A DNA stretch of 64,000 bases, taken from contig JAFQRV010000022.1 of assembly GCA_017409905.1 (NCBI GenBank), positions 4,383 through 68,382 of the forward strand, read 5' to 3'. Position 1 is the first letter of the stretch. The number at the start of each line of letters is the position of its first letter. This document shows, one piece after another, positions 1 to 64,000 of the stretch. This DNA comes from Bacilli bacterium (GTDB lineage Bacteria; Bacillota_I; Bacilli_A; ML615J-28; CAG-313). Position numbers and translations under genes: made by a program. Under the pieces are notes generated by a model. The model searched no databases, was not told the DNA's origin, and saw nothing but the letters and a program-made list of their open reading frames with translations.

Positions 1-3000
1 TTTCACATAATTATAATAGATACCACCTTGTACATATCTAGATGATTGATATCTACTATTTAAATAATCGTAAACTATAATTCCTGATAAACCATCATAA
101 TCATACGTATAAACGAAAGAATAAGTTAATTCTTTATTATCAACATTAGAATTAGTATATGAATATCGGTTCTCACAAATCAATTTATTACCATCGTATT
201 TATATTCTATCAAATAATTTCCATTATTCTTTTGAACACGTTTACTGACTCTTTTGCCTAAACCATCATATTTATAATCAATTATATTAAACTCATTTGA
301 AGTATTATTGCCATCATAAATATATTTAGACAATAAGTTATTATACCCATATTCTAGTTTATTATTATTGATATAGCTTATATTACCAAACTTATCATAA
401 TATATTAAATTTTCATTAATATTCCCACCATTATAGATTTTATATTTACATAAATTATATCTATCATCAGTAGGTTCTTCCACTGGTATATGTTCATATG
501 TTTTGAAAGTAGATCCATTTTTTAATATTGAAACTAAATCTCCACTTTGTGAAGAATAATTATAATTAAATATACTAGTTTCATTTGTTTTTAAATTATC
601 AATTTTTTCTATTGATAAACGATCAACATCATCATAAGTAAAACTATACTCTACTGCATCTAAATCAGCTGTCTCTAAAGTATCGCTTCTTAATAAATTA
701 CTAGTAAAATATTTCCCTGATATTTTATTTTTAGTTATTTTTCCTGTTTCATCAATGTTAATCTCACTTGACAATGTTACTGAATCAGAAGAATAATATA
801 AACTTTTCCTTAAGCATAAATAATTAACTTTAGTAGGAAACATGATTTTTTTACATTCATCATTTGATGAATTACTAAAAGGAGTAGTATACTCAATATT
901 TTTTTCGAAACAAGATGTTGTATCATAGTATATCTTAGTATTATCAACAGAATGCACTTTGAAAAAAACATCCTCGGTATCACCATTTCTAAAGTATTCT
1001 TTTTCTGAACTGTAACCTAAATATCTACCTTTTAAATCATATTTATATTGTTTAGATGCTTGTTCTATTTCTTCATACATTTTATTAATTAAGCCAAGAT
1101 ATCTATAATATTTATTATTAGTGATTCTCGGAGTATAATATCGAGTTCTACCTTGAATAGTATCAGTTACTGTTTCTACCTTATATCTTAATCTTTTTTC
1201 TTCATCTAAAAGTATATCATATTCTACCTCGTTTTGCAAGTAAGAATTTTGTTGATAAATTGTTTCATTTGGCCCTACTAACTTATATGTTGATTTACTA
1301 ATAAAATCATTTTTGGTGTTTACATGAAGAGCATTTATAAATTCATCAAATATAGTAAGCGTATTATTACAATAATTATCAAAATATGTTGTATCATAAA
1401 TAATCTCTTGTGTCTCATTATAAGGAACATTATTCAATGTAAAATAAGCATCCTTATAATCATCGTACATTTGTAATTGTTTTTGTTCATACCCTTCTTC
1501 ATTATACTTTCTATTCAAAACTTTATCTACATTATGTGTTTCGTCATAAAATGTTAAAATTTCATTATTCATCCATTTTATTTTATCAAAGTTATTCCCA
1601 CCATAAGTATCAAAAGAATAAAATCTATCTTCAAGTTCTTTTTCATTTAAATACACTTTATTCAATCTTAAATATTTATCGTATTCAAATTTATATATTT
1701 CATTATCACTTTTCTTATAATACCTTACCAAGCCTTTATTATTACTTAATACCTCTACCTTTTCAATATCTTCTTCATGGGAAATCCCTTTTTCATCAAA
1801 CACTTCTATAACATGAGATATTGCTTTTAAACTATTATCAATCCAATTATAATCATATTTTTTAATGTTGTTTCCACATCTAACTTTATTTAGTTTTAAA
1901 TCTGGAGTATATTCAAATATTGTTTCAATTCCGTTATTATTTATCGAATCGCATACCTCTCGATCAATTGGATCTACATCATAATTATACAATTTTACCG
2001 AAATTGGATTTTCAATTTCATTTTCTTTATATACTAATATTTTTTCGATATTTCCATATAAATCATAATAATTTTCAGTAATAATGTTATATTCATCTTT
2101 TTTAGCTCTAAATGTGCCATCCTCATTATACCAAGTATAAACTAATGATGATATATCATCTGTTAAATCACATTCGGAATTTGTTAATGCCATCATTTTT
2201 TTCTCTTCACAATAATATTGATTTTTTAATACATCATAATCAAATGACATTACTGTGTCTTCTATTAAATATTTGTTGTTTTTGAAGAAAGTAACATTTT
2301 TCATTCTAAAATTAGCTGTTCTATTATTAAAGAAATCCAAATAAATTAAAAAATTTTGATATACTTTAAAATATGTATCTGAAACTTCTATTACTTTTCT
2401 TAAATTACAACAATGTAACTCATATCTAGCTTCATCTAAACATTTGGCCTTGTACATACTTTTATAAGTTTCAATTAAATCATTAATTGTAAAATAGTAA
2501 TCTTTATTAATATTTTTTTCAATAGGACTTGAACCGTTTAAATAACCAAATGTTTCAATATTATCTAGCCTATACATAAACATTTGATTATTTTCATTTA
2601 TACAATTTAACATCAAAAAATTAATACTACTTTTTTTAATTTTAACATCGGCTATTTTATATACATTTTTATCAACAAATTCAATTTCAATATAATTATT
2701 AGTTATACTATTAAAACTGTCTTCGTTCAATACAATGGGAATTTGAACATATTGAATAGTATCTGCTGGACTTGGTTTTATATATACAAATTCTTCACAC
2801 CCATTTATATTCAATAAAACTTTTTTAAAATCACTTATTTCAATATTATTTTTTAACCAGAAGGATACCACAAAGCTTCTATATTTTTCATCATCGTTCA
2901 CATTTAATGTTCCATCCGTCAATAATTTTTTAAATTTATTTACTGTATTAGTTTCAATACATAATTTATCACTTATTTCAATAAATTTATTATCCATTAA

Positions 3001-4137
3001 ATTTGAAACTGACGGTGTCAACGGAAATCCAGTATTTTTAAATTTAGATTTTAAAATTGTATCATATTCTTCTAATACGGAAATCGTTTCTCCTTCATTA
3101 TTTAAATAATAAACATCTATTAATCCATTTTTTTGTTGAACCTTTGTTTTTGAGTTATCATAAGTAATCCTAAATCTTTCATTAATGGTAGATAGATAAT
3201 AATCACTCGCTTTATCATCTTTATATTCACATTTATCATTTACATAAAGTTCTTCATCAATATAATCATCACCAAGATACATGTTAGGTATTTTTTCGAT
3301 ACTTTTCTTTTTCTTTTCAAAAAAACCACTACTGATTTCATGTGCCTTATAATTATTATAAGAAATAGATAAACCATTATTAGTTTGATAATTTATAATT
3401 CCTACCAATTTATTGTCAATATAATTAAAAAGATACTTATCTAATTCATATGTGCCAAACTGATAAGTTATTCCTTTTAAATCTCCATTATCATTATACA
3501 ACAACATATTTCGACTTTCTGATCCATCTAAAACATACTTGATTTTTCCATTATCTCCATAAATAATATTAATTTTATGATATGTTTTTCTTTCATCTTT
3601 TATAGAACTAATTTTATTATTTGAATAATCAAAACTTTTATAAATTTCATGATTAAATTTATTTCTTATTCCTATTAAATAACCTTTTTCATTAAATTCA
3701 AGAATTTCTTTTCCATTGTCAATTTCAAGTTTTTGTGATGAAATTAATAATCTCAAATTCAATCCGCCACTATCATATGAATATCTAATGTCATTATCTC
3801 TTTTATACTCAATAAATCGATGAATATTCCATTCTCCATCAATATAAACATAGTCACCATTTTCAATATCACCATAAGATTCATTATTTTGATATTGAAA
3901 AACATATTGTTGAAAATTAAATTTCCATTTATTATCAATACCTATTATTTTATTTGGAAATAATGTTGAATCAAATAATGAATTATATACTAATGACGTA
4001 TTAATTTGAAAGTTCCCCTTACTAATACTTAATGTTGGAAGATGTATTTTTAATCTTCCGGTTTTAATATTTATAAATGCAGTTAAATCTTTTGCATTCA
4101 TCATTACTTCATTTTGAAATACTTTACTATTATCCAT
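1..4137 (-). CDS. RHS/YD-repeat family protein, first 1379 codons only. The gene runs off the left window edge, so the C-terminal tip or toxin region is not visible.
   Basis: The frame stays open from the ATG at 4137-4135 to base 1, and 4137 is 3 x 1379. That explains its absence from the ORF track and the lack of any other minus-strand ORF in 4 kb. My own translation begins MDNSKVFQNEVMMNAKDL. Canonical YD repeats include IIDYKYDGLGKRVSK and IEYKYDGNKL (nt 180-300), YYDLYGNIEK (nt about 2050-2100), FDYSNNKISSIKD and LLYNDNGDLKGITY (nt about 3450-3650). TGRLKIHLPTLSISKGNFQINTSLVYNS near the N terminus resembles the first strands of Rhs shells. Confidence 0.85.
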   Translation of the reverse strand, partial: MDNSKVFQNEVMMNAKDLTAFINIKTGRLKIHLPTLSISKGNFQINTSLVYNSLFDSTLFPNKIIGIDNKWKFNFQQYVFQYQNNESYGDIENGDYVYIDGEWNIHRFIEYKRDNDIRYSYDSGGLNLRLLISSQKLEIDNGKEILEFNEKGYLIGIRNKFNHEIYKSFDYSNNKISSIKDERKTYHKINIIYGDNGKIKYVLDGSESRNMLLYNDNGDLKGITYQFGTYELDKYLFNYIDNKLVGIINYQTNNGLSISYNNYKAHEISSGFFEKKKKSIEKIPNMYLGDDYIDEELYVNDKCEYKDDKASDYYLSTINERFRITYDNSKTKVQQKNGLIDVYYLNNEGETISVLEEYDTILKSKFKNTGFPLTPSVSNLMDNKFIEISDKLCIETNTVNKFKKLLTDGTLNVNDDEKYRSFVVSFWLKNNIEISDFKKVLLNINGCEEFVYIKPSPADTIQYVQIPIVLNEDSFNSITNNYIEIEFVDKNVYKIADVKIKKSSINFLMLNCINENNQMFMYRLDNIETFGYLNGSSPIEKNINKDYYFTINDLIETYKSMYKAKCLDEARYELHCCNLRKVIEVSDTYFKVYQNFLIYLDFFNNRTANFRMKNVTFFKNNKYLIEDTVMSFDYDVLKNQYYCEEKKMMALTNSECDLTDDISSLVYTWYNEDGTFRAKKDEYNIITENYYDLYGNIEKILVYKENEIENPISVKLYNYDVDPIDREVCDSINNNGIETIFEYTPDLKLNKVRCGNNIKKYDYNWIDNSLKAISHVIEVFDEKGISHEEDIEKVEVLSNNKGLVRYYKKSDNEIYKFEYDKYLRLNKVYLNEKELEDRFYSFDTYGGNNFDKIKWMNNEILTFYDETHNVDKVLNRKYNEEGYEQKQLQMYDDYKDAYFTLNNVPYNETQEIIYDTTYFDNYCNNTLTIFDEFINALHVNTKNDFISKSTYKLVGPNETIYQQNSYLQNEVEYDILLDEEKRLRYKVETVTDTIQGRTRYYTPRITNNKYYRYLGLINKMYEEIEQASKQYKYDLKGRYLGYSSEKEYFRNGDTEDVFFKVHSVDNTKIYYDTTSCFEKNIEYTTPFSNSSNDECKKIMFPTKVNYLCLRKSLYYSSDSVTLSSEINIDETGKITKNKISGKYFTSNLLRSDTLETADLDAVEYSFTYDDVDRLSIEKIDNLKTNETSIFNYNYSSQSGDLVSILKNGSTFKTYEHIPVEEPTDDRYNLCKYKIYNGGNINENLIYYDKFGNISYINNNKLEYGYNNLLSKYIYDGNNTSNEFNIIDYKYDGLGKRVSKRVQKNNGNYLIEYKYDGNKLICENRYSYTNSNVDNKELTYSFVYTYDYDGLSGIIVYDYLNSRYQSSRYVQGGIYYNYVK

Positions 4138-5494
4138 TTTTCTTTTTTCTATCCTTTCTAAAAGTTTCTAAAACGGCCTCACTGTCTACAATTAATCTTG
4201 TTGAAAACTTTCCATCACATAAAAGAATTTTATTACCCCTTCCAGATATCAAAACTACATCTAATGGTTTAGCATCATAAATTGCTTTTTCTATGGCTTT
4301 TTTTCTATCAAAAATAATTTCTGATCCTATTTCGTTATCTAAATACATATCTAATTCTTTACAAATATCTGATAGTTCTTCTGCTCCACTATCACTTTCT
4401 GTGATATAAACATAATCTGCATATTTTTTTAATAAATCTGCCACATATTTTCTACTTTCATGAGTTTGCTCAATATATTTTTCAGTAAAAAAGCGTTTTT
4501 CCCAAGAATAATGACCAAAACCTAATGTTCCCATTACAACATTAATAGCTTTTATATGGCCTTGCTTTTTATATTGATATAATTCAAGCAAAATTGATGA
4601 AAGCTGACTATCAACAATAATATATCTATCTTTATACTTATAAAGTTCTGCTCTTCCAGGAATTCTAATGTTTTTTATTAATTCTTGAAATTTATTAAGA
4701 TTAAATAACCCTAATACATTTAGTGTTGTTATAACCCCTAGTACGTTTAAAGCATTATAATTCATAATTAAATTAGTATGTAATGAATACTCCCTACCAT
4801 TTAATAAAAAAGTCATATCTAACCCTTTTAGTGAATGTACTAAATCAACTAACAAACAATTTGCTGTAGTTTCATTAACATTTTTTACTTCTAAGATATG
4901 TCTTGTTGAAAAAACATATTTTTCGCACTCATTACATGATAATAGTGTTTCCAACAAATCTTTTGAATAATCTTGTAGTCCATATATACATTTTGTTTTT
5001 TTACTTGTATTTTCAAAAAATCTTTTTTTCAGTGAAACATACTCTTCTTCAGTATAGTTTTCTAAATTATGTTTGGGATTTAAATTGGTTAATAATTTTA
5101 TATCAAATTCAAAATTATCTAATAAACCTTTTTGAATTGTACTTTCATTTACTTCTAATATTAAAAAGTCCGGATCATATGCCTCTACTTCTTCAATAAT
5201 ATTTAATAAATCCTCTTCTTTATAAACCGCTACTTCGCATGCATTCTTATTAGAAATTCTACTTGCAGGTGAATCTATTTTTATACTGCTATATAAAATA
5301 CTTTTATAGCCTAATAATTTTAAATATTCATGAAGTAAAAAAGCAGTTGTAGATTTCCCTTTACTTCCTGTAATCCCAATAATTTTTGTTTTAAACGATT
5401 CTTTTCTTTTTTTATTTTGATATTCTCTCTTTATTTGTCTTGTCGCGACTAGTCCTTTTTTTAAATAAAACTCTTTTAACTTATCTAACTTCAT
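4130..5494 (-). CDS. Mur ligase family protein: a divergent homologue that lacks the N-terminal UDP-sugar-binding domain
   Basis: 454 aa. The P-loop IIGITGSKGKSTTA sits at about residue 40. Also present are LEVNEST, TNLNPKHN, PGRAELY, and a C-terminal ISGRGNK in place of GKGHE. Its stop overlaps the RHS start (ATGGATAA). Confidence 0.7.
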   Translation of the reverse strand: MKLDKLKEFYLKKGLVATRQIKREYQNKKRKESFKTKIIGITGSKGKSTTAFLLHEYLKLLGYKSILYSSIKIDSPASRISNKNACEVAVYKEEDLLNIIEEVEAYDPDFLILEVNESTIQKGLLDNFEFDIKLLTNLNPKHNLENYTEEEYVSLKKRFFENTSKKTKCIYGLQDYSKDLLETLLSCNECEKYVFSTRHILEVKNVNETTANCLLVDLVHSLKGLDMTFLLNGREYSLHTNLIMNYNALNVLGVITTLNVLGLFNLNKFQELIKNIRIPGRAELYKYKDRYIIVDSQLSSILLELYQYKKQGHIKAINVVMGTLGFGHYSWEKRFFTEKYIEQTHESRKYVADLLKKYADYVYITESDSGAEELSDICKELDMYLDNEIGSEIIFDRKKAIEKAIYDAKPLDVVLISGRGNKILLCDGKFSTRLIVDSEAVLETFRKDRKKKNG

Positions 5495-5503
5495 ATTTTT
5501 CTC

Positions 5504-6010
5504 CTAATCATCAGAAGATACTGAATCTGCTAATACTTCAATTTCAACGTCAATAGATCCTACTAACACTTCTGAATTATTTTCAAATAGTTTAATCGTG
5601 TGTGTATATATTTGTTCAGTCAATGAACTTAAACTTACACCAGTTTCAATACTTAATTGTATTTCAATCTTTTCCCCATTGTTTACTACTGTATTTAATA
5701 CAAAAGGACTATCACAAGTTGCTTCTGTTGTTACAGTAAATCTTCTATCAGTATCAACTATAAATTTATGAGTAGAATTAATTCCTTGCCCCTTTATAAC
5801 TTTTAAATTATCTTCTTCAATATAGTATCCTTGGCACAATAATGATAAATTTTTAGCATCTAGTGGGGTTCCTTGTTCATATACTTCTCCTTCACTTCTA
5901 GATAAGCTAACCTTCATTGTGCTTATTTCTCCCACAAAATCTCCTGTCATACTTAATACATTTAATGTAAACACATTTGGATTTTCAACATTTCTATTTT
6001 TAAATTTCAT
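5504..6010 (-). CDS. Hypothetical soluble protein, with a possible phage tail-fibre-like N-terminal motif
   Basis: 168 aa with no TM segment and a predicted beta-rich composition. The N-terminal ENPNVFTL...SRSEGEVYEQGTPLDAKNL resembles, from memory, the NPNR..L...EGTPLNAENL motif of Firmicute phage tail-fibre proteins. It sits 4 nt after the holin-like gene and 9 nt before the Mur-ligase-like gene. Confidence 0.5.
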   Translation of the reverse strand: MKFKNRNVENPNVFTLNVLSMTGDFVGEISTMKVSLSRSEGEVYEQGTPLDAKNLSLLCQGYYIEEDNLKVIKGQGINSTHKFIVDTDRRFTVTTEATCDSPFVLNTVVNNGEKIEIQLSIETGVSLSSLTEQIYTHTIKLFENNSEVLVGSIDVEIEVLADSVSSDD

Positions 6011-6014
6011 TTTT

Positions 6015-6266
6015 TTATTCTCCTTTTTTAATTTGTTTTATTATTTGATTTGTTCCAGTGGAACTTAATCCACTAATCATACCTATTATTATTTTTTCTA
6101 ATAAGTTATCTGTTTCTATTAAATAAATCCCTAATAACCCACCAATAATCATAACTATAATAGGTATGTATTTATAAAAATTTGGTTTTTCTTTAAAAAC
6201 CCTTTTATATAGTTCACCAACCATATAACTAACAACTAAGATTATTTCTATTCCTTTGTATTCCAC
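6015..6266 (-). CDS. Phage-type holin-like small membrane protein (resembles the Hol44 / holin superfamily V pattern)
   Basis: 83 aa with two to three hydrophobic helices. The layout VGELYKR...YIPIIVMIIGGLLGIY...IIGMISGLSSTGTNQIIKQIKK matches the remembered holin pattern (..vE.iK....iP.v...lG..lg....G...GLsAsG.y...K). A 2-nt gap separates it from the upstream gene. Confidence 0.6.
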   Translation of the reverse strand: MEYKGIEIILVVSYMVGELYKRVFKEKPNFYKYIPIIVMIIGGLLGIYLIETDNLLEKIIIGMISGLSSTGTNQIIKQIKKGE

Positions 6267-6268
6267 CT

Positions 6269-6544
6269 TTAACCTCCTTCAATAATCTTGTTTATAATAT
6301 CGATATTACCTTCAACTTTATTGATTCTTTCTAGTAAGCTTTTATAACATTCATCAACTTTATATAAATTCTTTTCTACTCTATCAACGCACTCTTTTAT
6401 ATAACTAATATCTGTTATAATAATGCCTTCCTTTTTGCCACTTTTTATATCTTCTTTGTGCCTGTTGTTTTTTAAGGCCATATATGCAAAATAAATACTA
6501 GAAATTGTTCCTAATATCGATATAATTGTCATCGCAATAGTCAT
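6269..6544 (-). CDS. Single-pass membrane protein with a C-terminal coiled coil (architecture like BhlA/UviB/XhlA)
   Basis: 91 aa. An N-terminal TM helix (MTIISILGTISSIYFAYMAL) is followed by a charged heptad-like region (VDRVEKNLYKVDECYKSLLERINKVEGNIDIINKI). It has a strong RBS, GAGGAGG, 8 nt upstream, and is the first gene of the operon. Confidence 0.55.
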   Translation of the reverse strand: MTIAMTIISILGTISSIYFAYMALKNNRHKEDIKSGKKEGIIITDISYIKECVDRVEKNLYKVDECYKSLLERINKVEGNIDIINKIIEGG

Positions 6545-6564
6545 TTAATCACCTCCTCAACTAT

Positions 6565-6594
6565 ATAACCAATGCAATTTTTAAAAAATACAAC
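6565..6594 (-). promoter_or_regulatory. Promoter-like motif, copy B (GTTGTA-N18-GGTTAT), upstream of the holin/Mur-ligase/RHS operon
   Basis: The minus strand reads GTTGTATTTTTTAAAAATTGCATTGGTTAT and ends 20 nt before the ATG at 6544. It is nearly identical to copy A at 7319-7349. The -10-like hexamer is not TATAAT. Confidence 0.5.
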
Positions 6595-6618
6595 CTAAAA
6601 TAAAAAAAGAAAAGTTTT

Positions 6619-7260
6619 TTAAACTTTTCCTTTTTTATACTTTTCTTTTATTTTTTTGAGTTTTCTAGAAATAGCTTGTTGAGATATACCTAATATATCG
6701 CCTACTTCTTTTTGTGTTAAAATTCTTTCTTTATCAACAAATAATTTTAAAAATGCTTTTTCTTCATCATCTAAATATTTTATATTATATGTATTATTAC
6801 TTGATAGTTTTATTATTTCTAAATATTTTTCATAGATGGCTTTTTCTTTTTCCTGTTTTTGATAAAAAGATATCCTAATTGATTTAAATCTTTTATTAAT
6901 ATAATTAATAAACTGATTTTCATTACAAAATAAAATAAACTCATTAATAAATAAATCTTTATTATTTACTCTTAACAAATCATCTTTATACTTTTCAATA
7001 AAAGCCAATAAATATTTATTTGTAATATTTTGATTTTCTATTTCTTGTTGATTTATCTTTATATTATAATTAATCTTAAATGTAATTAGTACGTTATATA
7101 ATCCCAATAATAATTCTTGATATATTTCTTCTTGATAACTGATGGGTATTTTTTTAATATTGTAATAAATTAAGTTTTTTAATTTTTCTAAAATTTTTTC
7201 AAAAAATATATCATCCTTAGTATTTTGATAGTTAATAACTAGTTTAATTAACGAGTTCAT
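6619..7260 (-). CDS. Sigma-70 family RNA polymerase sigma factor of the small two-domain type (comparable to the ECF or TcdR/UviA-like groups)
   Basis: 213 aa. The region-2-like N terminus is DDIFFEKILEKLKNLIYYNIKK...QEEIYQELLLGLYNVLITF. The C-terminal region-4 HTH is LTQKEVGDILGISQQAISRKLKKIKEKY. An N/K/I-rich linker joins them. Confidence 0.65.
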   Translation of the reverse strand: MNSLIKLVINYQNTKDDIFFEKILEKLKNLIYYNIKKIPISYQEEIYQELLLGLYNVLITFKINYNIKINQQEIENQNITNKYLLAFIEKYKDDLLRVNNKDLFINEFILFCNENQFINYINKRFKSIRISFYQKQEKEKAIYEKYLEIIKLSSNNTYNIKYLDDEEKAFLKLFVDKERILTQKEVGDILGISQQAISRKLKKIKEKYKKGKV

Positions 7261-7318
7261 TATTACCCCTCTTTCGAGGAGTCCTAATGAAAGTTAATTA
7301 ATTTAACTCCTCATAGGA

Positions 7319-7349
7319 ATAACCAAATACAATATATAAAAAATACAAC
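7319..7349 (-). promoter_or_regulatory. Promoter-like motif, copy A (GTTGTA-N19-GGTTAT), upstream of the sigma factor gene
   Basis: The minus strand reads GTTGTATTTTTTATATATTGTATTTGGTTAT, 58 nt upstream of the ATG at 7260. It shares 26 of 30 aligned positions with copy B. Confidence 0.5.
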
Positions 7350-7439
7350 TTCAAATAAATTTTTTTCATATCCCATTTCCCCATTTTTTATTTATACTTT
7401 ATTTTGACAAAAAAAGAAAAAAAGTGCAAATAATATACA

Positions 7440-8057
7440 TTATTTACACTTTACTTTTTCTAAATAAACTTTAACAGGTTCATAAGATACTCTGTGATGC
7501 TTTGTTATACCAAGTTGATATAAAGCAGCTTTATGTTTTTTAGTAGGATATCCTTTATTCTTTTCCCATTCATAACCTGGAAATTCTTTAGATAATTCAA
7601 TCATTAAATCATCTCTGATTACTTTTGCTATTATCGAAGCACAACCAATAGTATAACTTCTAATATCACCTTTAATAATATCCATATATGGAATATCAGT
7701 ATGAATCTTCATAGCATCAGTTAAAATATAATCAGGTTTGACAGATAGTTTTTTAATTGCTTCTTCCATTGCTAGTCTTGAAGCTTCTAAAATATTGATT
7801 TCATCTATTTTATTATTATCAATTGAAACTACTGCATAACTTACTGCTTCACTTAAAATTTTAGGAAATAATTCTCTTCTTTTTTTGTCTGTTAATTTTT
7901 TAGAATCATTTACGCCGGGGATTGCACTATCTTTTTTCATAATAATAGCACAAGCATATACAGGACCTGCAATACAACCTCTTCCTACTTCATCAGTCCC
8001 CGCAATATATTCATAACCCTCACTATAAATCTTTTTTTCAAATTCAAAATTACTCAT
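7440..8057 (-). CDS. rnhB: Ribonuclease HII
   Basis: 205 aa with the catalytic motif GTDEVGRGCIAGPV. It overlaps rbgA by 8 nt, which fits the conserved rbgA-rnhB pairing in Firmicutes. Confidence 0.9.
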   Translation of the reverse strand: MSNFEFEKKIYSEGYEYIAGTDEVGRGCIAGPVYACAIIMKKDSAIPGVNDSKKLTDKKRRELFPKILSEAVSYAVVSIDNNKIDEINILEASRLAMEEAIKKLSVKPDYILTDAMKIHTDIPYMDIIKGDIRSYTIGCASIIAKVIRDDLMIELSKEFPGYEWEKNKGYPTKKHKAALYQLGITKHHRVSYEPVKVYLEKVKCK

Positions 8058-8898
8058 TTATATCCTCTTGAATTCTATCTAATGTGATATTACCTAGTGA
8101 ACCATTTCTTAAATCATTAAGTATTAACATACATACCCTATTTATATCAATCTCTTTATTTGCATAAAGTTTTTTCTCTCTTCCAAGATGAGTAATATAG
8201 TCATCAATATATTCTTCTGATACACCATATCTTTTCTCTAGTACTCCTGGATATAACTCATGAAGTAGTTTAACACCATAATCTAAAATATCTTCTATTC
8301 TTAATATATCATCTTTAATTGCACCTGTTAATGCAAGATTAAATCCCACAATTGGATTTTCAAACTTTGGCCATAAAACCCCTGGAGTATCCAGTAATTC
8401 TAAATCTTGATTTAATTTGATCCATTGTTGAGCTTTAGTTACCCCTGGTTTATCACCAACAAAAGCAACTTTTTTACCAGCCAAATTGTTGATTAAAGTT
8501 GATTTACCAACATTAGGAATTCCTACAACCATTGCTTTAATTGCTCTAGGCTTTAGACCTTTTAAAGCATCTTTTTTTCTTTTTTCTTCCAATGCTTTAG
8601 TAATGGTTCTCATTACTATTTTTTTAGTTTGATTATCTTTTGAATTAACAGCAATTACAAAATTACCTTTTTGTTCGTAATGTTTACACCATTTTTTAGT
8701 TTCCACATTATCAGCTTTATCAGCTTTTGTTAATATATATAAAACTTGCTTATTTTGAAACTTTTTAGCGACCTCTGGATTAAATGATGATTCTGGTACC
8801 CTAGCATCAAGTAGTACAATAACTAAATCAACAAATTTAATTTTTTCATCCATTTCCCTAAAGGCTTTGGCCATATGCCCTGGATACCATTGAACCAT
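8050..8898 (-). CDS. rbgA: Ribosome biogenesis GTPase A (YlqF/RbgA)
   Basis: 282 aa. It has the N-terminal signature QWYPGHMAKA and a circularly permuted GTPase order: TKADK (G4) comes before GIPNVGKST (G1). Confidence 0.9.
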   Translation of the reverse strand: MVQWYPGHMAKAFREMDEKIKFVDLVIVLLDARVPESSFNPEVAKKFQNKQVLYILTKADKADNVETKKWCKHYEQKGNFVIAVNSKDNQTKKIVMRTITKALEEKRKKDALKGLKPRAIKAMVVGIPNVGKSTLINNLAGKKVAFVGDKPGVTKAQQWIKLNQDLELLDTPGVLWPKFENPIVGFNLALTGAIKDDILRIEDILDYGVKLLHELYPGVLEKRYGVSEEYIDDYITHLGREKKLYANKEIDINRVCMLILNDLRNGSLGNITLDRIQEDINE

Positions 8899-8907
8899 AA
8901 TTTCCTC

Positions 8908-9882
8908 CTATTCGATTTTTTCAAATTTAAATAAAGACTTCATACGAAATTTAACTTTTCCAATTAAATCATCTTTATGAACTAAACCAATTGTTCTACT
9001 ATCTTGACTATCTGGTCTATTATCTCCTAGAACTAAATAATAATCATTAGGAATAACTATTTTACCTTCAACTATAGTTGTATTGTGATTATTGATATTA
9101 CAAATTTCTTCGAAGTCAAATGGAATATGTCCTCTTAAATATGTCACAAATACTTCTTTTTCAAATTCTGTAAAAAAGGATTCATCAACATATTCACCAT
9201 TAACATATAAGTTAGTAATAGAATTACCATTTTTATTTGTTTCAGTACGATATTCTATATATTCTCCTGGTAAACCAATTATTCTTTTAATAAATAATCT
9301 TTCATTAAGCATTTGATATTTTTCATCAACATCAATAACTACTACATCAAATCTTTCATATTTATTACTATATAATAAAAATAACTCTTCACCATCTAAA
9401 ACATTAGGATTCATAGAATTACCTTCAACTACAGTTAAAGTGAATACAAAACTAAAACAAAATGAAGCAATAGTTATACAAATTGGAAATATAACTATCC
9501 ATTCTAAAATATCCACTACTTTGTTTAATACCTTTTTTGTAATTTTAAATTGAACTTTACATAAATGTAATATACATAATACTATTAAACCTATAGTAAT
9601 TATTCCAGATATTAACATTATATATTTGATATATTCTAAAGCTTGAAATGTTTGTACATCTGATGCTGAATCTAAATTCTTAAATGGATAAAAAATTCTT
9701 GATACAATGTAAATTATTAAAGTTAAAGTAAAAGAAATCACTAAAGCAATTATTCTTCTTTTAATCTTTTTTCTTTCATCTTCAGTATATTCATCAACAA
9801 CTTCTTGTATTTTATCAAGTGAATCTACAGATTCTTCTTGTAAAGTTTCCTCTACAATTTCATTGTTTTTATTTTCTTCCAT
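8908..9882 (-). CDS. lepB: Signal peptidase I (S26) with an extended multi-TM N-terminal region
   Basis: 324 aa. The S26 boxes EGNSMNP, RIIGLPGE and LGDNRPDSQDSR are present. About 150 aa precede them, comprising an acidic segment and three hydrophobic helices. Confidence 0.85.
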   Translation of the reverse strand: MEENKNNEIVEETLQEESVDSLDKIQEVVDEYTEDERKKIKRRIIALVISFTLTLIIYIVSRIFYPFKNLDSASDVQTFQALEYIKYIMLISGIITIGLIVLCILHLCKVQFKITKKVLNKVVDILEWIVIFPICITIASFCFSFVFTLTVVEGNSMNPNVLDGEELFLLYSNKYERFDVVVIDVDEKYQMLNERLFIKRIIGLPGEYIEYRTETNKNGNSITNLYVNGEYVDESFFTEFEKEVFVTYLRGHIPFDFEEICNINNHNTTIVEGKIVIPNDYYLVLGDNRPDSQDSRTIGLVHKDDLIGKVKFRMKSLFKFEKIE

Positions 9883-9890
9883 ATTATCCT

Positions 9891-11987
9891 CTACTTATTA
9901 TCATCTAAAATTTTATATAATTCTTCTTCATTTACCAAAACAGTTCTTGGTTTACCAGCAACTGTTGGTGATAAAATACCTAATTTTTCCATCTTAGATA
10001 ACATTCTTTTAGTTCTATTGAATGAAACATTAAAAGTTGTTTGAATAGCGTTTGAAGAACCATTTTCATTTCTTACAACAAACAATGCAACTTCTTCAAA
10101 TAATTCATCTTCTTCTTCATCAACTTCTTCAATAGTTGCTCTTGCAATTAGTTGTTCTTGGTTTAATAAATATGATACTTCATTATGTTCAGTCAAGAAT
10201 TCAACAATATCGCTTAATTCATCATCAGAAACATATGCGCCTTGAATACGTTCTTCTCCATCTTCATTTGAGAATAACATATCACCCATACCAAGTAACT
10301 TTTCAGCACCACCATGATCTAAAATTGTGCTAGAATCGACTGGACTACTTACTTTAAATGCAATACGAGTTGGAACATTATTTTTCATTGTACCTTTAAT
10401 AACATCTGTTGATGGTCTTTGAGTTGCAAGAATTACGTGAATACCTGCTGCTCTGGCTTTTCCACCAAGTCTTTTAATATAGTCATCAATTTCATTACCT
10501 GCAACTAACATTAAGTCGGCTAATTCGTCAATGATTAAAACAATTCTAGGCATTATTCTACCGCCTTGACGTTTTTGAATTTCATTAAAACGATTGATAT
10601 CACGAGCATGCATTTGACTAAAGATTAGGAAACGATTATCCATTTCTTCACATAACCATTTAAAAGCAGGTGCTGCTTTTTTAGCTTCTGTAATAACTGG
10701 CATCGCAAGATGCGGTATGTCATTATAAATCGATAATTCAACCATCTTCGGGTCAACTAAAATAAATCTTAGTTCTTCTGGAGTGTTATGATAAATTAAA
10801 CTTACAATCATTGTATTAATACATACACTCTTACCACTACCAGTCGCACCAGCAACTAAACCATGGGGCATTTTTTCAATATCGGCATATACCTTTTCAC
10901 CACTTAAATTAAGACCTAAAGCAAACTTTAATTTCTTTTCAGAATTTAAGTAATCTTTATTATTAATTAATGTACCTGCTAATACTGTTGTTCTTTTCGC
11001 ATTAGGAATTTCAATACCTGCACAATCCATTCCCGCAATCGGTGATTGAATACGAACATTCTTAGCGCATAAACGCATTTGTAATGTTTTAGAAAGAGAT
11101 GTCAATTTATTAACATCAGTACCTGGTTCAATATCAATTAAGAATAGTGTTACTGTAGGACCAACTTTATAACCAATTGATTTTGCACCATAGTTAAATT
11201 CTTGGAAAACTTTATTAATAACATTTTGTTTTTCAATAGCCCAAGATTCATCTATTTCTAGTTCACCACTATTTGTTTTTAATAAATTTAGTGGAGGAGC
11301 AACATATTTCGTTTTCTTAGGAGTTGTTTTGTATGCAGGTTTTGGAGTTTCTGTAACTATTGGTTTTCTAACAACTGGTTTTACTTCTTCAATAACTTCT
11401 TCTTGAATTTCTTCATTTGTTTCTTCTACATACTCATATGTATCTTCAACAACTTCTTCAGTTGGTTCTTCTAGATTAAACTCCTCAACAGTTTCTTCTT
11501 CATAGTATTCATAATTAGTATGACTTGGAGTATATTCTTCTTCTCTTTCATAAGCATATCCATTAGATTCATCATAATCTACAGGAGCAACACCATTAAT
11601 TAAGATATTGCGGTAATCTTGAGTATCTAATAAGTCAAAAGATTTTTTAATTTCAGCTTTTGTTTGCGGTTTAGTTTCTCCATCTACTCTAAAACCTTCA
11701 TATGCTTCTCTTGGTCTTTGACTTTGTTCACCAGTTTGAATTTGATTGTTTTGTGTACCAATGATTGGAGATACAAAGAAATCTGGAGAATCAAAAACTT
11801 GAGTTGGTTTTTCTACTTCTTCAACCTTTTTTGTTTCTTGAAAATAACAAATTGGAAAATCATCTAATGGAGTATTAGGATAATAAGGTTTTTGTACAGA
11901 TACATTAGGATATTCTGCCCTTTTATCAGGCGCTGTTTTTTCAATAAACTTTAAGTTAAATACAATTTCTTGATTTTTCTTTTTCAT
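9891..11987 (-). CDS. FtsK/SpoIIIE-family DNA translocase in a soluble, SftA-like form with no TM domain
   Basis: 698 aa. It carries Walker A GATGSGKSV, Walker B LIIDELADLM and a C-terminal winged-helix (gamma-like) segment. The N-terminal 230 aa are acidic and Tyr/Glu-rich, with no hydrophobic helix. Confidence 0.85.
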   Translation of the reverse strand: MKKKNQEIVFNLKFIEKTAPDKRAEYPNVSVQKPYYPNTPLDDFPICYFQETKKVEEVEKPTQVFDSPDFFVSPIIGTQNNQIQTGEQSQRPREAYEGFRVDGETKPQTKAEIKKSFDLLDTQDYRNILINGVAPVDYDESNGYAYEREEEYTPSHTNYEYYEEETVEEFNLEEPTEEVVEDTYEYVEETNEEIQEEVIEEVKPVVRKPIVTETPKPAYKTTPKKTKYVAPPLNLLKTNSGELEIDESWAIEKQNVINKVFQEFNYGAKSIGYKVGPTVTLFLIDIEPGTDVNKLTSLSKTLQMRLCAKNVRIQSPIAGMDCAGIEIPNAKRTTVLAGTLINNKDYLNSEKKLKFALGLNLSGEKVYADIEKMPHGLVAGATGSGKSVCINTMIVSLIYHNTPEELRFILVDPKMVELSIYNDIPHLAMPVITEAKKAAPAFKWLCEEMDNRFLIFSQMHARDINRFNEIQKRQGGRIMPRIVLIIDELADLMLVAGNEIDDYIKRLGGKARAAGIHVILATQRPSTDVIKGTMKNNVPTRIAFKVSSPVDSSTILDHGGAEKLLGMGDMLFSNEDGEERIQGAYVSDDELSDIVEFLTEHNEVSYLLNQEQLIARATIEEVDEEEDELFEEVALFVVRNENGSSNAIQTTFNVSFNRTKRMLSKMEKLGILSPTVAGKPRTVLVNEEELYKILDDNK

Positions 11988-12775
11988 TCTATTTCCTCCA
12001 TTTCTTCTAATTCTTTATTTATTTCTTCTTCCATGATGTTTCTTTCTTCATCAAAGATTCTCTTGCTATAAACTTTTATTGTTTCATCACTAACAATATC
12101 AATCACAATTAAACACATCTTCGTTAATGCAGTATTAATTGTTCCACTAACAATAATCTTTCTAATCCAATAGACAGGATTAGCATAGTTTAGTATTGTA
12201 AATAAGACCTTTCGAACGGGTCCTGTCTTTTTAATTGTTTTAACAGCCTTATTTTCTTTTACTTTCTTATAATAATCAAGCATTTTTAATACTTGACTAA
12301 TACTCATATTTTTAAAAGGTTTTAATACTTTCTTATCAAATACAGTATCTATTCTATCAGATATATAATGACATAAAATTAACAATTCATTAACATTCAA
12401 TTCAAATAACGGATATTTAGAATTAGGATAATACATTCCAGCAATACTTTTAACAGTATTCATAACTGTTGTTCCTAATACTTTCATTTTATCTGTTGGA
12501 CTAAATGTAACAGTTAATTCTACAAAATCTTTTTTAATATTTTTGATCATCTCTAGTAATTCATTATCACTAATGGTAGTAGGCATAATACTTACTGGAT
12601 TCTTCTTTTCGGCTTTTTTTAAAGATATTAATAAAAGAATACCATATAAAGATGCAGAAATAATAATACCTATTACTATTCCTAATAATAAAGTAACTAA
12701 TGTACGTACTTCAAATTTACCATTTAAGTCTTTAAATAACCAATTGAAAAAATTATCTACTTTTGTAAAAAACAT
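11984..12775 (-). CDS. Hypothetical single-pass membrane protein, translationally coupled to the FtsK-family gene
   Basis: 263 aa with one TM helix (LVTLLLGIVIGIIISASLYGILLLISL). An ATGA overlap joins it to the downstream gene. I recognised no family. Confidence 0.5.
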   Translation of the reverse strand: MFFTKVDNFFNWLFKDLNGKFEVRTLVTLLLGIVIGIIISASLYGILLLISLKKAEKKNPVSIMPTTISDNELLEMIKNIKKDFVELTVTFSPTDKMKVLGTTVMNTVKSIAGMYYPNSKYPLFELNVNELLILCHYISDRIDTVFDKKVLKPFKNMSISQVLKMLDYYKKVKENKAVKTIKKTGPVRKVLFTILNYANPVYWIRKIIVSGTINTALTKMCLIVIDIVSDETIKVYSKRIFDEERNIMEEEINKELEEMEEIE

Positions 12776-12911
12776 TTTATCACTCTTTCAGGTATATTTA
12801 TTTTACAACAAATTAACGATTTTGTAAATCATTTACAAAATAAATTCTCTTAATTAAATATTTTTATTTTTTTATTCTTTTTGATATAATATTAACAATA
12901 GGAGAATTACT

Positions 12912-13724
12912 ATGGACAAACATCTAATTATAATTGATTTAGACGGAACTTTAATGTTGAACTTTGCGGAATACGAAAAGAATGCTGTTGAATATTTAAA
13001 AAAACTTAATAATGATGGTCATATTATCTTAATCGCAACAGGTAGACCTTTTAGATCAAGTTATTTTGTTTATAAAGAAATAGGTTTATCTACACCAATT
13101 ATTAACTATAATGGTGCCCTTGTATACAATCCCACTGATAAATTATTTCCACCAACAGATTTAAGAATTAACCGTTTTGACTTATTTAATATTTTAGATT
13201 TTATTGGAGATAATTTAATAAATGTCTTCTCAGAAATTCATGATGATATCTATGTTTTAGATTATAACAAAGAAATTCACCCATATCTTCATGTTGATAA
13301 TGGTGTATTACATGAGGGTAGACTTCAAGACATTTTAAAAGAAGATCCTAATGGTTCTATTATATTTGTGAAAGAAGGATTTGTAGAAATCCTTCAAAAA
13401 TATATTGAGGATAACTATCCAAATACACTTCGTTCTAGATATTGGGGTGAAGGAGATTTATTCCACATAGTAGAAGTTTATAATATTAATGTAAATAAAG
13501 GTGAAGGCTTAAAAAAAGCCATTGAATATTATCATATTAATCCAGATAATGTAATTGCGATTGGTGATGGACATAACGATATTGAAATGTTTAATTGTTC
13601 AAAAGTTCGTGTTGCCATGGCTAATTCACATCCTGAATTATTACCACATGCTACTATTGTTACTAAATCAAACAAAGAGCAAGGTGTATATTTATTCTTA
13701 AAAGAATATTTCAAAGAGAATTAA
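12912..13724 (+). CDS. Cof-type HAD-IIB family hydrolase/phosphatase
   Basis: 270 aa with motif I IIIDLDGTL, motif IV GDGHNDIEM, and RBS AGGAGA upstream. Confidence 0.8.
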   Translation: MDKHLIIIDLDGTLMLNFAEYEKNAVEYLKKLNNDGHIILIATGRPFRSSYFVYKEIGLSTPIINYNGALVYNPTDKLFPPTDLRINRFDLFNILDFIGDNLINVFSEIHDDIYVLDYNKEIHPYLHVDNGVLHEGRLQDILKEDPNGSIIFVKEGFVEILQKYIEDNYPNTLRSRYWGEGDLFHIVEVYNINVNKGEGLKKAIEYYHINPDNVIAIGDGHNDIEMFNCSKVRVAMANSHPELLPHATIVTKSNKEQGVYLFLKEYFKEN

Positions 13725-13728
13725 AATA

Positions 13729-13758
13729 GCTGTTTGTTTTAAACAAACAGCTTTTTAT
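13729..13758. terminator. Bidirectional rho-independent terminator between the HAD gene and the ZIP gene
   Basis: A perfect palindrome, AGCTGTTTGTTT/AAACAAACAGCT, is followed by TTTTT on the plus strand and by an A/T-rich run on the minus strand. Confidence 0.7.
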
Positions 13759-14543
13759 TATCCTAAAATATAATCTAATACCATCATTAATGAAAAACCT
13801 ATTATAAAACAAAGAACACCAATATGTGAATGTTTACCCTTAGACATTTCTGGTATTAGTTCTTCGATTACTACATAAATCATAGCACCTGCTGCAAAAC
13901 TTAATAAATAAGGTAATGCTGGAGTAATAAAATTTGCAAGTAATAATGTAAGAATAGCCCCTAATGGTTCAACAACTCCAGATAATACGCCCAATAAAAA
14001 TGTTTTAGATTTTTTTACTCCACTATCATGAAGAGGAAGAGATATTATTGCGCCTTCTGGAAAGTTTTGAACTGCAATACCTACCGCAAGAGGAATTGCT
14101 ACAGCATAATTTACAATCTCAGTATTCTTTGTTGAAATAGCACTAGCTAAAACAACTCCAACCGCAATACCTTCTGGTAAATTATGTAATGCTACTGCTA
14201 AAGCAGTCATTGTTGATTTTTTTAAACTTGCTTTAGGTCCTTCTACTTCATCTCGGTCAATATGCATATGGGGAATAATTTTATCTAATAACATTAAAAA
14301 GATAAAACCTAACCATAATCCAATTAATACTGGAACTAAGGCAAATTCTTTTGATTTACTAGCTTCAAATGAAGGAAGGATTAAACTCCAAATTGATGCC
14401 GCAATCATAACACCAGCCGCAAACCCAGAAAAAGCTTTTTGAACTGAATCACTTAATTTATTTTTTACTAAAAATACACATGCTGATCCTAATACAGTAC
14501 CAATAAATGGAATAATTATACTAAATATTAATTCATTTGTCAT
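13758..14543 (-). CDS. zupT: ZIP family metal (zinc) transporter, ZupT-like
   Basis: 261 aa, polytopic. The motifs HNLPEGIAVG and QNFPEG lie in TM helices, and a His-containing loop (HMHIDRDEVEG) is present. Confidence 0.75.
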   Translation of the reverse strand: MTNELIFSIIIPFIGTVLGSACVFLVKNKLSDSVQKAFSGFAAGVMIAASIWSLILPSFEASKSKEFALVPVLIGLWLGFIFLMLLDKIIPHMHIDRDEVEGPKASLKKSTMTALAVALHNLPEGIAVGVVLASAISTKNTEIVNYAVAIPLAVGIAVQNFPEGAIISLPLHDSGVKKSKTFLLGVLSGVVEPLGAILTLLLANFITPALPYLLSFAAGAMIYVVIEELIPEMSKGKHSHIGVLCFIIGFSLMMVLDYILG

Positions 14544-14857
14544 AGTTTTTTCCTCATTGTTTGTTTTATTATATCATATAATTCTTTTTTTTACTAATTT
14601 ATTTAAAAATCTTTAATTAATTATAACATACCAAAAAAGGTTGAAACGTTTTTTAGTATTTATATTTGGTTTAACACAAAAAATTTTTATAATGTTAAGT
14701 AACTTTTCAAAATTATAATTAACTAAATACCATACTTAATACATACTAAAAATATACTACAAATTTAAAAAACCGCCTTATATTTCGATAAAGCAAACAT
14801 GGGTATTTTGCTGGACTAGTGTCCAACAAAATACTTTCATAAATTTATATTGTTTTA

Positions 14858-15664
14858 TTAACCAAGTAAATTTTTGTAAACATAATTTACAGTAGGACCA
14901 TATTTAGATTCAATAAATTCTTTTACTTCTGGAAGACTTAATGCTTCAACTAAAATTTTGATTTTTTCACTATTTAAATCTTGAGTTCTTACCACAATAA
15001 TATTTGGATATGCAACATCTACTGATTCACCAAAAATCTTATATTCACTAGCTTTTGATGTGCCCCAAGCAGTTAATGCATAATTACCTGGAATTATTGC
15101 ATATCCACCTTCTGTTACTTTTTGATGTAAAAGTCCTGCATCAATACATTCAATTGAAACCCCAATTGAAGTTGTATATTCCGGATGTTGTGCATTAAAA
15201 TTATTTACATTATAAGAATCTAATATCCCATTAGCTACCAATAATTGATATGCTCTTTCTACATTTGTAGGATCATTTACAATGTAGATTTTTTTATTAG
15301 TAAAATCTGATATTTTTGTTTTTCCATATAAATTTAATGGCTCATTATGTACTTCACAAGCTGCCGAAAGATTAAAACCATAGTTTTGAATATCTTTATT
15401 TAAATATTTTGCATGTTGAAAGTAATTAGCATCAATTCCTTCATCATTTAAAGCTTTATTTAAAGTAGCCCAGTCTTGATACACTTTTACCTCTAGCGTA
15501 TAACCTTTACTTTTAATATAGTTTTGTACTGCTTCACAGTTAAGAATCTCAGCATGAGGTGATGGTGTACCTCCAACAATAATTGTTTTTTCTTTATCCT
15601 TACAACTTGTTAAAGTTAGAGTTAATAAAATTAACAAAAATAAATTTAGTAATGTTTTTTTCAT
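14858..15664 (-). CDS. metQ: Methionine ABC transporter substrate-binding lipoprotein (NlpA/MetQ family)
   Basis: 268 aa with lipobox LTLTSC and MetQ-like sequence. It is the last gene of the metN-metI-metQ block. Confidence 0.8.
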   Translation of the reverse strand: MKKTLLNLFLLILLTLTLTSCKDKEKTIIVGGTPSPHAEILNCEAVQNYIKSKGYTLEVKVYQDWATLNKALNDEGIDANYFQHAKYLNKDIQNYGFNLSAACEVHNEPLNLYGKTKISDFTNKKIYIVNDPTNVERAYQLLVANGILDSYNVNNFNAQHPEYTTSIGVSIECIDAGLLHQKVTEGGYAIIPGNYALTAWGTSKASEYKIFGESVDVAYPNIIVVRTQDLNSEKIKILVEALSLPEVKEFIESKYGPTVNYVYKNLLG

Positions 15665-15665
15665 A

Positions 15666-16325
15666 TTATTTTCTCCTTTTATCTATTCTTTTCGACAAAT
15701 ATAATCCACTCTCTTGGATTATTTGAACTATTATTACTACAAATAAAATGCATATCCACATTCCGAATTTGTTGGTACCATAGTAACCAAGATTAAAGGC
15801 TTCAACAATTAACCCTCCCCCTGCAATATAACCTGCAAATGATGTATAACCAATAATCGAAACAATAGTAACTGCAAAACCGGATATTAAAGATGGTTTA
15901 GCCTCACTTAGAAGCACTTTTGTTACTATTTGTAAATTTGATGCTCCCAAAGATTTAGATGCTTCAACTACACCATAGGGAACTTCAGTTAAACTTTGTT
16001 CAACCATTCTCGCAATAAATGCAAAACTTGCCGCAACCAATGGTACAATCATTGAATACCAATTACCTGACCAAGATCCTTTACCAAAAATAACATTAGT
16101 AACTGGGATAAATATTATTATTAATAACAAACAAGGTATTGATCTAAAAATGTTAACAATTGTCCCTAATATTGTATTGATAATTTTATTTGGTTTTAAA
16201 CCTTTTTTAGAAGAATTATATAAAATAATACCAGTAGGAAGACCAATCAAATAAGCAATAATTGTCGAAATTGTTGTCATTAGTAAAGTATCTTTAATGG
16301 CTTCTAAAAGATTCATCCAATTCAT
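15666..16325 (-). CDS. metI: Methionine ABC transporter permease
   Basis: 219 aa with five TM helices and the permease loop VEASKSLGAS. It overlaps the metN stop. Confidence 0.8.
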   Translation of the reverse strand: MNWMNLLEAIKDTLLMTTISTIIAYLIGLPTGIILYNSSKKGLKPNKIINTILGTIVNIFRSIPCLLLIIIFIPVTNVIFGKGSWSGNWYSMIVPLVAASFAFIARMVEQSLTEVPYGVVEASKSLGASNLQIVTKVLLSEAKPSLISGFAVTIVSIIGYTSFAGYIAGGGLIVEAFNLGYYGTNKFGMWICILFVVIIVQIIQESGLYLSKRIDKRRK

Positions 16326-17349
16326 CTGTAGATACCTCCTTATATTTAATTTTTTTAATATTTAGATATTTCTTTAGTTTGTCGATATCATTATCATAAT
16401 ATGGCAGTTTAATAATCATTTGACCATAAATTTTATCATCAACCACAAAGGAATTTGCGTAAACGATCGAAACTAAAATATTGCATTCTTGGATAATATT
16501 CGCAACTACTGGAGAATCCGTATCACCATTAAATTCTAATTTCAATAAATGAGAATCATGCAATTTAGTTCTAATATGTCCAGAATAAATTAAAGACTTA
16601 GCAGCATTAGTTTTAGGATTTAAAAATACTTGTGCTACTTCACCTTGTTCTACTACCTTATGATCAGCTAAAATTGCTACTTTATTACAAATTCTTTCAA
16701 TTACAGACATTTGATGAGCAATAATAATTATTGTTAAACCGAGTTCTTTATTTAGTTTTTGAAGTAAATCTAATATGGAAAATGCAGTTGTCGGATCTAA
16801 GGCGGATGTACATTCATCGCATAACAATATCTTAGGATTGTTTACAAGTGCTCTAGCAATCGCTACTCTTTGTTTTTGGCCACCTGATAATTCGCTAGGG
16901 TAAGCTTTTTTCTTATTTTCTAAGCCAACAAGTTTTAGCAATCTTTCAATCTTATTTATTGCTTCTTGATTTCGCTTATAACCTTTAGATAAAGTTAACG
17001 GAAATTCAATATTTTCAAATACTGTTTTTTGATTTAATAAATTAAAATCCTGAAAGATCATTGAAACTTCTTTTCGATAGTTTCTCAATTCTTCATTACT
17101 AAGAATTGAAATATCTACCGTATCTTTGATTTTATCATTAATGTATCTTGTATAATTAATAACCCCAGAATTCGCCTTTTCCAGTAAATTAATACATCTA
17201 ACAAGTGTTGATTTCCCAACTCCAGACAAACCAATTACCCCAAAGATATCCCCTTTTTCAATTTCTAATGAGATATTATCTAAAACTGATATTATACCTT
17301 TTTCACTTTCGAAGGTTTTTGTTAAATTTTGAATACTTAATATTTGCAT
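16294..17349 (-). CDS. metN: Methionine ABC transporter ATP-binding protein with a C-terminal NIL domain
   Basis: 351 aa with Walker A GLSGVGKST, signature LSGGQKQRVAIARAL, Walker B ILLCDE, and a C-terminal regulatory domain of about 100 aa. Confidence 0.85.
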   Translation of the reverse strand: MQILSIQNLTKTFESEKGIISVLDNISLEIEKGDIFGVIGLSGVGKSTLVRCINLLEKANSGVINYTRYINDKIKDTVDISILSNEELRNYRKEVSMIFQDFNLLNQKTVFENIEFPLTLSKGYKRNQEAINKIERLLKLVGLENKKKAYPSELSGGQKQRVAIARALVNNPKILLCDECTSALDPTTAFSILDLLQKLNKELGLTIIIIAHQMSVIERICNKVAILADHKVVEQGEVAQVFLNPKTNAAKSLIYSGHIRTKLHDSHLLKLEFNGDTDSPVVANIIQECNILVSIVYANSFVVDDKIYGQMIIKLPYYDNDIDKLKKYLNIKKIKYKEVSTDELDESFRSH

Positions 17350-17368
17350 ATTTCCTCCTTTTATAAAT

Positions 17369-17600
17369 AAAAAAACTCATCCTTTACAATAAAGGACGAG
17401 TTATTAATTCCCGTGTTACCACCTTAGTTCATTTAAACCTCACGATTTAAACCTTTTCGAGTTCCTACTAATAATATGAAACCCTATCTCTATAACGGGA
17501 GAACCCGAGAGAGCCTAAATATCGACACTCCAACTCCAAGACCATGTTCGGTAATTGTACTTTATCTTATTTCCACCAGCAAAGACTCTCTATAAAAGAA
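17369..17600 (-). promoter_or_regulatory. T-box leader (probable Met specifier) controlling metNIQ
   Basis: On the minus strand, AGAGAG (GA motif) lies at about 17591-17586. A candidate specifier AUG in the context GAAC-AUG-G lies at 17545-17543. The conserved T-box sequence AAGGUGGUAACACGGG lies at about 17429-17411. The terminator CTCGTCCTTT-loop-AAAGGATGAG plus U7 spans 17400-17369, just before RBS AGGAGG and the metN ATG. Confidence 0.85.
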
Positions 17601-17680
17601 ATAAATTACTTACTCTTCTTTTCAATGTTTTTATTTATATAGTGATATTATACATTATTTTGTTATTTTTTTCAAAAGAT

Positions 17681-18307
17681 TTACTCTTCTTTCTTCTTAG
17701 AAATCTTATTATCCATTTTTTCAAATAACCAAGATATCTTTTTATATACAAGATATGTTACTAAAGAAACGACTACAGATAACATTAAATTAAATGGTAT
17801 ACAACCAAATATAATATATTTAGATATATAGTTTTCTTCAGTAACTCCTGGAATTACTGTTAACATTTTTAATACTGTGTCAATTCCAAATTGTACTGAA
17901 TATGCTGGTATTGCGTATACCGCATTTAATAAGGCTGCTACTAAAATCCATGTAAGACTACCAAATACTAAAGCAATAATAGCACCTTTTTTATTATTTT
18001 TAAACATATAAATTAAAGATGTTACAAGTACAACACATAAACCAATAATTAAATCAACTATTTCACCAACACCAGCAGTACTAGTAGTTAGAAGTTTAAA
18101 TAAAAATTTAATTACGACAATTAATACTCCCCCAAATGGTCCTAACGCAAATGATCCAATAATAGTTGGTAACATTGAAAATTGTACACTTAACATCCCT
18201 GGAAAAAATGGTAATTTAAATTTTGGAAAATTATATAAAATTATCGCAAGTGCTGATAATAAACTTACTTGAACTATCCAAGATACATTATATTTATATT
18301 TTTTCAT
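17681..18307 (-). CDS. ribU: ECF-transporter S component, probable riboflavin transporter RibU
   Basis: The start is set at MKKYKYN (ATG at 18307, RBS GGAGGT 4-9 nt upstream). The track ORF start at 18373 would read through the riboswitch terminator. The protein has six TM helices, resembles RibU/ECF-S proteins, and sits directly behind an FMN riboswitch. Confidence 0.75.
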   Translation of the reverse strand: MKKYKYNVSWIVQVSLLSALAIILYNFPKFKLPFFPGMLSVQFSMLPTIIGSFALGPFGGVLIVVIKFLFKLLTTSTAGVGEIVDLIIGLCVVLVTSLIYMFKNNKKGAIIALVFGSLTWILVAALLNAVYAIPAYSVQFGIDTVLKMLTVIPGVTEENYISKYIIFGCIPFNLMLSVVVSLVTYLVYKKISWLFEKMDNKISKKKEE

Positions 18308-18320
18308 AATACCTCCGATT

Positions 18321-18485
18321 AAAAAAAGTCGCCAAAAAAGGGCGACTAAAAAGAAAGGATTTTCTTCTTTCATCTAGACTTTAACTATCGGTTGAGGAAA
18401 TTAGCCCCATCAAATCTTTAAGGATTAAGATTTCGCAGACTTTACTGCCGGTCAGGAATTACACCTTGCCCTGAAGAATTCTTAT
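18321..18485 (-). promoter_or_regulatory. FMN riboswitch (RFN element) with a terminator expression platform
   Basis: The minus strand reads UUCUUCAGGGCAAGGUGUAAUUCCUGACCGGCAGUAAAGUCUGCGA ... CCGAUAGUUAAAGUCUAGAUGAAAGAAGA. That gives the conserved RFN cores and a P1 pairing of UCUUC with GAAGA. The hairpin AGUCGCCC-UUUUUU-GGCGACU plus U7 follows at 18347-18321. Confidence 0.9.
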
Positions 18486-18543
18486 TTATTATATTATTTT
18501 TTTTAATAATAGTCAATCTATTATTTTATGAAAACGTTATAGC

Positions 18544-19956
18544 TTATTCAATACCATAGAACTTTTTAATATCACTTATCGCAAGTTCAGCTAACACTGT
18601 CATACCTGCTGCACTTGGGTGAACGTTATCCCCTAAGAAGTTCCAATTATCTTTTTGTTCAGTTGCACTTGACCAAGCATTTTCAAAATGAATTACTGGA
18701 ATATTATTCTTTTCCGCAAGTTCTACTATCGCATTATTATATTCAATTCTGATTGGTTCACGACCTTCTAAAGTTACATAAGGTAATGTACACATGAAAA
18801 TTTGTGTACCTGAATACATTCTATTGATCTTATCAATCATCTTTTGATATTCTTCGACAAAATATTTTGATGTATAAGCACCACTATCATTTATCCCTAA
18901 ATAGATAATAATAATATCAGGACTTACCCCACCAACATTAAACTTCGATAATCTTTCTGTTGTAACAGCAGCACCCATACCACTACCAATAACAGTACCA
19001 CCAGAATATGAATTATTTACTAAAATATTTCCACCTAATGCTTTAACAGTTTTATACCACCAAGTTTGTGTAGCACTTTTTACTGTTGTACTATATCTAG
19101 GATAGTAGAACTGATCAGTTCCTTGGAAAATACTATTATAACTTGAGCCTTGAGAATAGAATGTTGAAATACTATCACCTAAAATACCGAAGTTAGCATT
19201 TTCCATTGTAGCTTCAACCCATTTTGCATATATTTCAATATCCCCAAAAGTTGTTGTTTTAATAGAACCAATGGCTTCACTACATTCTTCATCTAAATAC
19301 CAACCTCTAAAGAAGTATCCATCTTTAACTGGTTTAGGGAATACTTGTGCTGTACCTTCAGTATAAGTTGTTTTAATACCTTCTGGTAATGTACCACCAT
19401 TTGTGTTATAAGTAATATTACAAACAATTGTTGCTTTTTGCCAACTTGCGTATACTTTATAATCTCCTGTTGTACTTTCAGTAATACCTGTTACTGGTTC
19501 ACTTGTTTCATATTCTTTCCAACCTTTAAAATTATGACCGGCTTTACGCGGAATTGGGAATTCATAAGTTTCTCCTGAAGTATATGTATATTTTACTTCT
19601 TCTGTAAATACACCATCATTTAAAACATATTCAATACTATAAGTTACACCCTCAACAAATTCTTTCCACTTTGCATTTAAAGTAATATTAGAAGTTACCC
19701 CTTTTAAAGATGTCACATCATTACCATCTTTATCTTGCCAACTTACAAATACATAACCTTCTTTTGAAGGAATCGGTAATTCTACTTTTGATCCATCAGT
19801 AAATTCTTTTACCGCATCAGTTGGTAAAGTTCCTCCATCTAAGTTATAAGTAATCTTATAACCTTTTGTAGTAGTTCCCCCACCAAAATTCATTTCACAT
19901 GATGCTAAACTCATAACCCCTAGAATCATTAAAAATAAAGCTATAATTCTTTTCAT
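18544..19956 (-). CDS. Surface lipoprotein: three Listeria-Bacteroides (Flg_new) repeats plus a C-terminal SGNH/GDSL hydrolase domain
   Basis: The lipobox is MKRIIALFLMILGVMSLASC. Start 19956 is preferred (RBS GGAG 6 nt upstream); the track start is 19968. The repeats are YKITYNLDGGTL, YSIEYVLNDGVF and CNITYNTNGGTL. The SGNH blocks are GILGDSIS, GINDS and DNVHPS. Confidence 0.8.
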   Translation of the reverse strand: MKRIIALFLMILGVMSLASCEMNFGGGTTTKGYKITYNLDGGTLPTDAVKEFTDGSKVELPIPSKEGYVFVSWQDKDGNDVTSLKGVTSNITLNAKWKEFVEGVTYSIEYVLNDGVFTEEVKYTYTSGETYEFPIPRKAGHNFKGWKEYETSEPVTGITESTTGDYKVYASWQKATIVCNITYNTNGGTLPEGIKTTYTEGTAQVFPKPVKDGYFFRGWYLDEECSEAIGSIKTTTFGDIEIYAKWVEATMENANFGILGDSISTFYSQGSSYNSIFQGTDQFYYPRYSTTVKSATQTWWYKTVKALGGNILVNNSYSGGTVIGSGMGAAVTTERLSKFNVGGVSPDIIIIYLGINDSGAYTSKYFVEEYQKMIDKINRMYSGTQIFMCTLPYVTLEGREPIRIEYNNAIVELAEKNNIPVIHFENAWSSATEQKDNWNFLGDNVHPSAAGMTVLAELAISDIKKFYGIE

Positions 19957-20151
19957 ACTCTTCTCCATTATTTATTTTTTGTTTTTTTTGGTATTTGTTC
20001 TTTTGAAATTTCCATTTTTAAACTAGGTTCTAATTCTGTATCTTTAATAAAAGTTTGTTTTACTCCTCTTAGACCCTGTTTAATCTTTGGTTTTTTATTA
20101 TTCATTTAATCACCCATAATAGTTTATGAGTTATTTATTAAATAAATACAA

Positions 20152-20925
20152 TTAGTTTTTAACCTTTTCTTTTATTAATTGATAGTTATAACCTTTACTT
20201 AGTAAATAATTTACTATCTTATTATAATCATCTGTTTTCTTTTTAATCTTTTCTAAATCTTTTTCAAAACTAATTGTTAAATCTTCTGTATAACTAATAC
20301 TATCTAATACCTTATTAATAGTACTAATACTTATACCCCTTCTTGCCATTTTTTCGCTTATTTTCAGCTTTTGAATTCTTATTGGATAATTTTCCAAATC
20401 CTTTTGAATCTTTTGATATTGAAGAGTTAATCCCTCTAATAATTGATTCTCATCAAAGGTTTCTAATATTTCGCTAATAATCTCACTACTAACCCCTAAA
20501 CGATTAAGATGATTACTAAAGTATCTTCTTCCTCTTTTTTTATTTAGACAATCTTCTAAGAAATGTTTAGCATATTCTAAGTCATCTATATAGTGATGTT
20601 TAATTAATTTATCAATTACTAAGAACTTTTCATTATCTTCTAAATCACTTTTACTTAAAAAATCATAGATTTCTTTTTTAGTTCTTAATTTATAAGAAAT
20701 ATGGACTAATGCTTTATGATACCAAAGATTAAACTTTGAATCTTTTTTAATCTTTTCAATTTCATCTAGAGTAAATCTTCTATTTACACTAATAGCATAA
20801 TCAACCATTTGATCTTCTATTAAACTTAATTCGTCTTCATTATCTAATAAAATATAATATAAACTTCTTTTTTTAGTAATCTTCTTAATACCAATTGGTT
20901 TATCACTATTCTTCAAAGGAGTCAT
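20152..20925 (-). CDS. recX: Recombination regulator RecX
   Basis: About 257 aa from MTPLKN. Three helical repeats end in KGYNYQLIKEKV, and the N-terminal ITKKRSLYYILLDNEDELSLIED is typical of Firmicute RecX. The track start at 20988 lies deep inside the upstream gene. Confidence 0.7.
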   Translation of the reverse strand: MTPLKNSDKPIGIKKITKKRSLYYILLDNEDELSLIEDQMVDYAISVNRRFTLDEIEKIKKDSKFNLWYHKALVHISYKLRTKKEIYDFLSKSDLEDNEKFLVIDKLIKHHYIDDLEYAKHFLEDCLNKKRGRRYFSNHLNRLGVSSEIISEILETFDENQLLEGLTLQYQKIQKDLENYPIRIQKLKISEKMARRGISISTINKVLDSISYTEDLTISFEKDLEKIKKKTDDYNKIVNYLLSKGYNYQLIKEKVKN

Positions 20926-21820
20926 AGCTAAAACCTTCACCATGAACTTCGGAAGCCCTAGTAGCATAAATAAAAGCTGATGGATCAATATTTTGAATAA
21001 TATCTTTTAAAACATAATATTCTCTAGATGATAACACACAAACTAACATTCTTCTAGTTTCTCCAGTGTAACCACCAACTGCATTAATTTCTGTAACTCC
21101 CCGACTTAATTTTTCTAAAACATATTTTTTTACTTCATCTGGATTTTTAGTAATAATATACATTGATCGAACATTAAATCCACTAAAGACAATAGAATCC
21201 ATTACAAACCCTGATACTAATATCATTACTAAAGCATATAAAATATTTTCAATAAAAGCTGTACCAGTATCATTATGTAAAAGAAGTGATCCAATTAAAA
21301 CAATTGTTCCATCAATAAAAATTAAACTCTTACCATATGGAATTTTTAAATACTTATAACAAATAGCTTGTAAAATATCTATACCACCAGTAGAAGCACC
21401 TGCTTTTAACGCAAGACCTAATCCTGCTCCCATTAAAACAGCACTAAAGAAGACAACTAAAAAACCATTACTATTAAATATTTCTATTGATGTTTTTACA
21501 ACTTCTGTTGTCAATCCAAACTCCATTAACCAAGCATATACAAATCCTGCTATTGAACAATAAATTGTTTTTAGGAAAAACTCTTTACTAACAAATAACC
21601 AAGCCAGGATTAAAAAGAAAATATTTAACGCTAATAATACATATGATGCTCTTTCAAAATTAGGGAATAAACCACTAAAAATTATCGAAATCCCTTGTAC
21701 TCCCCCATATACTGCATTATTTGGATTCATTACAAAAACAAATCCAATTGAAGATAAAATTACTCCAATATTTAAACTAATAAAATCTTTAATCTTTCTT
21801 TTTTTACTTTGTTTATTCAT
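20906..21820 (-). CDS. YitT family membrane protein (with a DUF2179 C-terminal domain)
   Basis: 304 aa, polytopic, with GASTGGIDIL. The soluble C-terminal domain reads GVTEINAVGGYTGETRRMLVCVLSSREYYVLKDII. Confidence 0.8.
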   Translation of the reverse strand: MNKQSKKRKIKDFISLNIGVILSSIGFVFVMNPNNAVYGGVQGISIIFSGLFPNFERASYVLLALNIFFLILAWLFVSKEFFLKTIYCSIAGFVYAWLMEFGLTTEVVKTSIEIFNSNGFLVVFFSAVLMGAGLGLALKAGASTGGIDILQAICYKYLKIPYGKSLIFIDGTIVLIGSLLLHNDTGTAFIENILYALVMILVSGFVMDSIVFSGFNVRSMYIITKNPDEVKKYVLEKLSRGVTEINAVGGYTGETRRMLVCVLSSREYYVLKDIIQNIDPSAFIYATRASEVHGEGFSYDSFEE

Positions 21821-22913
21821 TATTTACTACCTGCGCTTTATATTTTAAATAGGAATTAATAAAACCCATTATATCACCATCTAAAACTTTTGTTGGATTA
21901 GCAGATTCATAATTTGTTCGGTGATCTTTTACTAAAGAATAGGGATGCAATACATAACTGCGAATTTGACTACCAAAAGCATTATCTGTAACACTACCAT
22001 ATTCTGCTAATTTTTCTTTCTCTTTTTCTTTTTCATATTCATAAAGTTTCGCAATTAATATCTTCATGGCTCTTTCTCTATTTTGAATTTGGCTTCTTTC
22101 ATTTTGACAAGATACAACAATATTAGTTGGAATATGCGTAATTCTAACAGCTGAATCAGTTGTATTAACATATTGTCCACCAGCTCCACTAGAACGATAA
22201 GTATCAATTCTTAAATCTTCATTATTAATTTCAATACCAATTTCACTATCAACTTCTGGAGTAATATTAACTCCCGCAAAACTCGTATGTCTTCTGGCGT
22301 TTGAATCAAATGGAGAAATGCGGACTAATCGGTGAACTCCTTTTTCCGCTTTTAAATAGCCATATGCATAATTACCCTCTACTAAACAAGTAACACTTTT
22401 AATTCCTGCATCAATTGCATCTTGATAATCAATTACACTAAATTTAAAACCCTTAATTTCCACAAATCTTTTATACATCCGAAATAACATTAAAGCCCAG
22501 TCTTGTGATTCAGTTCCACCAGCACCAGGATGGATTTCTAAAATAGCATTATTTTGATCATATTCACCATTTAATAGTAACAATTCTTCAAAATCATTTA
22601 ATTTAGTTTGAATACTATCTATTAAACTTGGACACTCACTATATAGTTCTTCATCATTTAATTCAATTATGGTTGTTAATTCATCAACCATTTTTTTTAT
22701 TTCTTCATAATTGTTTAATTTATTTTTCTTATTATTTAAATTATTAATTAGAGCTTCTGCATACTTAACATTATTCCAAAAACCATCTTGTTGCATTTCA
22801 ACTTCTAGTTTAGAAACTTCTTCTTTTAATACTTTAATATTTAAAACTTTTGATAATTCACTACATCTTGTTTCAAAGTCTTCATGATATTTAAGTATTT
22901 CAAACTTTTCCAT
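21813..22913 (-). CDS. prfB: Peptide chain release factor 2, encoded as a single uninterrupted ORF
   Basis: 366 aa with the SPF tripeptide (RISPFDS) and the GGQ motif (SGAGGQYVN). It lies directly after secA, as in many Firmicutes. Confidence 0.9.
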   Translation of the reverse strand: MEKFEILKYHEDFETRCSELSKVLNIKVLKEEVSKLEVEMQQDGFWNNVKYAEALINNLNNKKNKLNNYEEIKKMVDELTTIIELNDEELYSECPSLIDSIQTKLNDFEELLLLNGEYDQNNAILEIHPGAGGTESQDWALMLFRMYKRFVEIKGFKFSVIDYQDAIDAGIKSVTCLVEGNYAYGYLKAEKGVHRLVRISPFDSNARRHTSFAGVNITPEVDSEIGIEINNEDLRIDTYRSSGAGGQYVNTTDSAVRITHIPTNIVVSCQNERSQIQNRERAMKILIAKLYEYEKEKEKEKLAEYGSVTDNAFGSQIRSYVLHPYSLVKDHRTNYESANPTKVLDGDIMGFINSYLKYKAQVVNNE

Positions 22914-22937
22914 GCTTACCTCCTTTTAATAATAAAG

Positions 22938-22963
22938 TAGACCAAACATTATTGTTTGGTCTA
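22938..22963 (-). terminator. Hairpin between secA and prfB (weak terminator or attenuator)
   Basis: The stem-loop TAGACCAAACA-ATAA-TGTTTGGTCTA is followed by CUUUAUUAUU on the minus strand. The prfB RBS AGGAGG lies immediately downstream. Confidence 0.45.
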
Positions 22964-22971
22964 ACTAGTGG

Positions 22972-25485
22972 TTACTTACCACAACAATTTTTATATTTCT
23001 TTCCACTTCCACAAGGACATGGATCATTACGACCAGGTTTTTTATTAACTGTTACTGGTTTCTTTTTAACTACTTCATCGCTTCCCCCACTAGTTCCTGT
23101 AGGTTTAGCAACTTGTTCTCTTTCTAAATTATCTCTGATTAGAGCTCTATTGATATTTAATGAAACATTATCTTCTATCTTACAAATCATTTCATCAAAC
23201 ATTTGGAAACCAATTTCACGATATTCACGTAATGGATTTTGTTGAGAATAAGATTTTAATCCAATACTTTGTCTTAATCCACTCATCGCATCAATATGAT
23301 TCATCCAATAACTATCAACAACTCTTAATAAAATAACTTTTAAGAATTCACGATACATTTCAATTGAAATTGCATCTTTCTTTTCTTCTAAATTACTTAA
23401 GAACTTATCTAAAACTTTTTGTTTTGCCTCTTCAACTGTTAAACCATTAAATTCATCTTCTTCAAAACTACCATGATTAAAAAATACTGGTAAGAATTCT
23501 TTTTCAAAACGATTAGCATCAATTACTTGATTCTTACTTTCCATTTGAACATAACTTGGAACATGTCTGTTAGTAACTGAAGTCATCATTTTAATAATAA
23601 CTGGTTCCATATCATCAATTGATAAAATATCGTTTCTTTGTTTATAAATAACTTCTCTTTGTAATCTTAAAACTTCATCGTATTCTACAACACTCTTACG
23701 TCTATCGTAGTTTGAACCTTCTACTCTTTTTTGAGCACTTTCAATGAAATTAGTCATAATTTTCATTGTTAAAGGTAATTCATTACCTTCTTCATCAACT
23801 TCACCTGATGTTCCTAAACGAACAATTGTTTTAAATCTATCACTTCCGAATCTTACTAATAAATCATCTTCACATGATAAATAGAAACAACTATATCCTG
23901 GGTCACCTTGACGTCCACTACGACCTCTTAACTGATTATCAATACGACGTGATTCATGTCTTTCTGTACCAATAACTGCAAGTCCACCAAGTTCAACAAC
24001 TCCTGGAGCAAGTTTAATATCGGTACCACGACCAGCCATATTAGTTGCGATTGTAACAGCACCAATTTCACCAGCATGTGCTACAATTTCAGCTTCTCTT
24101 TCATGTTGTTTAGCATTTAAAACTTTATGAGGGATTCCTCTTTTTCTTAATAATTCTGATAATAATTCACTTGTTTCAATTGAGATAGTACCAACAAGAA
24201 CTGGTTGACCTTTTTGATGTCTTTCAGCAATATCTTTTGCGAGTGCATTATATTTTCCTTTCATTGTTTGGAAAATCTTATCATTATCATCAATTCTAAT
24301 AACTGGAACATTTGTTGGAATTTCCACAACAAACATATTATAAATATTTCTAAATTCTTCTTCTTCCGTTTTCGCAGTACCTGTCATACCAGCAAGTTTA
24401 TCATATAAACGGAAATAATTTTGGAATGTAATAGTAGCTAATGTTCTTGTTTCTTTTTTAATTTCTACTCTTTCTTTAGCTTCTAATGCTTGATGTAAAC
24501 CTTCACTAAATTGTCTACCATGCATTAAACGACCAGTAAATGAGTCAACAATAATAACTGTATTATCTTGAACTACATAATCTACATCTCTATCCATTGC
24601 ATAATTAGCTTTTAAAGCATTATTAATATGATGAACTAAATTTACATATTGAATATCATATAAATTATCTACTCTAAAATACTTTTCTGCTCTTTCCATC
24701 CCTTTTTCAGTTAAAGTTACATGTTTACTCTTAACATCTATTTCATATTCATCATCTCTTAGGCTTCTTGCGAAAGTATTAGCTGATTCATAAAGGTTTG
24801 CACCTCTCTTTTCTCCACCACTAATAATTAAAGGAGTTCTCGCTTCATCAATTAAGATTGAGTCAACTTCATCGACAATCGCAAAGTTTAATTCTCTTTG
24901 AACCATATCTTCTAATCTAATAACCATATGGTCTCTTAGATAGTCAAATCCTAATTCATTATTTGTTGAATAAGTAATATCACATAAATAAGCTTCTTTC
25001 TTTTGTTCTTTTGTTAATTCTCTTAAATTAAGACCAACAGTCAAACCTAAGAAAGTATGTACTTGTCCCATTTCATTAGCATCACGAGAAGCTAAGTATT
25101 CATTTACTGTAACAATATGAACACCTTTACCTTCTAATGCATTTAAATATGCCACTAAAACAGAAGTTAAAGTTTTACCTTCACCTGTTTTCATTTCCGC
25201 AATATTCCCATAATGCATTGTTGCGGCACCAATAATTTGAACTTTAAAAGCTAATAAACCTAATACACGATATGCTGCTTCACGTGAGGTAGCGAAAGCT
25301 TCTACTAAAATATCGTCTAAAGTTTCACCATTTTTTAAACGTTCTTTGAACCAAACGGTTTTTGCTTTTAATTCTTCATCTGATAATCCACGATACTCTT
25401 GTTCTAATGCGATAACTTTATCCGCAAGCTTTTCACATTTTTTCAGTTCTTTGTACCCTGAATCAAACCATTTTTTAAAACACAT
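22972..25485 (-). CDS. secA: Preprotein translocase ATPase SecA
   Basis: 837 aa with the motor motif [27 protein letters not shown], and the C-terminal zinc finger [14 protein letters not shown]. Confidence 0.95.
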
Positions 25486-25552
25486 ACTAATTACCTCTTT
25501 CTTATATATATGATACCACTTTCTTTATTTTTTATCAAGCAATTAAAGTCTT

Positions 25553-25577
25553 AAAAAAATTAAGCCCGAAGGCTTAA
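25553..25577 (-). terminator. Rho-independent terminator after hpf
   Basis: The minus strand reads UUAAGCC-UUCG-GGCUUAA followed by U7. It starts 4 nt after the hpf stop. Confidence 0.7.
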
Positions 25578-25580
25578 TTA

Positions 25581-26117
25581 TTATTTACTTCTAATAACAG
25601 CGTAATTACCGTCATTTCTTAGATAAATTGTAGTAGGTTTGTGATCATCCTCATTAATAAACATATAGAAATCATGATCTAATAATTCTAATTGTGTAAT
25701 CGCTTCGTCTACAGACATTACTGGAAGTGATACAACTTTTTCTTTAACAACTTTTCTTTCTTCAACTTCTTGTTCTTCAACTAAATCACCAAAGTAATTT
25801 CCAACACCTTCACGTTTACGAATAATGGAATTAATCTTTTTCTTATGTCTAATTAATTGTTTTTCTAATTTTTCAACAGCAATGTCAACAGCTTTAAACA
25901 TATCATCAGCTTGACTTTCTGCTCTCATAATGAGGTATTTTGTTGGAATAGTAACCTCTACTGTCTTGGTATCACCATACTCTTTGCAGACAACATTAGC
26001 AGTTACATTCTCAGCCATACGGAACATTTTTTCAATAGGCTCAAGTTGTTCTTCGATGTAACTCTTCAAAGCTGGCTTCACCACAAATTTGTTCTTTCCA
26101 TGAATGTTAATAATCAT
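25581..26117 (-). CDS. hpf: Ribosome hibernation promoting factor, long form
   Basis: 178 aa. The N-terminal YfiA/HPF fold begins MIINIHGKN, and the C-terminal dimerisation domain contains MSVDEAITQLELLDHDFYMF. RBS GGAGG is present. Confidence 0.9.
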   Translation of the reverse strand: MIINIHGKNKFVVKPALKSYIEEQLEPIEKMFRMAENVTANVVCKEYGDTKTVEVTIPTKYLIMRAESQADDMFKAVDIAVEKLEKQLIRHKKKINSIIRKREGVGNYFGDLVEEQEVEERKVVKEKVVSLPVMSVDEAITQLELLDHDFYMFINEDDHKPTTIYLRNDGNYAVIRSK

Positions 26118-26540
26118 ATTTAATACCTCCGTTTTAACATTTTGTAAATATTATCTATTTACACTTATATTATACCATAAATATATGAATATAAGTCAAG
26201 ATTTTTTTAAAATTCTAGTGAATTTTTTTAAAAATTATGACAATTATTAATTTATGTAAATCTAATATATTATCATCTAAACTATATAATTCATCTAAAT
26301 AATCATAAATTAATAATATTCCCCTCACTACTGAACAATATTTTATTAAACAATTAATTTGTGAAAAATTAATATAATCAACTATTAATACCTTAACATA
26401 ACCTATATAAATAATATCAAAAGAATATTCAACTTTAAGTTTAAATAGATTTAAAATATTTCGCATAAGTTATTTTAACACATCTTTTTTATTATCTTAA
26501 ATTATTATCTTAAATATCTAAATTATGCTTTTTTTCGAAA

Positions 26541-26570
26541 AGAAAAAATGTTAGCATTATCTGCTAACAT
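26541..26570 (-). terminator. Rho-independent terminator after rpiB
   Basis: A perfect 9-bp stem, ATGTTAGCA/TGCTAACAT, encloses the rpiB stop codon. UUUUUUCUUUUC follows on the minus strand. Confidence 0.65.
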
Positions 26571-26991
26571 CAATTTCATTTATTTTATTTACTCTTCTTT
26601 CATGTCTTCCATAAGTAAATTCAGTAGTTAAGAATTTTTCCACAATTTCAATTGCTAAATCAACAGGTGTATTTTTAGCGCTTAAACATAAAACATTTGC
26701 GTTATTATGTTCTCTTGTAAGAATAGCATCTTCTACTTTACCCACAAGGGCTGCTCTTACGCCTTTAAACTTATTAGCTGCCATACTCATCCCAATACCA
26801 GTATAACATACTAAAATCCCCACAACATCTTCTTTGACTTCTTTACATACTTTTACCGCATAATCTGGATAATCTACAGAATCCATACCAAATGGGCCAC
26901 AATTAACTACTTCATATTTATCATTTAAGTATTTAACAATTTCTTCCTTTAATAAATATCCTGCATGATCAGAACCAATATATATTTTCAT
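26557..26991 (-). CDS. rpiB: Ribose-5-phosphate isomerase B (RpiB/LacAB family)
   Basis: 144 aa with MKIYIGSDHAGYLLKEEI and CYTGIGMSMAANKFKGVRAAL. Confidence 0.9.
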   Translation of the reverse strand: MKIYIGSDHAGYLLKEEIVKYLNDKYEVVNCGPFGMDSVDYPDYAVKVCKEVKEDVVGILVCYTGIGMSMAANKFKGVRAALVGKVEDAILTREHNNANVLCLSAKNTPVDLAIEIVEKFLTTEFTYGRHERRVNKINEIDVSR

Positions 26992-27015
26992 ATTCTACTC
27001 CTTTTGTCATTTTTT

Positions 27016-27044
27016 AAAAAAAGGAGATATTTTTCAATATCTCC
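27016..27044 (-). terminator. Rho-independent terminator after ftsZ
   Basis: The minus strand reads GGAGAUAU-UGAAAA-AUAUCUCC followed by U7. It lies 55 nt after the ftsZ stop and only about 22 nt before the rpiB ATG. Confidence 0.65.
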
Positions 27045-27098
27045 ACTGTGTCGAATTATAAGATTTGACAAAATTCTTATTAATTAGAGCGTTTGAAA

Positions 27099-28220
27099 TT
27101 ATTTAAAACGATCAATTAACCATTTAGGCATTTGTTCTCTTATTTGTTCTTTTTCTGTATTTCTTTCAGGTTCTGTTGGAGTTGGTGAAACAGTTTCTCC
27201 ACCGCCAAGTCCAACGACATCTACATCTTTGTTTTCTTCAATAACACGTTGTTGTCTTTCTCTTGCTGTTTGGTCAAAACCTGTTGCGATAACAGTAACA
27301 ACAATAGCATCATCTAAACCTGTATTAAATCCAGTACCGAAGATAACGTTAATTTCTGTAGTTGATGCATTTTTAATTTCATCAACAATATCGTTTACTT
27401 CCTTCATCTTAATTTCTGTATCACTTGTAATTTGCACAATTGCGTCTGTTGCACCATTAATATCAATTTCTAATAGTGGACTACAAATTGCATGTCTTGC
27501 AGCTTCAATTGCACGATTTGGACCAGTTGCCATACCAATACCCATTAAAGCAGTACCACTATCTTTTAAGACATGACGTACGTCAGCAAAGTCAACGTTA
27601 ATCATTGAAGGTAAAGTAATAATTTCAGAGATACCTTGAACAGCTCTTCTTAAAACATTATCAGCTTCACGAACTGCTTCTAAATAAGTAACATCTGGTC
27701 CACCTTCTAATAATTTATCATTTGGAATAATTACTAATGAGTCAACATATGGACGAATCTTTTCGATACCAGATAATGCATCTTTCATTCTCTTATTACC
27801 TTCAAAAGTAAAAGGTTTTGTAACTACAGCAATTACTAAACTACCCATTTCTCTTGCGATTCTAGCAACCACATGAGCAGCACCAGTACCAGTTCCACCA
27901 CCCATACCAGCAGTAATAAAAATCATATCTGCATCTTTTAATACTTCTCTAATTTCTTCTTCAGATTCTTCGGCAGCTCTTTGACCAATTTCCGGTTCGG
28001 CACCTGCACCCCAACCTTTAGTTATTTGACGACCAATTTGAATTTTTGTAGCCGCTCTTGACATTTTTAATGCTTGACAGTCTGTATTTATCGCAACAAA
28101 GTCAACACCCGCAACGTCATTTAGGATCATACGATTAACCGCATTACATCCACCGCCACCTACGCCAACAACTTTAATTACCGGACTAGAACTTAACATA
28201 TCTGTTCTTACATTGTTCAT
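27099..28220 (-). CDS. ftsZ: Cell division protein FtsZ
   Basis: 373 aa with the tubulin signature GGGTGTGA and the N-terminal VVGVGGGGCNAVNRM. The C-terminal peptide is MPKWLIDRFK. Confidence 0.95.
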   Translation of the reverse strand: MNNVRTDMLSSSPVIKVVGVGGGGCNAVNRMILNDVAGVDFVAINTDCQALKMSRAATKIQIGRQITKGWGAGAEPEIGQRAAEESEEEIREVLKDADMIFITAGMGGGTGTGAAHVVARIAREMGSLVIAVVTKPFTFEGNKRMKDALSGIEKIRPYVDSLVIIPNDKLLEGGPDVTYLEAVREADNVLRRAVQGISEIITLPSMINVDFADVRHVLKDSGTALMGIGMATGPNRAIEAARHAICSPLLEIDINGATDAIVQITSDTEIKMKEVNDIVDEIKNASTTEINVIFGTGFNTGLDDAIVVTVIATGFDQTARERQQRVIEENKDVDVVGLGGGETVSPTPTEPERNTEKEQIREQMPKWLIDRFK

Positions 28221-28260
28221 ATGTACCTCCTATTAAAATTTTTACTATTTTAGTAATTGT

Positions 28261-28289
28261 ATTATATCACTAACCTTAATTTTTATCAA
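28261..28289 (-). promoter_or_regulatory. Candidate sigma-A promoter for ftsZ
   Basis: The minus strand reads TTGATA-17 nt-TATAAT, about 40 nt upstream of the ftsZ ATG with RBS AGGAGG between. AT-rich DNA produces such matches by chance, so confidence is moderate. Confidence 0.45.
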
Positions 28290-28323
28290 ATAAAAGAAAA
28301 AAATATTTTTTTATCAATATTTT

Positions 28324-28357
28324 TAAAAAAGTCTTAAAAGATGTAATCCTTTAAGAC
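28324..28357 (-). terminator. Rho-independent terminator after the 942-aa lipoprotein gene
   Basis: The stem AGTCTTAAA/TTTAAGACT is followed by a U-run on the minus strand. The sequence is homologous to the terminator after the paralogue at 36672-36710. Confidence 0.6.
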
Positions 28358-28378
28358 TTTTAAAATATCAAAGATTTC

Positions 28379-31207
28379 TTAACCTATTAATGTATCTAAC
28401 ATCTGTTGATATACAGGTAGATTTTCATTAAGTATATATGAATAATCTTCGTTATAATCTAACAATCTATGCATCCAAGTATCCTTACCATTTAATTGAA
28501 AATCAGATCCATTGCCTGCCATTTTTGATAAAATATCGAAATAGTCAATATATCCATATTTATCCAGATTATTTTCAACACTCATAATTGCATCTACTGA
28601 TTGTGTAGAATCTATACGTTTACTTAATTCTATTCTATACATATCTTCTTCAGTAACATCTAAAAGATTATATTTAGGAGCAAGTCCTCTACATAAATCA
28701 TCTAGGATATTAACTAAAACACTTGTAGTTAAACCATTATCATTTTCTTCAATTTTTCTTATTACATATGTGCTTTCTTCAATTCCACCAAACATATAAG
28801 AAGAATCTACACTAATAGGAACAGTATAGTTTTCTTTTGATAGAGCATCACCATCTATTGTTGGATATGGTACAACTGAGATTTCCATTCTTTCTTTTGT
28901 TTCATCACTCGGTAAAAATCCCGTACTAGATGATAGATACCATATTTTTCCTGTTTGAAATAATTGGTTACCAGCCATGAATTCATCACAAACATTACTA
29001 GGAGTTAATCTTAATAATCCATATGCATTTAGAGTTCTTAATTTTTCAATATTTTCACTAACTTTAGCATTGCCAAATACTACTTGTTTAATATACGGAT
29101 CAACTAATTTACTATCTTGTGCTGTTAATACACCTTGAATAAGCTCATAAGCCCTTCCACCAATTGCGTACATTTGAGGATCACTTTCAGTCTTAGCTGA
29201 ATCAAATGCTTGTTGAGCAGTTACTAAGAAATTATAGAATGTTGTCCAATCCCATTTACCTTCATTCCATAGAGTAGCTGGATCTTCTAAACCATATTTT
29301 CTTATTAATTTTTGATTATAATATAAGAATGTATTCGCATGAGGTTTTTCAGAACAATACCCATATACTTTATTGTTATAACTATATAAATTCAAATAAG
29401 CATGATGTTGAGTATATCCGATATCAGTAAATGAGCCTCCCACTTGTTCATTGTTATATGTATTTCTATTAAATCTAACATTTTCCAATGGAGCAAGTAC
29501 TCCACCCTCTACAATTAATGGAATCCAATCACCTGAAACCTCTAAAATATGTCCTTTTGTATCTTTTTTAATCCATTCAATACGGTCAGTTCCCCAAGAA
29601 CCTAAATGACATTCTATCGATAAAGTAATATTATAAGCTTGTTCAATATTATAAATTTGAACTGCTCTATCATATTGTCTATCACCTGTATAACGAGCTG
29701 AACGTGGATCTACTTCTTCAGGAGTACCGTGTAATAATTTGATAATCATACCTTTTCCATCAAATCCACTCTTATTATAATTCCAATCCCAAGTATCCGG
29801 ATCTAAACAAAGAGGATTTTCTGGACTAGTTGAACAATCTAATTTTTCAGTTACAGTCATATCAAATGAATAACTAATGCTAGGATACATTTCTAAAGCA
29901 ATTGTCACTGTTACTTTTCCTACTTTTAAAGGTTTAATTGTACCATCTTCTAATATGTCTATAATACCTTCTTCACTATAACTAATATTGTATTCTTTAG
30001 AACTACCAAACTTAGAAGATATAATTACTTCTAGTTTTTGATGTTCGTTTTCTTTTAAATTAATATTTTTTAAAAAACTATTAGTAGATATTTTATAATC
30101 ATTATAAACATTTAGATGATAAATATACTTGATATCTTCATTTATCTTACTTTCAATAATAACATATCCACTTCCTTCTTTTATGGCTTTAATCATTGAT
30201 CCATTAACTTCCAATAAATTTTCAGGATATGTTGAAATATTAAATTCTTGAGAAGATACATCTAATGGATAGAACTTAATATCTAGTACTATTTCTTCTT
30301 CTATTCCCATATTTCCTTGTGTGCCATTAACCGCAATAGATTCAGGAATTAAATCTAAGTTAGATACAACTTTAACTTTTTTACTTAAGACAATACTTGG
30401 ATTTTCTTTTAAAGTAATAGTTACTAAAGTACTACCTTCTTTTAATGTTTTAACTTTTCCATTATCAAAAGAAAGTATACTTGGATCACTTATTTCTAAA
30501 GTATAATTATCACTTGAAATATTTGTTCCTTTAAATAAAACATTAATAGTAACTTCTTTATTAGTTTCCATAAAATCTTCTAAATTAATTACTGTAAAAT
30601 CATCTTGATAAACTTTAATTTCTTTTTCAACTCTTATATTATAATCATCTTTTAAAAAGAATACTATTTTTACATTTCCTTCTTTTAGGGGAATAATTGT
30701 ATCATTTTCAATTTTAATTAAGTCTTCTGGAATTATCATATAATTATAAAGTGCTTTTTCTCCATTATATAAAACATCAAACTTAACTTTTTCTCCTAAC
30801 TCAATACTACTAGGTATATTTTCAACACTTAATCCAGAAGCAACTAAAGATGATTTAACATTTACAGCAAACTGTGTTACCACAGCATCATTTGCTAATG
30901 ATCTTACATAAATAATTGCACTTCCAACATTTTTACCAGTTATTGTATTACCGTTAATTTCTACAATACCTTCTGGATATGCTTCTATTTCATAAGTTTT
31001 ATTAATAGCATTATTTGGCAGTACTTCTACAGAAATAGTAAAAGATTCATCTACTTTAATTTCTTTTTTATTTCCTAAAACGTTTATAATATTTGGTAAT
31101 ATTATATCATTTCCTCCATCATTACCATCTTTATCGCCAGAATTACCTGTACAACCAGTTAATAATAATGAAAAACAAACCAATAAAAACATTAAATATT
31201 TTTTCAT
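28379..31207 (-). CDS. Surface lipoprotein: five Ig-like (Big_2-type) domains fused to a solute-binding-protein-like C-terminal domain
   Basis: 942 aa with lipobox LLLTGC. Five units of about 80 aa carry Big_2-like ends (for example ITGKNVGSAIIYVRS and KPLKVGKVTVTIAL). The C-terminal 485 aa or so (nt 28379-29836) is paralogous to ORF 36719-38251, with shared strings such as DPATLWNEGKWDWTTF and SVDAIMSVE.NLDKYGY. Confidence 0.7.
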   Translation of the reverse strand: MKKYLMFLLVCFSLLLTGCTGNSGDKDGNDGGNDIILPNIINVLGNKKEIKVDESFTISVEVLPNNAINKTYEIEAYPEGIVEINGNTITGKNVGSAIIYVRSLANDAVVTQFAVNVKSSLVASGLSVENIPSSIELGEKVKFDVLYNGEKALYNYMIIPEDLIKIENDTIIPLKEGNVKIVFFLKDDYNIRVEKEIKVYQDDFTVINLEDFMETNKEVTINVLFKGTNISSDNYTLEISDPSILSFDNGKVKTLKEGSTLVTITLKENPSIVLSKKVKVVSNLDLIPESIAVNGTQGNMGIEEEIVLDIKFYPLDVSSQEFNISTYPENLLEVNGSMIKAIKEGSGYVIIESKINEDIKYIYHLNVYNDYKISTNSFLKNINLKENEHQKLEVIISSKFGSSKEYNISYSEEGIIDILEDGTIKPLKVGKVTVTIALEMYPSISYSFDMTVTEKLDCSTSPENPLCLDPDTWDWNYNKSGFDGKGMIIKLLHGTPEEVDPRSARYTGDRQYDRAVQIYNIEQAYNITLSIECHLGSWGTDRIEWIKKDTKGHILEVSGDWIPLIVEGGVLAPLENVRFNRNTYNNEQVGGSFTDIGYTQHHAYLNLYSYNNKVYGYCSEKPHANTFLYYNQKLIRKYGLEDPATLWNEGKWDWTTFYNFLVTAQQAFDSAKTESDPQMYAIGGRAYELIQGVLTAQDSKLVDPYIKQVVFGNAKVSENIEKLRTLNAYGLLRLTPSNVCDEFMAGNQLFQTGKIWYLSSSTGFLPSDETKERMEISVVPYPTIDGDALSKENYTVPISVDSSYMFGGIEESTYVIRKIEENDNGLTTSVLVNILDDLCRGLAPKYNLLDVTEEDMYRIELSKRIDSTQSVDAIMSVENNLDKYGYIDYFDILSKMAGNGSDFQLNGKDTWMHRLLDYNEDYSYILNENLPVYQQMLDTLIG

Positions 31208-31266
31208 AATGCCCTCCTAAACTATTCTAATTATATCATATTCATCAATTATTATCAACATTTTGT

Positions 31267-32568
31267 CTAAATAATAATAGATAAAACAATTAAAGCAGTT
31301 AATAAAGTAGGAATAGAAATAATAATCCCATACTTAATAAATTTCTTGAAACCGTAATTTACATCATACTTAACTAGTAATGAAGTAAACATTATTCCAG
31401 CTAAAGCTCCAATTGGGGTTAAAAAAGCCCCAATATTAGAACCTATAATAGTTGCATATATTGCTCTTAAATTATTAACTTCTAAACTCATATGAGGAAT
31501 TGAACTAAACAATACACTCATTGGAATATTATTAATTAAATCACAACATAAGAAACTTAATACTCCATATCTAAATATAATATCTTTATCTCCTAATAGA
31601 TTGGAAATATAATTGCTAATATTATACTTGTTTAAGCCAATCACTATTACAAACATTGATAATACAAAAGGAATTAACTCATATGGTAATCTTTTAATTG
31701 TACTAAATAAACTATTTAATTTAGTTCTAGTAATTAATTTACTAATTAAAATGATTAATAATAAACTAATAGCACAAAGTAAAGATATTAACCACATATC
31801 TAAATGAATATAACTAGATATGACTAATAAGATTAAACATATGCCTAAATGGATAATTGATACAACAAAATCAAATCTATTAGTTATATGACTTACTTCA
31901 AAGTGATTAACCATTGGTTTATTTAATTTCTTTCTAAAGACCAATAAAATCAAAATAAATTCGACAATTCCTGCTATTAATGTAGGAATAAACATTACTT
32001 TTAAATAAGTTAGAAAATCAATATTATTTGAAGAAGCTAAAAAGATATTAGTTGGATTACCAATAATTAACATCATACTCCAAGTATTTGCTGCAGCAAA
32101 TTCTCCAACTAGATAAGGGATAGGATCAATATCAGAATTTTTACAAAAATAACAAATAAATGGAGTAAAAGTTAAAATTACAATATCATTTGATGTAAAG
32201 ACAGTTAATATCGCAATCAAAAAATATAAAATTACAAATAAAACTATTTGATTACTTTTAGCAATACTCCCCGCAATACTAGCCAAATATTTAAAGAATC
32301 CTACCTCATCTAAAAAGATTGATAATAAAGTCATTGAGAAAAATAAAATAAGAATTTTAATAGGATTCATTGGGCTATTAGAAAATAGGGTATTAATAAT
32401 ATCATTCCCATTAACTAAATTTAAAATAATTAATGATAGTGCACCAATTAATGCCACTACCCAATACGTATTGACATTTAAATGTCTTATTTTAATTTTA
32501 GGAAAAAATAAAACAGATAAGATTAAAACAACACATGTTACAATTGATATAATAATTGTAGTTATCAT
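31267..32568 (-). CDS. ArsB/NhaD superfamily ion permease
   Basis: 433 aa with about 11-12 TM helices. The motif SNDIVILTFTPF and the overall layout are typical of ArsB/YbiR-type anion permeases. Confidence 0.6.
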   Translation of the reverse strand: MITTIIISIVTCVVLILSVLFFPKIKIRHLNVNTYWVVALIGALSLIILNLVNGNDIINTLFSNSPMNPIKILILFFSMTLLSIFLDEVGFFKYLASIAGSIAKSNQIVLFVILYFLIAILTVFTSNDIVILTFTPFICYFCKNSDIDPIPYLVGEFAAANTWSMMLIIGNPTNIFLASSNNIDFLTYLKVMFIPTLIAGIVEFILILLVFRKKLNKPMVNHFEVSHITNRFDFVVSIIHLGICLILLVISSYIHLDMWLISLLCAISLLLIILISKLITRTKLNSLFSTIKRLPYELIPFVLSMFVIVIGLNKYNISNYISNLLGDKDIIFRYGVLSFLCCDLINNIPMSVLFSSIPHMSLEVNNLRAIYATIIGSNIGAFLTPIGALAGIMFTSLLVKYDVNYGFKKFIKYGIIISIPTLLTALIVLSIII

Positions 32569-32689
32569 ATTAGTACCTCTTTTAAAAAACAGAAAATATT
32601 ATACTCTTATCATATTCTTTTTTCAATTAATATAACCTTTAAAAATAAAAATAAAGCGAAAGAATTTTTTCTTTCGCTTTATAATAGTT

Positions 32690-33241
32690 CTACTTATTCT
32701 TATAATGTTCTAATAATTCTTTAAATCTAGCATAGTGAACTATTTCTCTTTGTCTTAAGAAAAGTAAAGGTTTTAATACTTCTGGATCAGTTGTTAAATC
32801 AATTAAATTTTCATAAACTGCTCTTGCTTTTTCTTCAGCTGCCATATCTTCATGAATATTAGCAAAAACATCACCAACAGAAGAAATATAAGCTGTAGTA
32901 AAAGGTAATCCAGAAGCATTTTGTGGATAAAGATCTATACCATGTTCTGTATAATAATCTTCCATTCCTGCTTCTTTAAAGTCTTCATATGTTGCACCTT
33001 TAGTAAGAGCTACCATCATTTCACAAAGCATTTCAACATGTGATAATTCTTCTGTTCCAATGTCTTTTAATAATGTTTTACCATAATCATCAGGCATTGT
33101 ATAGCTTTGATTCAAATATCTTAAAGCTGCACCAAGTTCACCTTGTGGTCCACCATATTGACTCATAATTACTTTAGCTAATTTTAAATCTCTTTTTTTA
33201 ATATTGATTGGAAAAGCCAATCTTTTTTCATACATCCACAT
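32690..33241 (-). CDS. cotJC: Spore coat protein CotJC (manganese-catalase family)
   Basis: 183 aa with MWMYEKRLAFPINIKK...QYGGPQGELGAALRYLNQSYTMP and ELSHVEM. A TAATG overlap joins it to the upstream cotJB-like gene. Confidence 0.9.
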   Translation of the reverse strand: MWMYEKRLAFPINIKKRDLKLAKVIMSQYGGPQGELGAALRYLNQSYTMPDDYGKTLLKDIGTEELSHVEMLCEMMVALTKGATYEDFKEAGMEDYYTEHGIDLYPQNASGLPFTTAYISSVGDVFANIHEDMAAEEKARAVYENLIDLTTDPEVLKPLLFLRQREIVHYARFKELLEHYKNK

Positions 33242-33633
33242 TAGTTATACACCCCATTTGGCCAATTGTTTAGCCATTTCCATGGAGTAGTATTTAATGA
33301 ATCAGATGTTAAAGTTAAAGCATTGTACTTCTTCTCATATTCATTTACTAAATTACAATAACGCATTTTAGCTTCAACAAATTTTTCCAAAACATTTGCA
33401 TCATTTGGATGAGTATCTAAATATAAAGCTAAATCATTCATAATAAAAGCATACATACTAATTTCATAAAGTAATTTATCTTTTTCATTAGTAATTGTTA
33501 CTTCTTTAATTTGATAATTTTTATAAGGCTTATATAAGTCTTCAAACATATTACCTCTTAAAAAACCTAAATTATCACTTGTTAGATTATTATCTTTAAC
33601 TAAGTAATTTTTAAAGTAATTTATATGATTCAT
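33241..33633 (-). CDS. cotJB: CotJB-like spore coat protein with an N-terminal CotJA-like segment
   Basis: 130 aa. The CotJB core is LLYEISMYAFIMNDLALYLDTHPND...EYEKKYNALT. The N-terminal LGFLRGNMFEDLYKPYKNY resembles the CotJA GTxFPxLxxPY motif. Confidence 0.75.
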   Translation of the reverse strand: MNHINYFKNYLVKDNNLTSDNLGFLRGNMFEDLYKPYKNYQIKEVTITNEKDKLLYEISMYAFIMNDLALYLDTHPNDANVLEKFVEAKMRYCNLVNEYEKKYNALTLTSDSLNTTPWKWLNNWPNGVYN

Positions 33634-33671
33634 AATTCCCCTCCCTTAAATATAATATGTTAATAAGATAT

Positions 33672-34577
33672 TTAAGAATAGGCAATTGAATTGTTTGTAA
33701 TAATTTTTACTTCGGTTTTTAAATCAATTTGGTAATTTATCAAAACACTTATTTTAACATAATAGATTAATGCTAACATTTCATTAAATGTCGCATTCTT
33801 TAAATTAACAAAAAAATTAGTATGCTTAAACGAGATTGCAGCATCATTAATTCTAAACCCTCTTAAGCCTAATTTATCAATTAACTCCCAAGCTTGATAA
33901 TTAATTCCATTAATAAACATACTTCCAGCAGTATACGTATTAACTGGTTGGGTATTTCTTTTAATTTCTTGATATTTATTTAAAAGTTCTAAACTATTTT
34001 CTTTTTTATTTTGAAAATCTAATAATACTTTTAGAATAATTAAGTGATTTTTGCTAAAACAAGTTTTACGATAACCACATTTTAAATCTTTTAAAAAAAT
34101 TATTTTCCCCTCTTGATTTAAACAAATAACTCCTCTTACAATATGATCAATACTTTTTTTAAAACAAGAAGCATTCATATATACTAATCCACCAATAGTA
34201 CCTGGTATTAATACTAAAGGTAGAGCATCAATATATCCATCTTCTATAATCTTTTTCCCTAATACTTGTGGTTTTAAACCACTATCTACTAAATATACGT
34301 GTTCATTTAATTTTAAGATTTTATTTAATCTTCTTAAACTAATAAATACAATATCTAAATACTCATCATCAATTAATAAATTACTTCCATTACCAATAAT
34401 AAAGTATCGATACTTTTCTTTATTTAAATATTTAATAAGTTTTATTAAAGAATGACTACTATTAACTTCAACATAATAAGAACAAATACCACCTATTTTA
34501 AAAGTGGTATGTTTTTTTATGCTATAGTTTTTATAACAAATTCCTATATTTTCTTTATCAATATAATCTTTCAACAT
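33672..34577 (-). CDS. murB: UDP-N-acetylenolpyruvoylglucosamine reductase
   Basis: 301 aa with the FAD-binding domain motifs TFKIGGICSYYVEV and IIGNGSNLLI. It follows murG. Confidence 0.85.
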   Translation of the reverse strand: MLKDYIDKENIGICYKNYSIKKHTTFKIGGICSYYVEVNSSHSLIKLIKYLNKEKYRYFIIGNGSNLLIDDEYLDIVFISLRRLNKILKLNEHVYLVDSGLKPQVLGKKIIEDGYIDALPLVLIPGTIGGLVYMNASCFKKSIDHIVRGVICLNQEGKIIFLKDLKCGYRKTCFSKNHLIILKVLLDFQNKKENSLELLNKYQEIKRNTQPVNTYTAGSMFINGINYQAWELIDKLGLRGFRINDAAISFKHTNFFVNLKNATFNEMLALIYYVKISVLINYQIDLKTEVKIITNNSIAYS

Positions 34578-35556
34578 TATTAATCTCCTTAATAAAACTT
34601 AAACTGGCATTAGTATATTTATTTATAATTTTTATATTTTCTAATTTCTTTAAGGCTTTTATTAAATTGTCTACATTTAAATCTTTTTCTTCAATGACAA
34701 TACCATTTTCTTGTATTGCGTTAAAATACTGATGATTATTACTAACATTAGGAGATGGAATAATGATTGGAAGAATATTTAAACTTTTTATTTCGGAAAG
34801 AGTTGTTGCTCCTGCTCTAGTAATTATATATTTAGTATCTTTTAAATAATTTGATAAATTATCAATAAAAGGTACCACTTTTAAATGTTCTTTTTCTTTT
34901 ACTTTTTTGCTGATATCATCATAATACTTCTTACCAGTTATAAAAGTAATATCAAAGTTATTACTGTATTCATGATTTAAAAAATCAATCATTACTTGAT
35001 TTAAAAAAGATGCTCCATTACTACCACCTACTATTACTAACTTTTTATCATCTTTTCTGATATCTAATCTTTCTAATTCCACTAGATTAGGATTTCCAAC
35101 TATTACACTATTTTTATAATTTTTCTTTAACTTATAATTTAATAATAACTTTTGACATCTAATCTTACAAATTTTATTACCTAATCCCATTACCGCATTT
35201 TGTTCATGAATAATAGTTTTTATTTTCATTCTTTGAGCTTCTAAGATTCCCACACTTCCTAAAAAAGATCCAAAGCCAATAACAATATTTGGTCGATATT
35301 TTAAATAAATTTGATTAAATTCTTTTTTTAATTTAAAAAATAATTTAATCTCTTCCATTCGATTTAAACTATTAATATCAATAAAGATGTTTTTATCAAA
35401 ACGACTTTTCTTTAAGACTTCTAAATCCTTTTGTTTAGATATTGTTATATATATAATTTTTACCATTGGATACTTATTTCGAATTTTTCTTCCAACCGCA
35501 ATCCCTGGAATAACATGACCTAAAGTACTTCCACCTAAAATAATTACTGTTTTCAT
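34558..35556 (-). CDS. murG: Undecaprenyl-PP-MurNAc-pentapeptide N-acetylglucosamine transferase
   Basis: 332 aa with the N-terminal G-loop ILGGSTLGHVIPGIAV and a GT28 layout. It sits between ftsW and murB. Confidence 0.8.
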   Translation of the reverse strand: MKTVIILGGSTLGHVIPGIAVGRKIRNKYPMVKIIYITISKQKDLEVLKKSRFDKNIFIDINSLNRMEEIKLFFKLKKEFNQIYLKYRPNIVIGFGSFLGSVGILEAQRMKIKTIIHEQNAVMGLGNKICKIRCQKLLLNYKLKKNYKNSVIVGNPNLVELERLDIRKDDKKLVIVGGSNGASFLNQVMIDFLNHEYSNNFDITFITGKKYYDDISKKVKEKEHLKVVPFIDNLSNYLKDTKYIITRAGATTLSEIKSLNILPIIIPSPNVSNNHQYFNAIQENGIVIEEKDLNVDNLIKALKKLENIKIINKYTNASLSFIKEINNVERLY

Positions 35557-36638
35557 ATTACCTCCATATACTTACTAATATTTAGTAATATACCCAGTCC
35601 TATTAAAGTTATTGTTAAACTACTTCCTCCATAACTAACTAAAGGAAGAGTAATGCCTGTAATTGGTAATAACCCAATAACTACACAAATATTAATAATA
35701 GCTTGAACAAAAATCAAAATACCGATACCAATACTAGTAAATGATAAATATAAATTATCTACTCTTGTACTAATTTTAATGGCTTTAAATAAAATTATAA
35801 AATATAAAATAACTAAAAACAATGCACCAATTAATCCTAATTCTTCACAAATGATTGCGAAAATAAAATCATTTTGTGGTTCAGGTAAAAAGAAATGTTT
35901 TTGAATACTTTTATTAAATCCTAAACCAAACAATCCTGATGGTGCTACAGCTAGTATTGATTGAATCCCTTGAAATCCACTTCCTAATGGATCACTCCAT
36001 GGATTTAAAAAAGCAAATATTCTTTCCATTCTATATGGTGCAGATATTATTAAACCAACAATTCCAATTATACCAATACCCATTAATCCAAAGAAATACT
36101 TTAATGGTACACCAGATATAAATAACAATAAAATACTACTAACTACTATTACTAATCCTGTACCGAAGTCTGGTTGTAACATAATTAATCCAAAAATCAA
36201 AATAATAATACTAAGCATTAAGACAAAATTTTTAAACTTTTTTAAATCTTCATAATATTTAGCTAAATAATTACTAATTAATAAAATTAAAGCAATCTTC
36301 ATAAACTCAGATGGTTGAATACTAAAAGTTCCAAGTCCAATCCAAGATTTTGCACCACCTCTTGTTGATCCAACAAAAAGCACTAAGATTAATAGTATTA
36401 GACTGATTAAAAAAATAATTTTTGTGTTGTTTTGTATTTTAAAAATATCAACCTTTATTGTTAATAACATTAATATTATCCCAATAAATGCAAATAGTAA
36501 TTGTCTTTTAAAATAATAAAAAGAATCATTGTATTTATAACTAGCAACTATATTACTAGCAGAAAAAACCATTAATAATCCAAATAATACTAATATTATT
36601 ATTACTATTAATAAACTATAATCAATCTTTCTTTTCAT
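35553..36638 (-). CDS. ftsW: FtsW/RodA/SpoVE (SEDS) family peptidoglycan polymerase
   Basis: 361 aa with 10 TM helices and the SEDS motifs IQPSEFMKIAL and PEPQNDFIFA. Its dcw-type context with murG favours FtsW or SpoVE. Confidence 0.8.
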   Translation of the reverse strand: MKRKIDYSLLIVIIILVLFGLLMVFSASNIVASYKYNDSFYYFKRQLLFAFIGIILMLLTIKVDIFKIQNNTKIIFLISLILLILVLFVGSTRGGAKSWIGLGTFSIQPSEFMKIALILLISNYLAKYYEDLKKFKNFVLMLSIIILIFGLIMLQPDFGTGLVIVVSSILLLFISGVPLKYFFGLMGIGIIGIVGLIISAPYRMERIFAFLNPWSDPLGSGFQGIQSILAVAPSGLFGLGFNKSIQKHFFLPEPQNDFIFAIICEELGLIGALFLVILYFIILFKAIKISTRVDNLYLSFTSIGIGILIFVQAIINICVVIGLLPITGITLPLVSYGGSSLTITLIGLGILLNISKYMEVI

Positions 36639-36671
36639 AAAACTACCTCATTAATTTTATGAATGAAAAAT

Positions 36672-36710
36672 AAAAAAAAGTCCTAAAAAGATTTAAAAAT
36701 CTTTTAGGAC
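36672..36710 (-). terminator. Rho-independent terminator after the 510-aa lipoprotein gene
   Basis: The stem GTCCTAAAAGAT/ATCTTTTAGGAC is followed by U8 on the minus strand. Confidence 0.7.
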
Positions 36711-36718
36711 TTTTACAA

Positions 36719-38251
36719 TTATCCAATTAACTCATTCAATGCATTTTGATATCTTTCTTGGTTATTGCTTAATATAAATTCTGTTCTTGCACCTTCATTT
36801 AATAAACCTAAATACCAATATTCATACATAAAAGTATTAGTATTTAAATATTGTTCAACTTCATCAATATATTCAAAATATCCATATTTATCAAGGTTTT
36901 CTTCAACACTCATAATGGCATCAACTGATGCTGTTGACTTAATTATTTCACTTAAATATGTTTTATATCTATCTTCTTTTTGAACATCTGAATAATCCAT
37001 AACTGGTGGAAGTCCATTTAAAAAGTCATCAAGAATATTAAATAATACTTTAGAAGTTAAACCATTTTCTCCATTAGAAATATTATTAACTACATAAGTT
37101 GAAATTGGTTTACGAGGAATCTTATATAAAGCTTTTGTTGATGCATCACCATCAGCAGTTGGATAAGGAACAACAGAAATATTCATCTTCTCTTCAATTG
37201 TATTCGCTGGCACAAATCTCATTGTACTTGTTAAATACCATAATTCTCCAGGTTGGAATAATTGATTACCATTAATAAAATCACCACATACAACATTTGG
37301 TGTTAAAGACCACATTTTACTATTTTTAAGTGGTTTTAATCTTTCAATAACTCCTAGTAATTCTTCAGTATAAAAATTCACTTTTTTATTTTCTAAATCA
37401 ACTAGTTTTCCACCTTGTGAAGCAAAAATGCCTTTAATTAGAAATTCATCAAATCCCCCATAACCATACATTTCTGGATCAGTTTCTTTTCTATTTTCAT
37501 CAAATGCTTGTTGAGCTGTTTTTAATAATTCACTAAATGTTGTCCAATCCCATTTACCTTCATTCCATAAAGTTGCAGGATCATCTAAATTATATTCATC
37601 AATTAAATCTTGATTATAATACAAGAAATAATCAGCATGTTCTTCTTCTAAAGAATAACCATAAATTTTATTATTATAATTATTAGCTAATTTGCTTTGT
37701 GAAGCATTATAATTAAAATCTGTAAAAAATCCATTAATTTGTTCCCATAAAGAAGTTTCATCATTATATTGAACATTTTCTAATATTGCTATACTTTCTT
37801 TTTCTGCTAATTGAGAAATCCAACTAGAAGAAACTGCAAAAATGTGACCAGTATTTTTACCTGAGTTATTAATCCATTCAACACGATTAGTTCCCCAAGA
37901 AGCTTCTACAGGAAATCTTTCAATAGAAAGATTAATATTATAAGCATCTTGAATTTCATATAAACGATACAATTTCTCAGATTTTCTTTCACCAATAAAA
38001 TCACCTGCATTAGGGTCTATTTCTTCAGGGTTTCCATGAAATAATTTAATAGTCATCCCTTTTCCATCAAAATTATTTCTGTTATACCGCCACTCCCAAG
38101 TCAATGGATCATCGCATTTCGCTTGATTTCGATCTTCAGAACAAGTTATTGAATTTTCATAGTCATTATCATTTCCATTATTATTTTGGATACAAGATGT
38201 ATTTATGACTAACAACATAAAAAATATAATGATCAATAAATATCTTTTCAT
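36719..38251 (-). CDS. Orphan solute-binding-protein-like lipoprotein, paralogue of the C-terminal half of ORF 28379-31207
   Basis: 510 aa with lipobox VINTSC. Conserved with the paralogue are the Cys pair followed by PLTWEW, FDGKGM.IKL.HG.PEE.DP, NI.LSIE, DPATLWNEGKWDWTTF and VVPYPT.DGDA. The overall composition resembles family-1 sugar ABC binding proteins. Confidence 0.65.
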   Translation of the reverse strand: MKRYLLIIIFFMLLVINTSCIQNNNGNDNDYENSITCSEDRNQAKCDDPLTWEWRYNRNNFDGKGMTIKLFHGNPEEIDPNAGDFIGERKSEKLYRLYEIQDAYNINLSIERFPVEASWGTNRVEWINNSGKNTGHIFAVSSSWISQLAEKESIAILENVQYNDETSLWEQINGFFTDFNYNASQSKLANNYNNKIYGYSLEEEHADYFLYYNQDLIDEYNLDDPATLWNEGKWDWTTFSELLKTAQQAFDENRKETDPEMYGYGGFDEFLIKGIFASQGGKLVDLENKKVNFYTEELLGVIERLKPLKNSKMWSLTPNVVCGDFINGNQLFQPGELWYLTSTMRFVPANTIEEKMNISVVPYPTADGDASTKALYKIPRKPISTYVVNNISNGENGLTSKVLFNILDDFLNGLPPVMDYSDVQKEDRYKTYLSEIIKSTASVDAIMSVEENLDKYGYFEYIDEVEQYLNTNTFMYEYWYLGLLNEGARTEFILSNNQERYQNALNELIG

Positions 38252-38259
38252 ATTACCTC

Positions 38260-39027
38260 CTAGATGATTATTTTATTAACTACTCCTAAACAATTATATT
38301 CTTTCATCTTTTCTTTAAATTCCATAGGATCACCTGTAGTGTATATTGTAGTTGTTGGATTGACTACTTTATTTAAATCGAGTTTTTCGTTTAAATAATT
38401 TACTACTACTTCATCAGAAGTTATATAATTAATATTTCCTAAATACTTTTTATAATAATCTATTACGTAACCAAAGTGTGTACATCCACAAATTAAAGTA
38501 TCAATATTTGTATTTTTGAAATAAGTAAACTTTTCTTTTAATGATTCATTTAATTTAGTTGAATACTCTTCTTTTGTTAAAACATTTTTACTTTCGATAA
38601 TATCAACTAATTCACTATATTTTAATGGATATACAGTAGTATTTAAGTTTGTTAAGTATTCTTGATATTTACCAAGTTCAATTGTTAGATTGGTTGCGAT
38701 AACACCAATTTTTTTATTTTTTGAGATATTTGCTGCATGAATACTAGTTAATCTGATTATTTCGTAAACATTATCATATCGTTCTTCTAATAAACCATAA
38801 ATTGAAGAAGCAGTGTTACACGCAATTACAATAGCTTTTGAATCTTTAAAGTATTCAATTATTTCTTTAATTCTTTTCTTTAAGAATTCGATTGATTTAG
38901 TTCCATAAGGAAGATTTAATTCATCCGCAATATAAATATAGTTTTCATTTGGATATTTTGTTCTTAAAGCATTAAAAATATTTAATCCTCCAAGACCTGA
39001 GTCAAATACTACTATTTTGTCTTTCAT
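38260..39027 (-). CDS. murI: Glutamate racemase
   Basis: 255 aa with VFDSGLGGL and the catalytic Cys motifs IACNTAS and CGCTHF. Confidence 0.9.
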   Translation of the reverse strand: MKDKIVVFDSGLGGLNIFNALRTKYPNENYIYIADELNLPYGTKSIEFLKKRIKEIIEYFKDSKAIVIACNTASSIYGLLEERYDNVYEIIRLTSIHAANISKNKKIGVIATNLTIELGKYQEYLTNLNTTVYPLKYSELVDIIESKNVLTKEEYSTKLNESLKEKFTYFKNTNIDTLICGCTHFGYVIDYYKKYLGNINYITSDEVVVNYLNEKLDLNKVVNPTTTIYTTGDPMEFKEKMKEYNCLGVVNKIII

Positions 39028-39029
39028 AA

Positions 39030-41342
39030 TTAACCTCTTCTAAAACCAATAATATCTGCTAAAACCCAAAGATATTTACCAGTTGTATGGCCCCAAATTT
39101 CTTTATATACTGCTTGTGTGGCAGTTGGCCAATATGGTTCATCTGATTCATTTAGTGTTTCAATACCAACCGGAAGTGCTCCAACCATTTGTGGGGAGAA
39201 TGCTACATATAATGGATGATAATTATGCCCTTCTCCATACATTGTTGATGAAGCAAATGGATTTCTTCCAAACATCCATTCAAATTGGTCAATACAAATT
39301 TGTTTTAATTCTTCATCTTGAAGAATTCTCGCAATCATCGATACAGCTTTTGTTTTACTAAGTAATGTTGCATGGAATCCTCTTCTTTGAATTGAAACAG
39401 GTAGTTTTCTTAAATATACATTTTCTTCTATCTTTCTTCCACATTTAGCTTGATTTTGTAATTTAATTAAAGCCTCTGGAATTGTACCATATTGTGGAGG
39501 AACAGTGAATCTTTCCATATTAAATTTATCTAATATATATATATGTCCTGGTAACATTCCATATGGATATGCTTCATCTTTAGTCTTAATTATATATTCT
39601 TTATATAACTTAATACAATTCTCATATTCTCGGTAATGAATGGATTTTTTATAAACTTCCATTAATTTAACAATTCCATGAATTGGTGATTGTTCGTGAC
39701 CCCTATGTTCATAAGTTAAGATATATTTATGAAGAGGATCTTCATAGAAGAATCCTTTAATCTTTTCTTCTCCAAGCCCTATTGTTTCTTGACAAGACAT
39801 AACAATTTGTGCATACTCTTCTGAAATCTTTAAATAAGTTTCATCTTTTGTTTCTAAATATAATTCACAAGCAGCTAGGATTCCGTGACCAGCAACTTGT
39901 GAGTCAACATTTGTTCCCCAACGTTTTGTATGAATTCCTTGTTTATATCCAACATAGGCAAATTTAAAATCTTCAATAGCACTTCGTCTACACCAATCAC
40001 TAAAGATTGGATCAATTTCTTTAAACATTATAGCGGCTTTTGCTTCTGCAGCACTTGCTGTGAAGTTTTCAAATGGACCATTTTCCGCAACACTCTTTTT
40101 TGTTCCTTCATCATCAACTGTTAATACATTATCACGCCATACATTATAAAGTACAGCCATTGCCCGTTGACCATCACCAAATCTAGTTCTAAGTAACCAG
40201 TTAATTCCAACTCTTGCTTCTTCTAAAAGTCTTAAATATAAATCATAATCTTTTTCTTTATAAACTTCTGCTAAATCTAAAATAGCATGAGCCATTTCAG
40301 CAGTACATATTTCGAATTGTGATACGTCTCCCGCATCATGCCATCCGCCAAAGTTTGGTACACTTCTACCGTCTTCATGGATAGTTCGACAATTTAAATG
40401 ACATGGACTATGAACTCCTGGGACATCTTCTCCACATCTTAGTAATCTTAAGAAGTTCATACTCTTCCAAATTGAAGAATCATAACATAATCCACTAATA
40501 TCAAATAAAGGGGTTTGAATATTACCAACTTTTAAATAATATTCTCCTTCTTTTCTTATTTCACTAAAATCTAAAATAGTAAAACTTCCTAAATCATTTA
40601 GAATATTTTTAACTTCTTTTTCTAATACTAATTCATTATTAGAATTAAATAATTTAAAAGTATTTACATCTTGTTTACATACCGCAATCTTTTTAGCATT
40701 TGGAAAATAACCAACATGAGAGTATGCAATTCTATCTTCAATATCCCAACCTAAATCATAATCAACATCAACAATATCTGCTGTAATACTGTCTATATAA
40801 AATTCCACACCACTAAGAGCCTCTGGTGGTGTTCCCATCATAAAGCAAGCAATTTGTAAAGCTTTAACTTTATCTCTTTTTAATTTATCAATTTCCCAAA
40901 CAACATGATTCCATTTATTTGGTGTAACACTAGGTGCATTATGTAATGTAGTATTATCATTTACAATTCCAAAGTGACAATAAAAATTAGTAAATCCAAT
41001 AGCTTTTGGATATACATGAAAACTTAGACGATTATATTTTTCTAAATTTATGTTATCTAAATTAACTTGCATACTAATAACTGGTCTTGGTCCTACTTTT
41101 ATTACTGTCGTATCACCTTTCATCATGAAACTTGCATTATTAGTTTTATATAAATCATGAGAAATAGTATATTCTACTCCTTCTTTAATTGTTACATTAT
41201 TTATATTAGTTCCATCATATAAAACAATCGAATCTTTTACTTTTTTATTAATCCATCTAGTATTCGCATCTTCTTCTAAATTAGCTTTCATGAATAAATG
41301 AGCATTCATACTAGTTCTTTTTAATTCATCAAGTTTTTTCAT
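39030..41342 (-). CDS. Cytoplasmic GH9-like (alpha/alpha)6-barrel glycoside hydrolase family protein with an N-terminal beta-sandwich region
   Basis: 770 aa with no signal peptide. GGWHDAGDVSQFE matches the GH9 GGWYDAGD motif. FGRNPFASSTMYGEGHNYHP resembles the GH9 C-terminal block, but the HHR triad is not evident. Confidence 0.5.
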   Translation of the reverse strand: MKKLDELKRTSMNAHLFMKANLEEDANTRWINKKVKDSIVLYDGTNINNVTIKEGVEYTISHDLYKTNNASFMMKGDTTVIKVGPRPVISMQVNLDNINLEKYNRLSFHVYPKAIGFTNFYCHFGIVNDNTTLHNAPSVTPNKWNHVVWEIDKLKRDKVKALQIACFMMGTPPEALSGVEFYIDSITADIVDVDYDLGWDIEDRIAYSHVGYFPNAKKIAVCKQDVNTFKLFNSNNELVLEKEVKNILNDLGSFTILDFSEIRKEGEYYLKVGNIQTPLFDISGLCYDSSIWKSMNFLRLLRCGEDVPGVHSPCHLNCRTIHEDGRSVPNFGGWHDAGDVSQFEICTAEMAHAILDLAEVYKEKDYDLYLRLLEEARVGINWLLRTRFGDGQRAMAVLYNVWRDNVLTVDDEGTKKSVAENGPFENFTASAAEAKAAIMFKEIDPIFSDWCRRSAIEDFKFAYVGYKQGIHTKRWGTNVDSQVAGHGILAACELYLETKDETYLKISEEYAQIVMSCQETIGLGEEKIKGFFYEDPLHKYILTYEHRGHEQSPIHGIVKLMEVYKKSIHYREYENCIKLYKEYIIKTKDEAYPYGMLPGHIYILDKFNMERFTVPPQYGTIPEALIKLQNQAKCGRKIEENVYLRKLPVSIQRRGFHATLLSKTKAVSMIARILQDEELKQICIDQFEWMFGRNPFASSTMYGEGHNYHPLYVAFSPQMVGALPVGIETLNESDEPYWPTATQAVYKEIWGHTTGKYLWVLADIIGFRRG

Positions 41343-41447
41343 AAAACACCTCTGTTCAATAGTATTATAACATAGCCTAGATAATCTGTCACTAGAACCT
41401 TATCTCTTTTTTAGAAAACTTTTGTATATCTAATTATATCATAAAAT

Positions 41448-41471
41448 AAAAAAGTCGTAATACTTTACGAC
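41448..41471 (-). terminator. Rho-independent terminator after ORF 41465-42169
   Basis: The stem GTCGTAA/TTACGAC encloses the stop codon and is followed by U6 on the minus strand. Confidence 0.6.
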
Positions 41472-42169
41472 CTTTTTTGAACAAAAAATATTTTTTGATA
41501 GAAATATCCAATTAATAAAACTAAATTTAATCCAACAAAATAAATCAGTGTTGATAAATATTTATTTTTTACTAAAACTATATTGTAAATATTATGATTA
41601 CCGTAGAGATTTAAACCAAAAAATGAAGTTTTAAAAATAAAATTTAATATTAACATTATGATTGCTACAAAAACTATAAATATTGAGCTAATTGTAACCA
41701 TTTTTTTATTTAATTCTATTTGTTTAGTTTTTATTAAATAAATACCAAATAATGAAAGTAAAAAATGAGCTAAAGTATCAAAAAATATTGTTAGATGAAA
41801 TTTATAATTTCTTAAATAATTTCCAATAAAACTGAAACTTCCCGCAATCACCATTCCTAAAGATAAAAGGCAAACTAGAGTGTATATTACCTTTTTAACT
41901 TTTTTTGGTAAAAATAATGAAATAAATACTAAATTAAACATAAATGGGCTAACATTTGCTGTAGGTAAAGTATTTTGGAAATTCCAATCTTTAACTCCCA
42001 CATTTATAAGCATTCTAATTACTACAAATAAATATAAAGAATATATTAGTAAAATAAATATTATATTTACTATTTTAGTTTTTTTAAGTTTATCTATATA
42101 AAATATACCTATTATATATAATGGTACCAAAACAATCAATGAAATCAAATATAACATTATATATTGCAC
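41465..42169 (-). CDS. Hypothetical polytopic membrane protein
   Basis: 234 aa with about seven hydrophobic helices. It overlaps the end of nadE by 13 nt. I did not recognise its family with confidence; it may be YwaF-like. Confidence 0.5.
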   Translation of the reverse strand: MQYIMLYLISLIVLVPLYIIGIFYIDKLKKTKIVNIIFILLIYSLYLFVVIRMLINVGVKDWNFQNTLPTANVSPFMFNLVFISLFLPKKVKKVIYTLVCLLSLGMVIAGSFSFIGNYLRNYKFHLTIFFDTLAHFLLSLFGIYLIKTKQIELNKKMVTISSIFIVFVAIIMLILNFIFKTSFFGLNLYGNHNIYNIVLVKNKYLSTLIYFVGLNLVLLIGYFYQKIFFVQKRS

Positions 42170-42900
42170 TCATATTTAAAAGATGGCATTAACTCTAGTT
42201 TAAATTGATTTATTCTATGTAAATAATCAATTCTTTCTTTCTTTTCTTTTACTGGTTCTATACCCATTCTTATATATTTATCTAATTCTTCATAAGTAAA
42301 ACCTAAACGATCTTCATCAGTATAACCACATAATCCATCACTAGGAACCTTGTTTACTAAGAAAATTGGAAGTTTTAAATAAGCACCTATTTGTTTTACT
42401 TCAGTTACTGTAAAATGTGATAATGGCGAAAAATCACCCACAGAATCACCATATCTAGTAGAATAACCAACCCAATCTTCTGATAAATTACAAGTATTAA
42501 CAACTCTGCCATTTAATGATTGTGATACTGCATAAATCATAGACATTCTAATTCTTGGATTTAAATTAATTTTTGTTTGTTCTGAAATTTCCATTTGACT
42601 TGATAATGCCATATGTGCTGCATCAACCATTTCTTTAATATTAACTTCGTAATACTTAATACCTAAATGACGACAAATAGCATAGGCATCTTCAATATCT
42701 TCTTGAATACCATTAGGTAATAATACACCAATTACTCTATCTTTTCCAAGAGCTTCTACACAAAGTGCTGCAGCAACACTTGAATCTTTGCCACCAGAAA
42801 TTCCAAGTACCGCATTACAACCTTTACCATTCTTATCAAAAAAATCTCTTATCCATTCAATACACTTATTTGTTGCATCAACTACATCAAATTTATACAT
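42157..42900 (-). CDS. nadE: NH3-dependent NAD+ synthetase
   Basis: 247 aa with the PP-loop LGISGGKDSSVAA and a NadE-type C-terminal region. Confidence 0.85.
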   Translation of the reverse strand: MYKFDVVDATNKCIEWIRDFFDKNGKGCNAVLGISGGKDSSVAAALCVEALGKDRVIGVLLPNGIQEDIEDAYAICRHLGIKYYEVNIKEMVDAAHMALSSQMEISEQTKINLNPRIRMSMIYAVSQSLNGRVVNTCNLSEDWVGYSTRYGDSVGDFSPLSHFTVTEVKQIGAYLKLPIFLVNKVPSDGLCGYTDEDRLGFTYEELDKYIRMGIEPVKEKKERIDYLHRINQFKLELMPSFKYECNI

Positions 42901-42908
42901 AATGCCTC

Positions 42909-43478
42909 CTATAATATTTCTATTAAATATTCAATAAAAGTTTTTAAGCCAATAATAATTAATATTATACCACCAACTATTTCAGCTTTAGATCCTAATT
43001 TATCTCCAAACTTTTTACCAATTAATACGCAACCAAAAGAAATCATAAAAGTTACTATTCCAATAATAACTGATGCAAGAATTGCGGTTGAATGACCTTT
43101 ACCAACAAATATCAAACCAACAGTTAAAGCATCAATAGAAGTTGCGATAGCTTGAATCACCAATCCACTTAATGATAAATTAGTTTCTTCTTTTTCTTCA
43201 TCACTATCTTTAATTCCTTCATAAATCATTTTACCCCCAATAAATGCTAAAAGAATTAAAGCAATCCATGGAGTAAACTTTGAAATTAATTCAGTAAAAA
43301 TACTCCCCGCAAAATAACCAATAAGGGGCATTAATAACTGAAATGCTCCAAAAAATAAAGATATTAGTATTATTTTTTTAATTTTCATTTTAGGTTCAGC
43401 TAAACCATTTCCCATCGCAACAGCTCCAGCATCCATTGCTAGACCAATACCTAAAAATATCATCTGTATAATACCCAT
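42909..43478 (-). CDS. mntP: Manganese efflux pump MntP
   Basis: 189 aa with a duplicated DUF204 layout and conserved acidic residues in TM helices (GLAMDAGAV and ATSIDALTVG). Confidence 0.85.
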   Translation of the reverse strand: MGIIQMIFLGIGLAMDAGAVAMGNGLAEPKMKIKKIILISLFFGAFQLLMPLIGYFAGSIFTELISKFTPWIALILLAFIGGKMIYEGIKDSDEEKEETNLSLSGLVIQAIATSIDALTVGLIFVGKGHSTAILASVIIGIVTFMISFGCVLIGKKFGDKLGSKAEIVGGIILIIIGLKTFIEYLIEIL

Positions 43479-43489
43479 ACTTTACCTCA

Positions 43490-43975
43490 CTACCAATCGA
43501 CAATTATTGGTCTTACAATAAATGGAACTACTGCCATTACAAGCATTGTAATTAATGCACCTGTACCTATTTGACTATATATAAACATTGGAACAAAGAC
43601 AATTAAAAGAGCATCTACAAAATACATTATTAGTGATACTAAACCTAATTTACCTAAATCTTCATAACCAATATAAGAATATGCATTCCTTTTTAAACCA
43701 ATTAAATAACCAATATAAGAACAAACATATAAAACCAATAATAACACAATAACAGGATATTGTTTAATAACATAGAATAAACTTCTTTCATATATTCGAT
43801 CTCTTTCCCTTATTTTTAAACATTCATAATCCTCACAATAATGCCAACTACAATAATGTCTATCAGCACAATATGTTTCATGAACTTCTTCTTTAGCATA
43901 ATTAAATGACAGAAGAAAAATAAGTGGAAGAATACCTAAAAATATTAAAGATAAATATATTTTAAAAGTTTTCAT
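43490..43975 (-). CDS. Hypothetical membrane protein with a Cys/His-rich extracytoplasmic loop
   Basis: 161 aa. An N-terminal signal-anchor is followed by HETYCADRHYCSWHYCEDYECLK and then three to four TM helices. It ends 11 nt upstream of mntP. Confidence 0.5.
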   Translation of the reverse strand: MKTFKIYLSLIFLGILPLIFLLSFNYAKEEVHETYCADRHYCSWHYCEDYECLKIRERDRIYERSLFYVIKQYPVIVLLLVLYVCSYIGYLIGLKRNAYSYIGYEDLGKLGLVSLIMYFVDALLIVFVPMFIYSQIGTGALITMLVMAVVPFIVRPIIVDW

Positions 43976-43998
43976 AAATAGTCCTTTTCTTTTTAATA

Positions 43999-44027
43999 AT
44001 TATATCACTTTTCTTGTTTTTCTTCAA
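43999..44027 (-). promoter_or_regulatory. Candidate sigma-A promoter for the 43975-41465 gene block
   Basis: The minus strand reads TTGAAG-17 nt-TATAAT, about 23 nt upstream of the ATG at 43975. Confidence 0.4.
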
Positions 44028-44067
44028 CTAATGTATATATCTAAAATAGCTTAACTTATGCCATATT

Positions 44068-44096
44068 TTGACTTTTTTCTCCTAATGTGATATAAT
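44068..44096 (+). promoter_or_regulatory. Candidate sigma-A promoter for the GNAT-like/GtrA gene pair
   Basis: The plus strand reads TTGACT-17 nt-TATAAT, 37 nt upstream of the ATG at 44134, with RBS AAAGGAG between. Confidence 0.5.
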
Positions 44097-44133
44097 TAAA
44101 ACACTATGACTTAATTAACTAAAGGAGATTTAT

Positions 44134-45258
44134 ATGAGTATAGTTATTAAAGAGGTAGTGGGAAAAAAAGATTTAAAGAAGTTTATTGATTTTCCTAATA
44201 AACTTTATAAAAAAAATGAATACTATGTACCATTCTTATTTAGTGATGAAATGGCTACATTTACTAAAAAATCTAATCCAGCTTATGCCTTTTGTGAAAC
44301 TAAATTATTTTTAGCTTATATTGATAATAAAATAGTTGGTAGAATTGCTGGATTAATTAATAATGCCGCAAACGAAAAATGGGGAACTAATACTATTCGT
44401 TTCACGAGATTTGATTTCATTGATGATTTCGAAGTCTCTAAAGCCCTTATGGATAAAGTAATATCTTGGGGTAAAGAAAGAGGATTTACATCAATTATGG
44501 GTCCTATTGGATTTACTGATTTAGATCATGAAGGAATGTTAGTAGAAGGTTTTGAAGAAATGAATATGTCTATTACTTTCTATAATGCTCCATACTATAT
44601 TGAACATATGCAAAGACTTGGTTTCTTCAAAGAAGTTGACTGGGTTGAATATCAAGTAAGCATCCCACAAGAAACACATGATAAAATTATTAGAGTATCT
44701 GAGCGTATTAAAGAAAGATATGGCTATAAACTTGTTCAATATAAGAGTAGAAAAGTTTTAATGAAAGAAGCTTATACCGCATTTAGTGTAATTGATGAAG
44801 CCTTTTCTAAACTATTTGGAACAGTTCCACTAACACAAGAAATTATTGATAAATCGATTAAAGATTACATTCCAATTGTTAATCTTAAATATATATGTAC
44901 AATTAAAGATAAAGATGATAAGATTGTCGGATTTGGTCTACTTGTACCATCAATCGCAAAAGCTCTTAAAAAATCAAATGGTAGAATGTTCCCATTTGGT
45001 GTATTTAGATTATTAAAAGCTTTACAAGGTAAAAATGATATTTTAGAAATGTTCTTAATCGGTATTAGCCCTGAAGAACAATCTAAAGGTTTACCTGCTA
45101 TTATGCTAGCTGAGCTTGCTAAAATGTGTAAAAAGAACAATATCAAATACTGTGAAACAGGACCTGAGCTTGAAAACAATTTAGCTGTTCAAAGTTTATG
45201 GAAAACATTTGAAACTAGACAACATAAACGTCGTAGATGTTGGAAAAAAGAAATCTAA
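44134..45258 (+). CDS. GNAT-fold acyltransferase family protein (about 370-aa type)
   Basis: 374 aa. The N-terminal IKEVVGKKDLKKFIDFPNKLYKKNEYYVPFLFSDE...IVGRIAGLINNAANEKW matches a widespread family, annotated as GNAT, that I recall from gut anaerobes. No search was run. Confidence 0.5.
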   Translation: MSIVIKEVVGKKDLKKFIDFPNKLYKKNEYYVPFLFSDEMATFTKKSNPAYAFCETKLFLAYIDNKIVGRIAGLINNAANEKWGTNTIRFTRFDFIDDFEVSKALMDKVISWGKERGFTSIMGPIGFTDLDHEGMLVEGFEEMNMSITFYNAPYYIEHMQRLGFFKEVDWVEYQVSIPQETHDKIIRVSERIKERYGYKLVQYKSRKVLMKEAYTAFSVIDEAFSKLFGTVPLTQEIIDKSIKDYIPIVNLKYICTIKDKDDKIVGFGLLVPSIAKALKKSNGRMFPFGVFRLLKALQGKNDILEMFLIGISPEEQSKGLPAIMLAELAKMCKKNNIKYCETGPELENNLAVQSLWKTFETRQHKRRRCWKKEI

Positions 45259-45259
45259 G

Positions 45260-45679
45260 ATGAAAAAAGATTTTAAAGAACTAATTCGTGCTATTAAATT
45301 TACTTTAATTTCGATTAGTGCAGGAATTATCCAAGTAGCATCATATGCTTTAATAAGAATCTTTTCGAAATTCCCTGAAGGCACTTGGCAAGATTATGTT
45401 ATTGCCTATACTCCAAGTTTATTACTTTCAGTAATTTGGAATTTCACAATCAATCGAAAAATCACCTTTAAATCATCTAACAATGTTACAAAATCAATGA
45501 TTTTAGTATTATTATTCTACTTAGTATTTACACCAGTTTCAACTATACTAGGTGGAATTTGTGTAGAACATAATATTAATGCTGATTTAGTGTTTGTTAT
45601 AACTTTAATTCTTAACTTTGTTTTAGAATTCTTATATTGTAGGTTTATTGTCTATAGAAATAGTTGTGATACAAATTAA
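45260..45679 (+). CDS. GtrA family membrane protein
   Basis: The start is set at the ATG at 45260, 1 nt after the upstream stop; the track start at 45209 overlaps the previous gene. The protein has four TM helices and the GtrA motif WNFTINRKITFKS. Confidence 0.75.
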   Translation: MKKDFKELIRAIKFTLISISAGIIQVASYALIRIFSKFPEGTWQDYVIAYTPSLLLSVIWNFTINRKITFKSSNNVTKSMILVLLFYLVFTPVSTILGGICVEHNINADLVFVITLILNFVLEFLYCRFIVYRNSCDTN

Positions 45680-45682
45680 AAT

Positions 45683-45718
45683 ACTTAAATGAATTTTTTT
45701 CATTTAAGTCTTTTTTTT
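45683..45718. terminator. Bidirectional terminator between the GtrA gene and ORF 45717-46649
   Basis: The stem ACTTAAATGA/TCATTTAAGT is followed by T8 on the plus strand. Confidence 0.65.
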
Positions 45719-46649
45719 ATTTCTTCTTTTTATCTTTATTTCTCTTATCACTAATAATCTTCATTTCTTTTTCAGTTATTAGTGTACAATTATTTTCTTT
45801 TGCCCAATCAACACAACCTTTTAAAACTAATTTTAAGAATGGTCTTGGAACTTTCACAATTGTTAACAAAGCATCATCAGTAAATTTAACTACATCATCA
45901 GCACGATCTGCCGCATATCTAATAGAAGTTAAATCAACTTCTTTATCAGGTATTCCTTCATAATCAGCTTTTTTATATCCAGAACACCAGAAATTTTTTG
46001 AATCTCTATATCCCCAGTTAGTTGGTAGTGGACAGAAATTCTTCTTTGTAACCCCATTAATAATTGCATCATAGTATTTATCTTTCATTAAAATATGATC
46101 AATTTTTAAAATGAAATGCGCACCATATTTTGATGTAATACCATTAAAATTATGATATGGTCCATTATATTCTTCTTGAACTTGATCGTTTTCAGCACCA
46201 TCTAATTCTTTTACCCAAGTACATTCGAATACTTGTAAAGCCTCACTTATTACTTTGGGATATTGATTATCTGGATCATTAGAACAAGATAAACCTTCTT
46301 CTAAATGAAACTTAAATTCTTTCATTTTTTCTTCAGGTGTATCACCAGGGAATCCTAAACGAACATGTTCTTTAAAGATTTTTTTAGAATATGGTAAAAA
46401 GTTAATAGTACATTTACCTGTTCTTAAAATATGTTTTGCGGTATTAGAATTATTTCTTACCTCTAAAACCATCGCATAATAATCTTTACCAGCAATATAA
46501 TATGGAAAACATAAAGAATATGCACCAAAACTAGTGTTTCCCTTTTCATCAAGGGTTCCAATTAAAGTAAGTGGCATTGGAAAAAACGCTGATGATTGAT
46601 AAAAATTATCAACTATTCTTAAATCCTTAAAACTACTCATATAATTCAT
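45717..46649 (-). CDS. Flavin-reductase-like (FMN-binding split-barrel) domain protein with a C-terminal extension
   Basis: 310 aa. FFPMPLTLIGTLDEKGNTSFGAYSL...GKCTINFLP resembles the Flavin_Reduct domain. It overlaps the upstream Wzy_C-like gene by 17 nt. Confidence 0.45.
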   Translation of the reverse strand: MNYMSSFKDLRIVDNFYQSSAFFPMPLTLIGTLDEKGNTSFGAYSLCFPYYIAGKDYYAMVLEVRNNSNTAKHILRTGKCTINFLPYSKKIFKEHVRLGFPGDTPEEKMKEFKFHLEEGLSCSNDPDNQYPKVISEALQVFECTWVKELDGAENDQVQEEYNGPYHNFNGITSKYGAHFILKIDHILMKDKYYDAIINGVTKKNFCPLPTNWGYRDSKNFWCSGYKKADYEGIPDKEVDLTSIRYAADRADDVVKFTDDALLTIVKVPRPFLKLVLKGCVDWAKENNCTLITEKEMKIISDKRNKDKKKK

Positions 46650-48063
46650 CTTCTTTCTTAAAACTTATTTTTTTATATGGTAAACATTCAAAAGCAACAA
46701 ATAAAACTCCATAATGTAAACCAGGTCCAAAATTAAACAATTGACAATCTAATAAACTATTTAGTAAGATTGCACAAATTGAGATTGTAATAAATATTTT
46801 CTCAAGAGTAATCTTCTTAAATAATAAAATAATTGTTTCAATTCTGTGATAACCATAACATAACAATCCAATAATACCAGTACTAGCTAAAAATTGAACA
46901 ATAGTATTATGGTATCTAGGAGCAAGAAAAGCACTTTTATCAAAGTATAATACTGGTGCATAATCAAAGTCATAAAAGCCATTACCTATAAGAGGAGATT
47001 CTTTAAATGATTTTAAACCATTCTTATAAATATTAAATCTTCCACTATCATTAAGCCCTTTATCAGCTAAATCACCAAATACTTCCATCAAGTAATCATT
47101 ACAAGATAAGATAATAATTACAGTAATTATTGTTAATAAAAGTGTTGTAATAACATTATACATTCTTTCTTTTTTCTTAGAGAATATTATTGTAAATAGT
47201 GTACCTATAAAACTTAAAAGTATTCCAACTAAAATAGAATTTCTGCTTTGTGTTAAAATTACAAATCCGACAATAAGACCTGCTAATATATTAAATATCC
47301 AACCATTCTTTTTAGTTGCGGCTAAATAATATACTACACCAATACATGTACAAATTACACCACCTACATTGTTGTATACTCCCCATCCAGTATAAATTTC
47401 TCTTCTATGAAATTCAAGTGCTTCCCAATCAAACATTATATACGAATATAAAGTTTCAACTCCCACACCAAGACCAATAAATAAGAAAACATAAGCTAAA
47501 TAGTCTAATTTCATTTTATCCCAATCAACAGTATAAAATAAATAGAAATAACATACACACAAAGTAAACCCAACTAATAAACCATACAATACAGTTCTTA
47601 AACTATAATCATCAGTAAAAACTCCGCCAAGCATCATACCAAGAGTAAGTAGTACAAAACCAATAAGTAATTTTGGCTTACGATTAATCTTACGATATTT
47701 TAAATCCATAATTAATCTTAAAGTTAAACCGACCAATAGAATTAAACCAATAATAATCATATTAATTAAAAAAGTTTTACTTGTTAATATTGATTCTTTA
47801 TTGTAAATTGGAGTTTCATTTTTAGAAACAGTCATATATCCAGTACATATTAATGGAATTGTTGGAAACATGTCATCACAAAAAAACATTATACAAAGTC
47901 CTAACACTGTATAAATATAATATGTTAATATTTCCAATCCAAAAAGGAAAGAAACTAACATTAATACTACGGATAATACAATAAAATAAATAGATTTTAA
48001 AAACTTGTTAAACAAATTAATTATTTTATTATTACTAAAGTTAGGTATCCAATAATTTAACAT
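46633..48063 (-). CDS. O-antigen ligase/polymerase-like (Wzy_C domain) polytopic membrane protein
   Basis: 476 aa with about 12 TM helices, the loop motif LTQSRNSILVGILL, and a periplasmic-type loop typical of the Wzy_C/O-antigen-ligase family. Confidence 0.55.
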   Translation of the reverse strand: MLNYWIPNFSNNKIINLFNKFLKSIYFIVLSVVLMLVSFLFGLEILTYYIYTVLGLCIMFFCDDMFPTIPLICTGYMTVSKNETPIYNKESILTSKTFLINMIIIGLILLVGLTLRLIMDLKYRKINRKPKLLIGFVLLTLGMMLGGVFTDDYSLRTVLYGLLVGFTLCVCYFYLFYTVDWDKMKLDYLAYVFLFIGLGVGVETLYSYIMFDWEALEFHRREIYTGWGVYNNVGGVICTCIGVVYYLAATKKNGWIFNILAGLIVGFVILTQSRNSILVGILLSFIGTLFTIIFSKKKERMYNVITTLLLTIITVIIILSCNDYLMEVFGDLADKGLNDSGRFNIYKNGLKSFKESPLIGNGFYDFDYAPVLYFDKSAFLAPRYHNTIVQFLASTGIIGLLCYGYHRIETIILLFKKITLEKIFITISICAILLNSLLDCQLFNFGPGLHYGVLFVAFECLPYKKISFKKEDELYE

Positions 48064-48095
48064 AACTATACCTCTTTTATTATTAATACCTATTT

Positions 48096-48124
48096 AGTAT
48101 ACTACTTATTTTTAAAACTTTCAA
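48096..48124 (-). promoter_or_regulatory. Candidate sigma-A promoter for the Wzy_C-like gene
   Basis: The minus strand reads TTGAAA-17 nt-TATACT, 32 nt upstream of the ATG at 48063 and just downstream of the giant-gene terminator. Confidence 0.4.
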
Positions 48125-48136
48125 GGAATAACAATT

Positions 48137-48173
48137 AAAAAAGACATAATAAGGTAATACCTTTATTATGTCT
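48137..48173 (-). terminator. Rho-independent terminator after the giant gene
   Basis: The stem AGACATAATAA..GG/CC..TTATTATGTCT is followed by UUUUUUAAUU on the minus strand, 17 nt after the stop. Confidence 0.7.
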
Positions 48174-48189
48174 TTTATTTTTTAGATGA

Positions 48190-51100
48190 CTATTCTAAAT
48201 CTTCCAAAGGAATTGTAATAGCGTATTCTAAAGCGTCTCCATAAATAGTAGGAACAAATGTTAATCTAATATCATACATTTCATCTGTTAATTCACTAAC
48301 GTTAATTCTGTTTAAAATGTCTTGTTCATTTGTAGAAACAGCCTTAGCTAAAGCGCTTTTAACATCTGCTAAACTAAATTTAATATATCTTCCAGTAGTA
48401 AGCATTGAAACTTTAACTTCATCTAATGGTAATTGGTTATCAATTGTACTTCCTTCAACATTTTCAACTAGGTATTCATCTTTAACAACAATTGAAACAA
48501 CAATTTGATATTCTTTGTATCCATAAGGATTATAATAACCTACAATAATAGAGTCACTATCAGAATCCATATCACTACAATCTTCCAATGTAACATTACC
48601 GTTTGCACCATTAGAGTTTTCGATACCACATCTATTACAATAGTAGTAATCGCCATTCCAATAGAAATTATGTTCATAAGGAACAACTTTATATTCATGA
48701 GAATACTTAGTATTTTCACATACAGAACATAATAAAGCAAATAGACCAGTACCTGATTGTGTACATGTTGGATATACTATTGTACCATAATATCTTTCTA
48801 ATCTACAACAAGAATGTTCATCTGTAGATATCTTACCATTATAATTTTGAGTTTCTACAACATGACATGTTGGAGTAAATGTATATTCTCTACAAATTTC
48901 ATAGAAATAATCTTCATATCCATATTCTTCTTTTACATCATTTGTATATGAATGAACTTCTTTATCATAAGTTGTATATTGATATCCCTTATAATAAATA
49001 TATTTTTGATGAGAATGAACTGTTTTGAAAATTACTTCATTCTTAGAAATATTACGAATAATGTCATATCCTTTTTCTTCAAATTCTAAAACTTGTCCTT
49101 CTTCATCATAAATAGTCTTTGAATAATAATCACAATTTTCACAATTTGATACTTCTTCAAGACCATCATCGGAAGTTTCTGAAACTAATTCATGTTTCCA
49201 GGCATTATAATATCTTCTAACATAAGTTTCTCCACAAATAGTACATGTACCAATTTCTTCATAATATTTATAGCATGGAATGTTTGTATTGTACTCAACT
49301 AATTCATATTCATAAGAATGATTAGTACCTGTAAATTGAACAAATTCATAATCCGGTTCTCTACCCTCAATTTCTTCAAGAGTCTCACAGTTTACATATA
49401 AATCACAATATTCTACATATTCACAACCATCATAAATTCTATAGTAATGAGCAATTATCTTAACAAAACATTGTGGTTCTGTAACAGCACACTTATAAAG
49501 ATAATAACTACCATCACTTTGTAAAGGTTTACAATCAATGTCTCCATATTCTTCATTTAATCCAGCAAATGAAACTACTTCTCCACATGCACATCCTGAA
49601 ACAACTATTTGTTCACCACAGATTGCGAATTCTTCATCCAAATCTATATATTGTTCATATGTATAATGATATTGATGAACTGTATAAGAATTTCTATCTC
49701 CACATTCAGAGCATACTTGAACTTCCCTTACACCATCTTCACAATTACCATATGGATTTACTAATTCATATTTAAATTCATAATTATGTGATTCATAAGA
49801 GCGTACTTTTAATGAAACTAATTCTTCATACTCATGTGTTTCAACATCATAATTAATAAATAAATCAGCATATTGATAAACATGACAATTTTTATGTTCT
49901 TCTCTTATAACATATTTAATACATAATCCTGTTGAATATTCATATATTAATAAATTGCCTTCATCATCCCAACGTTCTTCATATCCAAAGTTATAGCGAA
50001 GACCATTACTGTAATATCCACATGGACAACCATATTGATAAATTTGACCATTAACTCCGTATTTTGATAAATCTAAATAACTAACATATCCTTCACAATG
50101 ATAATAAGCATCATATTCATCCTCTATTTTATTACAGTTTTGACAAATTTCTACAACTCTTACACCATCATAACAATCATTAGATTCTGGCATTAATTCT
50201 ACAAACCTTCTAGTATAATGATTTGAATAAATTGAGCAATATTCATCTAAAGTACCTAATTCAACCTCACCATTATAATATTTAACAGTACGGAATTCTA
50301 CAACTAAACAATCAGCACAAGTTGCATAACCTGTAGTATAAACAATAGATATATTACCTGTTTCATCTGTTACAGTTTCAACCCTTAATTCAAATGTTGT
50401 TAGATCAAAACTATAATCCCAATAATTATACTCATTTACAAAGTTTTTATAAGCTTCAAATGCAGCAGTTGCATCAATTTGATTATCATAGTATTCTCTT
50501 GACTGATTTTGTAATTCAAATCCTACTTCTGAATACTCGAAACCGCTGTTTCCACATGGACAACCATATTTTTGAATATATGCTTCACTACCATATTGTT
50601 CAAATCTAATTGCATCTAATTCTATAGAAATACAATCATATTCTTTAGTCTTTAAAATGTAATCACATTCTTCACATTGACGAGAAACATACATACCATT
50701 TGAATGATTTTTGCCATTAATAAATTGATATCCAATAATATCACCAAATGAGTGTGCACATGTAATAAATGTTTGTTCAAATGATAAGTTTTTATTTACT
50801 ACATATTTAGATTCATTTTTATCATAATAACCAAATTCGATAATTAAAGTAGATTTCTTATTACATTCATCATATTCATCGAAAACAGCATAACGGAAGC
50901 ATAATCCATCTATAGTTGATCTATAGTAATCAATGTATTCATCTCTTTCTTCATCATAACTGTATTCATGAGAGAATTCATCACTATAATCAACACTTAA
51001 ATCATAACCACAAGCACATCCATTAACATAAATAATACCTGTACTATTACTCATTTCACTAATTTTACCAGCATCAATCACAGCAATGTGTCCATATTCA

Positions 51101-54100
51101 TGGTAGAATGAGTGCTCAGCAGATTCTTCATTGATTGCACCACAATCTGAACATTTTCTAATACTAAAGCATCCTTCATCACAACTTGCAGAACCTTCTA
51201 TTAATCCTACATAGTTTTCCCAAGAATGACTTTCTATAATCTCTTCTGTAACTTCAACATCTACAACAGCACCATTGAAATAGTACTTTTGTGTAGTAAT
51301 TCTCTTTTGGTGACATTCATCAACTGTAATATATTCACTACTAGCTTCACCAATTATAAAATCACAATCATAACATTTATAACCATAAACGTACTCATCA
51401 TTTATATATCCTGAATAATAACTCATATTAGCTTTGTTATAATCATCATAATTATACTTTCTTTCACCACATGGACATTCATATGTGTAATAATATGCAT
51501 GAGTGCAACCATATTCTTCAAAAGAACGTACTTGTTTTGAAAGTTCATAATGCCAATCGTATTCAGAAGTATATGAATAATCACAGAACTTACAAGTGTA
51601 AATTACTTTAACGCCTTCTTCACAATTTTCTTCTTCAGTTAAGAATTCGTATTCATACTCATATTTATGTCTTGCATATTCAGAAGTATGAATCTTATAT
51701 TCATATTCTCCACTGTAACTATAACTATCGAAGTTAATATATAAAATATATTCATTCTTTTCAAGACATCCTTCTGTTGTGCTATGATCCATTAAACCAA
51801 CTGTTACACCATCAACAGTTGCAGCATAACTATCATTTGGATTTCCTTGTGGTTGCATATGATAATCAAGACTAATTAATTTTTCACCAAAAATATAAAC
51901 CATTTCAGGTTCATAAGTATTGTGTGTTTCTTCTTGATGAATACAACAACCTTGACGATATACTTTATAATCTGAACCATATTCTTTTAAATCATGAATT
52001 ACTGAATAGTAAGAATAATAACCATATTCTTTATGTGGACAGTCATATAATACTTCTTCTCCAAGAATCTCATGACAATTTCTACACATTTTAGTAACTT
52101 TTACGCCTTCTTCACAAGTTGATGCGCCTTCAATTAATTCACCAAAATAGATTATATTATGATTTTCTTGTTCTTCAACAACTTTTACTTCTTTTACTAT
52201 AACATCACCAAATGATACTAAGAAGCTAACAGTTGTTATTGAATTACAATTATTATAAGGATTAGCTGACATATAATTTCTATCAGTTACTATAGTTAAA
52301 TTACATTTACTACATTTATATGTCTCATTTTCCCCTTCGTAATGCCAACCACCATCAACAACAAAATCAATACCATTATAAGAGCATGCGCAATTACGCA
52401 TTTCAACAGTGTGTTCACATTCTCCATCAAATTCTGATACATCAATTATTTCCATATATTTCATATGAGAATAATTAGTAGGCATTTCAAATGAATGATT
52501 ACAATCTGAACAAGTTAATGTAGTATCAACACCAGAATAACAATCTTTTGTTTCAGATAAAAATTCATGTGTTGGCACATATGTATGTTCTTTTACTGCA
52601 TATGTAATATATTCAAAACCACATCTATCACAAATATAATATTGTTTTGCGACACTTCCACATTTTTCTGGTGTGATTGATCTAGTTTCATCTAAAACAT
52701 ATTTATGTTCACAATTGTAGAAATCATCTACATAAATAGTATTAAATGTGTAATATTCACTATCATATTCTCCATGATAATCATAATCTTCATCTACTTC
52801 TTCAGTCTTAACTAAATCACCAGTATAGTAATCATAATATGTTTTTTCTATTTTTTCTTCAGATATATATTTACTTTCAAAAACATATGAAACATATTCA
52901 TTGCCGTCCTCAGTTGCAATTAAAATTCCATAATTTTCTAAGAAGTTGTAATATTTTGAAGAATAAGTTCTATTATATTCAACTCTATATAAATAATATT
53001 TACCAGTTTCAGGGTCATATTCTCCTTCAACATCTGTATAAACACTACTATCAGTATAACCTTCTACAAGAACTGATTTTCCTTCTAATTCATCATAATA
53101 ATATTCTTTATTATCAATTATAGAATTTAAATCATATTCTTCTACTTTCTTCATTACATTCTTCTTAGCTGTAGTGTAATCAATATATGAATTATAATCG
53201 TTTGTTAAATTAACTTTAAGATTACAATTATCAACATTCTTAACAACGATTTCAATATTATTTAAATAACTTGATTTACTAATGCTAATGTTTACACCAA
53301 AATATTTATCTAAAATATGAACGATAGCATCGAATTCATCTTTATCAATACCTTCTCCCTCAGCAAATGAAACGCCTGTAATTTCCTCAATAAAGGAATC
53401 AATACTGTCTTTTATTTCATCTTCAGAATCACCTGATAATTTAGAAACAAATGATACGAAAGTATATTCTTTTAATTTTTCACGATTAATTACTGCTGAT
53501 AAACCATAAACATCTTTAATGAATTCATATAATGATTTATATTCGCCTTCAGAAACTAATTCAACTAATTCATTTACTTTATCTTCAATTTCACTAAATT
53601 TAGTTCCAAAAGTTTCAAATTTATCTAATAAATCGCCAAGAGTCATTGTCTTAAGATCTTCGATAAATTTCATTATATCTCTACCTAATAATTCATCTAC
53701 TGGAGTATATAATAAATCAGTTAGAATTAATTCAAATGCGTTTTCTTTGCTACTGAATATATATTCTTTATCAGTTTCTTCCAATTCAAAGTAACTTGCA
53801 AAAATCTTTTGTACTAATTCAGCAACAAAATCTTGACTTAATAAGTTTTCTGCGATTTTCTTAATAGTAGGACCAAACTTCTTAAGTTCTTTAATAGCTT
53901 GTGCTGCATAGAAAATCTCATTATCATATCTATGTTCTTCAGCATTAGAATTAAATAATAAATTTAATGGAATATAGATAACTTCTGGATAATCATCATT
54001 AATTAATTTTTCAATATTATTAAATAATACATATAAATTATTATCTTCAATTAAAGCATATGCTTCTACTTCAACTTCTTGGTTTGCACCAGTATTGAAA

Positions 54101-56802
54101 ATAACACTAGCATATGCATATCCTTCTACTACATCTTCACTATCTAAATTTACATGTACTTCTAATTTACCAATTCTATTAAATAAATAGAACAATTCCA
54201 TTTCGCCCATTTCTTCAGCAATTAAATACTTCCAACTTTCAGGAACTGTTACATTTTCCATATGAATAGTAATGTCAGTATCAACTAAATTAGTAGCAAA
54301 ATCACTAAAGAATTCTTTTCCTAAAGTTTCAATTCCACAAATAGTACATGCAAATTCGTCGAATTGGTGTCCAAGAGCATCAACAAAATTACTCTTCTTT
54401 TCAAATTGACAAATACTACATACGTCTTTTGTATAACCTTTTTCTGTACATGTTGGTTCAACAGTTGATGTATTAAAGTTGTGATCACAACCAGTACCAC
54501 AAACAGAACATACACCATTAACTATTGTATGGTTAGTTGTCTTTTCTTCACCAACAACATTACATATTACACAATACTTAGCTTCTGCACAAGTTGCAGC
54601 TTCAATATTCCAAGTATGAGCTTCATCAACATATGTATCAATATAATTATCATCACAATTTGAACATTGATGTAATGTATAACCTTTTTCTGTACATGTA
54701 GGTTCTACTACTATTTCTTGATATTTATGACCTGTTGCTTTAGCATGATTATCTGTTTTTTCATATTCACAAACAGTACACTTAGATGTACGATATCCAT
54801 CAGTTGTACATGTAACTTTAACAATTGTTATTTCAAATGTATGAGGTTTTTGTTTTTCATACTTTGTAATTTCTTTGTCACAGTTTTCATTTGTACATTC
54901 ATGAATTGTATAACCAGATTCTTTACATGTTGCATCTTTTTGTTCTTTTAATTCATAATTATGGCCTAATGGTTTAATATATTCGATATCTTTATATTCA
55001 CATTTAGCACATTCTTTTTCTACATAGCCTCTTGCTTCACAAGTAGGTTCTACTCTTGTAGATATAAATGTATGCCCTGTAGCTTTTTCAATATCACTGA
55101 TTTGTGATTCACCACATCTACTACAAATTGAAAGTTTGTAGCCATCTGCAGTACAAGTTTTTTCATAGACTTTTTCTGTGAACCAGTGACCATATAATTT
55201 ACAACGATCAGCAGCTGATAATCTAATTACAGAGTAGTAAGAGAAGTGACTAGTTTCAAAAGTGGCTGTACCATTTGAATAACTTGCAGGAATAGATTCA
55301 ACTTCACCCAAATCGTTAATATACCAAATTGCTATAGATTCTGGATCTTCTCCAGGAGCTAATTCGTAAGGAACTGTTACTGTTACAACACCATTAAATT
55401 CAGTTACATTACTACCATCTTGTTCCATTAAGAAATTATAAATCTTGTTATCACCAAGAGCTTCTTTTTTATCTTCCGGTAATGAATTTACAATTTCATC
55501 TCTATATTCATTTTCAACAGTGTCAGCAGTTAATGTAATATCAGAACTACCTAAATTATCGATTGTATCATTATCTAATTTAATAGTAGCATTTTTTAAA
55601 GCAACTTCGTTAGAAGCTAAAATATCTTTACTTAGTTCAGTAGAAACTTCAGTTTTCGCTAAAACAATTGTTTTAGTTTCATGGCAATGTTCACATTCAT
55701 ATTCCTTCACATTTCCACTTGATGAAGAATTAATTTCAACAAAGTTATGTGCATTGGCATTTGAATATGGCTTATCATATTCATTGTTACAATCTTGACA
55801 TTCAAAATGATATGTACCTTCATGGCTACATGTAGCTAATACACCAATAGAAGTTACATAATTGTGTTTCTCAACAATTTCTTTCTTTTCTACCATTTGG
55901 TTACATAGTTTACAGAAACCTTTATAAATTTCTTCTGCTTGACAAGTCTTATTAGCAAGTGCTTGAGTAGAAACAAAAGTCCATTTAGAAACGTTATGAC
56001 CAGTAGATGTAACAGTAATATTACGATATTGATCACCACATTCACTACATTCATATACTTCGAATCCATCTTCACTACAAGTAACTAAAGAAGTATTAAC
56101 TAAAACATAATTATGTTCTAATTTTTCATTTTCTACAGAACAAATTAAGCAAGTTTGACCGTTTTCACAAGTTGCTTTAGGACTATCCCAACTATGGCCC
56201 AACGGTTCTACTTCAATAACTTCATTATAATCACATAGAGAACAAGTAACGTTAGTAATACCAGCAGTTAAACAACCTGCTTCTTTTACAACTTCTTCTT
56301 TGTGATCATGTCTCATATTAGTTTCTTGACCACATTCGCATATTCCTCTATGCCAATTATTATCAACATTTACATAAGTGTAATTGTGAGCTAATCTTTC
56401 TCCAAATTGTTTTTTACATACAGAACAAATTGCTTTGCTTGAACAAGTTGCAGGAGTTCCTTCAACGTGTCCTTTTGCAAGAACGACTTTTTCTTCAGTA
56501 TATTCACAAACTGTACATGTATATAAAGTTCTTCCATCTTCTACACATGTTGGATTACTAATAACTACACCTTCATTCCAATTATGTTCTTCTAACATAG
56601 GAATTGTTTCTTTACGTACTTCATCACAACCAGTACAGTGATATGTAATAACACCTTCACTCATACATGTTGCATTAGTTGTAATTGTACCTTGATCCCA
56701 GGTATGAGTATTATGGCGTAATAAAACGATACCTAATACAGCACCAACAATTACGACTAATGATGAAATACCAATAATTAAAAATTTAATGGATTTTTTC
56801 AT
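48190..56802 (-). CDS. Giant membrane-anchored, Cys/His-repeat surface protein (about 2870 aa); no family recognised
   Basis: A single ORF. The likely start is MKKSIKF at 56802 (RBS AAAGGA 9 nt upstream); the track start at 56820 would be almost leaderless. It has an N-terminal signal-anchor, FLIIGISSLVVIVGAVLGIVLL. About 19 short H-x(8-12)-C-x(7-10)-C-x2-C units fall in two blocks. A beta-sandwich-like domain ends HFSYYSVI. Next comes a Cys-free helical and acidic region of about 500 aa. After that come seven or eight larger Cys/Tyr-rich modules with a recurring GC(P/A)CG motif. Confidence 0.85.
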   Translation of the reverse strand: MKKSIKFLIIGISSLVVIVGAVLGIVLLRHNTHTWDQGTITTNATCMSEGVITYHCTGCDEVRKETIPMLEEHNWNEGVVISNPTCVEDGRTLYTCTVCEYTEEKVVLAKGHVEGTPATCSSKAICSVCKKQFGERLAHNYTYVNVDNNWHRGICECGQETNMRHDHKEEVVKEAGCLTAGITNVTCSLCDYNEVIEVEPLGHSWDSPKATCENGQTCLICSVENEKLEHNYVLVNTSLVTCSEDGFEVYECSECGDQYRNITVTSTGHNVSKWTFVSTQALANKTCQAEEIYKGFCKLCNQMVEKKEIVEKHNYVTSIGVLATCSHEGTYHFECQDCNNEYDKPYSNANAHNFVEINSSSSGNVKEYECEHCHETKTIVLAKTEVSTELSKDILASNEVALKNATIKLDNDTIDNLGSSDITLTADTVENEYRDEIVNSLPEDKKEALGDNKIYNFLMEQDGSNVTEFNGVVTVTVPYELAPGEDPESIAIWYINDLGEVESIPASYSNGTATFETSHFSYYSVIRLSAADRCKLYGHWFTEKVYEKTCTADGYKLSICSRCGESQISDIEKATGHTFISTRVEPTCEARGYVEKECAKCEYKDIEYIKPLGHNYELKEQKDATCKESGYTIHECTNENCDKEITKYEKQKPHTFEITIVKVTCTTDGYRTSKCTVCEYEKTDNHAKATGHKYQEIVVEPTCTEKGYTLHQCSNCDDNYIDTYVDEAHTWNIEAATCAEAKYCVICNVVGEEKTTNHTIVNGVCSVCGTGCDHNFNTSTVEPTCTEKGYTKDVCSICQFEKKSNFVDALGHQFDEFACTICGIETLGKEFFSDFATNLVDTDITIHMENVTVPESWKYLIAEEMGEMELFYLFNRIGKLEVHVNLDSEDVVEGYAYASVIFNTGANQEVEVEAYALIEDNNLYVLFNNIEKLINDDYPEVIYIPLNLLFNSNAEEHRYDNEIFYAAQAIKELKKFGPTIKKIAENLLSQDFVAELVQKIFASYFELEETDKEYIFSSKENAFELILTDLLYTPVDELLGRDIMKFIEDLKTMTLGDLLDKFETFGTKFSEIEDKVNELVELVSEGEYKSLYEFIKDVYGLSAVINREKLKEYTFVSFVSKLSGDSEDEIKDSIDSFIEEITGVSFAEGEGIDKDEFDAIVHILDKYFGVNISISKSSYLNNIEIVVKNVDNCNLKVNLTNDYNSYIDYTTAKKNVMKKVEEYDLNSIIDNKEYYYDELEGKSVLVEGYTDSSVYTDVEGEYDPETGKYYLYRVEYNRTYSSKYYNFLENYGILIATEDGNEYVSYVFESKYISEEKIEKTYYDYYTGDLVKTEEVDEDYDYHGEYDSEYYTFNTIYVDDFYNCEHKYVLDETRSITPEKCGSVAKQYYICDRCGFEYITYAVKEHTYVPTHEFLSETKDCYSGVDTTLTCSDCNHSFEMPTNYSHMKYMEIIDVSEFDGECEHTVEMRNCACSYNGIDFVVDGGWHYEGENETYKCSKCNLTIVTDRNYMSANPYNNCNSITTVSFLVSFGDVIVKEVKVVEEQENHNIIYFGELIEGASTCEEGVKVTKMCRNCHEILGEEVLYDCPHKEYGYYSYYSVIHDLKEYGSDYKVYRQGCCIHQEETHNTYEPEMVYIFGEKLISLDYHMQPQGNPNDSYAATVDGVTVGLMDHSTTEGCLEKNEYILYINFDSYSYSGEYEYKIHTSEYARHKYEYEYEFLTEEENCEEGVKVIYTCKFCDYSYTSEYDWHYELSKQVRSFEEYGCTHAYYYTYECPCGERKYNYDDYNKANMSYYSGYINDEYVYGYKCYDCDFIIGEASSEYITVDECHQKRITTQKYYFNGAVVDVEVTEEIIESHSWENYVGLIEGSASCDEGCFSIRKCSDCGAINEESAEHSFYHEYGHIAVIDAGKISEMSNSTGIIYVNGCACGYDLSVDYSDEFSHEYSYDEERDEYIDYYRSTIDGLCFRYAVFDEYDECNKKSTLIIEFGYYDKNESKYVVNKNLSFEQTFITCAHSFGDIIGYQFINGKNHSNGMYVSRQCEECDYILKTKEYDCISIELDAIRFEQYGSEAYIQKYGCPCGNSGFEYSEVGFELQNQSREYYDNQIDATAAFEAYKNFVNEYNYWDYSFDLTTFELRVETVTDETGNISIVYTTGYATCADCLVVEFRTVKYYNGEVELGTLDEYCSIYSNHYTRRFVELMPESNDCYDGVRVVEICQNCNKIEDEYDAYYHCEGYVSYLDLSKYGVNGQIYQYGCPCGYYSNGLRYNFGYEERWDDEGNLLIYEYSTGLCIKYVIREEHKNCHVYQYADLFINYDVETHEYEELVSLKVRSYESHNYEFKYELVNPYGNCEDGVREVQVCSECGDRNSYTVHQYHYTYEQYIDLDEEFAICGEQIVVSGCACGEVVSFAGLNEEYGDIDCKPLQSDGSYYLYKCAVTEPQCFVKIIAHYYRIYDGCEYVEYCDLYVNCETLEEIEGREPDYEFVQFTGTNHSYEYELVEYNTNIPCYKYYEEIGTCTICGETYVRRYYNAWKHELVSETSDDGLEEVSNCENCDYYSKTIYDEEGQVLEFEEKGYDIIRNISKNEVIFKTVHSHQKYIYYKGYQYTTYDKEVHSYTNDVKEEYGYEDYFYEICREYTFTPTCHVVETQNYNGKISTDEHSCCRLERYYGTIVYPTCTQSGTGLFALLCSVCENTKYSHEYKVVPYEHNFYWNGDYYYCNRCGIENSNGANGNVTLEDCSDMDSDSDSIIVGYYNPYGYKEYQIVVSIVVKDEYLVENVEGSTIDNQLPLDEVKVSMLTTGRYIKFSLADVKSALAKAVSTNEQDILNRINVSELTDEMYDIRLTFVPTIYGDALEYAITIPLEDLE

Positions 56803-56834
56803 TTCTCTAATTCCTTTCATTTGAAATTCACATT

Positions 56835-56863
56835 ATTATACCTCATTTTAAAATTTTTTTCAA
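56835..56863 (-). promoter_or_regulatory. Candidate sigma-A promoter for the giant gene
   Basis: The minus strand reads TTGAAA-17 nt-TATAAT, ending 14 nt before the first ATG (56820) and 32 nt before the preferred ATG (56802). Confidence 0.5.
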
Positions 56864-56894
56864 GGTAACTATAAATATTATATTTTTGAAAAGA

Positions 56895-56924
56895 CAAAAA
56901 AAGAATTAGATATTTCTAATTCTT
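56895..56924 (-). terminator. Rho-independent terminator after the S58 peptidase gene
   Basis: The stem AGAATTAGA/TCTAATTCT is followed by U7 on the minus strand. Confidence 0.7.
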
Positions 56925-56953
56925 TTGTTTTTACCAAGTAATAATTTCCTACT

Positions 56954-58000
56954 TTATTTTTTAAGCAAATCTTTATATAAATCAATATACTCAGTTAAAG
57001 ATTTATAATAAATCCCATTATAACTTCTAATGCCATCTGCATGAAACATCGAATTTAACACTGCTTCTTCTGTCGCATCAACAACTGCTTTAAAAGCCTT
57101 ATTAATAAAGTTATCTGAAAAACGGATAACATTTTCGACTTGATTTTCAGTGTAGTGTTTAATCATATTTTGAGTTGAAAATGCTACCATTATATCCCCA
57201 CTACCATTTCCAGCATATGATCCTGTTCTTGAAATTCCTAGTTCTGCTCTTTTACAAAGTCTTTCTAATTGTCTACTATCTAATGGTAAATCAGTCGCAA
57301 TAACAACAATAATACTTCCTTTATCTTCTTCTTTTTTTAGATTGTAATCTTTAATTAAAGGCCCCATGTGTCGACCTTTAATTATTAAATCTTCTCCATT
57401 TGAACTACCAAAATTGCTATTTACTAATACTCCTATTGTATAATCAATATCTTCAATATTAATTATTCTAGAAGATGATCCAATCCCACCTTTAAATCCA
57501 TGACATTTCATCCCACATCCAGCACCAATACTACCTTCTGAAAAATCAACTCTTGCATCATGAATAGCAGAAATTAAACTATCAAAATTTAATACTCTAT
57601 CTTGAATATCATTAATTGAACCATCATTACATTCTAAAATAATTGGATTAATTGTTGATGTAGTTCTACCAATATCACTATTTTCAGTTAACATATAATC
57701 AATTAAAGCATCACTTACTTTACCGACCGATAATGTATTAGTTAAAATAATTGGTGTTTCAATACTTCCAAGTTCATTTACTTGTACAAGTCCTATAGAT
57801 TTACCAAAACCATTATAAACATAACTTCCAGCAACAACTTTATTTTTAAATAAATTACCAGAATGTGGTAATATTGTTGTTATGCCAGTATTATTTTTAC
57901 CATTACATATTGTATAATGTCCTACTAATACTCCTTCAACATCACAAATATTATTATTTATTCCTGTTGGAAAATCGCCAATTTTTATTAATCTTTTCAT
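56954..58000 (-). CDS. P1/S58 family peptidase (DmpA-type aminopeptidase)
   Basis: 348 aa with NTGITTILPH, NGFGKS and GAGCGMKCHGFKGGIGSSSR, motifs I associate with the DmpA/S58 Ntn-hydrolase family. Confidence 0.65.
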   Translation of the reverse strand: MKRLIKIGDFPTGINNNICDVEGVLVGHYTICNGKNNTGITTILPHSGNLFKNKVVAGSYVYNGFGKSIGLVQVNELGSIETPIILTNTLSVGKVSDALIDYMLTENSDIGRTTSTINPIILECNDGSINDIQDRVLNFDSLISAIHDARVDFSEGSIGAGCGMKCHGFKGGIGSSSRIINIEDIDYTIGVLVNSNFGSSNGEDLIIKGRHMGPLIKDYNLKKEEDKGSIIVVIATDLPLDSRQLERLCKRAELGISRTGSYAGNGSGDIMVAFSTQNMIKHYTENQVENVIRFSDNFINKAFKAVVDATEEAVLNSMFHADGIRSYNGIYYKSLTEYIDLYKDLLKK

Positions 58001-58136
58001 GTTCTTTCCTCTTATCTTTTATATTATAACATATCTAACATTATTTATAAAATAATAAACTAATACTTTTCTTATTTTTACAACATTAATAAATTTTATG
58101 ATATAATATAAATACATTGTAAAAGAGGTTATAAAT

Positions 58137-59174
58137 ATGAATAAAAAATTATTTGAAAAATTATTAAAAACACCATCAATAAGTGGTAAAGAACTATACA
58201 TTCAAAAAATGTTAATTGAAGAATTAAAAGACATTGATGATGAAGTCATTACTCACCATAGTTATAATACTATTCATGTAATTAATAAAGATTCAAACAT
58301 TAAAGTATTATTGGCAGCTCACATTGATGAAATAGGACTAATTATTGAAGAAATTCTTCCAAATGGAATTTGCAAACTAACAAACGTTGGTGCAATCAGA
58401 CCTGAAATGTATGTTGGTCAAAAAGTTAATGTTGCTAAGTTTATTAATAACGAATACAAATATATTCCTGGTGTAATTTGTTATAAAACAAATGGCGATA
58501 AAATATCTACAAAAGATTTAATTCTTGATTTAGGGACTTTCTCAAAAGAAGAAACATTAAAACTTGTTTCAATTGGTGACGTGGTTATTCATCAAGACAA
58601 TGTAACATACCTTGAAAACGAACTAATATCATCTAGAGCTTTAGATGATAAAATTTCAACATTTATTTGTTGTGAAGTTTTAAGACGTGTAAAAAATGAA
58701 ACTACAAATGGTGTATATTTTGCATCAACTGTAGGCGAGGAAACAACAGGAAGAGGATCAACATTCACAACATCTATGGTTAATCCAACAATTACTATTA
58801 CATTAGATGTAGGATCAAGTAATGATGTAGCTTATTATGGTGATAAAGTAAGAGATGTAACACTTGGTAAAGGTCCAATGTTTACAATCGCTTCTAACGG
58901 CAGTGAAATCCTTTGCAATTTATTAAAACAAACTGCGATTAAACATCAAATTCCATATCAAGAGGTTGTTGAATATTCAAAAACTTATACAGACTTTGAT
59001 ACTCTTTACAAACAAAAAGGAGGTATCCCATCCACATTAATTAGTATCCCACTTCGTTATATGCATTCTTCTGTAGAAGTGGGAAGCCTAAAAGATGTTG
59101 AATATACAATCAACTTGTTGGTTGAATTTATTAAAGAGTTAGATGATAAGGTTTCATTCGATCCATTCAAATAA
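58137..59174 (+). CDS. M42 family metallopeptidase (glutamyl aminopeptidase / FrvX-like)
   Basis: 345 aa with LLKTPSISGKE, the metal ligand regions AHIDEIGLII and SRALDDK, and EETTGRGS. Confidence 0.8.
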   Translation: MNKKLFEKLLKTPSISGKELYIQKMLIEELKDIDDEVITHHSYNTIHVINKDSNIKVLLAAHIDEIGLIIEEILPNGICKLTNVGAIRPEMYVGQKVNVAKFINNEYKYIPGVICYKTNGDKISTKDLILDLGTFSKEETLKLVSIGDVVIHQDNVTYLENELISSRALDDKISTFICCEVLRRVKNETTNGVYFASTVGEETTGRGSTFTTSMVNPTITITLDVGSSNDVAYYGDKVRDVTLGKGPMFTIASNGSEILCNLLKQTAIKHQIPYQEVVEYSKTYTDFDTLYKQKGGIPSTLISIPLRYMHSSVEVGSLKDVEYTINLLVEFIKELDDKVSFDPFK

Positions 59175-59177
59175 AAA

Positions 59178-59210
59178 AACTAAAGTGTAGTTTAATACAC
59201 TTTAGTTTTT
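59178..59210. terminator. Bidirectional terminator between the M42 peptidase gene and ORF 59202-59906
   Basis: The stem AACTAAAGTGT/ACACTTTAGTT is followed by T-runs. It overlaps the stop of the minus-strand gene. Confidence 0.65.
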
Positions 59211-59906
59211 ATTTTTTTCATAATTTAACCAAACAACATTACCATATTTTTTTACATCTTTTAGATTAAATTCTTTAACAAAACTCTTCATAAATAATGG
59301 TTTATCATCTGGTTCTGCACAGGCAGAATCCACAACAAGACTCAATTCATCAATTACGTCTTCTTCCATAAAAGCTCCATTAATGATACTTCCACCTTCT
59401 AATAGAATCCTACTAATATTAAAATATTGATTTAATTTAAGTAATGTTTCTCGAACATTAATTTCATTTACTCCCCCAACAATATATGATATACCCATAT
59501 CTTGTAAATAAGTTAAATATCTTTTATCAACTAAATGCGTTACAATCTCTATTATTTCTGCATTATCATACCCTGGATCATGGGCTTCATCAATTATATA
59601 ATTACTCTTCCACCCAAGTCTACCATGAGGGTCAAATGCTAAAGCATAAAACCCTCTTTTTTTATTTACGATATAATCTTCAATTTTGTCAACTGATTTA
59701 TACTTCTTTAGATCAGGATACCACTTATTAGTAAAACTCTCTTCCATCGTAACTCTGCCACATGCATAAGCATCAGCTTTATAGTCCCTATTTATTTGAT
59801 AATATACTTCACATGCTTTTGAAGCTTTATCTCTTCTTAAAAAATCACCAGTTACTTTGCCATCTATCGACATAACCATATGACATATAACATAAGGTTT
59901 ATTCAT
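59202..59906 (-). CDS. RibD C-terminal domain / dihydrofolate-reductase-like family protein
   Basis: 234 aa with VICHMVMSIDGKVTG and LLEGGSIINGAFMEEDVIDELSLVV, typical of the RibD_C reductase fold. Confidence 0.65.
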   Translation of the reverse strand: MNKPYVICHMVMSIDGKVTGDFLRRDKASKACEVYYQINRDYKADAYACGRVTMEESFTNKWYPDLKKYKSVDKIEDYIVNKKRGFYALAFDPHGRLGWKSNYIIDEAHDPGYDNAEIIEIVTHLVDKRYLTYLQDMGISYIVGGVNEINVRETLLKLNQYFNISRILLEGGSIINGAFMEEDVIDELSLVVDSACAEPDDKPLFMKSFVKEFNLKDVKKYGNVVWLNYEKNKN

Positions 59907-59915
59907 ATTTTCCTC

Positions 59916-61670
59916 CTATCTCATTATATAATATAAGGAATACCAATCTTTTCTATCAATTGCATATCTACTTTTCTTCATTATTTCAATTGAATAATTA
60001 AGTTCTGTTCTTTCAAAAATCTCAGTAATTCTTAATTTAAGTATTTTTTCTTTAAAGTCATCAATTAATTTATTTCTATTTGGATAATCCATTTCTAATC
60101 TAACTAAATATAAATATTCAATTGATATTAATAATCTTTCAACTCTTTCTTTATTGGTAGTAAACTCTAATGCTTTATTAAGTAGTCTAAATGATTCTTG
60201 AATAATCTCTTCATTAAACATTTCATGATCAGCATTATCGTATAACCACATGTTATAATTTCTTACATGTTTTTCCCATAAATAGATATATTCTAAAACA
60301 TATTTGCTTGCAACATCTCCATAATAATAAAAGCAAAATTCTTCTATAATCTCATTAACACTTTTCGCATCATCTCTTAATAATCTTGCGGTTAAATAGG
60401 ATTTTAATTCATCAAGATAACCACCTCCACCATATGAGAAGTTTCCTTGCATTAATACTCCTTTAACATTGTTTTTACGATATAAGCTGATGTTTTTTGC
60501 TATTACAAATAAATTAGGAAAAGGCAGCAAATAATTTCTAAAATTAACAGCATAATCCCAAATATATAATCTATTAGTAATTTTACTCCAATTTATTAAA
60601 TCATTATAAAACTTTGCTGTTTCACAAGTGCCATCAATACTCGTTAATTCTTCAATAGATTTTGACCAAGAGCATTCAATATTGCATAATCGAACAATTA
60701 CATTATTATGGGGTTTAACTTTAGTTGGAGCTTTTCTAGAATATTGATAAGCAAATGTATGAATTAATTTATCTGGAAATTCTTTTTGTAATTCTTCAAC
60801 GATTCTATTAACAAAAGTAATAATTGATCCACTTTGAGAATTATTTTCATCATCAATCTTTTTACAATTTTCACATTCACAAGCCATCTTAATAAAATGG
60901 CCCATCCATTCATCTTGTGCAACAGAAAAAATTTTACAATCGGGATTATTTTTAATCCAACTTCTTATTTTTTCCAAACACAAATTAAAAACTTCTTCAT
61001 TTGATAAACAAAGTTCTGTATGTTCTTTTCTTCTCTTATCGTCAATTAGCGAAAAATATTCAGGATGTTCTTCAAAGTATTCGTTAGGATTTATTAAATC
61101 AGAAAATGAATGATGAAAATTATACCACTTAACCTTATTACCATGAATAGCCCCTAAGTTTGCTAAATTACTGTTTAACATATTTTTAGAAGCAAAATTA
61201 GCATCAAATGCATTTCTAAAATATACTTCACGATATTCAAATGAAAAATCTTGAATAAGTAAATAGTCTTTTTTAATTGATAATGAATCTAACTTGTCAA
61301 CCTTTTCACAGTCTTTTGTAAAACATCTAAAACCAACAAATTCCTCTAAAAACTTATATACAGCATATAATATAGCCCTTGAAGAATTTCCTGTTATAAT
61401 TATATCATTATCTTTTTCTATTATTAAAAAAGCTTCTTCGCTTTTTCCTATTAACTTACTTAATTCATTATTATTTCTTGCTCTTCCTATTATAATTTCC
61501 GGACCTCTTTTTAAACATTTGTCAGAAAAAATAGGGATAGGAAACTCTAAAGACTCATATAAATATTTTTGAAGTTCACTACAAGCATAACGTTCACATT
61601 CCGTTGAATTGACACTATGAACAATATGATAGTTTGTTTTTTTATTATCAACAATACTAATTACATTCAT
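59916..61670 (-). CDS. DUF4838-like glycoside-hydrolase-related protein (cytoplasmic)
   Basis: 584 aa with no signal peptide. The N-terminal YHIVHSV...ACSELQKYLYESLEFPIPIF...IIIGR and FEYREVYFRNAF match the remembered DUF4838 pattern. Confidence 0.5.
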   Translation of the reverse strand: MNVISIVDNKKTNYHIVHSVNSTECERYACSELQKYLYESLEFPIPIFSDKCLKRGPEIIIGRARNNNELSKLIGKSEEAFLIIEKDNDIIITGNSSRAILYAVYKFLEEFVGFRCFTKDCEKVDKLDSLSIKKDYLLIQDFSFEYREVYFRNAFDANFASKNMLNSNLANLGAIHGNKVKWYNFHHSFSDLINPNEYFEEHPEYFSLIDDKRRKEHTELCLSNEEVFNLCLEKIRSWIKNNPDCKIFSVAQDEWMGHFIKMACECENCKKIDDENNSQSGSIITFVNRIVEELQKEFPDKLIHTFAYQYSRKAPTKVKPHNNVIVRLCNIECSWSKSIEELTSIDGTCETAKFYNDLINWSKITNRLYIWDYAVNFRNYLLPFPNLFVIAKNISLYRKNNVKGVLMQGNFSYGGGGYLDELKSYLTARLLRDDAKSVNEIIEEFCFYYYGDVASKYVLEYIYLWEKHVRNYNMWLYDNADHEMFNEEIIQESFRLLNKALEFTTNKERVERLLISIEYLYLVRLEMDYPNRNKLIDDFKEKILKLRITEIFERTELNYSIEIMKKSRYAIDRKDWYSLYYIMR

Positions 61671-61718
61671 ATATATACCTCAAATATATTATAACATTTT
61701 TAATACATAATAGTAAAT

Positions 61719-61741
61719 AAAAAACTACGAAAAATCGTAGT
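61719..61741 (-). terminator. Rho-independent terminator after ORF 61750-63135
   Basis: The stem ACTACGA/TCGTAGT with a 4-nt loop is followed by UUUUUAUUU on the minus strand. Confidence 0.65.
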
Positions 61742-61749
61742 TTCTTTTT

Positions 61750-63135
61750 TTAGTTTAATTTTTCAAAATTGACTGAAATAGTCCAGCTTCTTCCACCATA
61801 TCCTTTATATTCATTTGCGAGTGAATTAATTTTGCTCATTGTACCTTGTTTAAACTCTTCTCTTATACTATTTAAGTATCTTTCAACTTCATTCATATCT
61901 TGACGAATTGCATATTCATCTGGACGACCATTATATAAATAGCATGATTGATCAACTTTAATCTTATAAGTTATACGATATCTACATGTTCCAAAATAAC
62001 ATGCATCAACTATTACTTGCACAATTTGTAAATCAATTCCTTGTCCGATATGTTTACCATATGCACTTTGTGAATGCATATATGATTTTAAATTAGAACA
62101 TTCTAATAGTTCAGATTTAAGATTTGCACCACTACTAACAGTTGATGTAGATGAATTAGAATAGTTATTAGAAGATGATGAACTTGTTCCTAACTTTCTT
62201 CTATAAGGTGCACTCGCTACATAGAATGGTAAACCTTTAAAGATAGCATATAATACAAATCCAGCTAATATTATTACAAGTAAGATTACTAATAAAACTT
62301 TAGACACATTTAATAATAAACCAGCTAACAACGATAATACAACCGTACATCCAAAAGCGATTGCTGGTAAAAATTTGCTACTGCTTTCAGGAATATTACC
62401 AAGTTCAATAAATACCATGTAAAAGAATAAATAACCAAATAAACCAACATAAACATATGCTTGATATACTGATTTTAAATATCCTTCTTCTAAACTTCCA
62501 AATGTTTGAACACAAGCAATTATTGAATAAACAACAGCGGCTAGAACCATTAAACCAAATACAATGTTTTTAATAATACAACCAACACGATGTTCTTTAT
62601 GTTCAAAATCTAGAATATCCCATAAAATATGACATACTATTACAACTACTAAACAACCAACATTTGTTACATATACATATGTCAAATCTTTTAAAGCATT
62701 GATGGATAATAAAAACATTAAGCCGCAAGCCGCAACACCAACAACAAAAGCCCAAAAGAAACGATTTACTGATAATAAATCAAATCCAGTATATCTTCTT
62801 AACACTCCTGTTGAAAAACCCCAAATATAAGCAAATAAACCGATACCTTCAAAAATCATATGTAAAGGATAAATAATTAACTTAATAAATCCCCAGGCAT
62901 CACTCAATTCAGGAATTATCGCTGTTTCTTTATAAACTGTAAATTTTGCTATCAATATGTATACTAGTGCAATAACATAATAAATTCCAATACTAGATAA
63001 GTATGCGGTAAATTCTGCACTTTTTTTGGCTAAGTTAACAATTACTAATATAAAACTTACTACATATGCTACATATGCTAATGCTATTAACCACATATAT
63101 AACATTCTTAATATATTTTTTGTTTTAACTGACAT
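61750..63135 (-). CDS. Hypothetical polytopic membrane protein with a Ser-rich linker and a C-terminal soluble domain
   Basis: 461 aa with about 10 TM helices, then GTSSSSSNNYSNSSTSTVSSG, then a 120-aa Cys-containing domain. I recognised no family. Confidence 0.5.
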   Translation of the reverse strand: MSVKTKNILRMLYMWLIALAYVAYVVSFILVIVNLAKKSAEFTAYLSSIGIYYVIALVYILIAKFTVYKETAIIPELSDAWGFIKLIIYPLHMIFEGIGLFAYIWGFSTGVLRRYTGFDLLSVNRFFWAFVVGVAACGLMFLLSINALKDLTYVYVTNVGCLVVVIVCHILWDILDFEHKEHRVGCIIKNIVFGLMVLAAVVYSIIACVQTFGSLEEGYLKSVYQAYVYVGLFGYLFFYMVFIELGNIPESSSKFLPAIAFGCTVVLSLLAGLLLNVSKVLLVILLVIILAGFVLYAIFKGLPFYVASAPYRRKLGTSSSSSNNYSNSSTSTVSSGANLKSELLECSNLKSYMHSQSAYGKHIGQGIDLQIVQVIVDACYFGTCRYRITYKIKVDQSCYLYNGRPDEYAIRQDMNEVERYLNSIREEFKQGTMSKINSLANEYKGYGGRSWTISVNFEKLN

Positions 63136-63211
63136 TTTAAACCTCCAATATTATTTTAATTATATAGCATTTAACTAATATAGTCAATTTTACAATTAAT
63201 TATTTTAAAAT

Positions 63212-63253
63212 AAAAAAGCTAATTTAAAGATTTTACTCTTTAAAAAATTAGCT
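63212..63253 (-). terminator. Rho-independent terminator after the ABC permease gene
   Basis: A long interrupted hairpin, AGCTAATTTAAAGA/TCTTTAAAAAATTAGCT, is followed by U6 on the minus strand. Confidence 0.6.
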
Positions 63254-63263
63254 TTCTTTTTTT

Positions 63264-64000
63264 TTAACGTTTTTCTTTATCGTATGGTTGTCCCTCTGCC
63301 TTAGGTGCTCTTGATTTTTTAGAAGTAAACGCAAGTACTACTAATGTAATCAAATAAGGTAAAATACGATAAATATGAGAATTAATTGGTAATTTAGTAA
63401 GTGCATAAATACCATCACCATTAAAGTCAATATAAGGATATCCTACAGAAATACACTTTAAAGCTCCAAATAATAAAGCAGCAAGTGCAATAGATACCGG
63501 ATTCCAGTTACCAAAAATCATAACTGCCAAAGCTAGGAAACCAAGCCCTGCTACATCACCATTTGATGTACATCCTGCTGCAGTTAAAGCATATATGAAT
63601 CCTCCAAATGCAGCTAGACAACCAGATATAACTGTTCCAATATAACGCATTTTATAAACATTTATTCCTAGTGAATCAGCAGCTTGTGGATGTTCACCAC
63701 ATGCTCTTAAATGTAGACCAAACTTTGTTTTCATCAATATAATTGATAAAACAATATACAAAACTATAGCATACACTGTTGTTAAGAATACTTTATTAAA
63801 TAAAATATTTCCAATCACACCTAATGGATTTTCATATGATGTACCTAATCCAAAATCCTCTTGGAATAACATAAATAAATCAGCAGATGAATATCTTGAA
63901 TTAATATTCAATACATTTTGTTGACTAATAATTAGTATTAAGAATAAAACTAAAGCTGGAGCTAATAAGTTTAAAGCTGTACCACCAATAGTTTGATCGG
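63264..64000 (-). CDS. ABC transporter permease of the BMP/nucleoside-uptake type (NupQ/YufQ-like), 5' end outside the window
   Basis: The frame stays open upstream of the track start (63911, a TTG) to the window edge (...GGTALNLLAPALVLFLILIISQQNV). The motif GEHPQAADSLGINVYKMRYIGTVISGCLAAFGGF is typical of this permease family. Confidence 0.75.
   Translation of the reverse strand, partial: DQTIGGTALNLLAPALVLFLILIISQQNVLNINSRYSSADLFMLFQEDFGLGTSYENPLGVIGNILFNKVFLTTVYAIVLYIVLSIILMKTKFGLHLRACGEHPQAADSLGINVYKMRYIGTVISGCLAAFGGFIYALTAAGCTSNGDVAGLGFLALAVMIFGNWNPVSIALAALLFGALKCISVGYPYIDFNGDGIYALTKLPINSHIYRILPYLITLVVLAFTSKKSRAPKAEGQPYDKEKR

Follow-up and report, generated by a model that had tools for sequence, protein, structure and literature searches.

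A conserved bacterial cassette links a leaderless RHS protein to a MurE-like ligase and an Asp-tailed Ig-like protein: a candidate holin-dependent toxin release system

In a 64,000-nucleotide window from a contig of a Bacilli bacterium, we observe a locus of six genes whose invariant core, on sequence comparison, consists of a gene for an Asp-tailed protein (p168), a gene for a predicted MurE-like ligase and a gene for an RHS protein. Dozens of genomes show this gene order, in varying genomic surroundings and with no phage structural genes alongside. This synteny supports the view that the genes belong together as a genuine, conserved unit of function and are not a prophage remnant, as the initial annotation had proposed in treating them as one locus. 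The combination of an RHS protein, a MurE-like ligase and an Asp-tailed protein is absent from the literature that we searched, including a 2012 survey of polymorphic toxin trafficking, and it apparently represents a widespread bacterial weapon cassette undescribed so far.

The six open reading frames (ORFs) lie on the minus strand. Gaps of 74, 2, 4 and 9 nt separate the first five, and the RHS gene begins within the last 8 nt of the ligase gene. All six sets of coordinates, the strand and the spacings given in the initial annotation matched our ORF check, in which the largest ORF was also translated. The GC content of the locus, 23.5%, lies below the 27.5% of the remaining window and below that of every one of 99 stretches of equal size, which bears out the AT-richness suspected earlier from spot counts. 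The annotated parts of the window and contig, with 41–64 kb only sampled, revealed neither phage structural genes nor an integrase or endolysin gene, in line with the earlier reading that this is not an ordinary prophage lysis cassette. The cassette encodes no wall hydrolase, and the annotation of the window identifies its host as a carrier of the peptidoglycan and spore genes MurB, MurG, FtsW and CotJB.

Using iterated profiles and gene maps built from our own ORF calls, we collected 39 distinct cassettes from other genomes, 37 of which could be tested for the giant ORF and 31 of which provide the frequencies of the other parts. The giant ORF lies directly 3′ of the ligase gene in 36 of the 37, and 33 of these 36 ORFs match an RHS profile. 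The hosts are low-GC gut Bacilli, Erysipelotrichales and Mollicutes, some with several cassettes per genome. Conservation of the full six-gene order, raised as a possibility in the initial annotation, holds for the core order, with the one exception among the 37 testable cases, but not for the sigma-like gene (11 of 31) or the gene for the 91-aa protein (15 of 31). The ligase also accompanies the RHS gene and the Asp-tailed protein more consistently than it does the holin.

The ORF at 1..4137 (minus strand) covers the first 1379 of 1696 residues of what is predicted to be a leaderless RHS/YD-repeat polymorphic toxin. Within the window, its 1379 residues match no RHS profile of Pfam or NCBIfam, even at E = 10; the RHS identity assigned earlier nevertheless stands on a YD-type motif (6 found versus 0.44 expected), on the contig extension and on the homologues, which carry RHS_repeat and PT-HINT matches. 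Extending the contig leftward (L001), as had been suggested, recovered the complete 1696-aa protein, with a match to the Rhs_assc_core profile TIGR03696 (5e-14) at residues 1400–1488. Beyond base 1, the region L001:15555-19063 encodes this core domain, a glycine-zipper C-terminal toxin that probably damages membranes, an immunity gene 3′ of the toxin whose product is a membrane protein, and an orphan toxin/immunity pair; one homologous cassette has a SUKH-3 immunity protein. The conserved N terminus (MDxSKINQ...VNLYTGRL) opens the shell directly. It contains no hydrophobic segment, with a top 17-residue Kyte–Doolittle mean of 0.62, and the protein has neither an LXG/WXG domain nor any N-terminal trafficking domain, in agreement with the leaderless character first ascribed to it.

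The adjoining ligase gene (4130..5494, minus strand) had been assigned to the Mur-ligase family, an assignment confirmed by matches to Mur_ligase_M (1e-18) and Mur_ligase_C (5.5e-7). The match to TIGR01085 (murE; 6e-39) begins at profile position 82, and the N-terminal UDP-binding domain is therefore missing, with ~35 residues in its place. Likewise, the nearest proteins of solved structure are MurE enzymes, and the matches to them are confined to domains 2–3. The family, with more than 300 relatives of ~450 aa, retains the conserved motifs GITGSxGKS, EVNES, LTNLNPKHN, PGRxE and SGRGN, the P-loop included, and the protein is predicted to be an ATP-dependent amide ligase built from the middle and C-terminal domains alone. 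Identity among the ligases of the 39 cassettes is ~35–55%, and the ligase also occurs in wall-less Acholeplasma oculi and in a MAG labelled Anaeroplasma.

Directly 5′ of the ligase gene lies p168 (5504..6010, minus strand), which matched no Pfam, NCBIfam or PHROG family. Its AlphaFold model (pLDDT 78) describes a soluble, all-beta, Ig-like protein that matches only generic Ig/BACON/Big2 folds; on this modelled fold it is not a hydrolase. The N-terminal ~60 aa form a conserved domain, an Ig-like sandwich makes up the C-terminal part, and the chain closes with a flexible tail, ...SVSSDD-COOH. The gene in this position ends in Asp in 36 of the 39 cassettes, in Glu in two and in Ala in one, against background frequencies of 4.3% for Asp and 9.8% for Glu. 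Among 124 global cluster representatives, 96 are Asp-terminal and 103 hold the tail motif, with the consensus S-x-x-P-x-D. The terminal Asp is not an artefact of the ribosome-binding site in most loci, because there the Shine–Dalgarno sequence of the ligase sits within an intergenic gap of 16–22 nt; the loci furthest removed have Gly-Asp or Gly-Glu codons that run into that site.

Upstream of this core, the product of 6015..6266 (minus strand, 83 aa) is assigned by profile matches as a holin of the Hol44 / superfamily V type: it matches PF16079 (Phage_holin_5_2) at 5e-11, above the cut-off, and the "holin" family phrog_1129 at 7e-15, and its alignment across cassettes has 27 invariant columns. 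Holins of this type are the commonest partner, lying 5′ of the core genes in 20 of 31 cassettes. In Acholeplasma-type cassettes (L040, L041, L043 and L049), the holin position is taken by an unrelated single-TM protein; that of L049, from A. oculi, is the one of the four that was scanned, with a weak Holin_LLH match as the result. About a quarter of cassettes have no recognisable holin nearby, so that these may do without one or draw on a holin gene at another site. Where the 91-aa protein is present, its gene always lies just 5′ of the holin gene. In the window (6269..6544, minus strand), this single-pass membrane/coiled-coil protein has one N-terminal hydrophobic segment at residues 1–25, matches phrog_1863 (function unknown) at 3.5e-11 and contains a strongly conserved core, DIGYIKACVDRVEKNL; read directly from the sequence, the terminal Gly-Gly codons of its gene form the ribosome-binding site of the holin.

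The first gene of the series, an optional part of the cassette (6619..7260, minus strand, 213 aa, 17.4% GC), appears to encode a divergent sigma-70-family-like regulator, an identity that draws on region 4 and on weak full-length PDB matches to sigma factors. The matches are to Sigma70_r4 (5.6e-6) and to TIGR02937 (3.6e-7, residues 20–210), the latter under its curated cut-off, while the Pfam search gave no region-2 match; across nine family members, eight match Sigma70_r4 and none region 2. Of the two domains originally described, only region 4 is thus recovered. The sequence GTTGTA-N13-GTATT followed by TGGTTAT occurs 5′ of this gene at 7326..7349 (minus strand), and a second promoter-like site lies 5′ of the 91-aa gene, at the start of the packed block (6571..6594, minus strand). 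The 24-nt pattern, which was derived from these two sites, has no other match in the 64 kb, where none is expected. No terminator-like site was found between the second motif and the RHS gene, an arrangement that would permit co-transcription. The same motif, in the bipartite form GTTGT[TA]-N14-16-[GA]C[AG]TGTTA, precedes the sigma genes of L012, L016, L020, L023, L027, L030 and L032 and is kept 5′ of the 91-aa gene, and sometimes of the holin gene, in sigma-containing loci; it is absent from the sigma-less loci examined. The idea of control by a dedicated sigma factor gains support from this distribution, although the factor is optional, and we detected no sequence relation to TcdR (using a manually entered query), to UviA or to any plasmid or phage sigma.

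Taken as a whole, we lean somewhat towards a model of holin-dependent, sigma-controlled RHS toxin release, with the C-terminal Asp of p168 as the target of the ligase. The cargo would be a leaderless RHS cocoon carrying a variable C-terminal toxin, presumably antibacterial, with the cognate immunity gene behind it. With no trafficking domain at its own N terminus, the RHS protein would have to depend on the genes ahead of it for export and accessory functions. The ligase would spend ATP to activate a carboxylate of the terminal Asp or Glu of p168, which offers two carboxylates like the D-Glu end of the natural MurE substrate, and join it to an amine, which could belong to the RHS protein or to an envelope component or be that of a free amino acid. 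What results could be a mature adaptor or targeting component of the toxin. The holin and its 91-aa partner would then open the membrane and let the folded complex escape, probably killing the producer, as in TcdE-dependent or type 10 secretion; in walled hosts, autolysins activated by the loss of membrane potential may finish release. The sigma-like factor, where present, would direct transcription of the operon, and of the gene that encodes it, from GTTGTW-N14-16-GCATGTTA promoters. Against this model, a ~190 kDa protein must cross the wall of a walled host although the cassette has no wall hydrolase, and the holin is undetected near about a quarter of cassettes. Against ligation in particular, the conserved Lys5 of the RHS N terminus, which might have offered an amine, is Arg in some homologues, and the overlap of tail codons with the ribosome-binding site in the most distant loci also counts.

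The Asp tail could instead be a non-covalent docking motif, for example a metal-dependent one bound by a lectin-like domain of the RHS protein, with the MurE-like protein acting as a scaffold, a chaperone or a modifier of the RHS protein or a small molecule. A free C-terminal Asp is reported to be recognised by peptide-binding domains of RTX adhesins, Laminin_G_3 lectin-like inserts are present in RHS homologues and, going by PDB names, a MurE-like protein can have a purely structural role, PAP11 of the plastid RNA polymerase being an example. We nevertheless consider docking unlikely, as the invariance of the Mur-ligase motifs across the family argues for catalysis and the placement of a carboxylate–amine ligase beside a protein whose sole strictly conserved tail feature is a terminal dicarboxylic residue is hard to call coincidence. 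The initial annotation had envisaged a peptidoglycan-ligase homologue in place of a hydrolase. A reading close to this makes the ligase an endolysin surrogate that mis-builds or diverts peptidoglycan precursors, so that firing of the holin leads to local failure of the wall and escape of the RHS protein. MurE is the nearest match of the enzyme, it sits where a lysis-type cassette would hold an endolysin, the window's host has a wall, and small lysis proteins of some phages lyse cells by blocking precursor synthesis. This reading is very unlikely because the UDP-MurNAc-binding domain is missing, the ligase motifs are kept and the ligase–RHS pair is retained, in several copies, in wall-less Acholeplasma; the tie of the ligase to the RHS gene and p168, closer than that to the holin, also speaks against it.

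It is quite unlikely that the holin module serves as a regulator, as a suicide or abortive switch or for another cargo, with the RHS protein leaving by an unrecognised pathway or after cell death. The holin-less cassettes and the missing wall hydrolase fit such a role, but single-TM proteins take the same position in divergent cassettes, the promoter motif is common to the holin, 91-aa and sigma genes, and the inspected flanks of the window and of homologous loci contain no Sec signal, LXG/WXG, PAAR or T7SS genes. Finally, the phage families of the holin and the 91-aa protein and the AT-richness of the locus might suggest that a decayed prophage lysis cassette, a stray mur gene and an RHS element have come to lie together by accident. 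That explanation is extremely improbable and already contradicted by synteny: the order is repeated in 39 cassettes whose ligases have diverged to ~35–55% identity, in unrelated neighbourhoods free of phage structural genes, and gene ends overlap or nearly touch.

The holin-dependent model can be set beside several known systems. Mur-fold enzymes that act on non-nucleotide carboxylates, namely MurT of MurT/GatD, the cyanophycin synthetase M domain, FolC and CapB/PgsB, consist of a middle domain with or without a C-terminal domain and have no UDP-binding domain, and RimK and PafA, as C-terminal protein ligases, offer a functional analogy. The ligase described here likewise lacks the UDP-binding domain and is predicted by analogy to activate a peptide or protein carboxylate at the expense of ATP; it differs in being nearest to MurE by sequence and in its proposed substrate, the terminal Asp of a folded protein. 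With RHS polymorphic toxins such as WapA of Bacillus, T6SS Rhs effectors and TcB–TcC, the cassette shares a YD-repeat shell, an RHS core before a variable toxin, an immunity gene directly 3′ and orphan toxin/immunity modules. In contrast to those toxins, the protein has no Sec signal and no PAAR/VgrG-binding, TcA-binding or LXG domain, and in every case it comes with a MurE-like ligase and an Ig-like protein that has an Asp tail.

Type 10 secretion, in which a holin–endolysin module releases the Tc toxin of Yersinia entomophaga (PMC10847048), and the Serratia chitinase system, also place a large leaderless toxin beside a phage-derived holin module, probably at the producer's cost. Here, however, there is no endolysin or spanin, an Ig-like protein and a synthetase-type ligase stand in that position, and the hosts are Gram-positive or wall-less. 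TcdE-dependent secretion is also documented (PMC10516005, PMC12150058), and the parallel drawn earlier with PaLoc-type loci (TcdR/TcdE with TcdA/B; UviA/UviB with BCN5) extends to layout, with a small sigma-like regulator, a holin, a leaderless large toxin and an apparently autoregulated sigma promoter, but not to the sequences of TcdR or UviA. The cassette is set apart from these loci by a holin of another family (PF16079), by an RHS protein as cargo and by a sigma-like gene present in only about a third of cassettes.

ORF translation reproduced exactly the positions of the six head-to-tail minus-strand genes reported in the initial annotation. A sigma-like gene with a Sigma70_r4 match (6619–7260, minus strand) is separated by a 74-nt gap from a packed block that opens with the gene for a 91-aa protein matching phrog_1863 (6269–6544, minus) and a holin gene matching PF16079 (6015–6266, minus). 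These are followed by the gene for a 168-aa protein, p168 (5504–6010, minus), for which profile searches returned no match, by a Mur-ligase gene with Mur_ligase_M and Mur_ligase_C matches (4130–5494, minus), and by a large minus-strand ORF that starts at 4137, runs past base 1 of the window and owes its identification as an RHS gene to extension of the contig. The suspected AT-richness of the locus was borne out, at 23.5% GC compared with 27.5% in the rest of the window, and none of 99 equal-sized windows is as low. A scan of the packed block found no terminator-like site inside it, and a generic sigma-70 promoter scan, uninformative in AT-rich DNA, gave 80 sites against 73 expected. Searches of the cassette proteins against anti-phage defense families returned weak, non-specific matches for the sigma-like and 91-aa proteins only and none for the others.

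We recovered a 93-kb metagenome contig, L001, through an exact match to the ligase; it includes the locus of the window. On the sigma-gene side of L001 the neighbors are rnhB, ylqF, lepB and ftsK, and this flank holds no phage structural genes. The host murB, murG, ftsW and cotJB/C genes lie at 33–37 kb of the window, with murB, murG and ftsW/rodA at 33672–36638 (minus) and about 32690–33600, and cotJB and a manganese-catalase-type cotJC near them. Its gene content marks the host as walled and probably spore-forming, which sets it apart from some of the other bacteria with the cassette. Elsewhere in the window, a 2876-aa ORF (48190–56820, minus) is flanked by a Wzy_C O-antigen-ligase-like gene (46633–48063) and a Peptidase_S58 gene (56954–58000). 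Pfam recognizes no family in it at E ≤ 0.001, the gene-position collection holds no identical protein, and it may encode a giant surface protein.

The 1379-residue part of the large ORF that falls within the window matches no Pfam or NCBIfam family, not even RHS_repeat at E = 10, and a PDB sequence search gave a single marginal Rhs match (E = 0.62). The same part contains six YD-type motifs against 0.44 expected, with a maximum of three in 1000 shuffles. On L001 the full-length protein has 1696 residues, and TIGR03696 (RHS-associated core) aligns to residues 1400–1488, outside the window, at 5e-14, above the cut-off; read from the sequence, the DPxGL motif of the core is degenerate here (NNPIAIKYD). 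Among homologues linked by iterated profile, RHS_repeat is matched at 1.2e-7 in L049, the Acholeplasma oculi cassette, and faintly at two other loci. The motif excess, the core and the homologue matches together uphold the claimed RHS/YD identity of the ORF. Extending the contig leftward, as the initial annotation had proposed, yielded the C terminus of the protein with a candidate toxin domain and a putative immunity gene. The last ~200 residues end in a glycine-zipper hydrophobic segment, and the gene for a 145-aa membrane protein, the putative immunity gene, follows directly. Next come an orphan 255-aa fragment with a core remnant (TIGR03696 at 1e-10) and a second 145-aa membrane protein, then three small paralogous ORFs (135, 95 and 100 aa) and hsdM, a type I methylase gene; the putative immunity gene, the orphan RHS C-terminal module and the small ORFs occupy L001:16462–19063, beyond the left window edge.

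Loci for RHS polymorphic toxins are typically arranged in this way. Homologous cassettes carry a PT-HINT domain in one case, a SUKH-3 immunity protein in another and a Laminin_G_3 insert in a third, domain variety that reads as the polymorphism expected of such toxins. Shell repeats, a core domain, a variable C-terminal candidate toxin, a putative immunity gene and orphan modules are all present, and the cargo is, on these sequence features, a bona fide RHS polymorphic toxin. In a further homologous locus (L037:2889–4500) an insertion encoding proteins of 233 and 283 aa splits the RHS gene; by eye, the start of the 233-aa protein resembles that of an HTH-containing IS-element transposase.

No N-terminal trafficking domain or signal was found in the RHS protein, which has no hydrophobic N terminus, no Pfam or NCBIfam domain there, and no PAAR or LXG domain. 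Instead, a conserved N terminus, MDxSKINQ(T/S)EL...VNLYTGRLLYE, leads directly into a VNLYTGRL-type motif that we take to open RHS shells, and a faint DUF6531 match is on record for an RHS homologue. The protein is thus leaderless, as had been described, with a shell motif at its N terminus in place of a Sec signal or LXG/WXG domain. Because a trafficking domain is lacking, the upstream genes have to account for export and probably also for targeting. We considered Lys5 of this N terminus as an amine acceptor and rejected it, as it is not invariant among homologues.

Relatives of the ligase number more than 300, are about 450 aa long with ~50% identity, and all come from uncultured ‘Bacilli’, Acholeplasmatales and similar bins; one variant alone occurs on 161 contigs. 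Neighbor look-ups at four loci and a one-genome-per-species scan (43 loci) gave a set of 53 loci, which we mapped with our own ORF calls and iterated profiles and which reduced to 39 distinct cassettes once near-duplicates were removed. A protein-coding gene ends just upstream of the ligase in all 39. Where enough downstream sequence is available, the ligase stop and the start of a giant ORF are only a few bases apart in 36 of 37 cassettes, the remaining one being broken by an insertion, and the RHS profile recognizes 33 of these 36 ORFs. The upstream genes are more variable: among the 31 cassettes with at least 2.5 kb of upstream sequence, a PF16079-type holin is found in 20, the 91-aa gene in 15 and the sigma-like gene in 11. 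Of the six-gene order whose conservation was to be examined, related genomes keep the core, with a p168-type gene, the ligase and the giant ORF in succession, and the sigma-like and 91-aa genes are optional. Neighborhoods differ fully, with aspS-lspA-mutS2 in the L003 cassette, hydrogenase genes in L006 and suf genes in A. oculi, and several genomes hold two or three cassettes. Order kept in 39 cassettes across unrelated neighborhoods argues that the cassette is a functional unit and not a decayed prophage beside a stray gene. We are highly confident that the cassette is dedicated to an RHS toxin and that its accessory genes are obligatory.

Several loci depart from this scheme in detail. A conserved 615–638-aa protein without a Pfam match lies directly upstream of the holin in six loci (L006, L013, L017, L021, L022 and L048), at about position 6900–8900, where the sigma and 91-aa genes are missing, and L009 has a pair of 370-aa and 88-aa proteins in its place; these proteins may be alternative regulators or partners. 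L009 also has a second partial cassette (20419–21349) ~9 kb downstream of the first. The cassettes of L033 (a ‘Prevotella sp.’ bin) and L014 (a ‘Bacteroidales’ bin) are very like those of L028, an Anaeroplasma MAG, and of Bacilli MAGs, which suggests mis-binned contigs more than a transfer into Bacteroidota.

The holin of the window belongs to PF16079 (Hol44 family; 5e-11, above the cut-off) and phrog_1129, and Pfam reported no other holin family for it. The A. oculi cassette is without a PF16079 holin and has, in the same position, a 141-aa protein with a single N-terminal transmembrane segment and a weak Holin_LLH match (PF09682 at 1.3e-3); single-transmembrane proteins of 116–126 aa take the holin position in L040, L041 and L043. 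An unrelated holin family in the same place indicates that holin function, not ancestry, has been kept, and this apparent replacement is the best comparative support for the release idea of the initial annotation. About a quarter of the cassettes have no holin nearby. We lean slightly toward holin-dependent release of the RHS protein. The 91-aa protein, whose phrog_1863 match is to a family of unknown function, has a single N-terminal hydrophobic segment and gave no match to phage genomes by tblastn. Many of its homologues end in Gly-Gly (6269–6280 in the window; also L003, L030, L032, L035 and L038), which we considered as a ubiquitin-like tail and rejected since the codons, GGAGGA, are the Shine–Dalgarno sequence of the holin gene 2 nt on. 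No peptidoglycan hydrolase, either endolysin or endopeptidase, was matched by any of the six proteins or in the flanks of four cassettes, in agreement with the initial annotation, which saw no endolysin in the window.

The sigma-like protein matches Sigma70_r4 at 5.6e-6, and the ECF-type model TIGR02937 aligns to residues 20–210 at 3.6e-7, below the curated cut-off; weak PDB matches are to 8x6g_H (3e-3) and the N terminus of SigW (0.013), and a single-sequence AlphaFold model (pLDDT 52) was too poor to use. The two-domain sigma-70 factor initially described is borne out for region 4, detected in eight of nine family members, and not for region 2, which Pfam found in none. Searches for a relation to TcdR/UviA did not reveal one: no plasmid sequence matched, a lone phage match was marginal (E = 0.6), and an approximate TcdR query aligned no further than the HTH. 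A 24-nt promoter-like element occurs exactly twice in the window, against zero expected for a pattern derived from those two sites, upstream of the sigma-like gene (7326–7349) and of the 91-aa gene (6571–6594). In related loci the element recurs as a bipartite motif, GTTGT[TA]-N14-16-[GA]C[AG]TGTTA, that precedes both genes, and in five also the holin, within sequence that has otherwise diverged between loci; it is absent from cassettes without the sigma gene. This restriction fits a dedicated, positively autoregulated factor, and the motif offers a direct handle for expression studies.

Matches of the ligase to MurE profiles begin at about position 82–110 and to MurE structures at residue 91–103, with ~35 residues preceding the P-loop; this late start indicates that the N-terminal UDP-binding domain is missing. 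Across 12 members, the motifs GITGSxGKS, EVNES, NPKHN, PGRxE and SGRGN show little or no variation, and SDSG replaces DNPR, the diaminopimelate-binding motif of MurE. Retention of the P-loop and the other motifs suggests that the ligase is probably active. Mollicutes have no peptidoglycan, and the gene is present in A. oculi, which belongs to this class, and in a MAG labeled Anaeroplasma bactoclasticum. A second Mur-ligase-fold gene in the A. oculi cassette (L049:7709–8743; 344 aa, Mur_ligase_M only at 1.8e-6), upstream of the holin-like gene, hints at more than one ligation step.

Mur ligases convert a carboxylate to an acyl phosphate, to which an amine is then added, and the substrate of MurE ends in D-Glu, a residue with two carboxylates; the same is true of Asp or Glu at a protein C terminus. 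Conservation in the p168 family is highest at the final residue. The protein encoded next to the ligase on its upstream side has Asp at this position in 36 of 39 cassettes, Glu in two and Ala in one, compared with 4.3% ending in Asp among background ORFs of the same loci, and the terminal Asp holds also in distant cassettes whose N-terminal parts fall outside the p168 profile. When 1.84 billion cluster representatives were searched with a profile, 272 family members were returned; of the 124 listed representatives of at least 150 aa, 96 end in Asp and seven in Glu, with the tail consensus S-x-x-P-x-D, and by eye six long family members end like p168. We infer that the p168 tail may be the carboxylate substrate of the ligase, and hold ligation at this terminus as a tentative reading that could well prove wrong.

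Other readings of p168 and its tail were also considered. The terminal Asp could be a by-product of the ligase ribosome-binding site, and the Gly-Asp/Gly-Glu tails of distant loci do overlap that site, where this origin is possible; in most loci the site lies in an intergenic gap of 16–22 nt, so that translation signals do not impose the Asp codon, and we reject a by-product there. The family is fast-evolving: its N-terminal domain, some 60 residues long, is conserved, the number of inserted Ig-type repeats varies from none to several, so that lengths range from 160 to 460 aa, and the C terminus is a beta-sandwich. Structure predictions had been proposed for the 91-, 83- and 168-aa proteins; p168 was modeled (AlphaFold, pLDDT 78) and is Ig-like, with only generic Ig, BACON and Big2 fold matches. 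On this fold it is no wall hydrolase, and we rejected a cryptic endolysin. A phage tail-fiber N terminus, suggested by a motif, was dropped, as PHROGs gave it no support across 15 members and fold searches returned only generic Ig-like matches. Tandem p168-family genes or a lone N-terminal-domain copy (82–90 aa) occur in L019, L024, L035 and L038. Of the two paralogues in L019, the one farther from the ligase has a final Asn and the one beside the ligase a final Asp; in L024, where the order is reversed, these residues are Asp and Ala, respectively.

In the mechanism we propose, the sigma-like factor, where present, would activate the operon as well as its own gene, the RHS cocoon would fold around the toxin in the cytoplasm, and the ligase would modify the p168 tail. 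The holin and its 91-aa partner would then open the membrane and the complex would escape, a step that the producer cell would most likely not survive, to kill neighbors without the immunity protein, here through a glycine-zipper membrane toxin. Parallels for holin release are the TcdE-dependent secretion of toxins (PMC10516005, PMC12150058) and the export of a Tc toxin by type 10 secretion (PMC10847048). The holin alone would suffice in wall-less hosts; in walled hosts, that of the window among them, the model is weakest where the complex has to cross the wall, and host autolysins triggered by loss of membrane potential would be a plausible answer. In the most far-reaching reading, the MurE-derived enzyme would ligate protein C termini, activating the p168 Asp and joining it covalently to an amine of the envelope or to the RHS toxin, and with the holin would constitute a new export route; taken whole, this strikes us as rather unlikely. 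If true, it would establish an ATP-dependent protein-ligation step and a route of polymorphic-toxin export in Gram-positive and wall-less gut bacteria that are both new, and would give a function to a Mur-ligase gene in a bacterium without a cell wall.

To our knowledge, export of signal-less RHS-type toxins from Gram-positive and wall-less bacteria is poorly understood, and the cassette offers a concrete, testable route for it in bacteria common in the human and animal gut, with a cultured carrier in Acholeplasma oculi ATCC 27350, where it lies at about 53.8–57.5 kb of NZ_FUZK01000002.1. The obligatory pairing of a truncated MurE-like ligase with a protein whose tail is strictly conserved in its terminal Asp alone suggests that an enzyme of the Mur-ligase fold acts on protein, which would be new biochemistry; a ligase acting on a protein terminus would be a substantially new component. 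The literature searched in full text contained no Mur-ligase–RHS or Mur-ligase–holin cassette, and that searched, including a 2012 survey of polymorphic toxin trafficking, placed neither a Mur ligase nor a holin with such toxins.

The cargo shares every tested feature of RHS/YD polymorphic toxins except the N-terminal trafficking domain. The ligase keeps the P-loop and motifs of the MurE of peptidoglycan synthesis but differs from it in domain architecture, having no N-terminal UDP-MurNAc-binding domain and hence not the three-domain form, and in context, since it always lies by an RHS gene rather than in a housekeeping setting, occurs in up to three copies per genome and is present also in the Mollicute A. 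oculi. Like type 10 secretion systems, the locus has a holin, although it comes without a dedicated hydrolase or endolysin. Compared with the PaLoc, its holin falls in PF16079 (Hol44) and is not of the TcdE type, and no relation of the sigma-like factor to TcdR/UviA was found, the approximate TcdR query giving no significant alignment. On this comparison, we regard the cassette as belonging to neither class of release system, although it would work much as type 10 and PaLoc-type systems do.

Follow-up and report, generated by a model that had tools for sequence, protein, structure and literature searches.

MurE ligates meso-DAP or L-Lys to UDP-MurNAc-L-Ala-D-Glu. Several of its relatives lack the UDP-binding domain 1, among them the cyanophycin synthetase M domain (PDB structure 7lgj), MurT/GatD (6gs2), PgsB/CapB, FolC, and CfbE, and to our knowledge all Mur-ligase relatives without this domain (FolC, PgsB/CapB, MurT, and the cyanophycin synthetase M domain) use non-UDP substrates. 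The Mur-family acceptors that we know of are small molecules: amino acids, dipeptides, and ammonia. In the cyanophycin synthetase M domain, acylation proceeds through the side chain of the C-terminal Asp of a peptide chain. PAP11, a plant MurE-like protein, is a structural subunit of plastid RNA polymerase. Among enzymes of unrelated fold, Pup-PafA and RimK-S6 carry out ATP-dependent ligation at a protein's C-terminal Glu.

Holin-dependent (type 10) release of large toxins has been described for Tc toxins (PMC10847048) and for Clostridioides difficile TcdE (PMC12150058). By which route signal-less RHS or teneurin-like toxins exit, and how they locate their targets, is an open question (PMC13018210). 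The window, which is the whole 64-kb stretch of DNA analyzed here, carries a cassette in which a Mur-type ligase and an RHS gene stand together with a holin gene and a sigma factor gene (Table 1).

Table 1. Cassette features, in window coordinates.
Feature	Position	Strand	Details
RHS toxin (putative), first 1379 aa; gene runs off window	1..4137	-	Homology; full gene in L169
MurE-derived ATP-dependent ligase without domain 1 (putative activity)	4130..5494	-	454 aa
p168, proposed acyl substrate of the ligase	5504..6010	-	168 aa; ORF directly upstream of ligase
p168 C-terminal tail S-V-S-S-D-D	5507..5524	-	Conserved end; terminal Asp codon 5507-5509
Holin, Phage_holin_5_2 / Hol44 type	6015..6266	-	83 aa; PF16079, E 5.1e-11; PHROGs phrog_1129
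Small membrane protein	6269..6544	-	91 aa; PHROGs phrog_1863 (function unknown), E 3.5e-11
Sigma-70-family regulator, first cassette gene	6619..7260	-	213 aa; Pfam Sigma70_r4, E 5.6e-6

The ligase belongs to the Mur ligase superfamily, passing the Pfam thresholds for both Mur_ligase_M (PF08245; residues 41-257, E 1.1e-18, 68.4 bits against a cutoff of 24) and Mur_ligase_C (PF02875; residues 346-420, E 5.5e-7, 30.9 bits against 28.4). Its top NCBIfam model was murE (TIGR01085), but the score of 134.2 bits is about half the cutoff of 257.3, and the alignment covered only profile positions 82-448 of 472. Against murE equivalog models, including PRK00139, it reached 128 bits at most, with cutoffs of at least 373. 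Sub-cutoff murE scores were also found in 10 further subfamily members, with the equivalog scores of the subfamily no higher than 150 bits, and the murE-profile alignment began at position 70-86 in every member tested. The P-loop is preceded by only 39 residues, whereas 42 canonical MurE sequences have a median of 106 there; thus, the ligase lacks domain 1, the N-terminal UDP-MurNAc-binding domain, which no subfamily member tested retains. The initial annotation had described a 454-aa Mur ligase homologue without its N-terminal domain, and this description stands.

Other NCBIfam family models scored far lower (folC, 20.4 bits against a cutoff of 162.7; cphA, 15.5 against 850; CfbE, 26), placing the ligase sequence far closer to MurE than to the relatives without domain 1. 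PgsB and MurT models were absent from the NCBIfam matches listed for the ligase. We rejected PgsB/CapB, FolC, and cyanophycin synthetase as identities because the family cutoffs were not reached. MurT was rejected because the ligase had no Pfam match to DUF1727 and no MurT model match, and because a GatD partner is missing as well, with no match to a glutaminase family (Pfam and NCBIfam) in any of the six scanned cassette proteins. The AF2 model of the ligase (pLDDT 89.5) had MurE as its best PDB matches (4bub, 8g6p, 4c12, and 1e8c; TM about 0.7), alike in the fold of the central and C-terminal domains. PAP11 was also among the best structural matches; the cyanophycin synthetase M domain (7lgj) was matched as well, and MurT ranked 46th (TM 0.46).

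All of the motifs quoted in the initial annotation are present: the P-loop IIGITGSKGKSTTA at residues 38-51, LEVNEST at 112-118, TNLNPKHN at 136-143, PGRAELY at 279-285, and GRGNK at 418-422. Its term "motif-degenerate" does not fit, as the variant motifs are fixed across the subfamily and, of the 32 columns with at least 90% conservation in the 42 canonical MurE sequences, 25 are unchanged, including K47, E114, N137, H142, K156, N250, G280/R281, and D295. Seven of these positions (K47, E114, H142, K156, N250, R281, and D295) are invariant or nearly so in the subfamily alignment (A1); based on the literature, we take them to be the P-loop Lys, the Mg-binding Glu and His, the carbamylated Lys, and the catalytic-site Asn, Arg, and Asp. 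Compared with MurE, LEVSS has become LEVNES and xDH has become PKH, and extra residues are inserted after the domain 3 motif G-x-x-G. The ligase has neither GKGHE nor the motif that sets amino-acid specificity in MurE (DNPR in DAP-type enzymes, or its counterpart in Lys-type enzymes). The positions aligned to DNPR read SDSG in the window and [SN][DE][SNP][GA] across the subfamily, and those aligned to GKGHE read GRGNK and GRGN[RK], respectively. The retained residues suggest a catalytically competent ATP-dependent carboxylate-amine ligase. It probably evolved from MurE by loss of the UDP-binding domain 1, and peptidoglycan precursor synthesis is presumably no longer its job.

Relatives of the ligase from gut metagenomes (30-53% identity) lie in an equivalent cassette at unrelated genomic sites. 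The order is sigma factor, small membrane protein, holin, p168, ligase, RHS toxin, and a small downstream gene; the first three genes occur in many copies, and p168, ligase, and RHS almost without exception. In a metagenome scan scored by script within 2.7 kb, an RHS gene lay downstream of the ligase in 24 of 26 de-replicated lineages. In a 25th (L152) the RHS start is 2.9 kb downstream, leaving L135 as the only lineage without a downstream RHS gene. One ligase cluster spans 161 contigs and a p168 cluster 243; some contigs hold two cassette copies (L112/L113 and L104/L114), and some copies, such as L128, L137, L157, and L165, are split or frameshifted. This is a mobile, phage-derived toxin cassette with the ligase as a core gene, not a housekeeping gene. 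The initial annotation had likewise judged the ligase to be non-housekeeping and tied to the RHS gene and holin, and the strong co-occurrence with RHS genes, the unrelated sites, and the double copies bear this out. It was also correct that the peptidoglycan genes are distant: window positions 33.6-39.0 kb hold ftsW, murG, murB, and a murI-like gene. The ligase gene sits in a toxin cassette rather than among cell-wall genes, in an organism that makes peptidoglycan. The overlap with the RHS gene, from which coupled translation had been proposed, is real, with the ligase stop (4130-4132) and the RHS ATG (4135-4137) giving an 8-nt overlap, ATGGATAA, but it is not general, as the spacing among relatives ranges from -8 to +18 nt.

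The in-window part of the RHS ORF had no Pfam match but shows homology to a DUF6531/RHS_repeat/PT-HINT protein (E 8e-25). The complete protein, taken from the window's own contig (L169), has 1696 aa (~190 kDa), with the core motif RYYSPELGRF...NLYTYAVNNP toward its end, followed by a Gly-rich hydrophobic C-terminal domain and then a 145-aa gene. Judged by its repeats, core end motif, C-terminal domain, and small next gene, it is a predicted RHS/YD-repeat polymorphic toxin, and the small downstream gene is presumed to confer immunity. No signal peptide is evident on the RHS protein or p168, as read from their sequences. Gram-positive RHS/YD toxins (WapA, teneurin-like; PMC13018210) share the RHS shell, core end motif, variable C-terminal toxin, small downstream gene, and orphan modules. 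Unlike them, the cassette RHS has no Sec signal and no wall-binding domain, and our literature searches found no report of an obligatory upstream p168-ligase pair for such toxins.

The sigma factor, which also matches the NCBIfam sigma70-ECF superfamily and a PHROGs RNA polymerase sigma factor, has homologues at the equivalent position in four related loci (L085, L091, L108, and L151). The 91-aa protein consists of a hydrophobic N-terminal segment and then a charged region, as read from the sequence, and its gene is kept just upstream of the holin in relatives. BLAST found the holin in 8 of 21 de-replicated lineages; L139 has a holin of another family (Holin_LLH), whose gene separates ligase from RHS. 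An arrangement in which a very large signal-less toxin neighbors an alternative sigma factor and a phage-derived holin is also that of type 10 secretion in Yersinia/Photorhabdus Tc toxins, where TcC is likewise RHS-type, and in the C. difficile PaLoc tcdR-tcdE-tcdL (PMC10847048, PMC12150058, PMC12485765). In contrast to these systems, no cassette ORF scanned with Pfam or PHROGs had a peptidoglycan hydrolase domain and no spanin was detected, the accessory genes are p168 and a Mur-type ligase, and the hosts are uncultured low-GC gut Bacilli. As in type 10 secretion, a holin lies beside the cargo gene, no dedicated hydrolase was found in the ORFs scanned, and holin-dependent export of the cargo is a proposal.

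Directly upstream of the ligase lies p168, which the initial annotation did not mention. An ORF of this kind immediately precedes the ligase in 24/24 de-replicated lineages. It had no Pfam or PHROG family match and evolves fast (mean family identity, 17%). The AF2 model reached a pLDDT of only 51 and gave generic Ig-like structural matches only; the C-terminal half is predicted to form a beta-sandwich. No search that we ran confirmed a phage-fibre origin of p168 itself.

The most constant part of p168 is its end. In the p168 alignment (A3), no column but the near-invariant terminal Asp reaches 90% conservation, and the last residue is Asp or Glu in all 24 lineages and all 15 sequence clusters, against a background of 14.5% among 420 other ORFs. 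In at least 10 lineages, the Shine-Dalgarno site of the ligase lies within the intergenic gap, and therefore the terminal codon is not forced by it; where gaps are very short, the site does overlap the last p168 codons. The tail (consensus S-x-x-P-x-D) goes with the position upstream of the ligase rather than with the protein family, as illustrated by a natural swap between two paralogues that are 45% identical (E 1e-88). The L156 paralogue, directly upstream of a ligase, bears an extra tail, PIGVND. The L158 paralogue, placed after a ligase, lacks it, and the different gene upstream of that ligase carries SLGVDD.

A more distant ligase clade (31-36% identity; TGA encodes Trp in part of it) shows the same association. 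The ORF upstream of the ligase ends in Asp in L173, L174/L175, L176, and L177. The L174 ORF, at least 1889 aa long, encodes a tail-fibre protein that has PHROG tail-fibre matches as well as Collagen and Head_fiber_dimeric domains. The exception is L178, where no Asp-terminated ORF lies next to the ligase. Ligase and Asp-terminated protein occur here without an adjoining RHS gene, and none lies downstream in L176; it is therefore the Asp-terminated protein that is conserved as the partner of the ligase. Since, in the RHS cassette, a small Asp- or Glu-ended protein always precedes this ligase, which lacks domain 1, the ligase probably modifies the tail of that protein and not the cell wall. The terminal acidic residue could also be kept for other reasons, such as docking to RHS or metal binding.

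We propose, with evenly balanced confidence, that the ligase activates the C-terminal carboxylate of p168 and adds an amine, and that this matures a fibre-like protein acting with an RHS toxin released through the holin. The ligase would bind the flexible p168 tail in the cytoplasm and phosphorylate the alpha or side-chain carboxylate of its terminal Asp or Glu, much as MurE acts on the terminal D-Glu of UDP-MurNAc-L-Ala-D-Glu; both acyl substrates would then end in an acidic residue. An amine, most likely a free amino acid, would be coupled to this carboxylate. The matured p168 would work with the signal-less RHS toxin as a surface-binding or anchoring subunit, and both might exit through the holin, by lesion or lysis. 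By analogy, the cyanophycin synthetase M domain is the nearest mechanistic precedent, although the substrate predicted here is a folded protein from a neighboring gene. Pup-PafA and RimK-S6 offer an analogy only, in acyl-phosphate activation of a protein's terminal acidic residue followed by amide formation, their folds being glutamine-synthetase-like and ATP-grasp, respectively. Among the roles suggested in the initial annotation, ligation onto the toxin or a carrier comes closest to the evidence in its carrier version. Self-protection is a poor fit, because the ligase is conserved while the toxin ends vary.

If p168 is the substrate, this would be a new enzymatic route to protein C-terminus modification, one that has its origin in a cell-wall enzyme and serves both phage fibres and an RHS toxin system that is common in human-gut Bacilli. 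It would also define which accessory genes belong to a holin-linked route of RHS delivery in Gram-positive bacteria, and a ligase recognizing a short, portable, Asp-ended tail could serve as a protein-tagging tool. Our literature searches found no description of such a ligase, p168 tail, and RHS cassette system. A bolder version, which we regard as distinctly unlikely, is that this is the first Mur-family enzyme with a folded protein as acyl substrate, joining a (di)amino acid of the peptidoglycan type to a phage-fibre-like protein at its terminal Asp. The resulting stem-peptide-like tip (-Asp/Glu-Lys or -DAP) could be cross-linked by wall transpeptidases of the producer or target, so that peptidoglycan would capture a toxin-targeting or phage-adsorption fibre covalently and without a sortase.

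Alternatively, the ligase might add a wrong or extra amino acid onto UDP-MurNAc-peptides or lipid II, locally weakening or editing the wall so that the toxin passes or the producer lyses, and so stand in for the hydrolase of type 10 systems. This would suit a MurE-like enzyme with its catalytic residues kept, in a peptidoglycan-making organism and next to a holin without a detected hydrolase, and holin-dependent release of large toxins is established (PMC10847048, PMC12150058). However, all members lack domain 1, the part of MurC-F that holds the UDP moiety, and for this reason the stem-peptide editing suggested in the initial annotation also fits poorly. The DNPR-type and GKGHE motifs are replaced, and the idea accounts neither for the invariant, portable Asp of the upstream gene nor for the phage tail-fibre genes that partner the ligase in the distant clade, in one case with no downstream RHS. 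We consider this reading unlikely.

The same chemistry at the p168 Asp could instead use a macromolecular amine: a Lys or the N terminus of RHS, yielding a Pup/PafA-like covalent p168-RHS conjugate, or a peptidoglycan stem-peptide amine, yielding sortase-independent wall anchoring. The conserved, tightly packed order of p168, ligase, and RHS agrees with this, as does a terminal acidic residue after a Gly/Pro/Ser-rich tail, which resembles ligation tags. Yet the first 700 residues of 35 RHS partners contain no Lys conserved at 80% or more, their N termini are variable, the distant clade has the pair without a neighboring RHS gene, and the small size of known acceptors also speaks against it. 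We judge a macromolecular acceptor to be improbable.

A noncatalytic role, in which p168 and RHS would use the ligase fold as a PAP11-like scaffold, as a chaperone, or as an adaptor that binds the tail, appears very unlikely. Besides the structural match to PAP11, it draws on two lineages (L005/L148 and L149/L160-162) that lack His142, one of them also lacking Lys156, and retain both gene and Asp tail; thus, catalysis may not be universal, or the tail may be for binding only. Against it, most lineages, the window among them, show no change at the P-loop, at either Mg-ligand position, at the carbamyl-Lys position, or at Arg281, which is the pattern expected from selection for ATP-dependent catalysis. 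That the ligase is the essential MurE of this lineage with a shortened N terminus, beside RHS by chance, is extremely improbable: although no second Mur ligase was found in the window, in a further ~9.1 kb of the same contig past its high end, or in any cassette locus, the scores fall far under the MurE cutoffs, the RHS and p168 neighbors are conserved, and cassettes occur at unrelated sites, as pairs on one contig, and in split or frameshifted form.

In metagenome-assembled genomes, genes of this kind are labeled "UDP-N-acetylmuramyl tripeptide synthase" or "Mur ligase family protein." Even without a mechanism, recognizing the subfamily removes this risk of misannotation, and such genes should not count as murE in metabolic reconstructions.

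The ligase, the product of the MurE-like gene upstream of the RHS gene, was first placed within the Mur family by profile and structure comparison. Pfam Mur_ligase_M matched residues 41-257 (E 1.1e-18) and Mur_ligase_C residues 346-420 (E 5.5e-7). Among the NCBIfam models, murE was clearly the nearest, with 134.2 bits against TIGR01085 (cutoff 257.3), followed by murD (40 bits), murF (31 bits), CfbE (26 bits), murC (23 bits), folC (20 bits), and cphA (15.5 bits); neither MurT nor PgsB gave a match. The AF2 model showed a confident MurE-type fold (pLDDT 89.5, pTM 0.89), and its top PDB matches were MurE enzymes and the plant MurE-like protein PAP11 (TM ~0.7), with MurF, the cyanophycin synthetase M domain, MurC, and MurT lower in the ranking. 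The murE profile alignment spans only positions 82-448 of 472. We aligned 23 subfamily members (relatives of the ligase) with 42 canonical MurE representatives, and the subfamily has 39 residues ahead of the P-loop versus a median of 106 in canonical MurE, confirming the initial annotation of a Mur ligase homologue that lacks its N-terminal domain. In ten more members, including longer ones (490-533 aa), the murE profile alignment begins at position 70-86, and the missing domain 1 therefore defines the subfamily.

All of the motifs quoted in the initial annotation were found where it placed them, but its description of the protein as degenerate was wrong. In the same 23 versus 42 sequences, canonical MurE has 32 columns at 90% conservation or more, of which 25 are unchanged in the subfamily. 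The positions kept include K47 (P-loop), E114, N137, H142, K156, N250, G280/R281, D295, and R397, known in Mur ligases as invariant residues that include the ATP/Mg ligands and the carbamylated lysine. The other seven columns differ from canonical MurE in a way that is fixed within the subfamily (e.g., S116 to N and S117 to E), and the motifs LEVNES, TNLNPKHN, PGRAE, TESDSG, and GRGN are invariant across members of only 46-53% overall identity. The new, fixed motifs that stand in place of DNPR and GKGHE show a remodelled pocket. The ligase represents a new, well-delimited Mur ligase subfamily.

A word-index search returned 339 homologues, mostly 448-460 aa, from "Bacilli bacterium" and "Acholeplasmatales bacterium" metagenome-assembled genomes. 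About 60 clusters (50% identity) matched at E 1e-30 or better, and canonical MurE reached only 75-90 bits. A scan of genome contigs with the subfamily alignment (A1) was dominated by the P-loop pattern and recovered almost entirely canonical MurE, with locus L005 as the sole relative; the unbiased metagenome scan used a P-loop-free alignment and yielded 80 loci in 34 clusters at 90% identity. No relatives were found in IMG/VR viral contigs, and phage GenBank records yielded nothing nearer than murE-like genes at 21-29% identity.

The ligase gene lies within a conserved cassette. The same order was seen in four gene-called contexts with different flanking genes each time: (sigma factor, phrog_1863 protein, holin), a small protein, the ligase, an RHS gene of ~1700 aa, and a small gene. 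Of the 26 de-replicated lineages with enough downstream sequence, 24 have an RHS homologue after the ligase (2.7-kb search window); in L152 the RHS start lies 2.9 kb downstream, behind two extra genes, and L135 is the only lineage with no RHS homologue downstream. These counts bear out the predicted co-occurrence with RHS genes. Directly upstream of the ligase, an ORF of at least 100 aa is present in 24/24 de-replicated lineages. A Hol44-type holin was detected by BLAST in 8 of 21 lineages, and L139 carries another holin family (Holin_LLH) between the ligase and RHS. Two assemblies have two cassettes on one contig (L112/L113 on ODUN01000006 and L104/L114 on OOZQ01000003), and split ligase copies occur at L128, L137, L157, and L165. 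The ligase is very probably a dedicated cassette component, and among holin-linked RHS toxin loci this cassette represents a new variant. The paired cassettes are complete, lie ~240 kb apart, and differ in the type of upstream protein (187 aa versus 359 aa with aBig_2 inserts) and in their RHS genes.

In the window, the spacings across the five genes from p91 (the 91-aa phrog_1863 protein) to RHS are 2, 4, 9, and -8 nt. No terminator-like site was found across the cassette, and promoter-like sites were not above shuffled expectation; a single operon from p91 to RHS is the natural reading. The ligase stop codon and the next ATG do overlap, as initially annotated, within ATGGATAA. However, the spacing in relatives is -8, +4, or +18 nt, so the overlap is not a general feature.

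Positions of the genes and features discussed (window coordinates unless a locus is named)
Feature	Locus	Position	Strand	Size
RHS gene, part within the window	window	1..4137	-	
Ligase stop codon	window	4130-4132	-	
ATG following the ligase	window	4135-4137	-	
Ligase	window	4130..5494	-	454 aa
p168, directly upstream of the ligase	window	5504-6010	-	168 aa
p91, phrog_1863 protein	window	6269..6544		91 aa
ftsW, murG, murB, racemase	window	33.6-39.0 kb		
ORF just upstream of ftsW-murG-murB	window	36719-38251		510 aa
murI-like racemase	window	38260-39027	-	
GH9/CelD_N cellulase-like protein	window	39030-41342	-	770 aa
Long ORF	window	48190-56820	-	2876 aa
Genes after RHS, beyond window position 1	L169	16462-19063		145, 255, 145 aa
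Region of two extra genes between ligase and RHS	L152	11053-13633		
Region of two extra genes between ligase and RHS	L158	3688-5251		
Second Mur_ligase_M-like ORF, upstream	L141	41-1093		
Tandem ligase paralogue, downstream	L173	1976-3049		
Split-off helix ORF	L174	5690-5854		
Split-off helix ORF	L176	628-756		
Split-off helix ORF	L177	7904-8020		
BclA_C-domain protein and start of 8469-aa ORF	L177	11992-12847 and 15450-17305		

The gene after the ligase was confirmed as RHS, as the initial annotation had it. The ORF leaves the window after 1379 aa, and Pfam gave no match on this portion; over its first 600 residues, however, it matches (E 8e-25) a 1728-aa protein bearing DUF6531, RHS_repeat, and PT-HINT. 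We recovered the full gene, 1696 aa, from the window's own 93-kb contig (L169), where it ends with the core signature RYYSPELGRF...NLYTYAVNNP and then a Gly-rich hydrophobic C-terminal domain. It is followed by a 145-aa gene and then by 255-aa and second 145-aa ORFs, none of the three with a Pfam match; the 255- and 145-aa pair looks like an orphan toxin end paired with an immunity gene, a layout seen at other Rhs loci.

The initial annotation's overall interpretation found partial support: a non-housekeeping gene linked to RHS and holin is borne out, but it missed the decisive partner gene, p168. This protein belongs to no known family: Pfam, PHROGs, and PDB profile searches gave nothing specific except aBig_2 inserts in long variants, word-index searches gave few matches, and the structure model was poor, with generic Ig-like matches only. 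It evolves very fast, with a mean column identity of 17% among 28 diverse upstream proteins (157-363 aa). The sole column conserved at 90% or more is the last residue, which is Asp (Glu in one clade) and is preceded by a short Ser/Pro/Gly-rich tail (SVSSDD, STTPED, SITPDD, STNPLD, PGQGND, TGPGE, NPSGD, LGVDD). At 40% identity, all 15 clusters have a terminal D or E (D in 14 of them), compared with 14.5% (D or E) and 4% (D) of 420 other ORFs of the same loci. Overlap with the ligase Shine-Dalgarno site does not account for the terminal GAT/GAC codon in at least 10 lineages, in which the AGGAG is intergenic, 5-26 nt beyond the p168 stop; it may do so in lineages with very short gaps.

A natural swap separates the tail from the protein that bears it. 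The 342-aa upstream protein of L156 and a 335-aa protein located after the ligase in L158 are 45% identical (E 1e-88), and their alignment reaches the final strand (...LEYHYL); the PIGVND extension is found in the L156 copy only. In L158, the tail SLGVDD is borne by a different, 158-aa protein, at the position upstream of the ligase. Thus, the tail goes with the position beside the ligase and not with the protein family, which supports a direct link between ligase and tail. D-type and E-type tails showed no clear covariation with ligase pocket residues, with only one E-type clade available. L152 and L158 belong to one lineage, in which one of the two extra genes between ligase and RHS encodes a paralogue of the upstream-type protein without the tail. 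Upstream genes with a tail-fibre-like sequence are also present at these loci, with matches only to PHROG families of unknown function (phrog_3971, phrog_34255).

The N-terminal motif of p168, QYPNR...EGxVxxxGTPLNAxNLN, is presumably typical of phage tail fibres. A tblastn search against phages gave no confirmation, even at E = 5, so the link to phage fibres is drawn from the distant ligases instead. These share 31-36% identity (representative search) and occupy other gene contexts. The contigs of L173-L176 have no in-frame stops with table 4 versus 2-27 with table 11; TGA thus appears to be read as Trp, and the contigs therefore come from Mollicutes-like hosts or from phages of such hosts. 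In 4 of 5 contexts examined, the ORF preceding the ligase ends in Asp: ...SGSGSASD in L173, ...SPGSGSGSTGD in L174/L175, ...VITGGVID in L176, and ...TIGGGWD in L177, with L178, which has no Asp-terminated neighbour, as the exception. The L174 upstream protein (at least 1889 aa) contains a Collagen repeat and, immediately ahead of the tail, a Head_fiber_dimeric domain, and it matches PHROG tail-protein and tail-fibre (host specificity) families (E 5e-40 to 1.5e-34). The genes around the L177 ligase are phage-like, with a major-head-protein match and a weak tail-protein match; nearby, a BclA_C-domain protein is encoded and an 8469-aa ORF begins. The partner conserved with this ligase family is thus a fibre-type protein with a terminal Asp. 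The RHS cassette then looks like a co-option, in keeping with the sigma factor, phrog_1863 gene, and phage-type holin that it carries. In some distant loci, a separate ORF of 38-54 aa encodes the ligase's N-terminal helix, which is rich in Lys and Glu, just upstream of a ligase that starts at the P-loop; in L160-L162 the helix is absent altogether.

Mur ligases phosphorylate a terminal carboxylate and then couple an amine to it. To our knowledge, all Mur-family members without domain 1 use non-UDP substrates (FolC, PgsB, MurT, CfbE, and the cyanophycin synthetase M domain). The cyanophycin M domain targets the side chain of a peptide chain's C-terminal Asp, and the substrate of MurE itself ends in D-Glu. 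The smallest evolutionary step from MurE would be to drop UDP recognition and accept a protein tail ending in Asp or Glu. On these grounds we propose the C terminus of p168 as the target, a substrate assignment to which we give about even chances. The analysis establishes architecture, conservation, and linkage; beyond these we infer a scheme in which the ligase would aminoacylate, or otherwise amidate, this C terminus; p168 would be a fibre- or Ig-like subunit acting together with the RHS toxin and probably docking through its conserved N-terminal motif. These signal-less proteins would exit via the holin, as in the holin-dependent release known for Tc and large clostridial toxins (PMC10847048, PMC12150058, PMC9527704). 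A protein substrate, if the prediction is true, would be new for the Mur family, and in full-text searches of the literature we found no description of a Mur ligase tied to Rhs and holin or to a polymorphic toxin. A second ligase ORF is seen in L141 (weak match) and L173; some systems might carry out two ligations in sequence.

Editing of stem peptides, or an aid to lysis, would account for the missing hydrolase, but it leaves the loss of domain 1, the acidic tail, and the pairing with phage fibres unexplained, and we consider it unlikely. We hold it no likelier that p168 is ligated to RHS or to peptidoglycan, which would involve the same donor chemistry with another acceptor: among 35 RHS partners, the first 700 residues contain no Lys that reaches 80% conservation, and ligase relatives without RHS exist (L176 has no RHS gene downstream), both of which argue against RHS as the acceptor. 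A non-catalytic scaffold is a somewhat poorer candidate still. It fits the lineages that have lost H142 (L005/L148) or both H142 and K156 (L149/L160-L162), which may be pseudo-enzymes or use different catalysis, but it conflicts with the strict conservation in other lineages. The P-loop, PGR-E, and GRGN are intact in these H142-less lineages, as is the upstream gene with its terminal Asp.

A housekeeping MurE, already doubted in the initial annotation, is scarcely credible given the profile scores, mobility, duplication, and neighbours, as a constant cassette at unrelated sites, in double and in split copies, does not fit an essential enzyme. The peptidoglycan genes ftsW, murG, murB, and a racemase are indeed far from the ligase. 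No other Mur ligase was found in the 64-kb window, and the contig's extra sequence beyond it holds no Mur ligase and no canonical murE. An ORF of at least 1935 aa without matches lies just past the window on the same contig (L171), and the 2876-aa ORF within the window has no Pfam match at E 1e-5 or better. The window's cell wall gene cluster is fragmented, with no mraY, murD, or murE; an ORF with no Pfam match lies just upstream of ftsW-murG-murB, and the cellulase-like protein adjoins the murI-like racemase.

Follow-up and report, generated by a model that had tools for sequence, protein, structure and literature searches.

A 2,876-aa His-Cys3 repeat protein of an uncultured gut bacterium, read as a probable Zn-clasped surface fiber with a GAIN-like, probably self-cleaving latch

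One gene in the window, i.e., the whole stretch of 64,000 nucleotides that we analyzed, encodes a protein of 2,876 aa with a Cys fraction of 4.76%, compared to 1.33% in the window's 46 other ORFs, and this raises the question of what so many Cys, set with His in short repeats, are doing in a single chain. Our reading, which we hold with rather better than even confidence, is that the product is a Zn-clasped giant surface fiber with an N-terminal TM tether, a self-cleaving latch between two arrays of repeats, and a distal part that can be shed. The source is an uncultured gut bacterium: the identical protein at NCBI, MBQ2891897.1, is annotated as a hypothetical protein of a MAG labeled “Bacilli bacterium”, and this label backs only loosely the description of the host as Gram-positive in the earlier note on this DNA. 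Our analysis confirmed the open reading frame described there, and the gene and its signals are located as follows:

48190..56820, minus strand: the whole ORF, 2876 aa
56802, minus strand: the putative true start, the second ATG (M7), giving 2870 aa
56835..56863, minus strand: sigma-70-like promoter match TTGAAA-17-TATAAT, 11/12, the best in the region
48139..48176, minus strand: likely terminator, a palindromic hairpin of 16 bp with T-runs in either strand

The ATG of M7 is preceded by a better Shine-Dalgarno-like sequence, AAAGGA, and is also the start of a 96%-identical relative (P0001), in which the gene is intact and syntenic. A monocistronic gene with its own promoter and terminator had been proposed; a promoter-like site and a likely terminator are indeed present, and the hairpin and T-run of the upstream gene are found at about 56895-56926, but promoter-like matches are as frequent in shuffles as in the region (71.9 vs. 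72), so that the evidence is only compatible with a monocistronic unit. Compared to P0001, pN/pS is 0.71 for the whole gene and 0.87 in the C-terminal cargo modules, and these values could reflect a relaxation of constraint instead of diversification at the surface.

In order, the protein consists of an N-terminal TM helix, array A, a MAIN-like domain, and a cargo of 2,350 aa, and its proximal features are arranged as follows:

56719..56784, minus strand: N-terminal hydrophobic helix, aa 13-34 (FLIIGISSLVVIVGAVLGIVLL)
55666..56715, minus strand: array A, aa 36-385, with 10 predicted Cys3His-type sites and 28 Cys
55204..55665, minus strand: MAIN/GAIN-like beta-sandwich, aa 386-539, Cys-free, between arrays A and B
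55240..55248, minus strand: H525-F526-S527, the predicted autoproteolytic site, with cleavage between F and S
54331..55203, minus strand: array B, aa 540-830, with 9 predicted Cys3His sites

The single N-terminal TM helix noted earlier was confirmed at aa 13-34, where it contains neither a lipobox nor an AxA site; from its sequence it looks like a signal anchor, and it could also be a cleaved signal peptide, leaving the protein unanchored. An N-terminal hydrophobic segment is present in 72 of 81 family members, with the N-termini of orthologs being lipobox-like or hydrophobic, and an LPXTG motif or C-terminal TM helix in 0 of these 81. Nor does the window's protein have an LPXTG motif, an SLH domain, or a C-terminal TM helix after the central domain.

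We observe that the repeats themselves are far beyond chance, with the canonical regular expression matching 13 times where 0.026 matches are expected (1000 shuffles), and with 32 CxxC motifs compared to 6.1 +/- 2.2 in shuffles. Both blocks of H..C..CxxC units described in the earlier note are present where it placed them (aa 39-385, nt 56706-55666, and aa 545-835, nt 55188-54316), its approximately 19 units resolve into 11 canonical long and 8 short or variant ones, its example unit is located at aa 79-117, and the arithmetic of one His and three Cys per unit holds throughout. Only its estimate by eye of 150-200 Cys has to be lowered, the exact counts in the 2,876 aa being 137 Cys and 81 His. 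A further 7 canonical units, outside both blocks, head the C-terminal modules. These residues are also highly conserved: the 34%-identical ortholog P0002 keeps 28 of 28 Cys in array A and 26 of 26 at aa 541-830, i.e., 54 of 54, and likewise keeps C540, and at aligned positions across 25 orthologs conservation is ~0.8-1.0 for the His and Cys of the motif, compared to 0.08-0.5 for non-motif His. In 2013 near-full units, the successive motif positions are His in 99.5%, Cys in 92%, Gly in 95%, Cys in 100%, and Cys in 95.5%.

The repeat is very common, yet it is named in no curated library, in keeping with the earlier statement that no named domain family could be recognized. A profile of one block matches 58,464 protein clusters in metagenomes, with tandem arrays of up to 80 units among the homologs, and with partner domains (SLH, Big_2, LRR, dockerin, CBM) that are adhesion or cell-wall modules. 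Searches of Pfam and NCBIfam at E<=1 left the arrays unmatched, zinc-ribbon models included, the sole Pfam match being a sub-threshold CBM_35 elsewhere in the protein. A Foldseek search of the PDB with the 9-site array gave no structural match (best E 5.8e-3, TM 0.1), and the array profile identified only marginal matches to C2H2 finger arrays among PDB sequences (best E 9e-4). We rejected the C2H2 finger as an assignment, since AF2 places a strand and not a helix after CxxC, each unit has one His, and the ligand set is Cys3His rather than Cys2His2; the spacing “G-x3-Y-x-C-x2-C ... H” is shared, and with such marginal scores this resemblance is probably convergence.

How could one His and three Cys per unit form a metal site? 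In the AF2 model of aa 538-835 (pLDDT 87.7, calculated by a method that places no ions), there are three strands per unit, and the lone turn-1 Cys and the CxxC of turn 2 are at opposite ends of a 6-7-residue strand. The unit of ~38 aa would therefore be a beta-meander, running His, strand 1, turn 1 (TCxxxG), strand 2, turn 2 (CxxCG), and strand 3, and with its two turns at opposite ends a single unit would be unable to close a four-ligand site alone. We propose that the turn-1 Cys of unit i and the His and CxxC of unit i+1 come together in one Cys3His site, i.e., that each site is probably shared by adjacent units, with an inter-unit geometry modeled on strand topology and on the statistics below. 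Each junction would then contain one site, most likely Zn(II), that clasps one repeat to the next, and the arrays, clasped at 10 sites (A) and 9 sites (B), would be stiff as a rod. The C-terminal modules contain further local Cys3His-type motifs.

The ligand ledger of array B, which opens with the lone invariant C540 and closes with the half-unit H818..C825xxC828, is 27 Cys and 9 His, i.e., 9 sites, and closes exactly only in this shifted register, which makes use of the otherwise orphan C540 and also accounts for the low Cys content of the half-units, at 358 and 818, that end the arrays. Three tests on about 3,000 units bear on the same register, with p-values that overstate independence, since repeat units are kin within and between proteins. 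The turn-1 Cys is absent from 51% of array-terminal units (and so retained in 49%), compared to 1.5-1.8% of initial or internal units (p=6e-111; 47 vs. 9 in a per-protein sign test), and these terminal units are not generally degenerate, since they keep the turn-1 Gly and the second Cys of CxxC. Upstream of the His, an additional Cys is found at position -2 in 9% and at position -5 in 15% of array-initial units, compared to 1.8% and 0.2%, respectively, of internal units, although an upstream Cys is seen in only 28% of array-initial units. Finally, loss of the turn-1 Cys accompanies loss of the His of the next unit (OR 7, p=1.6e-4), and loss of the unit's own His in 0 of 70 cases. If each 38-aa unit were instead an independent Zn knuckle or ribbon, using its own His, turn-1 Cys, and CxxC like beads on a string, as the site had first been drawn, then the presence of exactly one His and three Cys in each unit would be explained directly, and the weak HMM similarity to independent C2H2 finger arrays in the PDB (E 9e-4) would be consistent with it. 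We consider this unlikely, since it requires ligands that AF2 separates by a 6-7-residue strand, finds no use for the invariant C540, provides the last units at 358 and 818 with only three of their four ligands, and predicts neither the confinement of turn-1 Cys loss to terminal units, nor the extra upstream Cys of initial units, nor co-loss with the next rather than the own His. Both the ledger and the statistics thus favor sites shared by neighboring units.

Between the two blocks, the earlier note overlooked a Cys-free domain with an invariant HFS, and this MAIN/GAIN-like domain alters the expected mode of action of the entire protein. Its AF2 model (pLDDT 93.4, pTM 0.87) most closely resembles, in Foldseek, the ankyrin ZU5 structure 4d8o (E 1.6e-3, prob 1.0, TMq 0.51) and 3kbt (TMq 0.56), followed by the GAIN domain of CD97 (9mqr_A, prob 0.99) and the FIIND of NLRP1 (7crw_A, prob 0.92) and CARD8 (7jn7_B), with E-values that are weak throughout (1.6e-3 to 0.2). 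H525, F526, S527, and Y529 are invariant in 22 of 22 aligned sequences, whose identity to the window's domain is 33-61%, HFS is present in 81 of 82 domain matches, and in the AF2 model it is located in the last beta-turn, between strands 135-142 and 145-150. MAIN (Microbial Autoproteolysis INducing) domains are the microbial counterparts of adhesion-GPCR GAIN_B, with an H-X-(S/T) motif that is HFS in Bacillota; in YfkN of B. subtilis, cleavage between F and S of this HFS was mapped by Edman, and the products stay associated (Brogan & Rudner, May 2026 preprint, 10.64898/2026.05.12.724683). An invariant HFS in the last beta-turn of a ZU5/GAIN/FIIND-like model matches such an autoproteolytic domain, and, on the basis of this model, the central domain is a probable self-cleaving latch. 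In addition, the profile of the central domain matches P0262 at 9e-31, and in P0262 the domain precedes a C-terminal TM helix, i.e., the canonical order.

Like the MAIN proteins, ours is a large, secreted, surface-tethered Bacillota protein with a ZU5/GAIN/FIIND-like beta-sandwich and an HFS before the last strand. Virtually all MAIN proteins consist of a signal peptide, cargo, MAIN, and a C-terminal anchor (10.64898/2026.05.12.724683), whereas neither the window's protein nor its 81 relatives have this architecture: the order is inverted, with an N-terminal anchor and a last strand that would leave with the distal cargo. In the window's protein, Cys3His arrays also adjoin the domain on either side. 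The C-terminal anchor of MAIN proteins is an architectural habit and not a catalytic requirement. The main text of the preprint makes no mention of cysteine or zinc, and its DPAM tables contain a few architectures that join zinc-ribbons_6 to ZU5 (10.64898/2026.05.12.724683). By analogy, the latch would self-cleave between F526 and S527, giving a membrane-bound N-fragment, made up of the TM helix, array A, and most of the beta-sandwich, and a C-fragment of 2,350 aa held non-covalently, only via its inserted last strand, so that a pull on the distal part could set it free. A ZU5-like sandwich that does not cleave, in a single covalent chain serving as a plain adhesin or stalk, would fit the best Foldseek matches, which are ankyrin ZU5 domains that do not cleave and are found with modest E-values, as well as a domain order inverted relative to the MAIN proteins that have been tested. 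We regard it as improbable, since H, F, and S are invariant at 33-61% identity and HFS is almost universal in the domain matches, this is the very tripeptide mapped as the cleavage site of YfkN, its position in the last beta-turn is that seen in GAIN and MAIN, and Foldseek also matches the domain to GAIN (CD97) and FIIND structures.

A structural metal site of His and Cys3, as initially suggested, is favored by the near-invariance of the ligands and by the way in which they vary. Replacements of the turn-1 Cys (n=53) include Glu in 23, His in 7, and Asp in 2, and ligand variants such as H-x2-H, C-x-H, and H-x-H preserve four ligands. The exchange of the lone Cys for Glu, His, or Asp, together with three Cys per unit, favors structural metal sites over disulfides, with the identity and occupancy of the metal predicted from the sequence. 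Extracytoplasmic Cys-rich repeats are disulfide-bonded in many organisms, and the units could on this precedent be disulfide-braced extracellular beta-hairpin modules, their Cys forming disulfides or nothing and binding no metal; this is very unlikely, given an odd number of Cys per unit, a His that at 99.5% is as invariant as the Cys, Cys exchanged mainly for Glu, His, and Asp, with C-x-H and H-x-H variants keeping four ligands, and hosts that, from sample names and neighbors such as GH9, look like strict gut anaerobes. A role in taking up or storing metal, as a sponge would, or in redox chemistry or electron transfer outside the cell, both of which had been raised earlier, is hardly credible: the protein's 137 Cys are many potential thiolate ligands and two CxxCH motifs are present (aa 376-380 and 1579-1583), but CxxCH makes up only 2 of 32 CxxC, the ligands are fixed in a regular beta-scaffold and constrained as structural residues are, Pfam and NCBIfam contain no matching cytochrome or Fe-S family, and the homologs' partner domains are adhesion or cell-wall modules. 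A multihaem c-type cytochrome was rejected, with 2 of the 32 CxxC followed by His and no cytochrome family match. The remaining suggestion, a rigid stalk or adhesin, is the best functional reading.

Zn-clasped arrays of this type resemble several known systems in part. Krishna, Majumdar & Grishin reportedly classified the rubredoxin-like small Zn folds (zinc ribbons, knuckles) in 2003. As in these, the CxxC(G) and (P/A)TCxxxG turns of the repeat cap beta-hairpins, each predicted site has four ligands, and the fold is small with little hydrophobic core, and DPAM labels a few ZU5-adjacent elements in MAIN proteins as YfgJ-like/zinc-ribbons_6 (10.64898/2026.05.12.724683). The repeat differs in being unmatched in Pfam at E<=1, in its Cys3His set, in being extracytoplasmic and present in up to 80 units, and in the knuckles of its site apparently coming from adjacent units, thereby linking a chain rather than folding one domain. 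Motifs and strand pattern fit a zinc ribbon, and the ligand accounting closes in the inter-unit register. In giant adhesins and cadherins, Ca2+ at inter-domain junctions rigidifies BIg or cadherin repeats. Here too, a junction metal between small beta repeats would convert a flexible chain into a rod on which a distal binding region is displayed, although fold and predicted metal are different, the repeat is 38 aa rather than about 100, the ligands are thiolate/imidazole rather than carboxylate, and there is no homology. In the Cys-rich domain of DnaJ/Hsp40, four CxxCxGxG repeats pair into two Zn sites in one cytoplasmic hairpin, so that, there too, no CxxC-type repeat builds a Zn site on its own, whereas here each repeat would donate to its neighbor along an open-ended extracellular array. 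More tentatively, and with slightly less than even confidence, we suggest a large uncurated class of extracellular, Zn-clasped beta-meander rods (at least 58,000 clusters) with shared sites, and with an inverted GAIN-like latch in this sub-family through which the cell could shed a fiber of 2,000-3,000 aa under force. If true, the metal would be the joint between repeats, and anaerobes would have, in thiolate-based form, an equivalent of the adhesin stalks that Ca2+ stiffens.

Beyond array B, the cargo contains three regions:

52681..54330, minus strand: aa 831-1380, with hardly any Cys, where E, L, K, and D are abundant at first and Tyr further on
48601..52680, minus strand: C-terminal Cys/Tyr-rich modules, aa 1381-2740
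48193..48600, minus strand: conserved C-terminal domain, aa 2741-2876, ending ..DYAIT, from alignment

Family searches with the region at aa 831-1380 gave no match, and about 27-42 of 120 homologs have it in common. The C-terminal modules are ~145-165 aa or longer, and each opens with an HC3 unit (7 in total) followed by C-x-H..CxC and CxxC..C motifs; P0002 keeps 61 of the 79 Cys in these modules. The C-terminal domain, which gave no PDB or Pfam match beyond the sub-threshold CBM_35, is a possible distal binding tip, and compared to the 96%-identical relative it contains 0 non-synonymous and 3 synonymous differences.

We confirmed that the open reading frame at 48190..56820 on the minus strand is real and codes for a protein of 2,876 aa. 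The exact protein is found at NCBI as MBQ2891897.1, a "hypothetical protein" given in its longer, 2876-aa form, from a MAG labelled "Bacilli bacterium" (the taxonomy is this NCBI MAG label), the same MAG that holds the SecA and FtsZ of the window. No obvious ribosome-binding site precedes the first ATG (56820); AAAGGA, the better candidate, stands before the second (M7, nt 56802), which is also the annotated start in a 96%-identical copy present on an ENA metagenome contig with the same gene neighbourhood. The earlier note described a monocistronic gene with its own promoter and terminator. Both sites are present, i.e., the promoter-like site at 56863-56835 is the top match of the region and the stop codon is followed by a 16-bp hairpin with a T-run, but promoter-like matches are not above shuffles in this 27% G+C DNA, so that a monocistronic unit is only compatible with these signals. 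The hairpin, at 48139-48176, is almost perfectly palindromic and flanked by A/T runs, so that transcription from either direction could terminate there.

Comparison with the 96% relative revealed 0 frameshifts and 0 stops over 2,870 codons. The ratio pN/pS is 0.71 overall, with 0.28-0.50 in the head (the N-terminal part containing the repeat arrays) and 0.82-0.87 in the distal cargo (48601-54330, aa 831-2740), where several Cys are also gained or lost, e.g., C2242Y, C2643S and S2699C. The C-terminal domain (last 136 aa) has 0 non-synonymous changes, and six neighbouring genes have pN/pS values of 0.03-0.29. The absence of frameshifts and stops, together with the high values in the cargo, indicates an intact gene with a fast-evolving distal part; such a pattern would be typical of exposed surface proteins, and relaxed constraint fits it too.

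An exact count gave 137 Cys (4.76%), 81 His, 274 Tyr and 340 Glu, so that the 150-200 Cys previously estimated by eye was too high. The window's 46 other ORFs have a mean Cys content of 1.33%. The two repeat blocks, placed earlier at roughly nt 56706-55666 and 55188-54315, do lie there, and correspond to aa 39-385 (array A) and aa 545-835 (array B). They contain 11 canonical long units of the form H-x-[YWF]-x6-8-[AP]-T-C-x3-G-x5-C-x2-C and 8 short or variant units, in agreement with the figure of about 19, and 7 further canonical units are each located at the start of a C-terminal module. A canonical regular expression matched 13 times (0.026 in 1000 shuffles), and 32 CxxC motifs were observed against 6.1 +/- 2.2 in shuffles; chance is no explanation for this pattern.

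The view that the repeat belongs to no named domain family held up, since searches of Pfam, NCBIfam and PDB sequences gave no meaningful match to the arrays. No Pfam or NCBIfam model matched the protein at E<=1 save a sub-threshold CBM_35 outside the repeat blocks (E 0.13), and the sub-threshold CBM_35 (E 0.08-0.13), zf_UBZ and zf-tcix matches from scans of the whole protein and five sub-regions were dismissed as noise. Searches of PDB sequences with the whole protein, array B, the central domain and the C-terminal domain yielded no meaningful match and only marginal C2H2 similarity; beta-propeller and Ig matches from Foldseek, comparing an array-B model with the PDB, were spurious (TM 0.1). 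A genome-contig scan with the whole protein found 0 relatives, and no description of the repeat was found in the literature searched. A word-index protein search returned 4 matches with the central-domain alignment and 0 with the single domain; identical sequences are present, so these numbers reflect a limit of the index.

Homolog and profile searches demonstrated a very large family. Our first homolog search identified more than 623 giant proteins, mostly of 1,600-5,000 aa, which occasionally also carry Pfam modules of extracellular type (SLH, Big_2, dockerin/cohesin, LRR, CBM26 and Flg_new). The search of metagenomic proteins proposed in the earlier note, carried out with an array-B profile against 1.84 billion representatives, matched 58,464 proteins at E<=1e-3 and 11,986 at E<=1e-30. 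An iterated unit HMM applied to 121 proteins found 3,135 units, with a maximum of 80 per protein, and in 2,013 near-full units the His is conserved in 99.5%, the Cys of turn 1 (the lone Cys of the unit) in 92%, the Gly in 95%, and the two Cys of the CxxC in 100% and 95.5%. A full-length ortholog of 34% identity conserves 54 of 54 head Cys and 61 of 79 Cys of the C-terminal modules. An array-B model also matched (E 4e-18) BFVD entry A0A8S5QLF9, an "S-layer homology domain (Fragment)" from a gut virome contig of Podoviridae sp. ctdRZ1; either phages carry such arrays, or this contig is bacterial or a prophage flank.

The ligand set predicted from these sequences would suit a structural metal site, with Zn(II) as the most plausible ion, and suits disulfides poorly. 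Each unit has three Cys, and its His is conserved as the Cys are. Where the turn-1 Cys is replaced, the substitutes are mainly Glu, His or Asp (32 of 53), and the variants H36-x2-H39, H171-x-H173 and C778-x-H780 keep four ligands, as do orthologs with C-x-H at array starts. The local motifs of the C-terminal modules, C-x-H-x6-7-C-x-C and CxxC-x16-18-C(H), again sum to three Cys and one His. Readings of the repeat as a disulfide structure, a metal sponge or a cytochrome (CxxCH) were weighed and rejected. A variant unit, H..W....H.R.C..C, with two His and a CxxC and lacking the turn-1 Cys, recurs in the homologs P0197, P0199 and P0208 and at aa 145-173 of the window's protein; it is followed by DC.YGEW, in which a Cys replaces the His of the next unit, altering the ligand chemistry and keeping the count of four.

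An AlphaFold2 model of aa 538-835, built from a 19-sequence alignment, has a mean pLDDT of 87.7, and each modelled unit is formed of three strands in the order His, strand 1, turn 1, strand 2, turn 2 (with the CxxC), strand 3, after which comes the G-H linker of the unit that follows. In such a meander, turns 1 and 2 are at opposite ends and the His of unit i+1 adjoins turn 1 of unit i, which would give a site made of the turn-1 Cys of unit i and the His and CxxC of unit i+1. We thus infer, from topology rather than coordinates, a four-ligand site common to adjacent units. Ligand accounting supports this inter-unit register: array B contains 27 Cys and 9 His, exactly 9 sites, in which C540, otherwise an orphan and invariant in orthologs, would complete the first site, and the last unit (H818..C825xxC828), without a turn-1 Cys, would cap the array. 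The end of array A resembles it (H358..C376xxC379).

Three tests of the register, with units taken from 120 proteins, showed large effects that agree in favouring sharing between adjacent units, although the units are related by descent and the p-values are for this reason optimistic. The turn-1 Cys is absent from 51% of array-terminal units compared with 1.5% of initial and 1.8% of internal units (per-protein sign test, 47 vs 9); terminal units retain both the Gly of turn 1 and the second Cys of the CxxC, and are thus not generally degenerate. An extra Cys upstream of the His is present at -2 in 9.4% and at -5 in 14.9% of array-initial units, compared with 1.8% and 0.2% of internal units. Within three-unit runs, units without a turn-1 Cys are more often followed by a unit that lacks its His (OR 7, p=1.6e-4), and they lack their own His in 0 of 70 cases.

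Between the two arrays lies a Cys-free domain (aa 386-539) overlooked in the earlier note, which BLAST aligned in nearly all of the 120 homologs listed. An alignment of 22 sequences, 33-61% identical to the domain of the window's protein, shows no variation at H525, F526, S527 or Y529. Its AF2 model is a beta-sandwich (pLDDT 93.4, pTM 0.87) with the HFS in the turn preceding the last strand, and Foldseek matched it in the PDB to ankyrin ZU5 (prob 1.0, TMq up to 0.56), to the GAIN domain of CD97 (prob 0.99) and to the FIIND of NLRP1 and CARD8, with E-values of 1.6e-3 to 0.2 over these matches. MAIN domains, described in a preprint of May 2026 (Brogan & Rudner, 10.64898/2026.05.12.724683), are microbial, GAIN-like, enriched in Bacillota and have a conserved HFS; Edman sequencing placed the cut at F|S, the two products remain bound to each other, and the authors propose release of surface proteins under shear. 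A few "zinc-ribbons_6 | ZU5" architectures appear in the DPAM tables of its supplement, and its main text nowhere mentions zinc or cysteine. The central domain fits the description of MAIN domains, and its autoproteolysis is predicted by analogy.

Virtually all MAIN proteins of the preprint have their anchor C-terminal to the domain, whereas the family studied here is inverted, with an N-terminal anchor: a hydrophobic segment is present at the N-terminus of 72 of its 81 members, a lipobox-like motif in 58, and an LPXTG or C-terminal TM helix in 0. The median start of the central domain is aa 423, and 1,200-3,000 aa come after it; this domain is a new, topologically inverted member of the MAIN family. 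Its profile also matched P0262, a 285-aa ENA fragment (E 9e-31). There, a linker and a C-terminal TM helix come straight after the HFS domain, as is canonical for GAIN-like proteins, and P0262 thus connects the inverted sub-family with ordinary MAIN proteins. The central domain is contained in only 11 of the 143 representatives rich in arrays, so that the repeat is a general building block and the window's kind is one sub-family.

Based on these observations, we propose that the TM helix tethers the protein and that the 10 clasped junctions of array A make it a proximal stalk. By analogy with tested MAIN and GAIN proteins, the MAIN domain would cleave itself at F526|S527, and the last strand, SYYSVIRL, would remain in the sandwich, leading into a short helix with C540; with this strand inserted, the C-fragment would be held non-covalently. 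This fragment would comprise array B, a nearly Cys-free region, seven or more Cys/Tyr-rich modules and the conserved C-terminal domain, and distal tension could pull the strand out, shedding the fibre. For the cargo, our searches gave no family or structure match.

A working similar to that of the zinc knuckle or ribbon is proposed for the mini-repeat, which differs in being extracytoplasmic and Cys3His, in a site apparently common to adjacent repeats, and in having no curated model; functionally, it resembles the junctions that Ca2+ stiffens in cadherins and giant RTX adhesins. That the clasp between repeats represents a new structural principle is a real possibility. In gut and rumen Firmicutes, giant surface proteins with this repeat number in the tens of thousands, and a definition of the repeat would bring annotation to a large part of the metagenomic dark matter. 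Should the sites prove to be Zn clasps between repeats, they would represent an unusual construction of a rigid extracellular rod, and the demand for zinc outside the cell would be sizeable, at ~20-80 ions per molecule. The MAIN domain in its inverted order would extend autoproteolytic release to N-terminally tethered proteins, with the cargo taking the "Stachel"-equivalent strand along, and provides a testable model for giant-fibre shedding.

The neighbouring genes in the window are as follows.

18544-19968, minus strand: Flg_new repeats with a GDSL lipase, likely secreted
28379-31207, minus strand: 942-aa protein with a hyaluronate-lyase N-terminal beta domain, likely secreted
36719-38251, minus strand: 510-aa ORF, no Pfam match
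39030-41342, minus strand: GH9 with CelD_N, likely secreted
44134-45258 and 45209-45679, plus strand: GNAT-like protein and an overlapping 156-aa ORF, the latter weakly GtrA-like in the relative's annotation
46633-48063, minus strand: Wzy_C / O-antigen-ligase-like membrane protein, immediately downstream, with its own promoter-like site
59916-61670, minus strand: DUF4838 with a GH67N-like N-terminus, likely secreted
61750-63135, minus strand: 461-aa ORF, no Pfam match, pN/pS 0.03 against the relative, i.e., strong purifying selection

The Wzy_C-like adjacency is kept in the 96% relative; at the locus of the 34% ortholog, FtsW/RodA, MurG and MurB follow instead. The four likely secreted proteins are likely glycan- or lipid-acting and on the strand of the giant gene, and the pair at 44134-45258 and 45209-45679 are the sole plus-strand genes near the locus.
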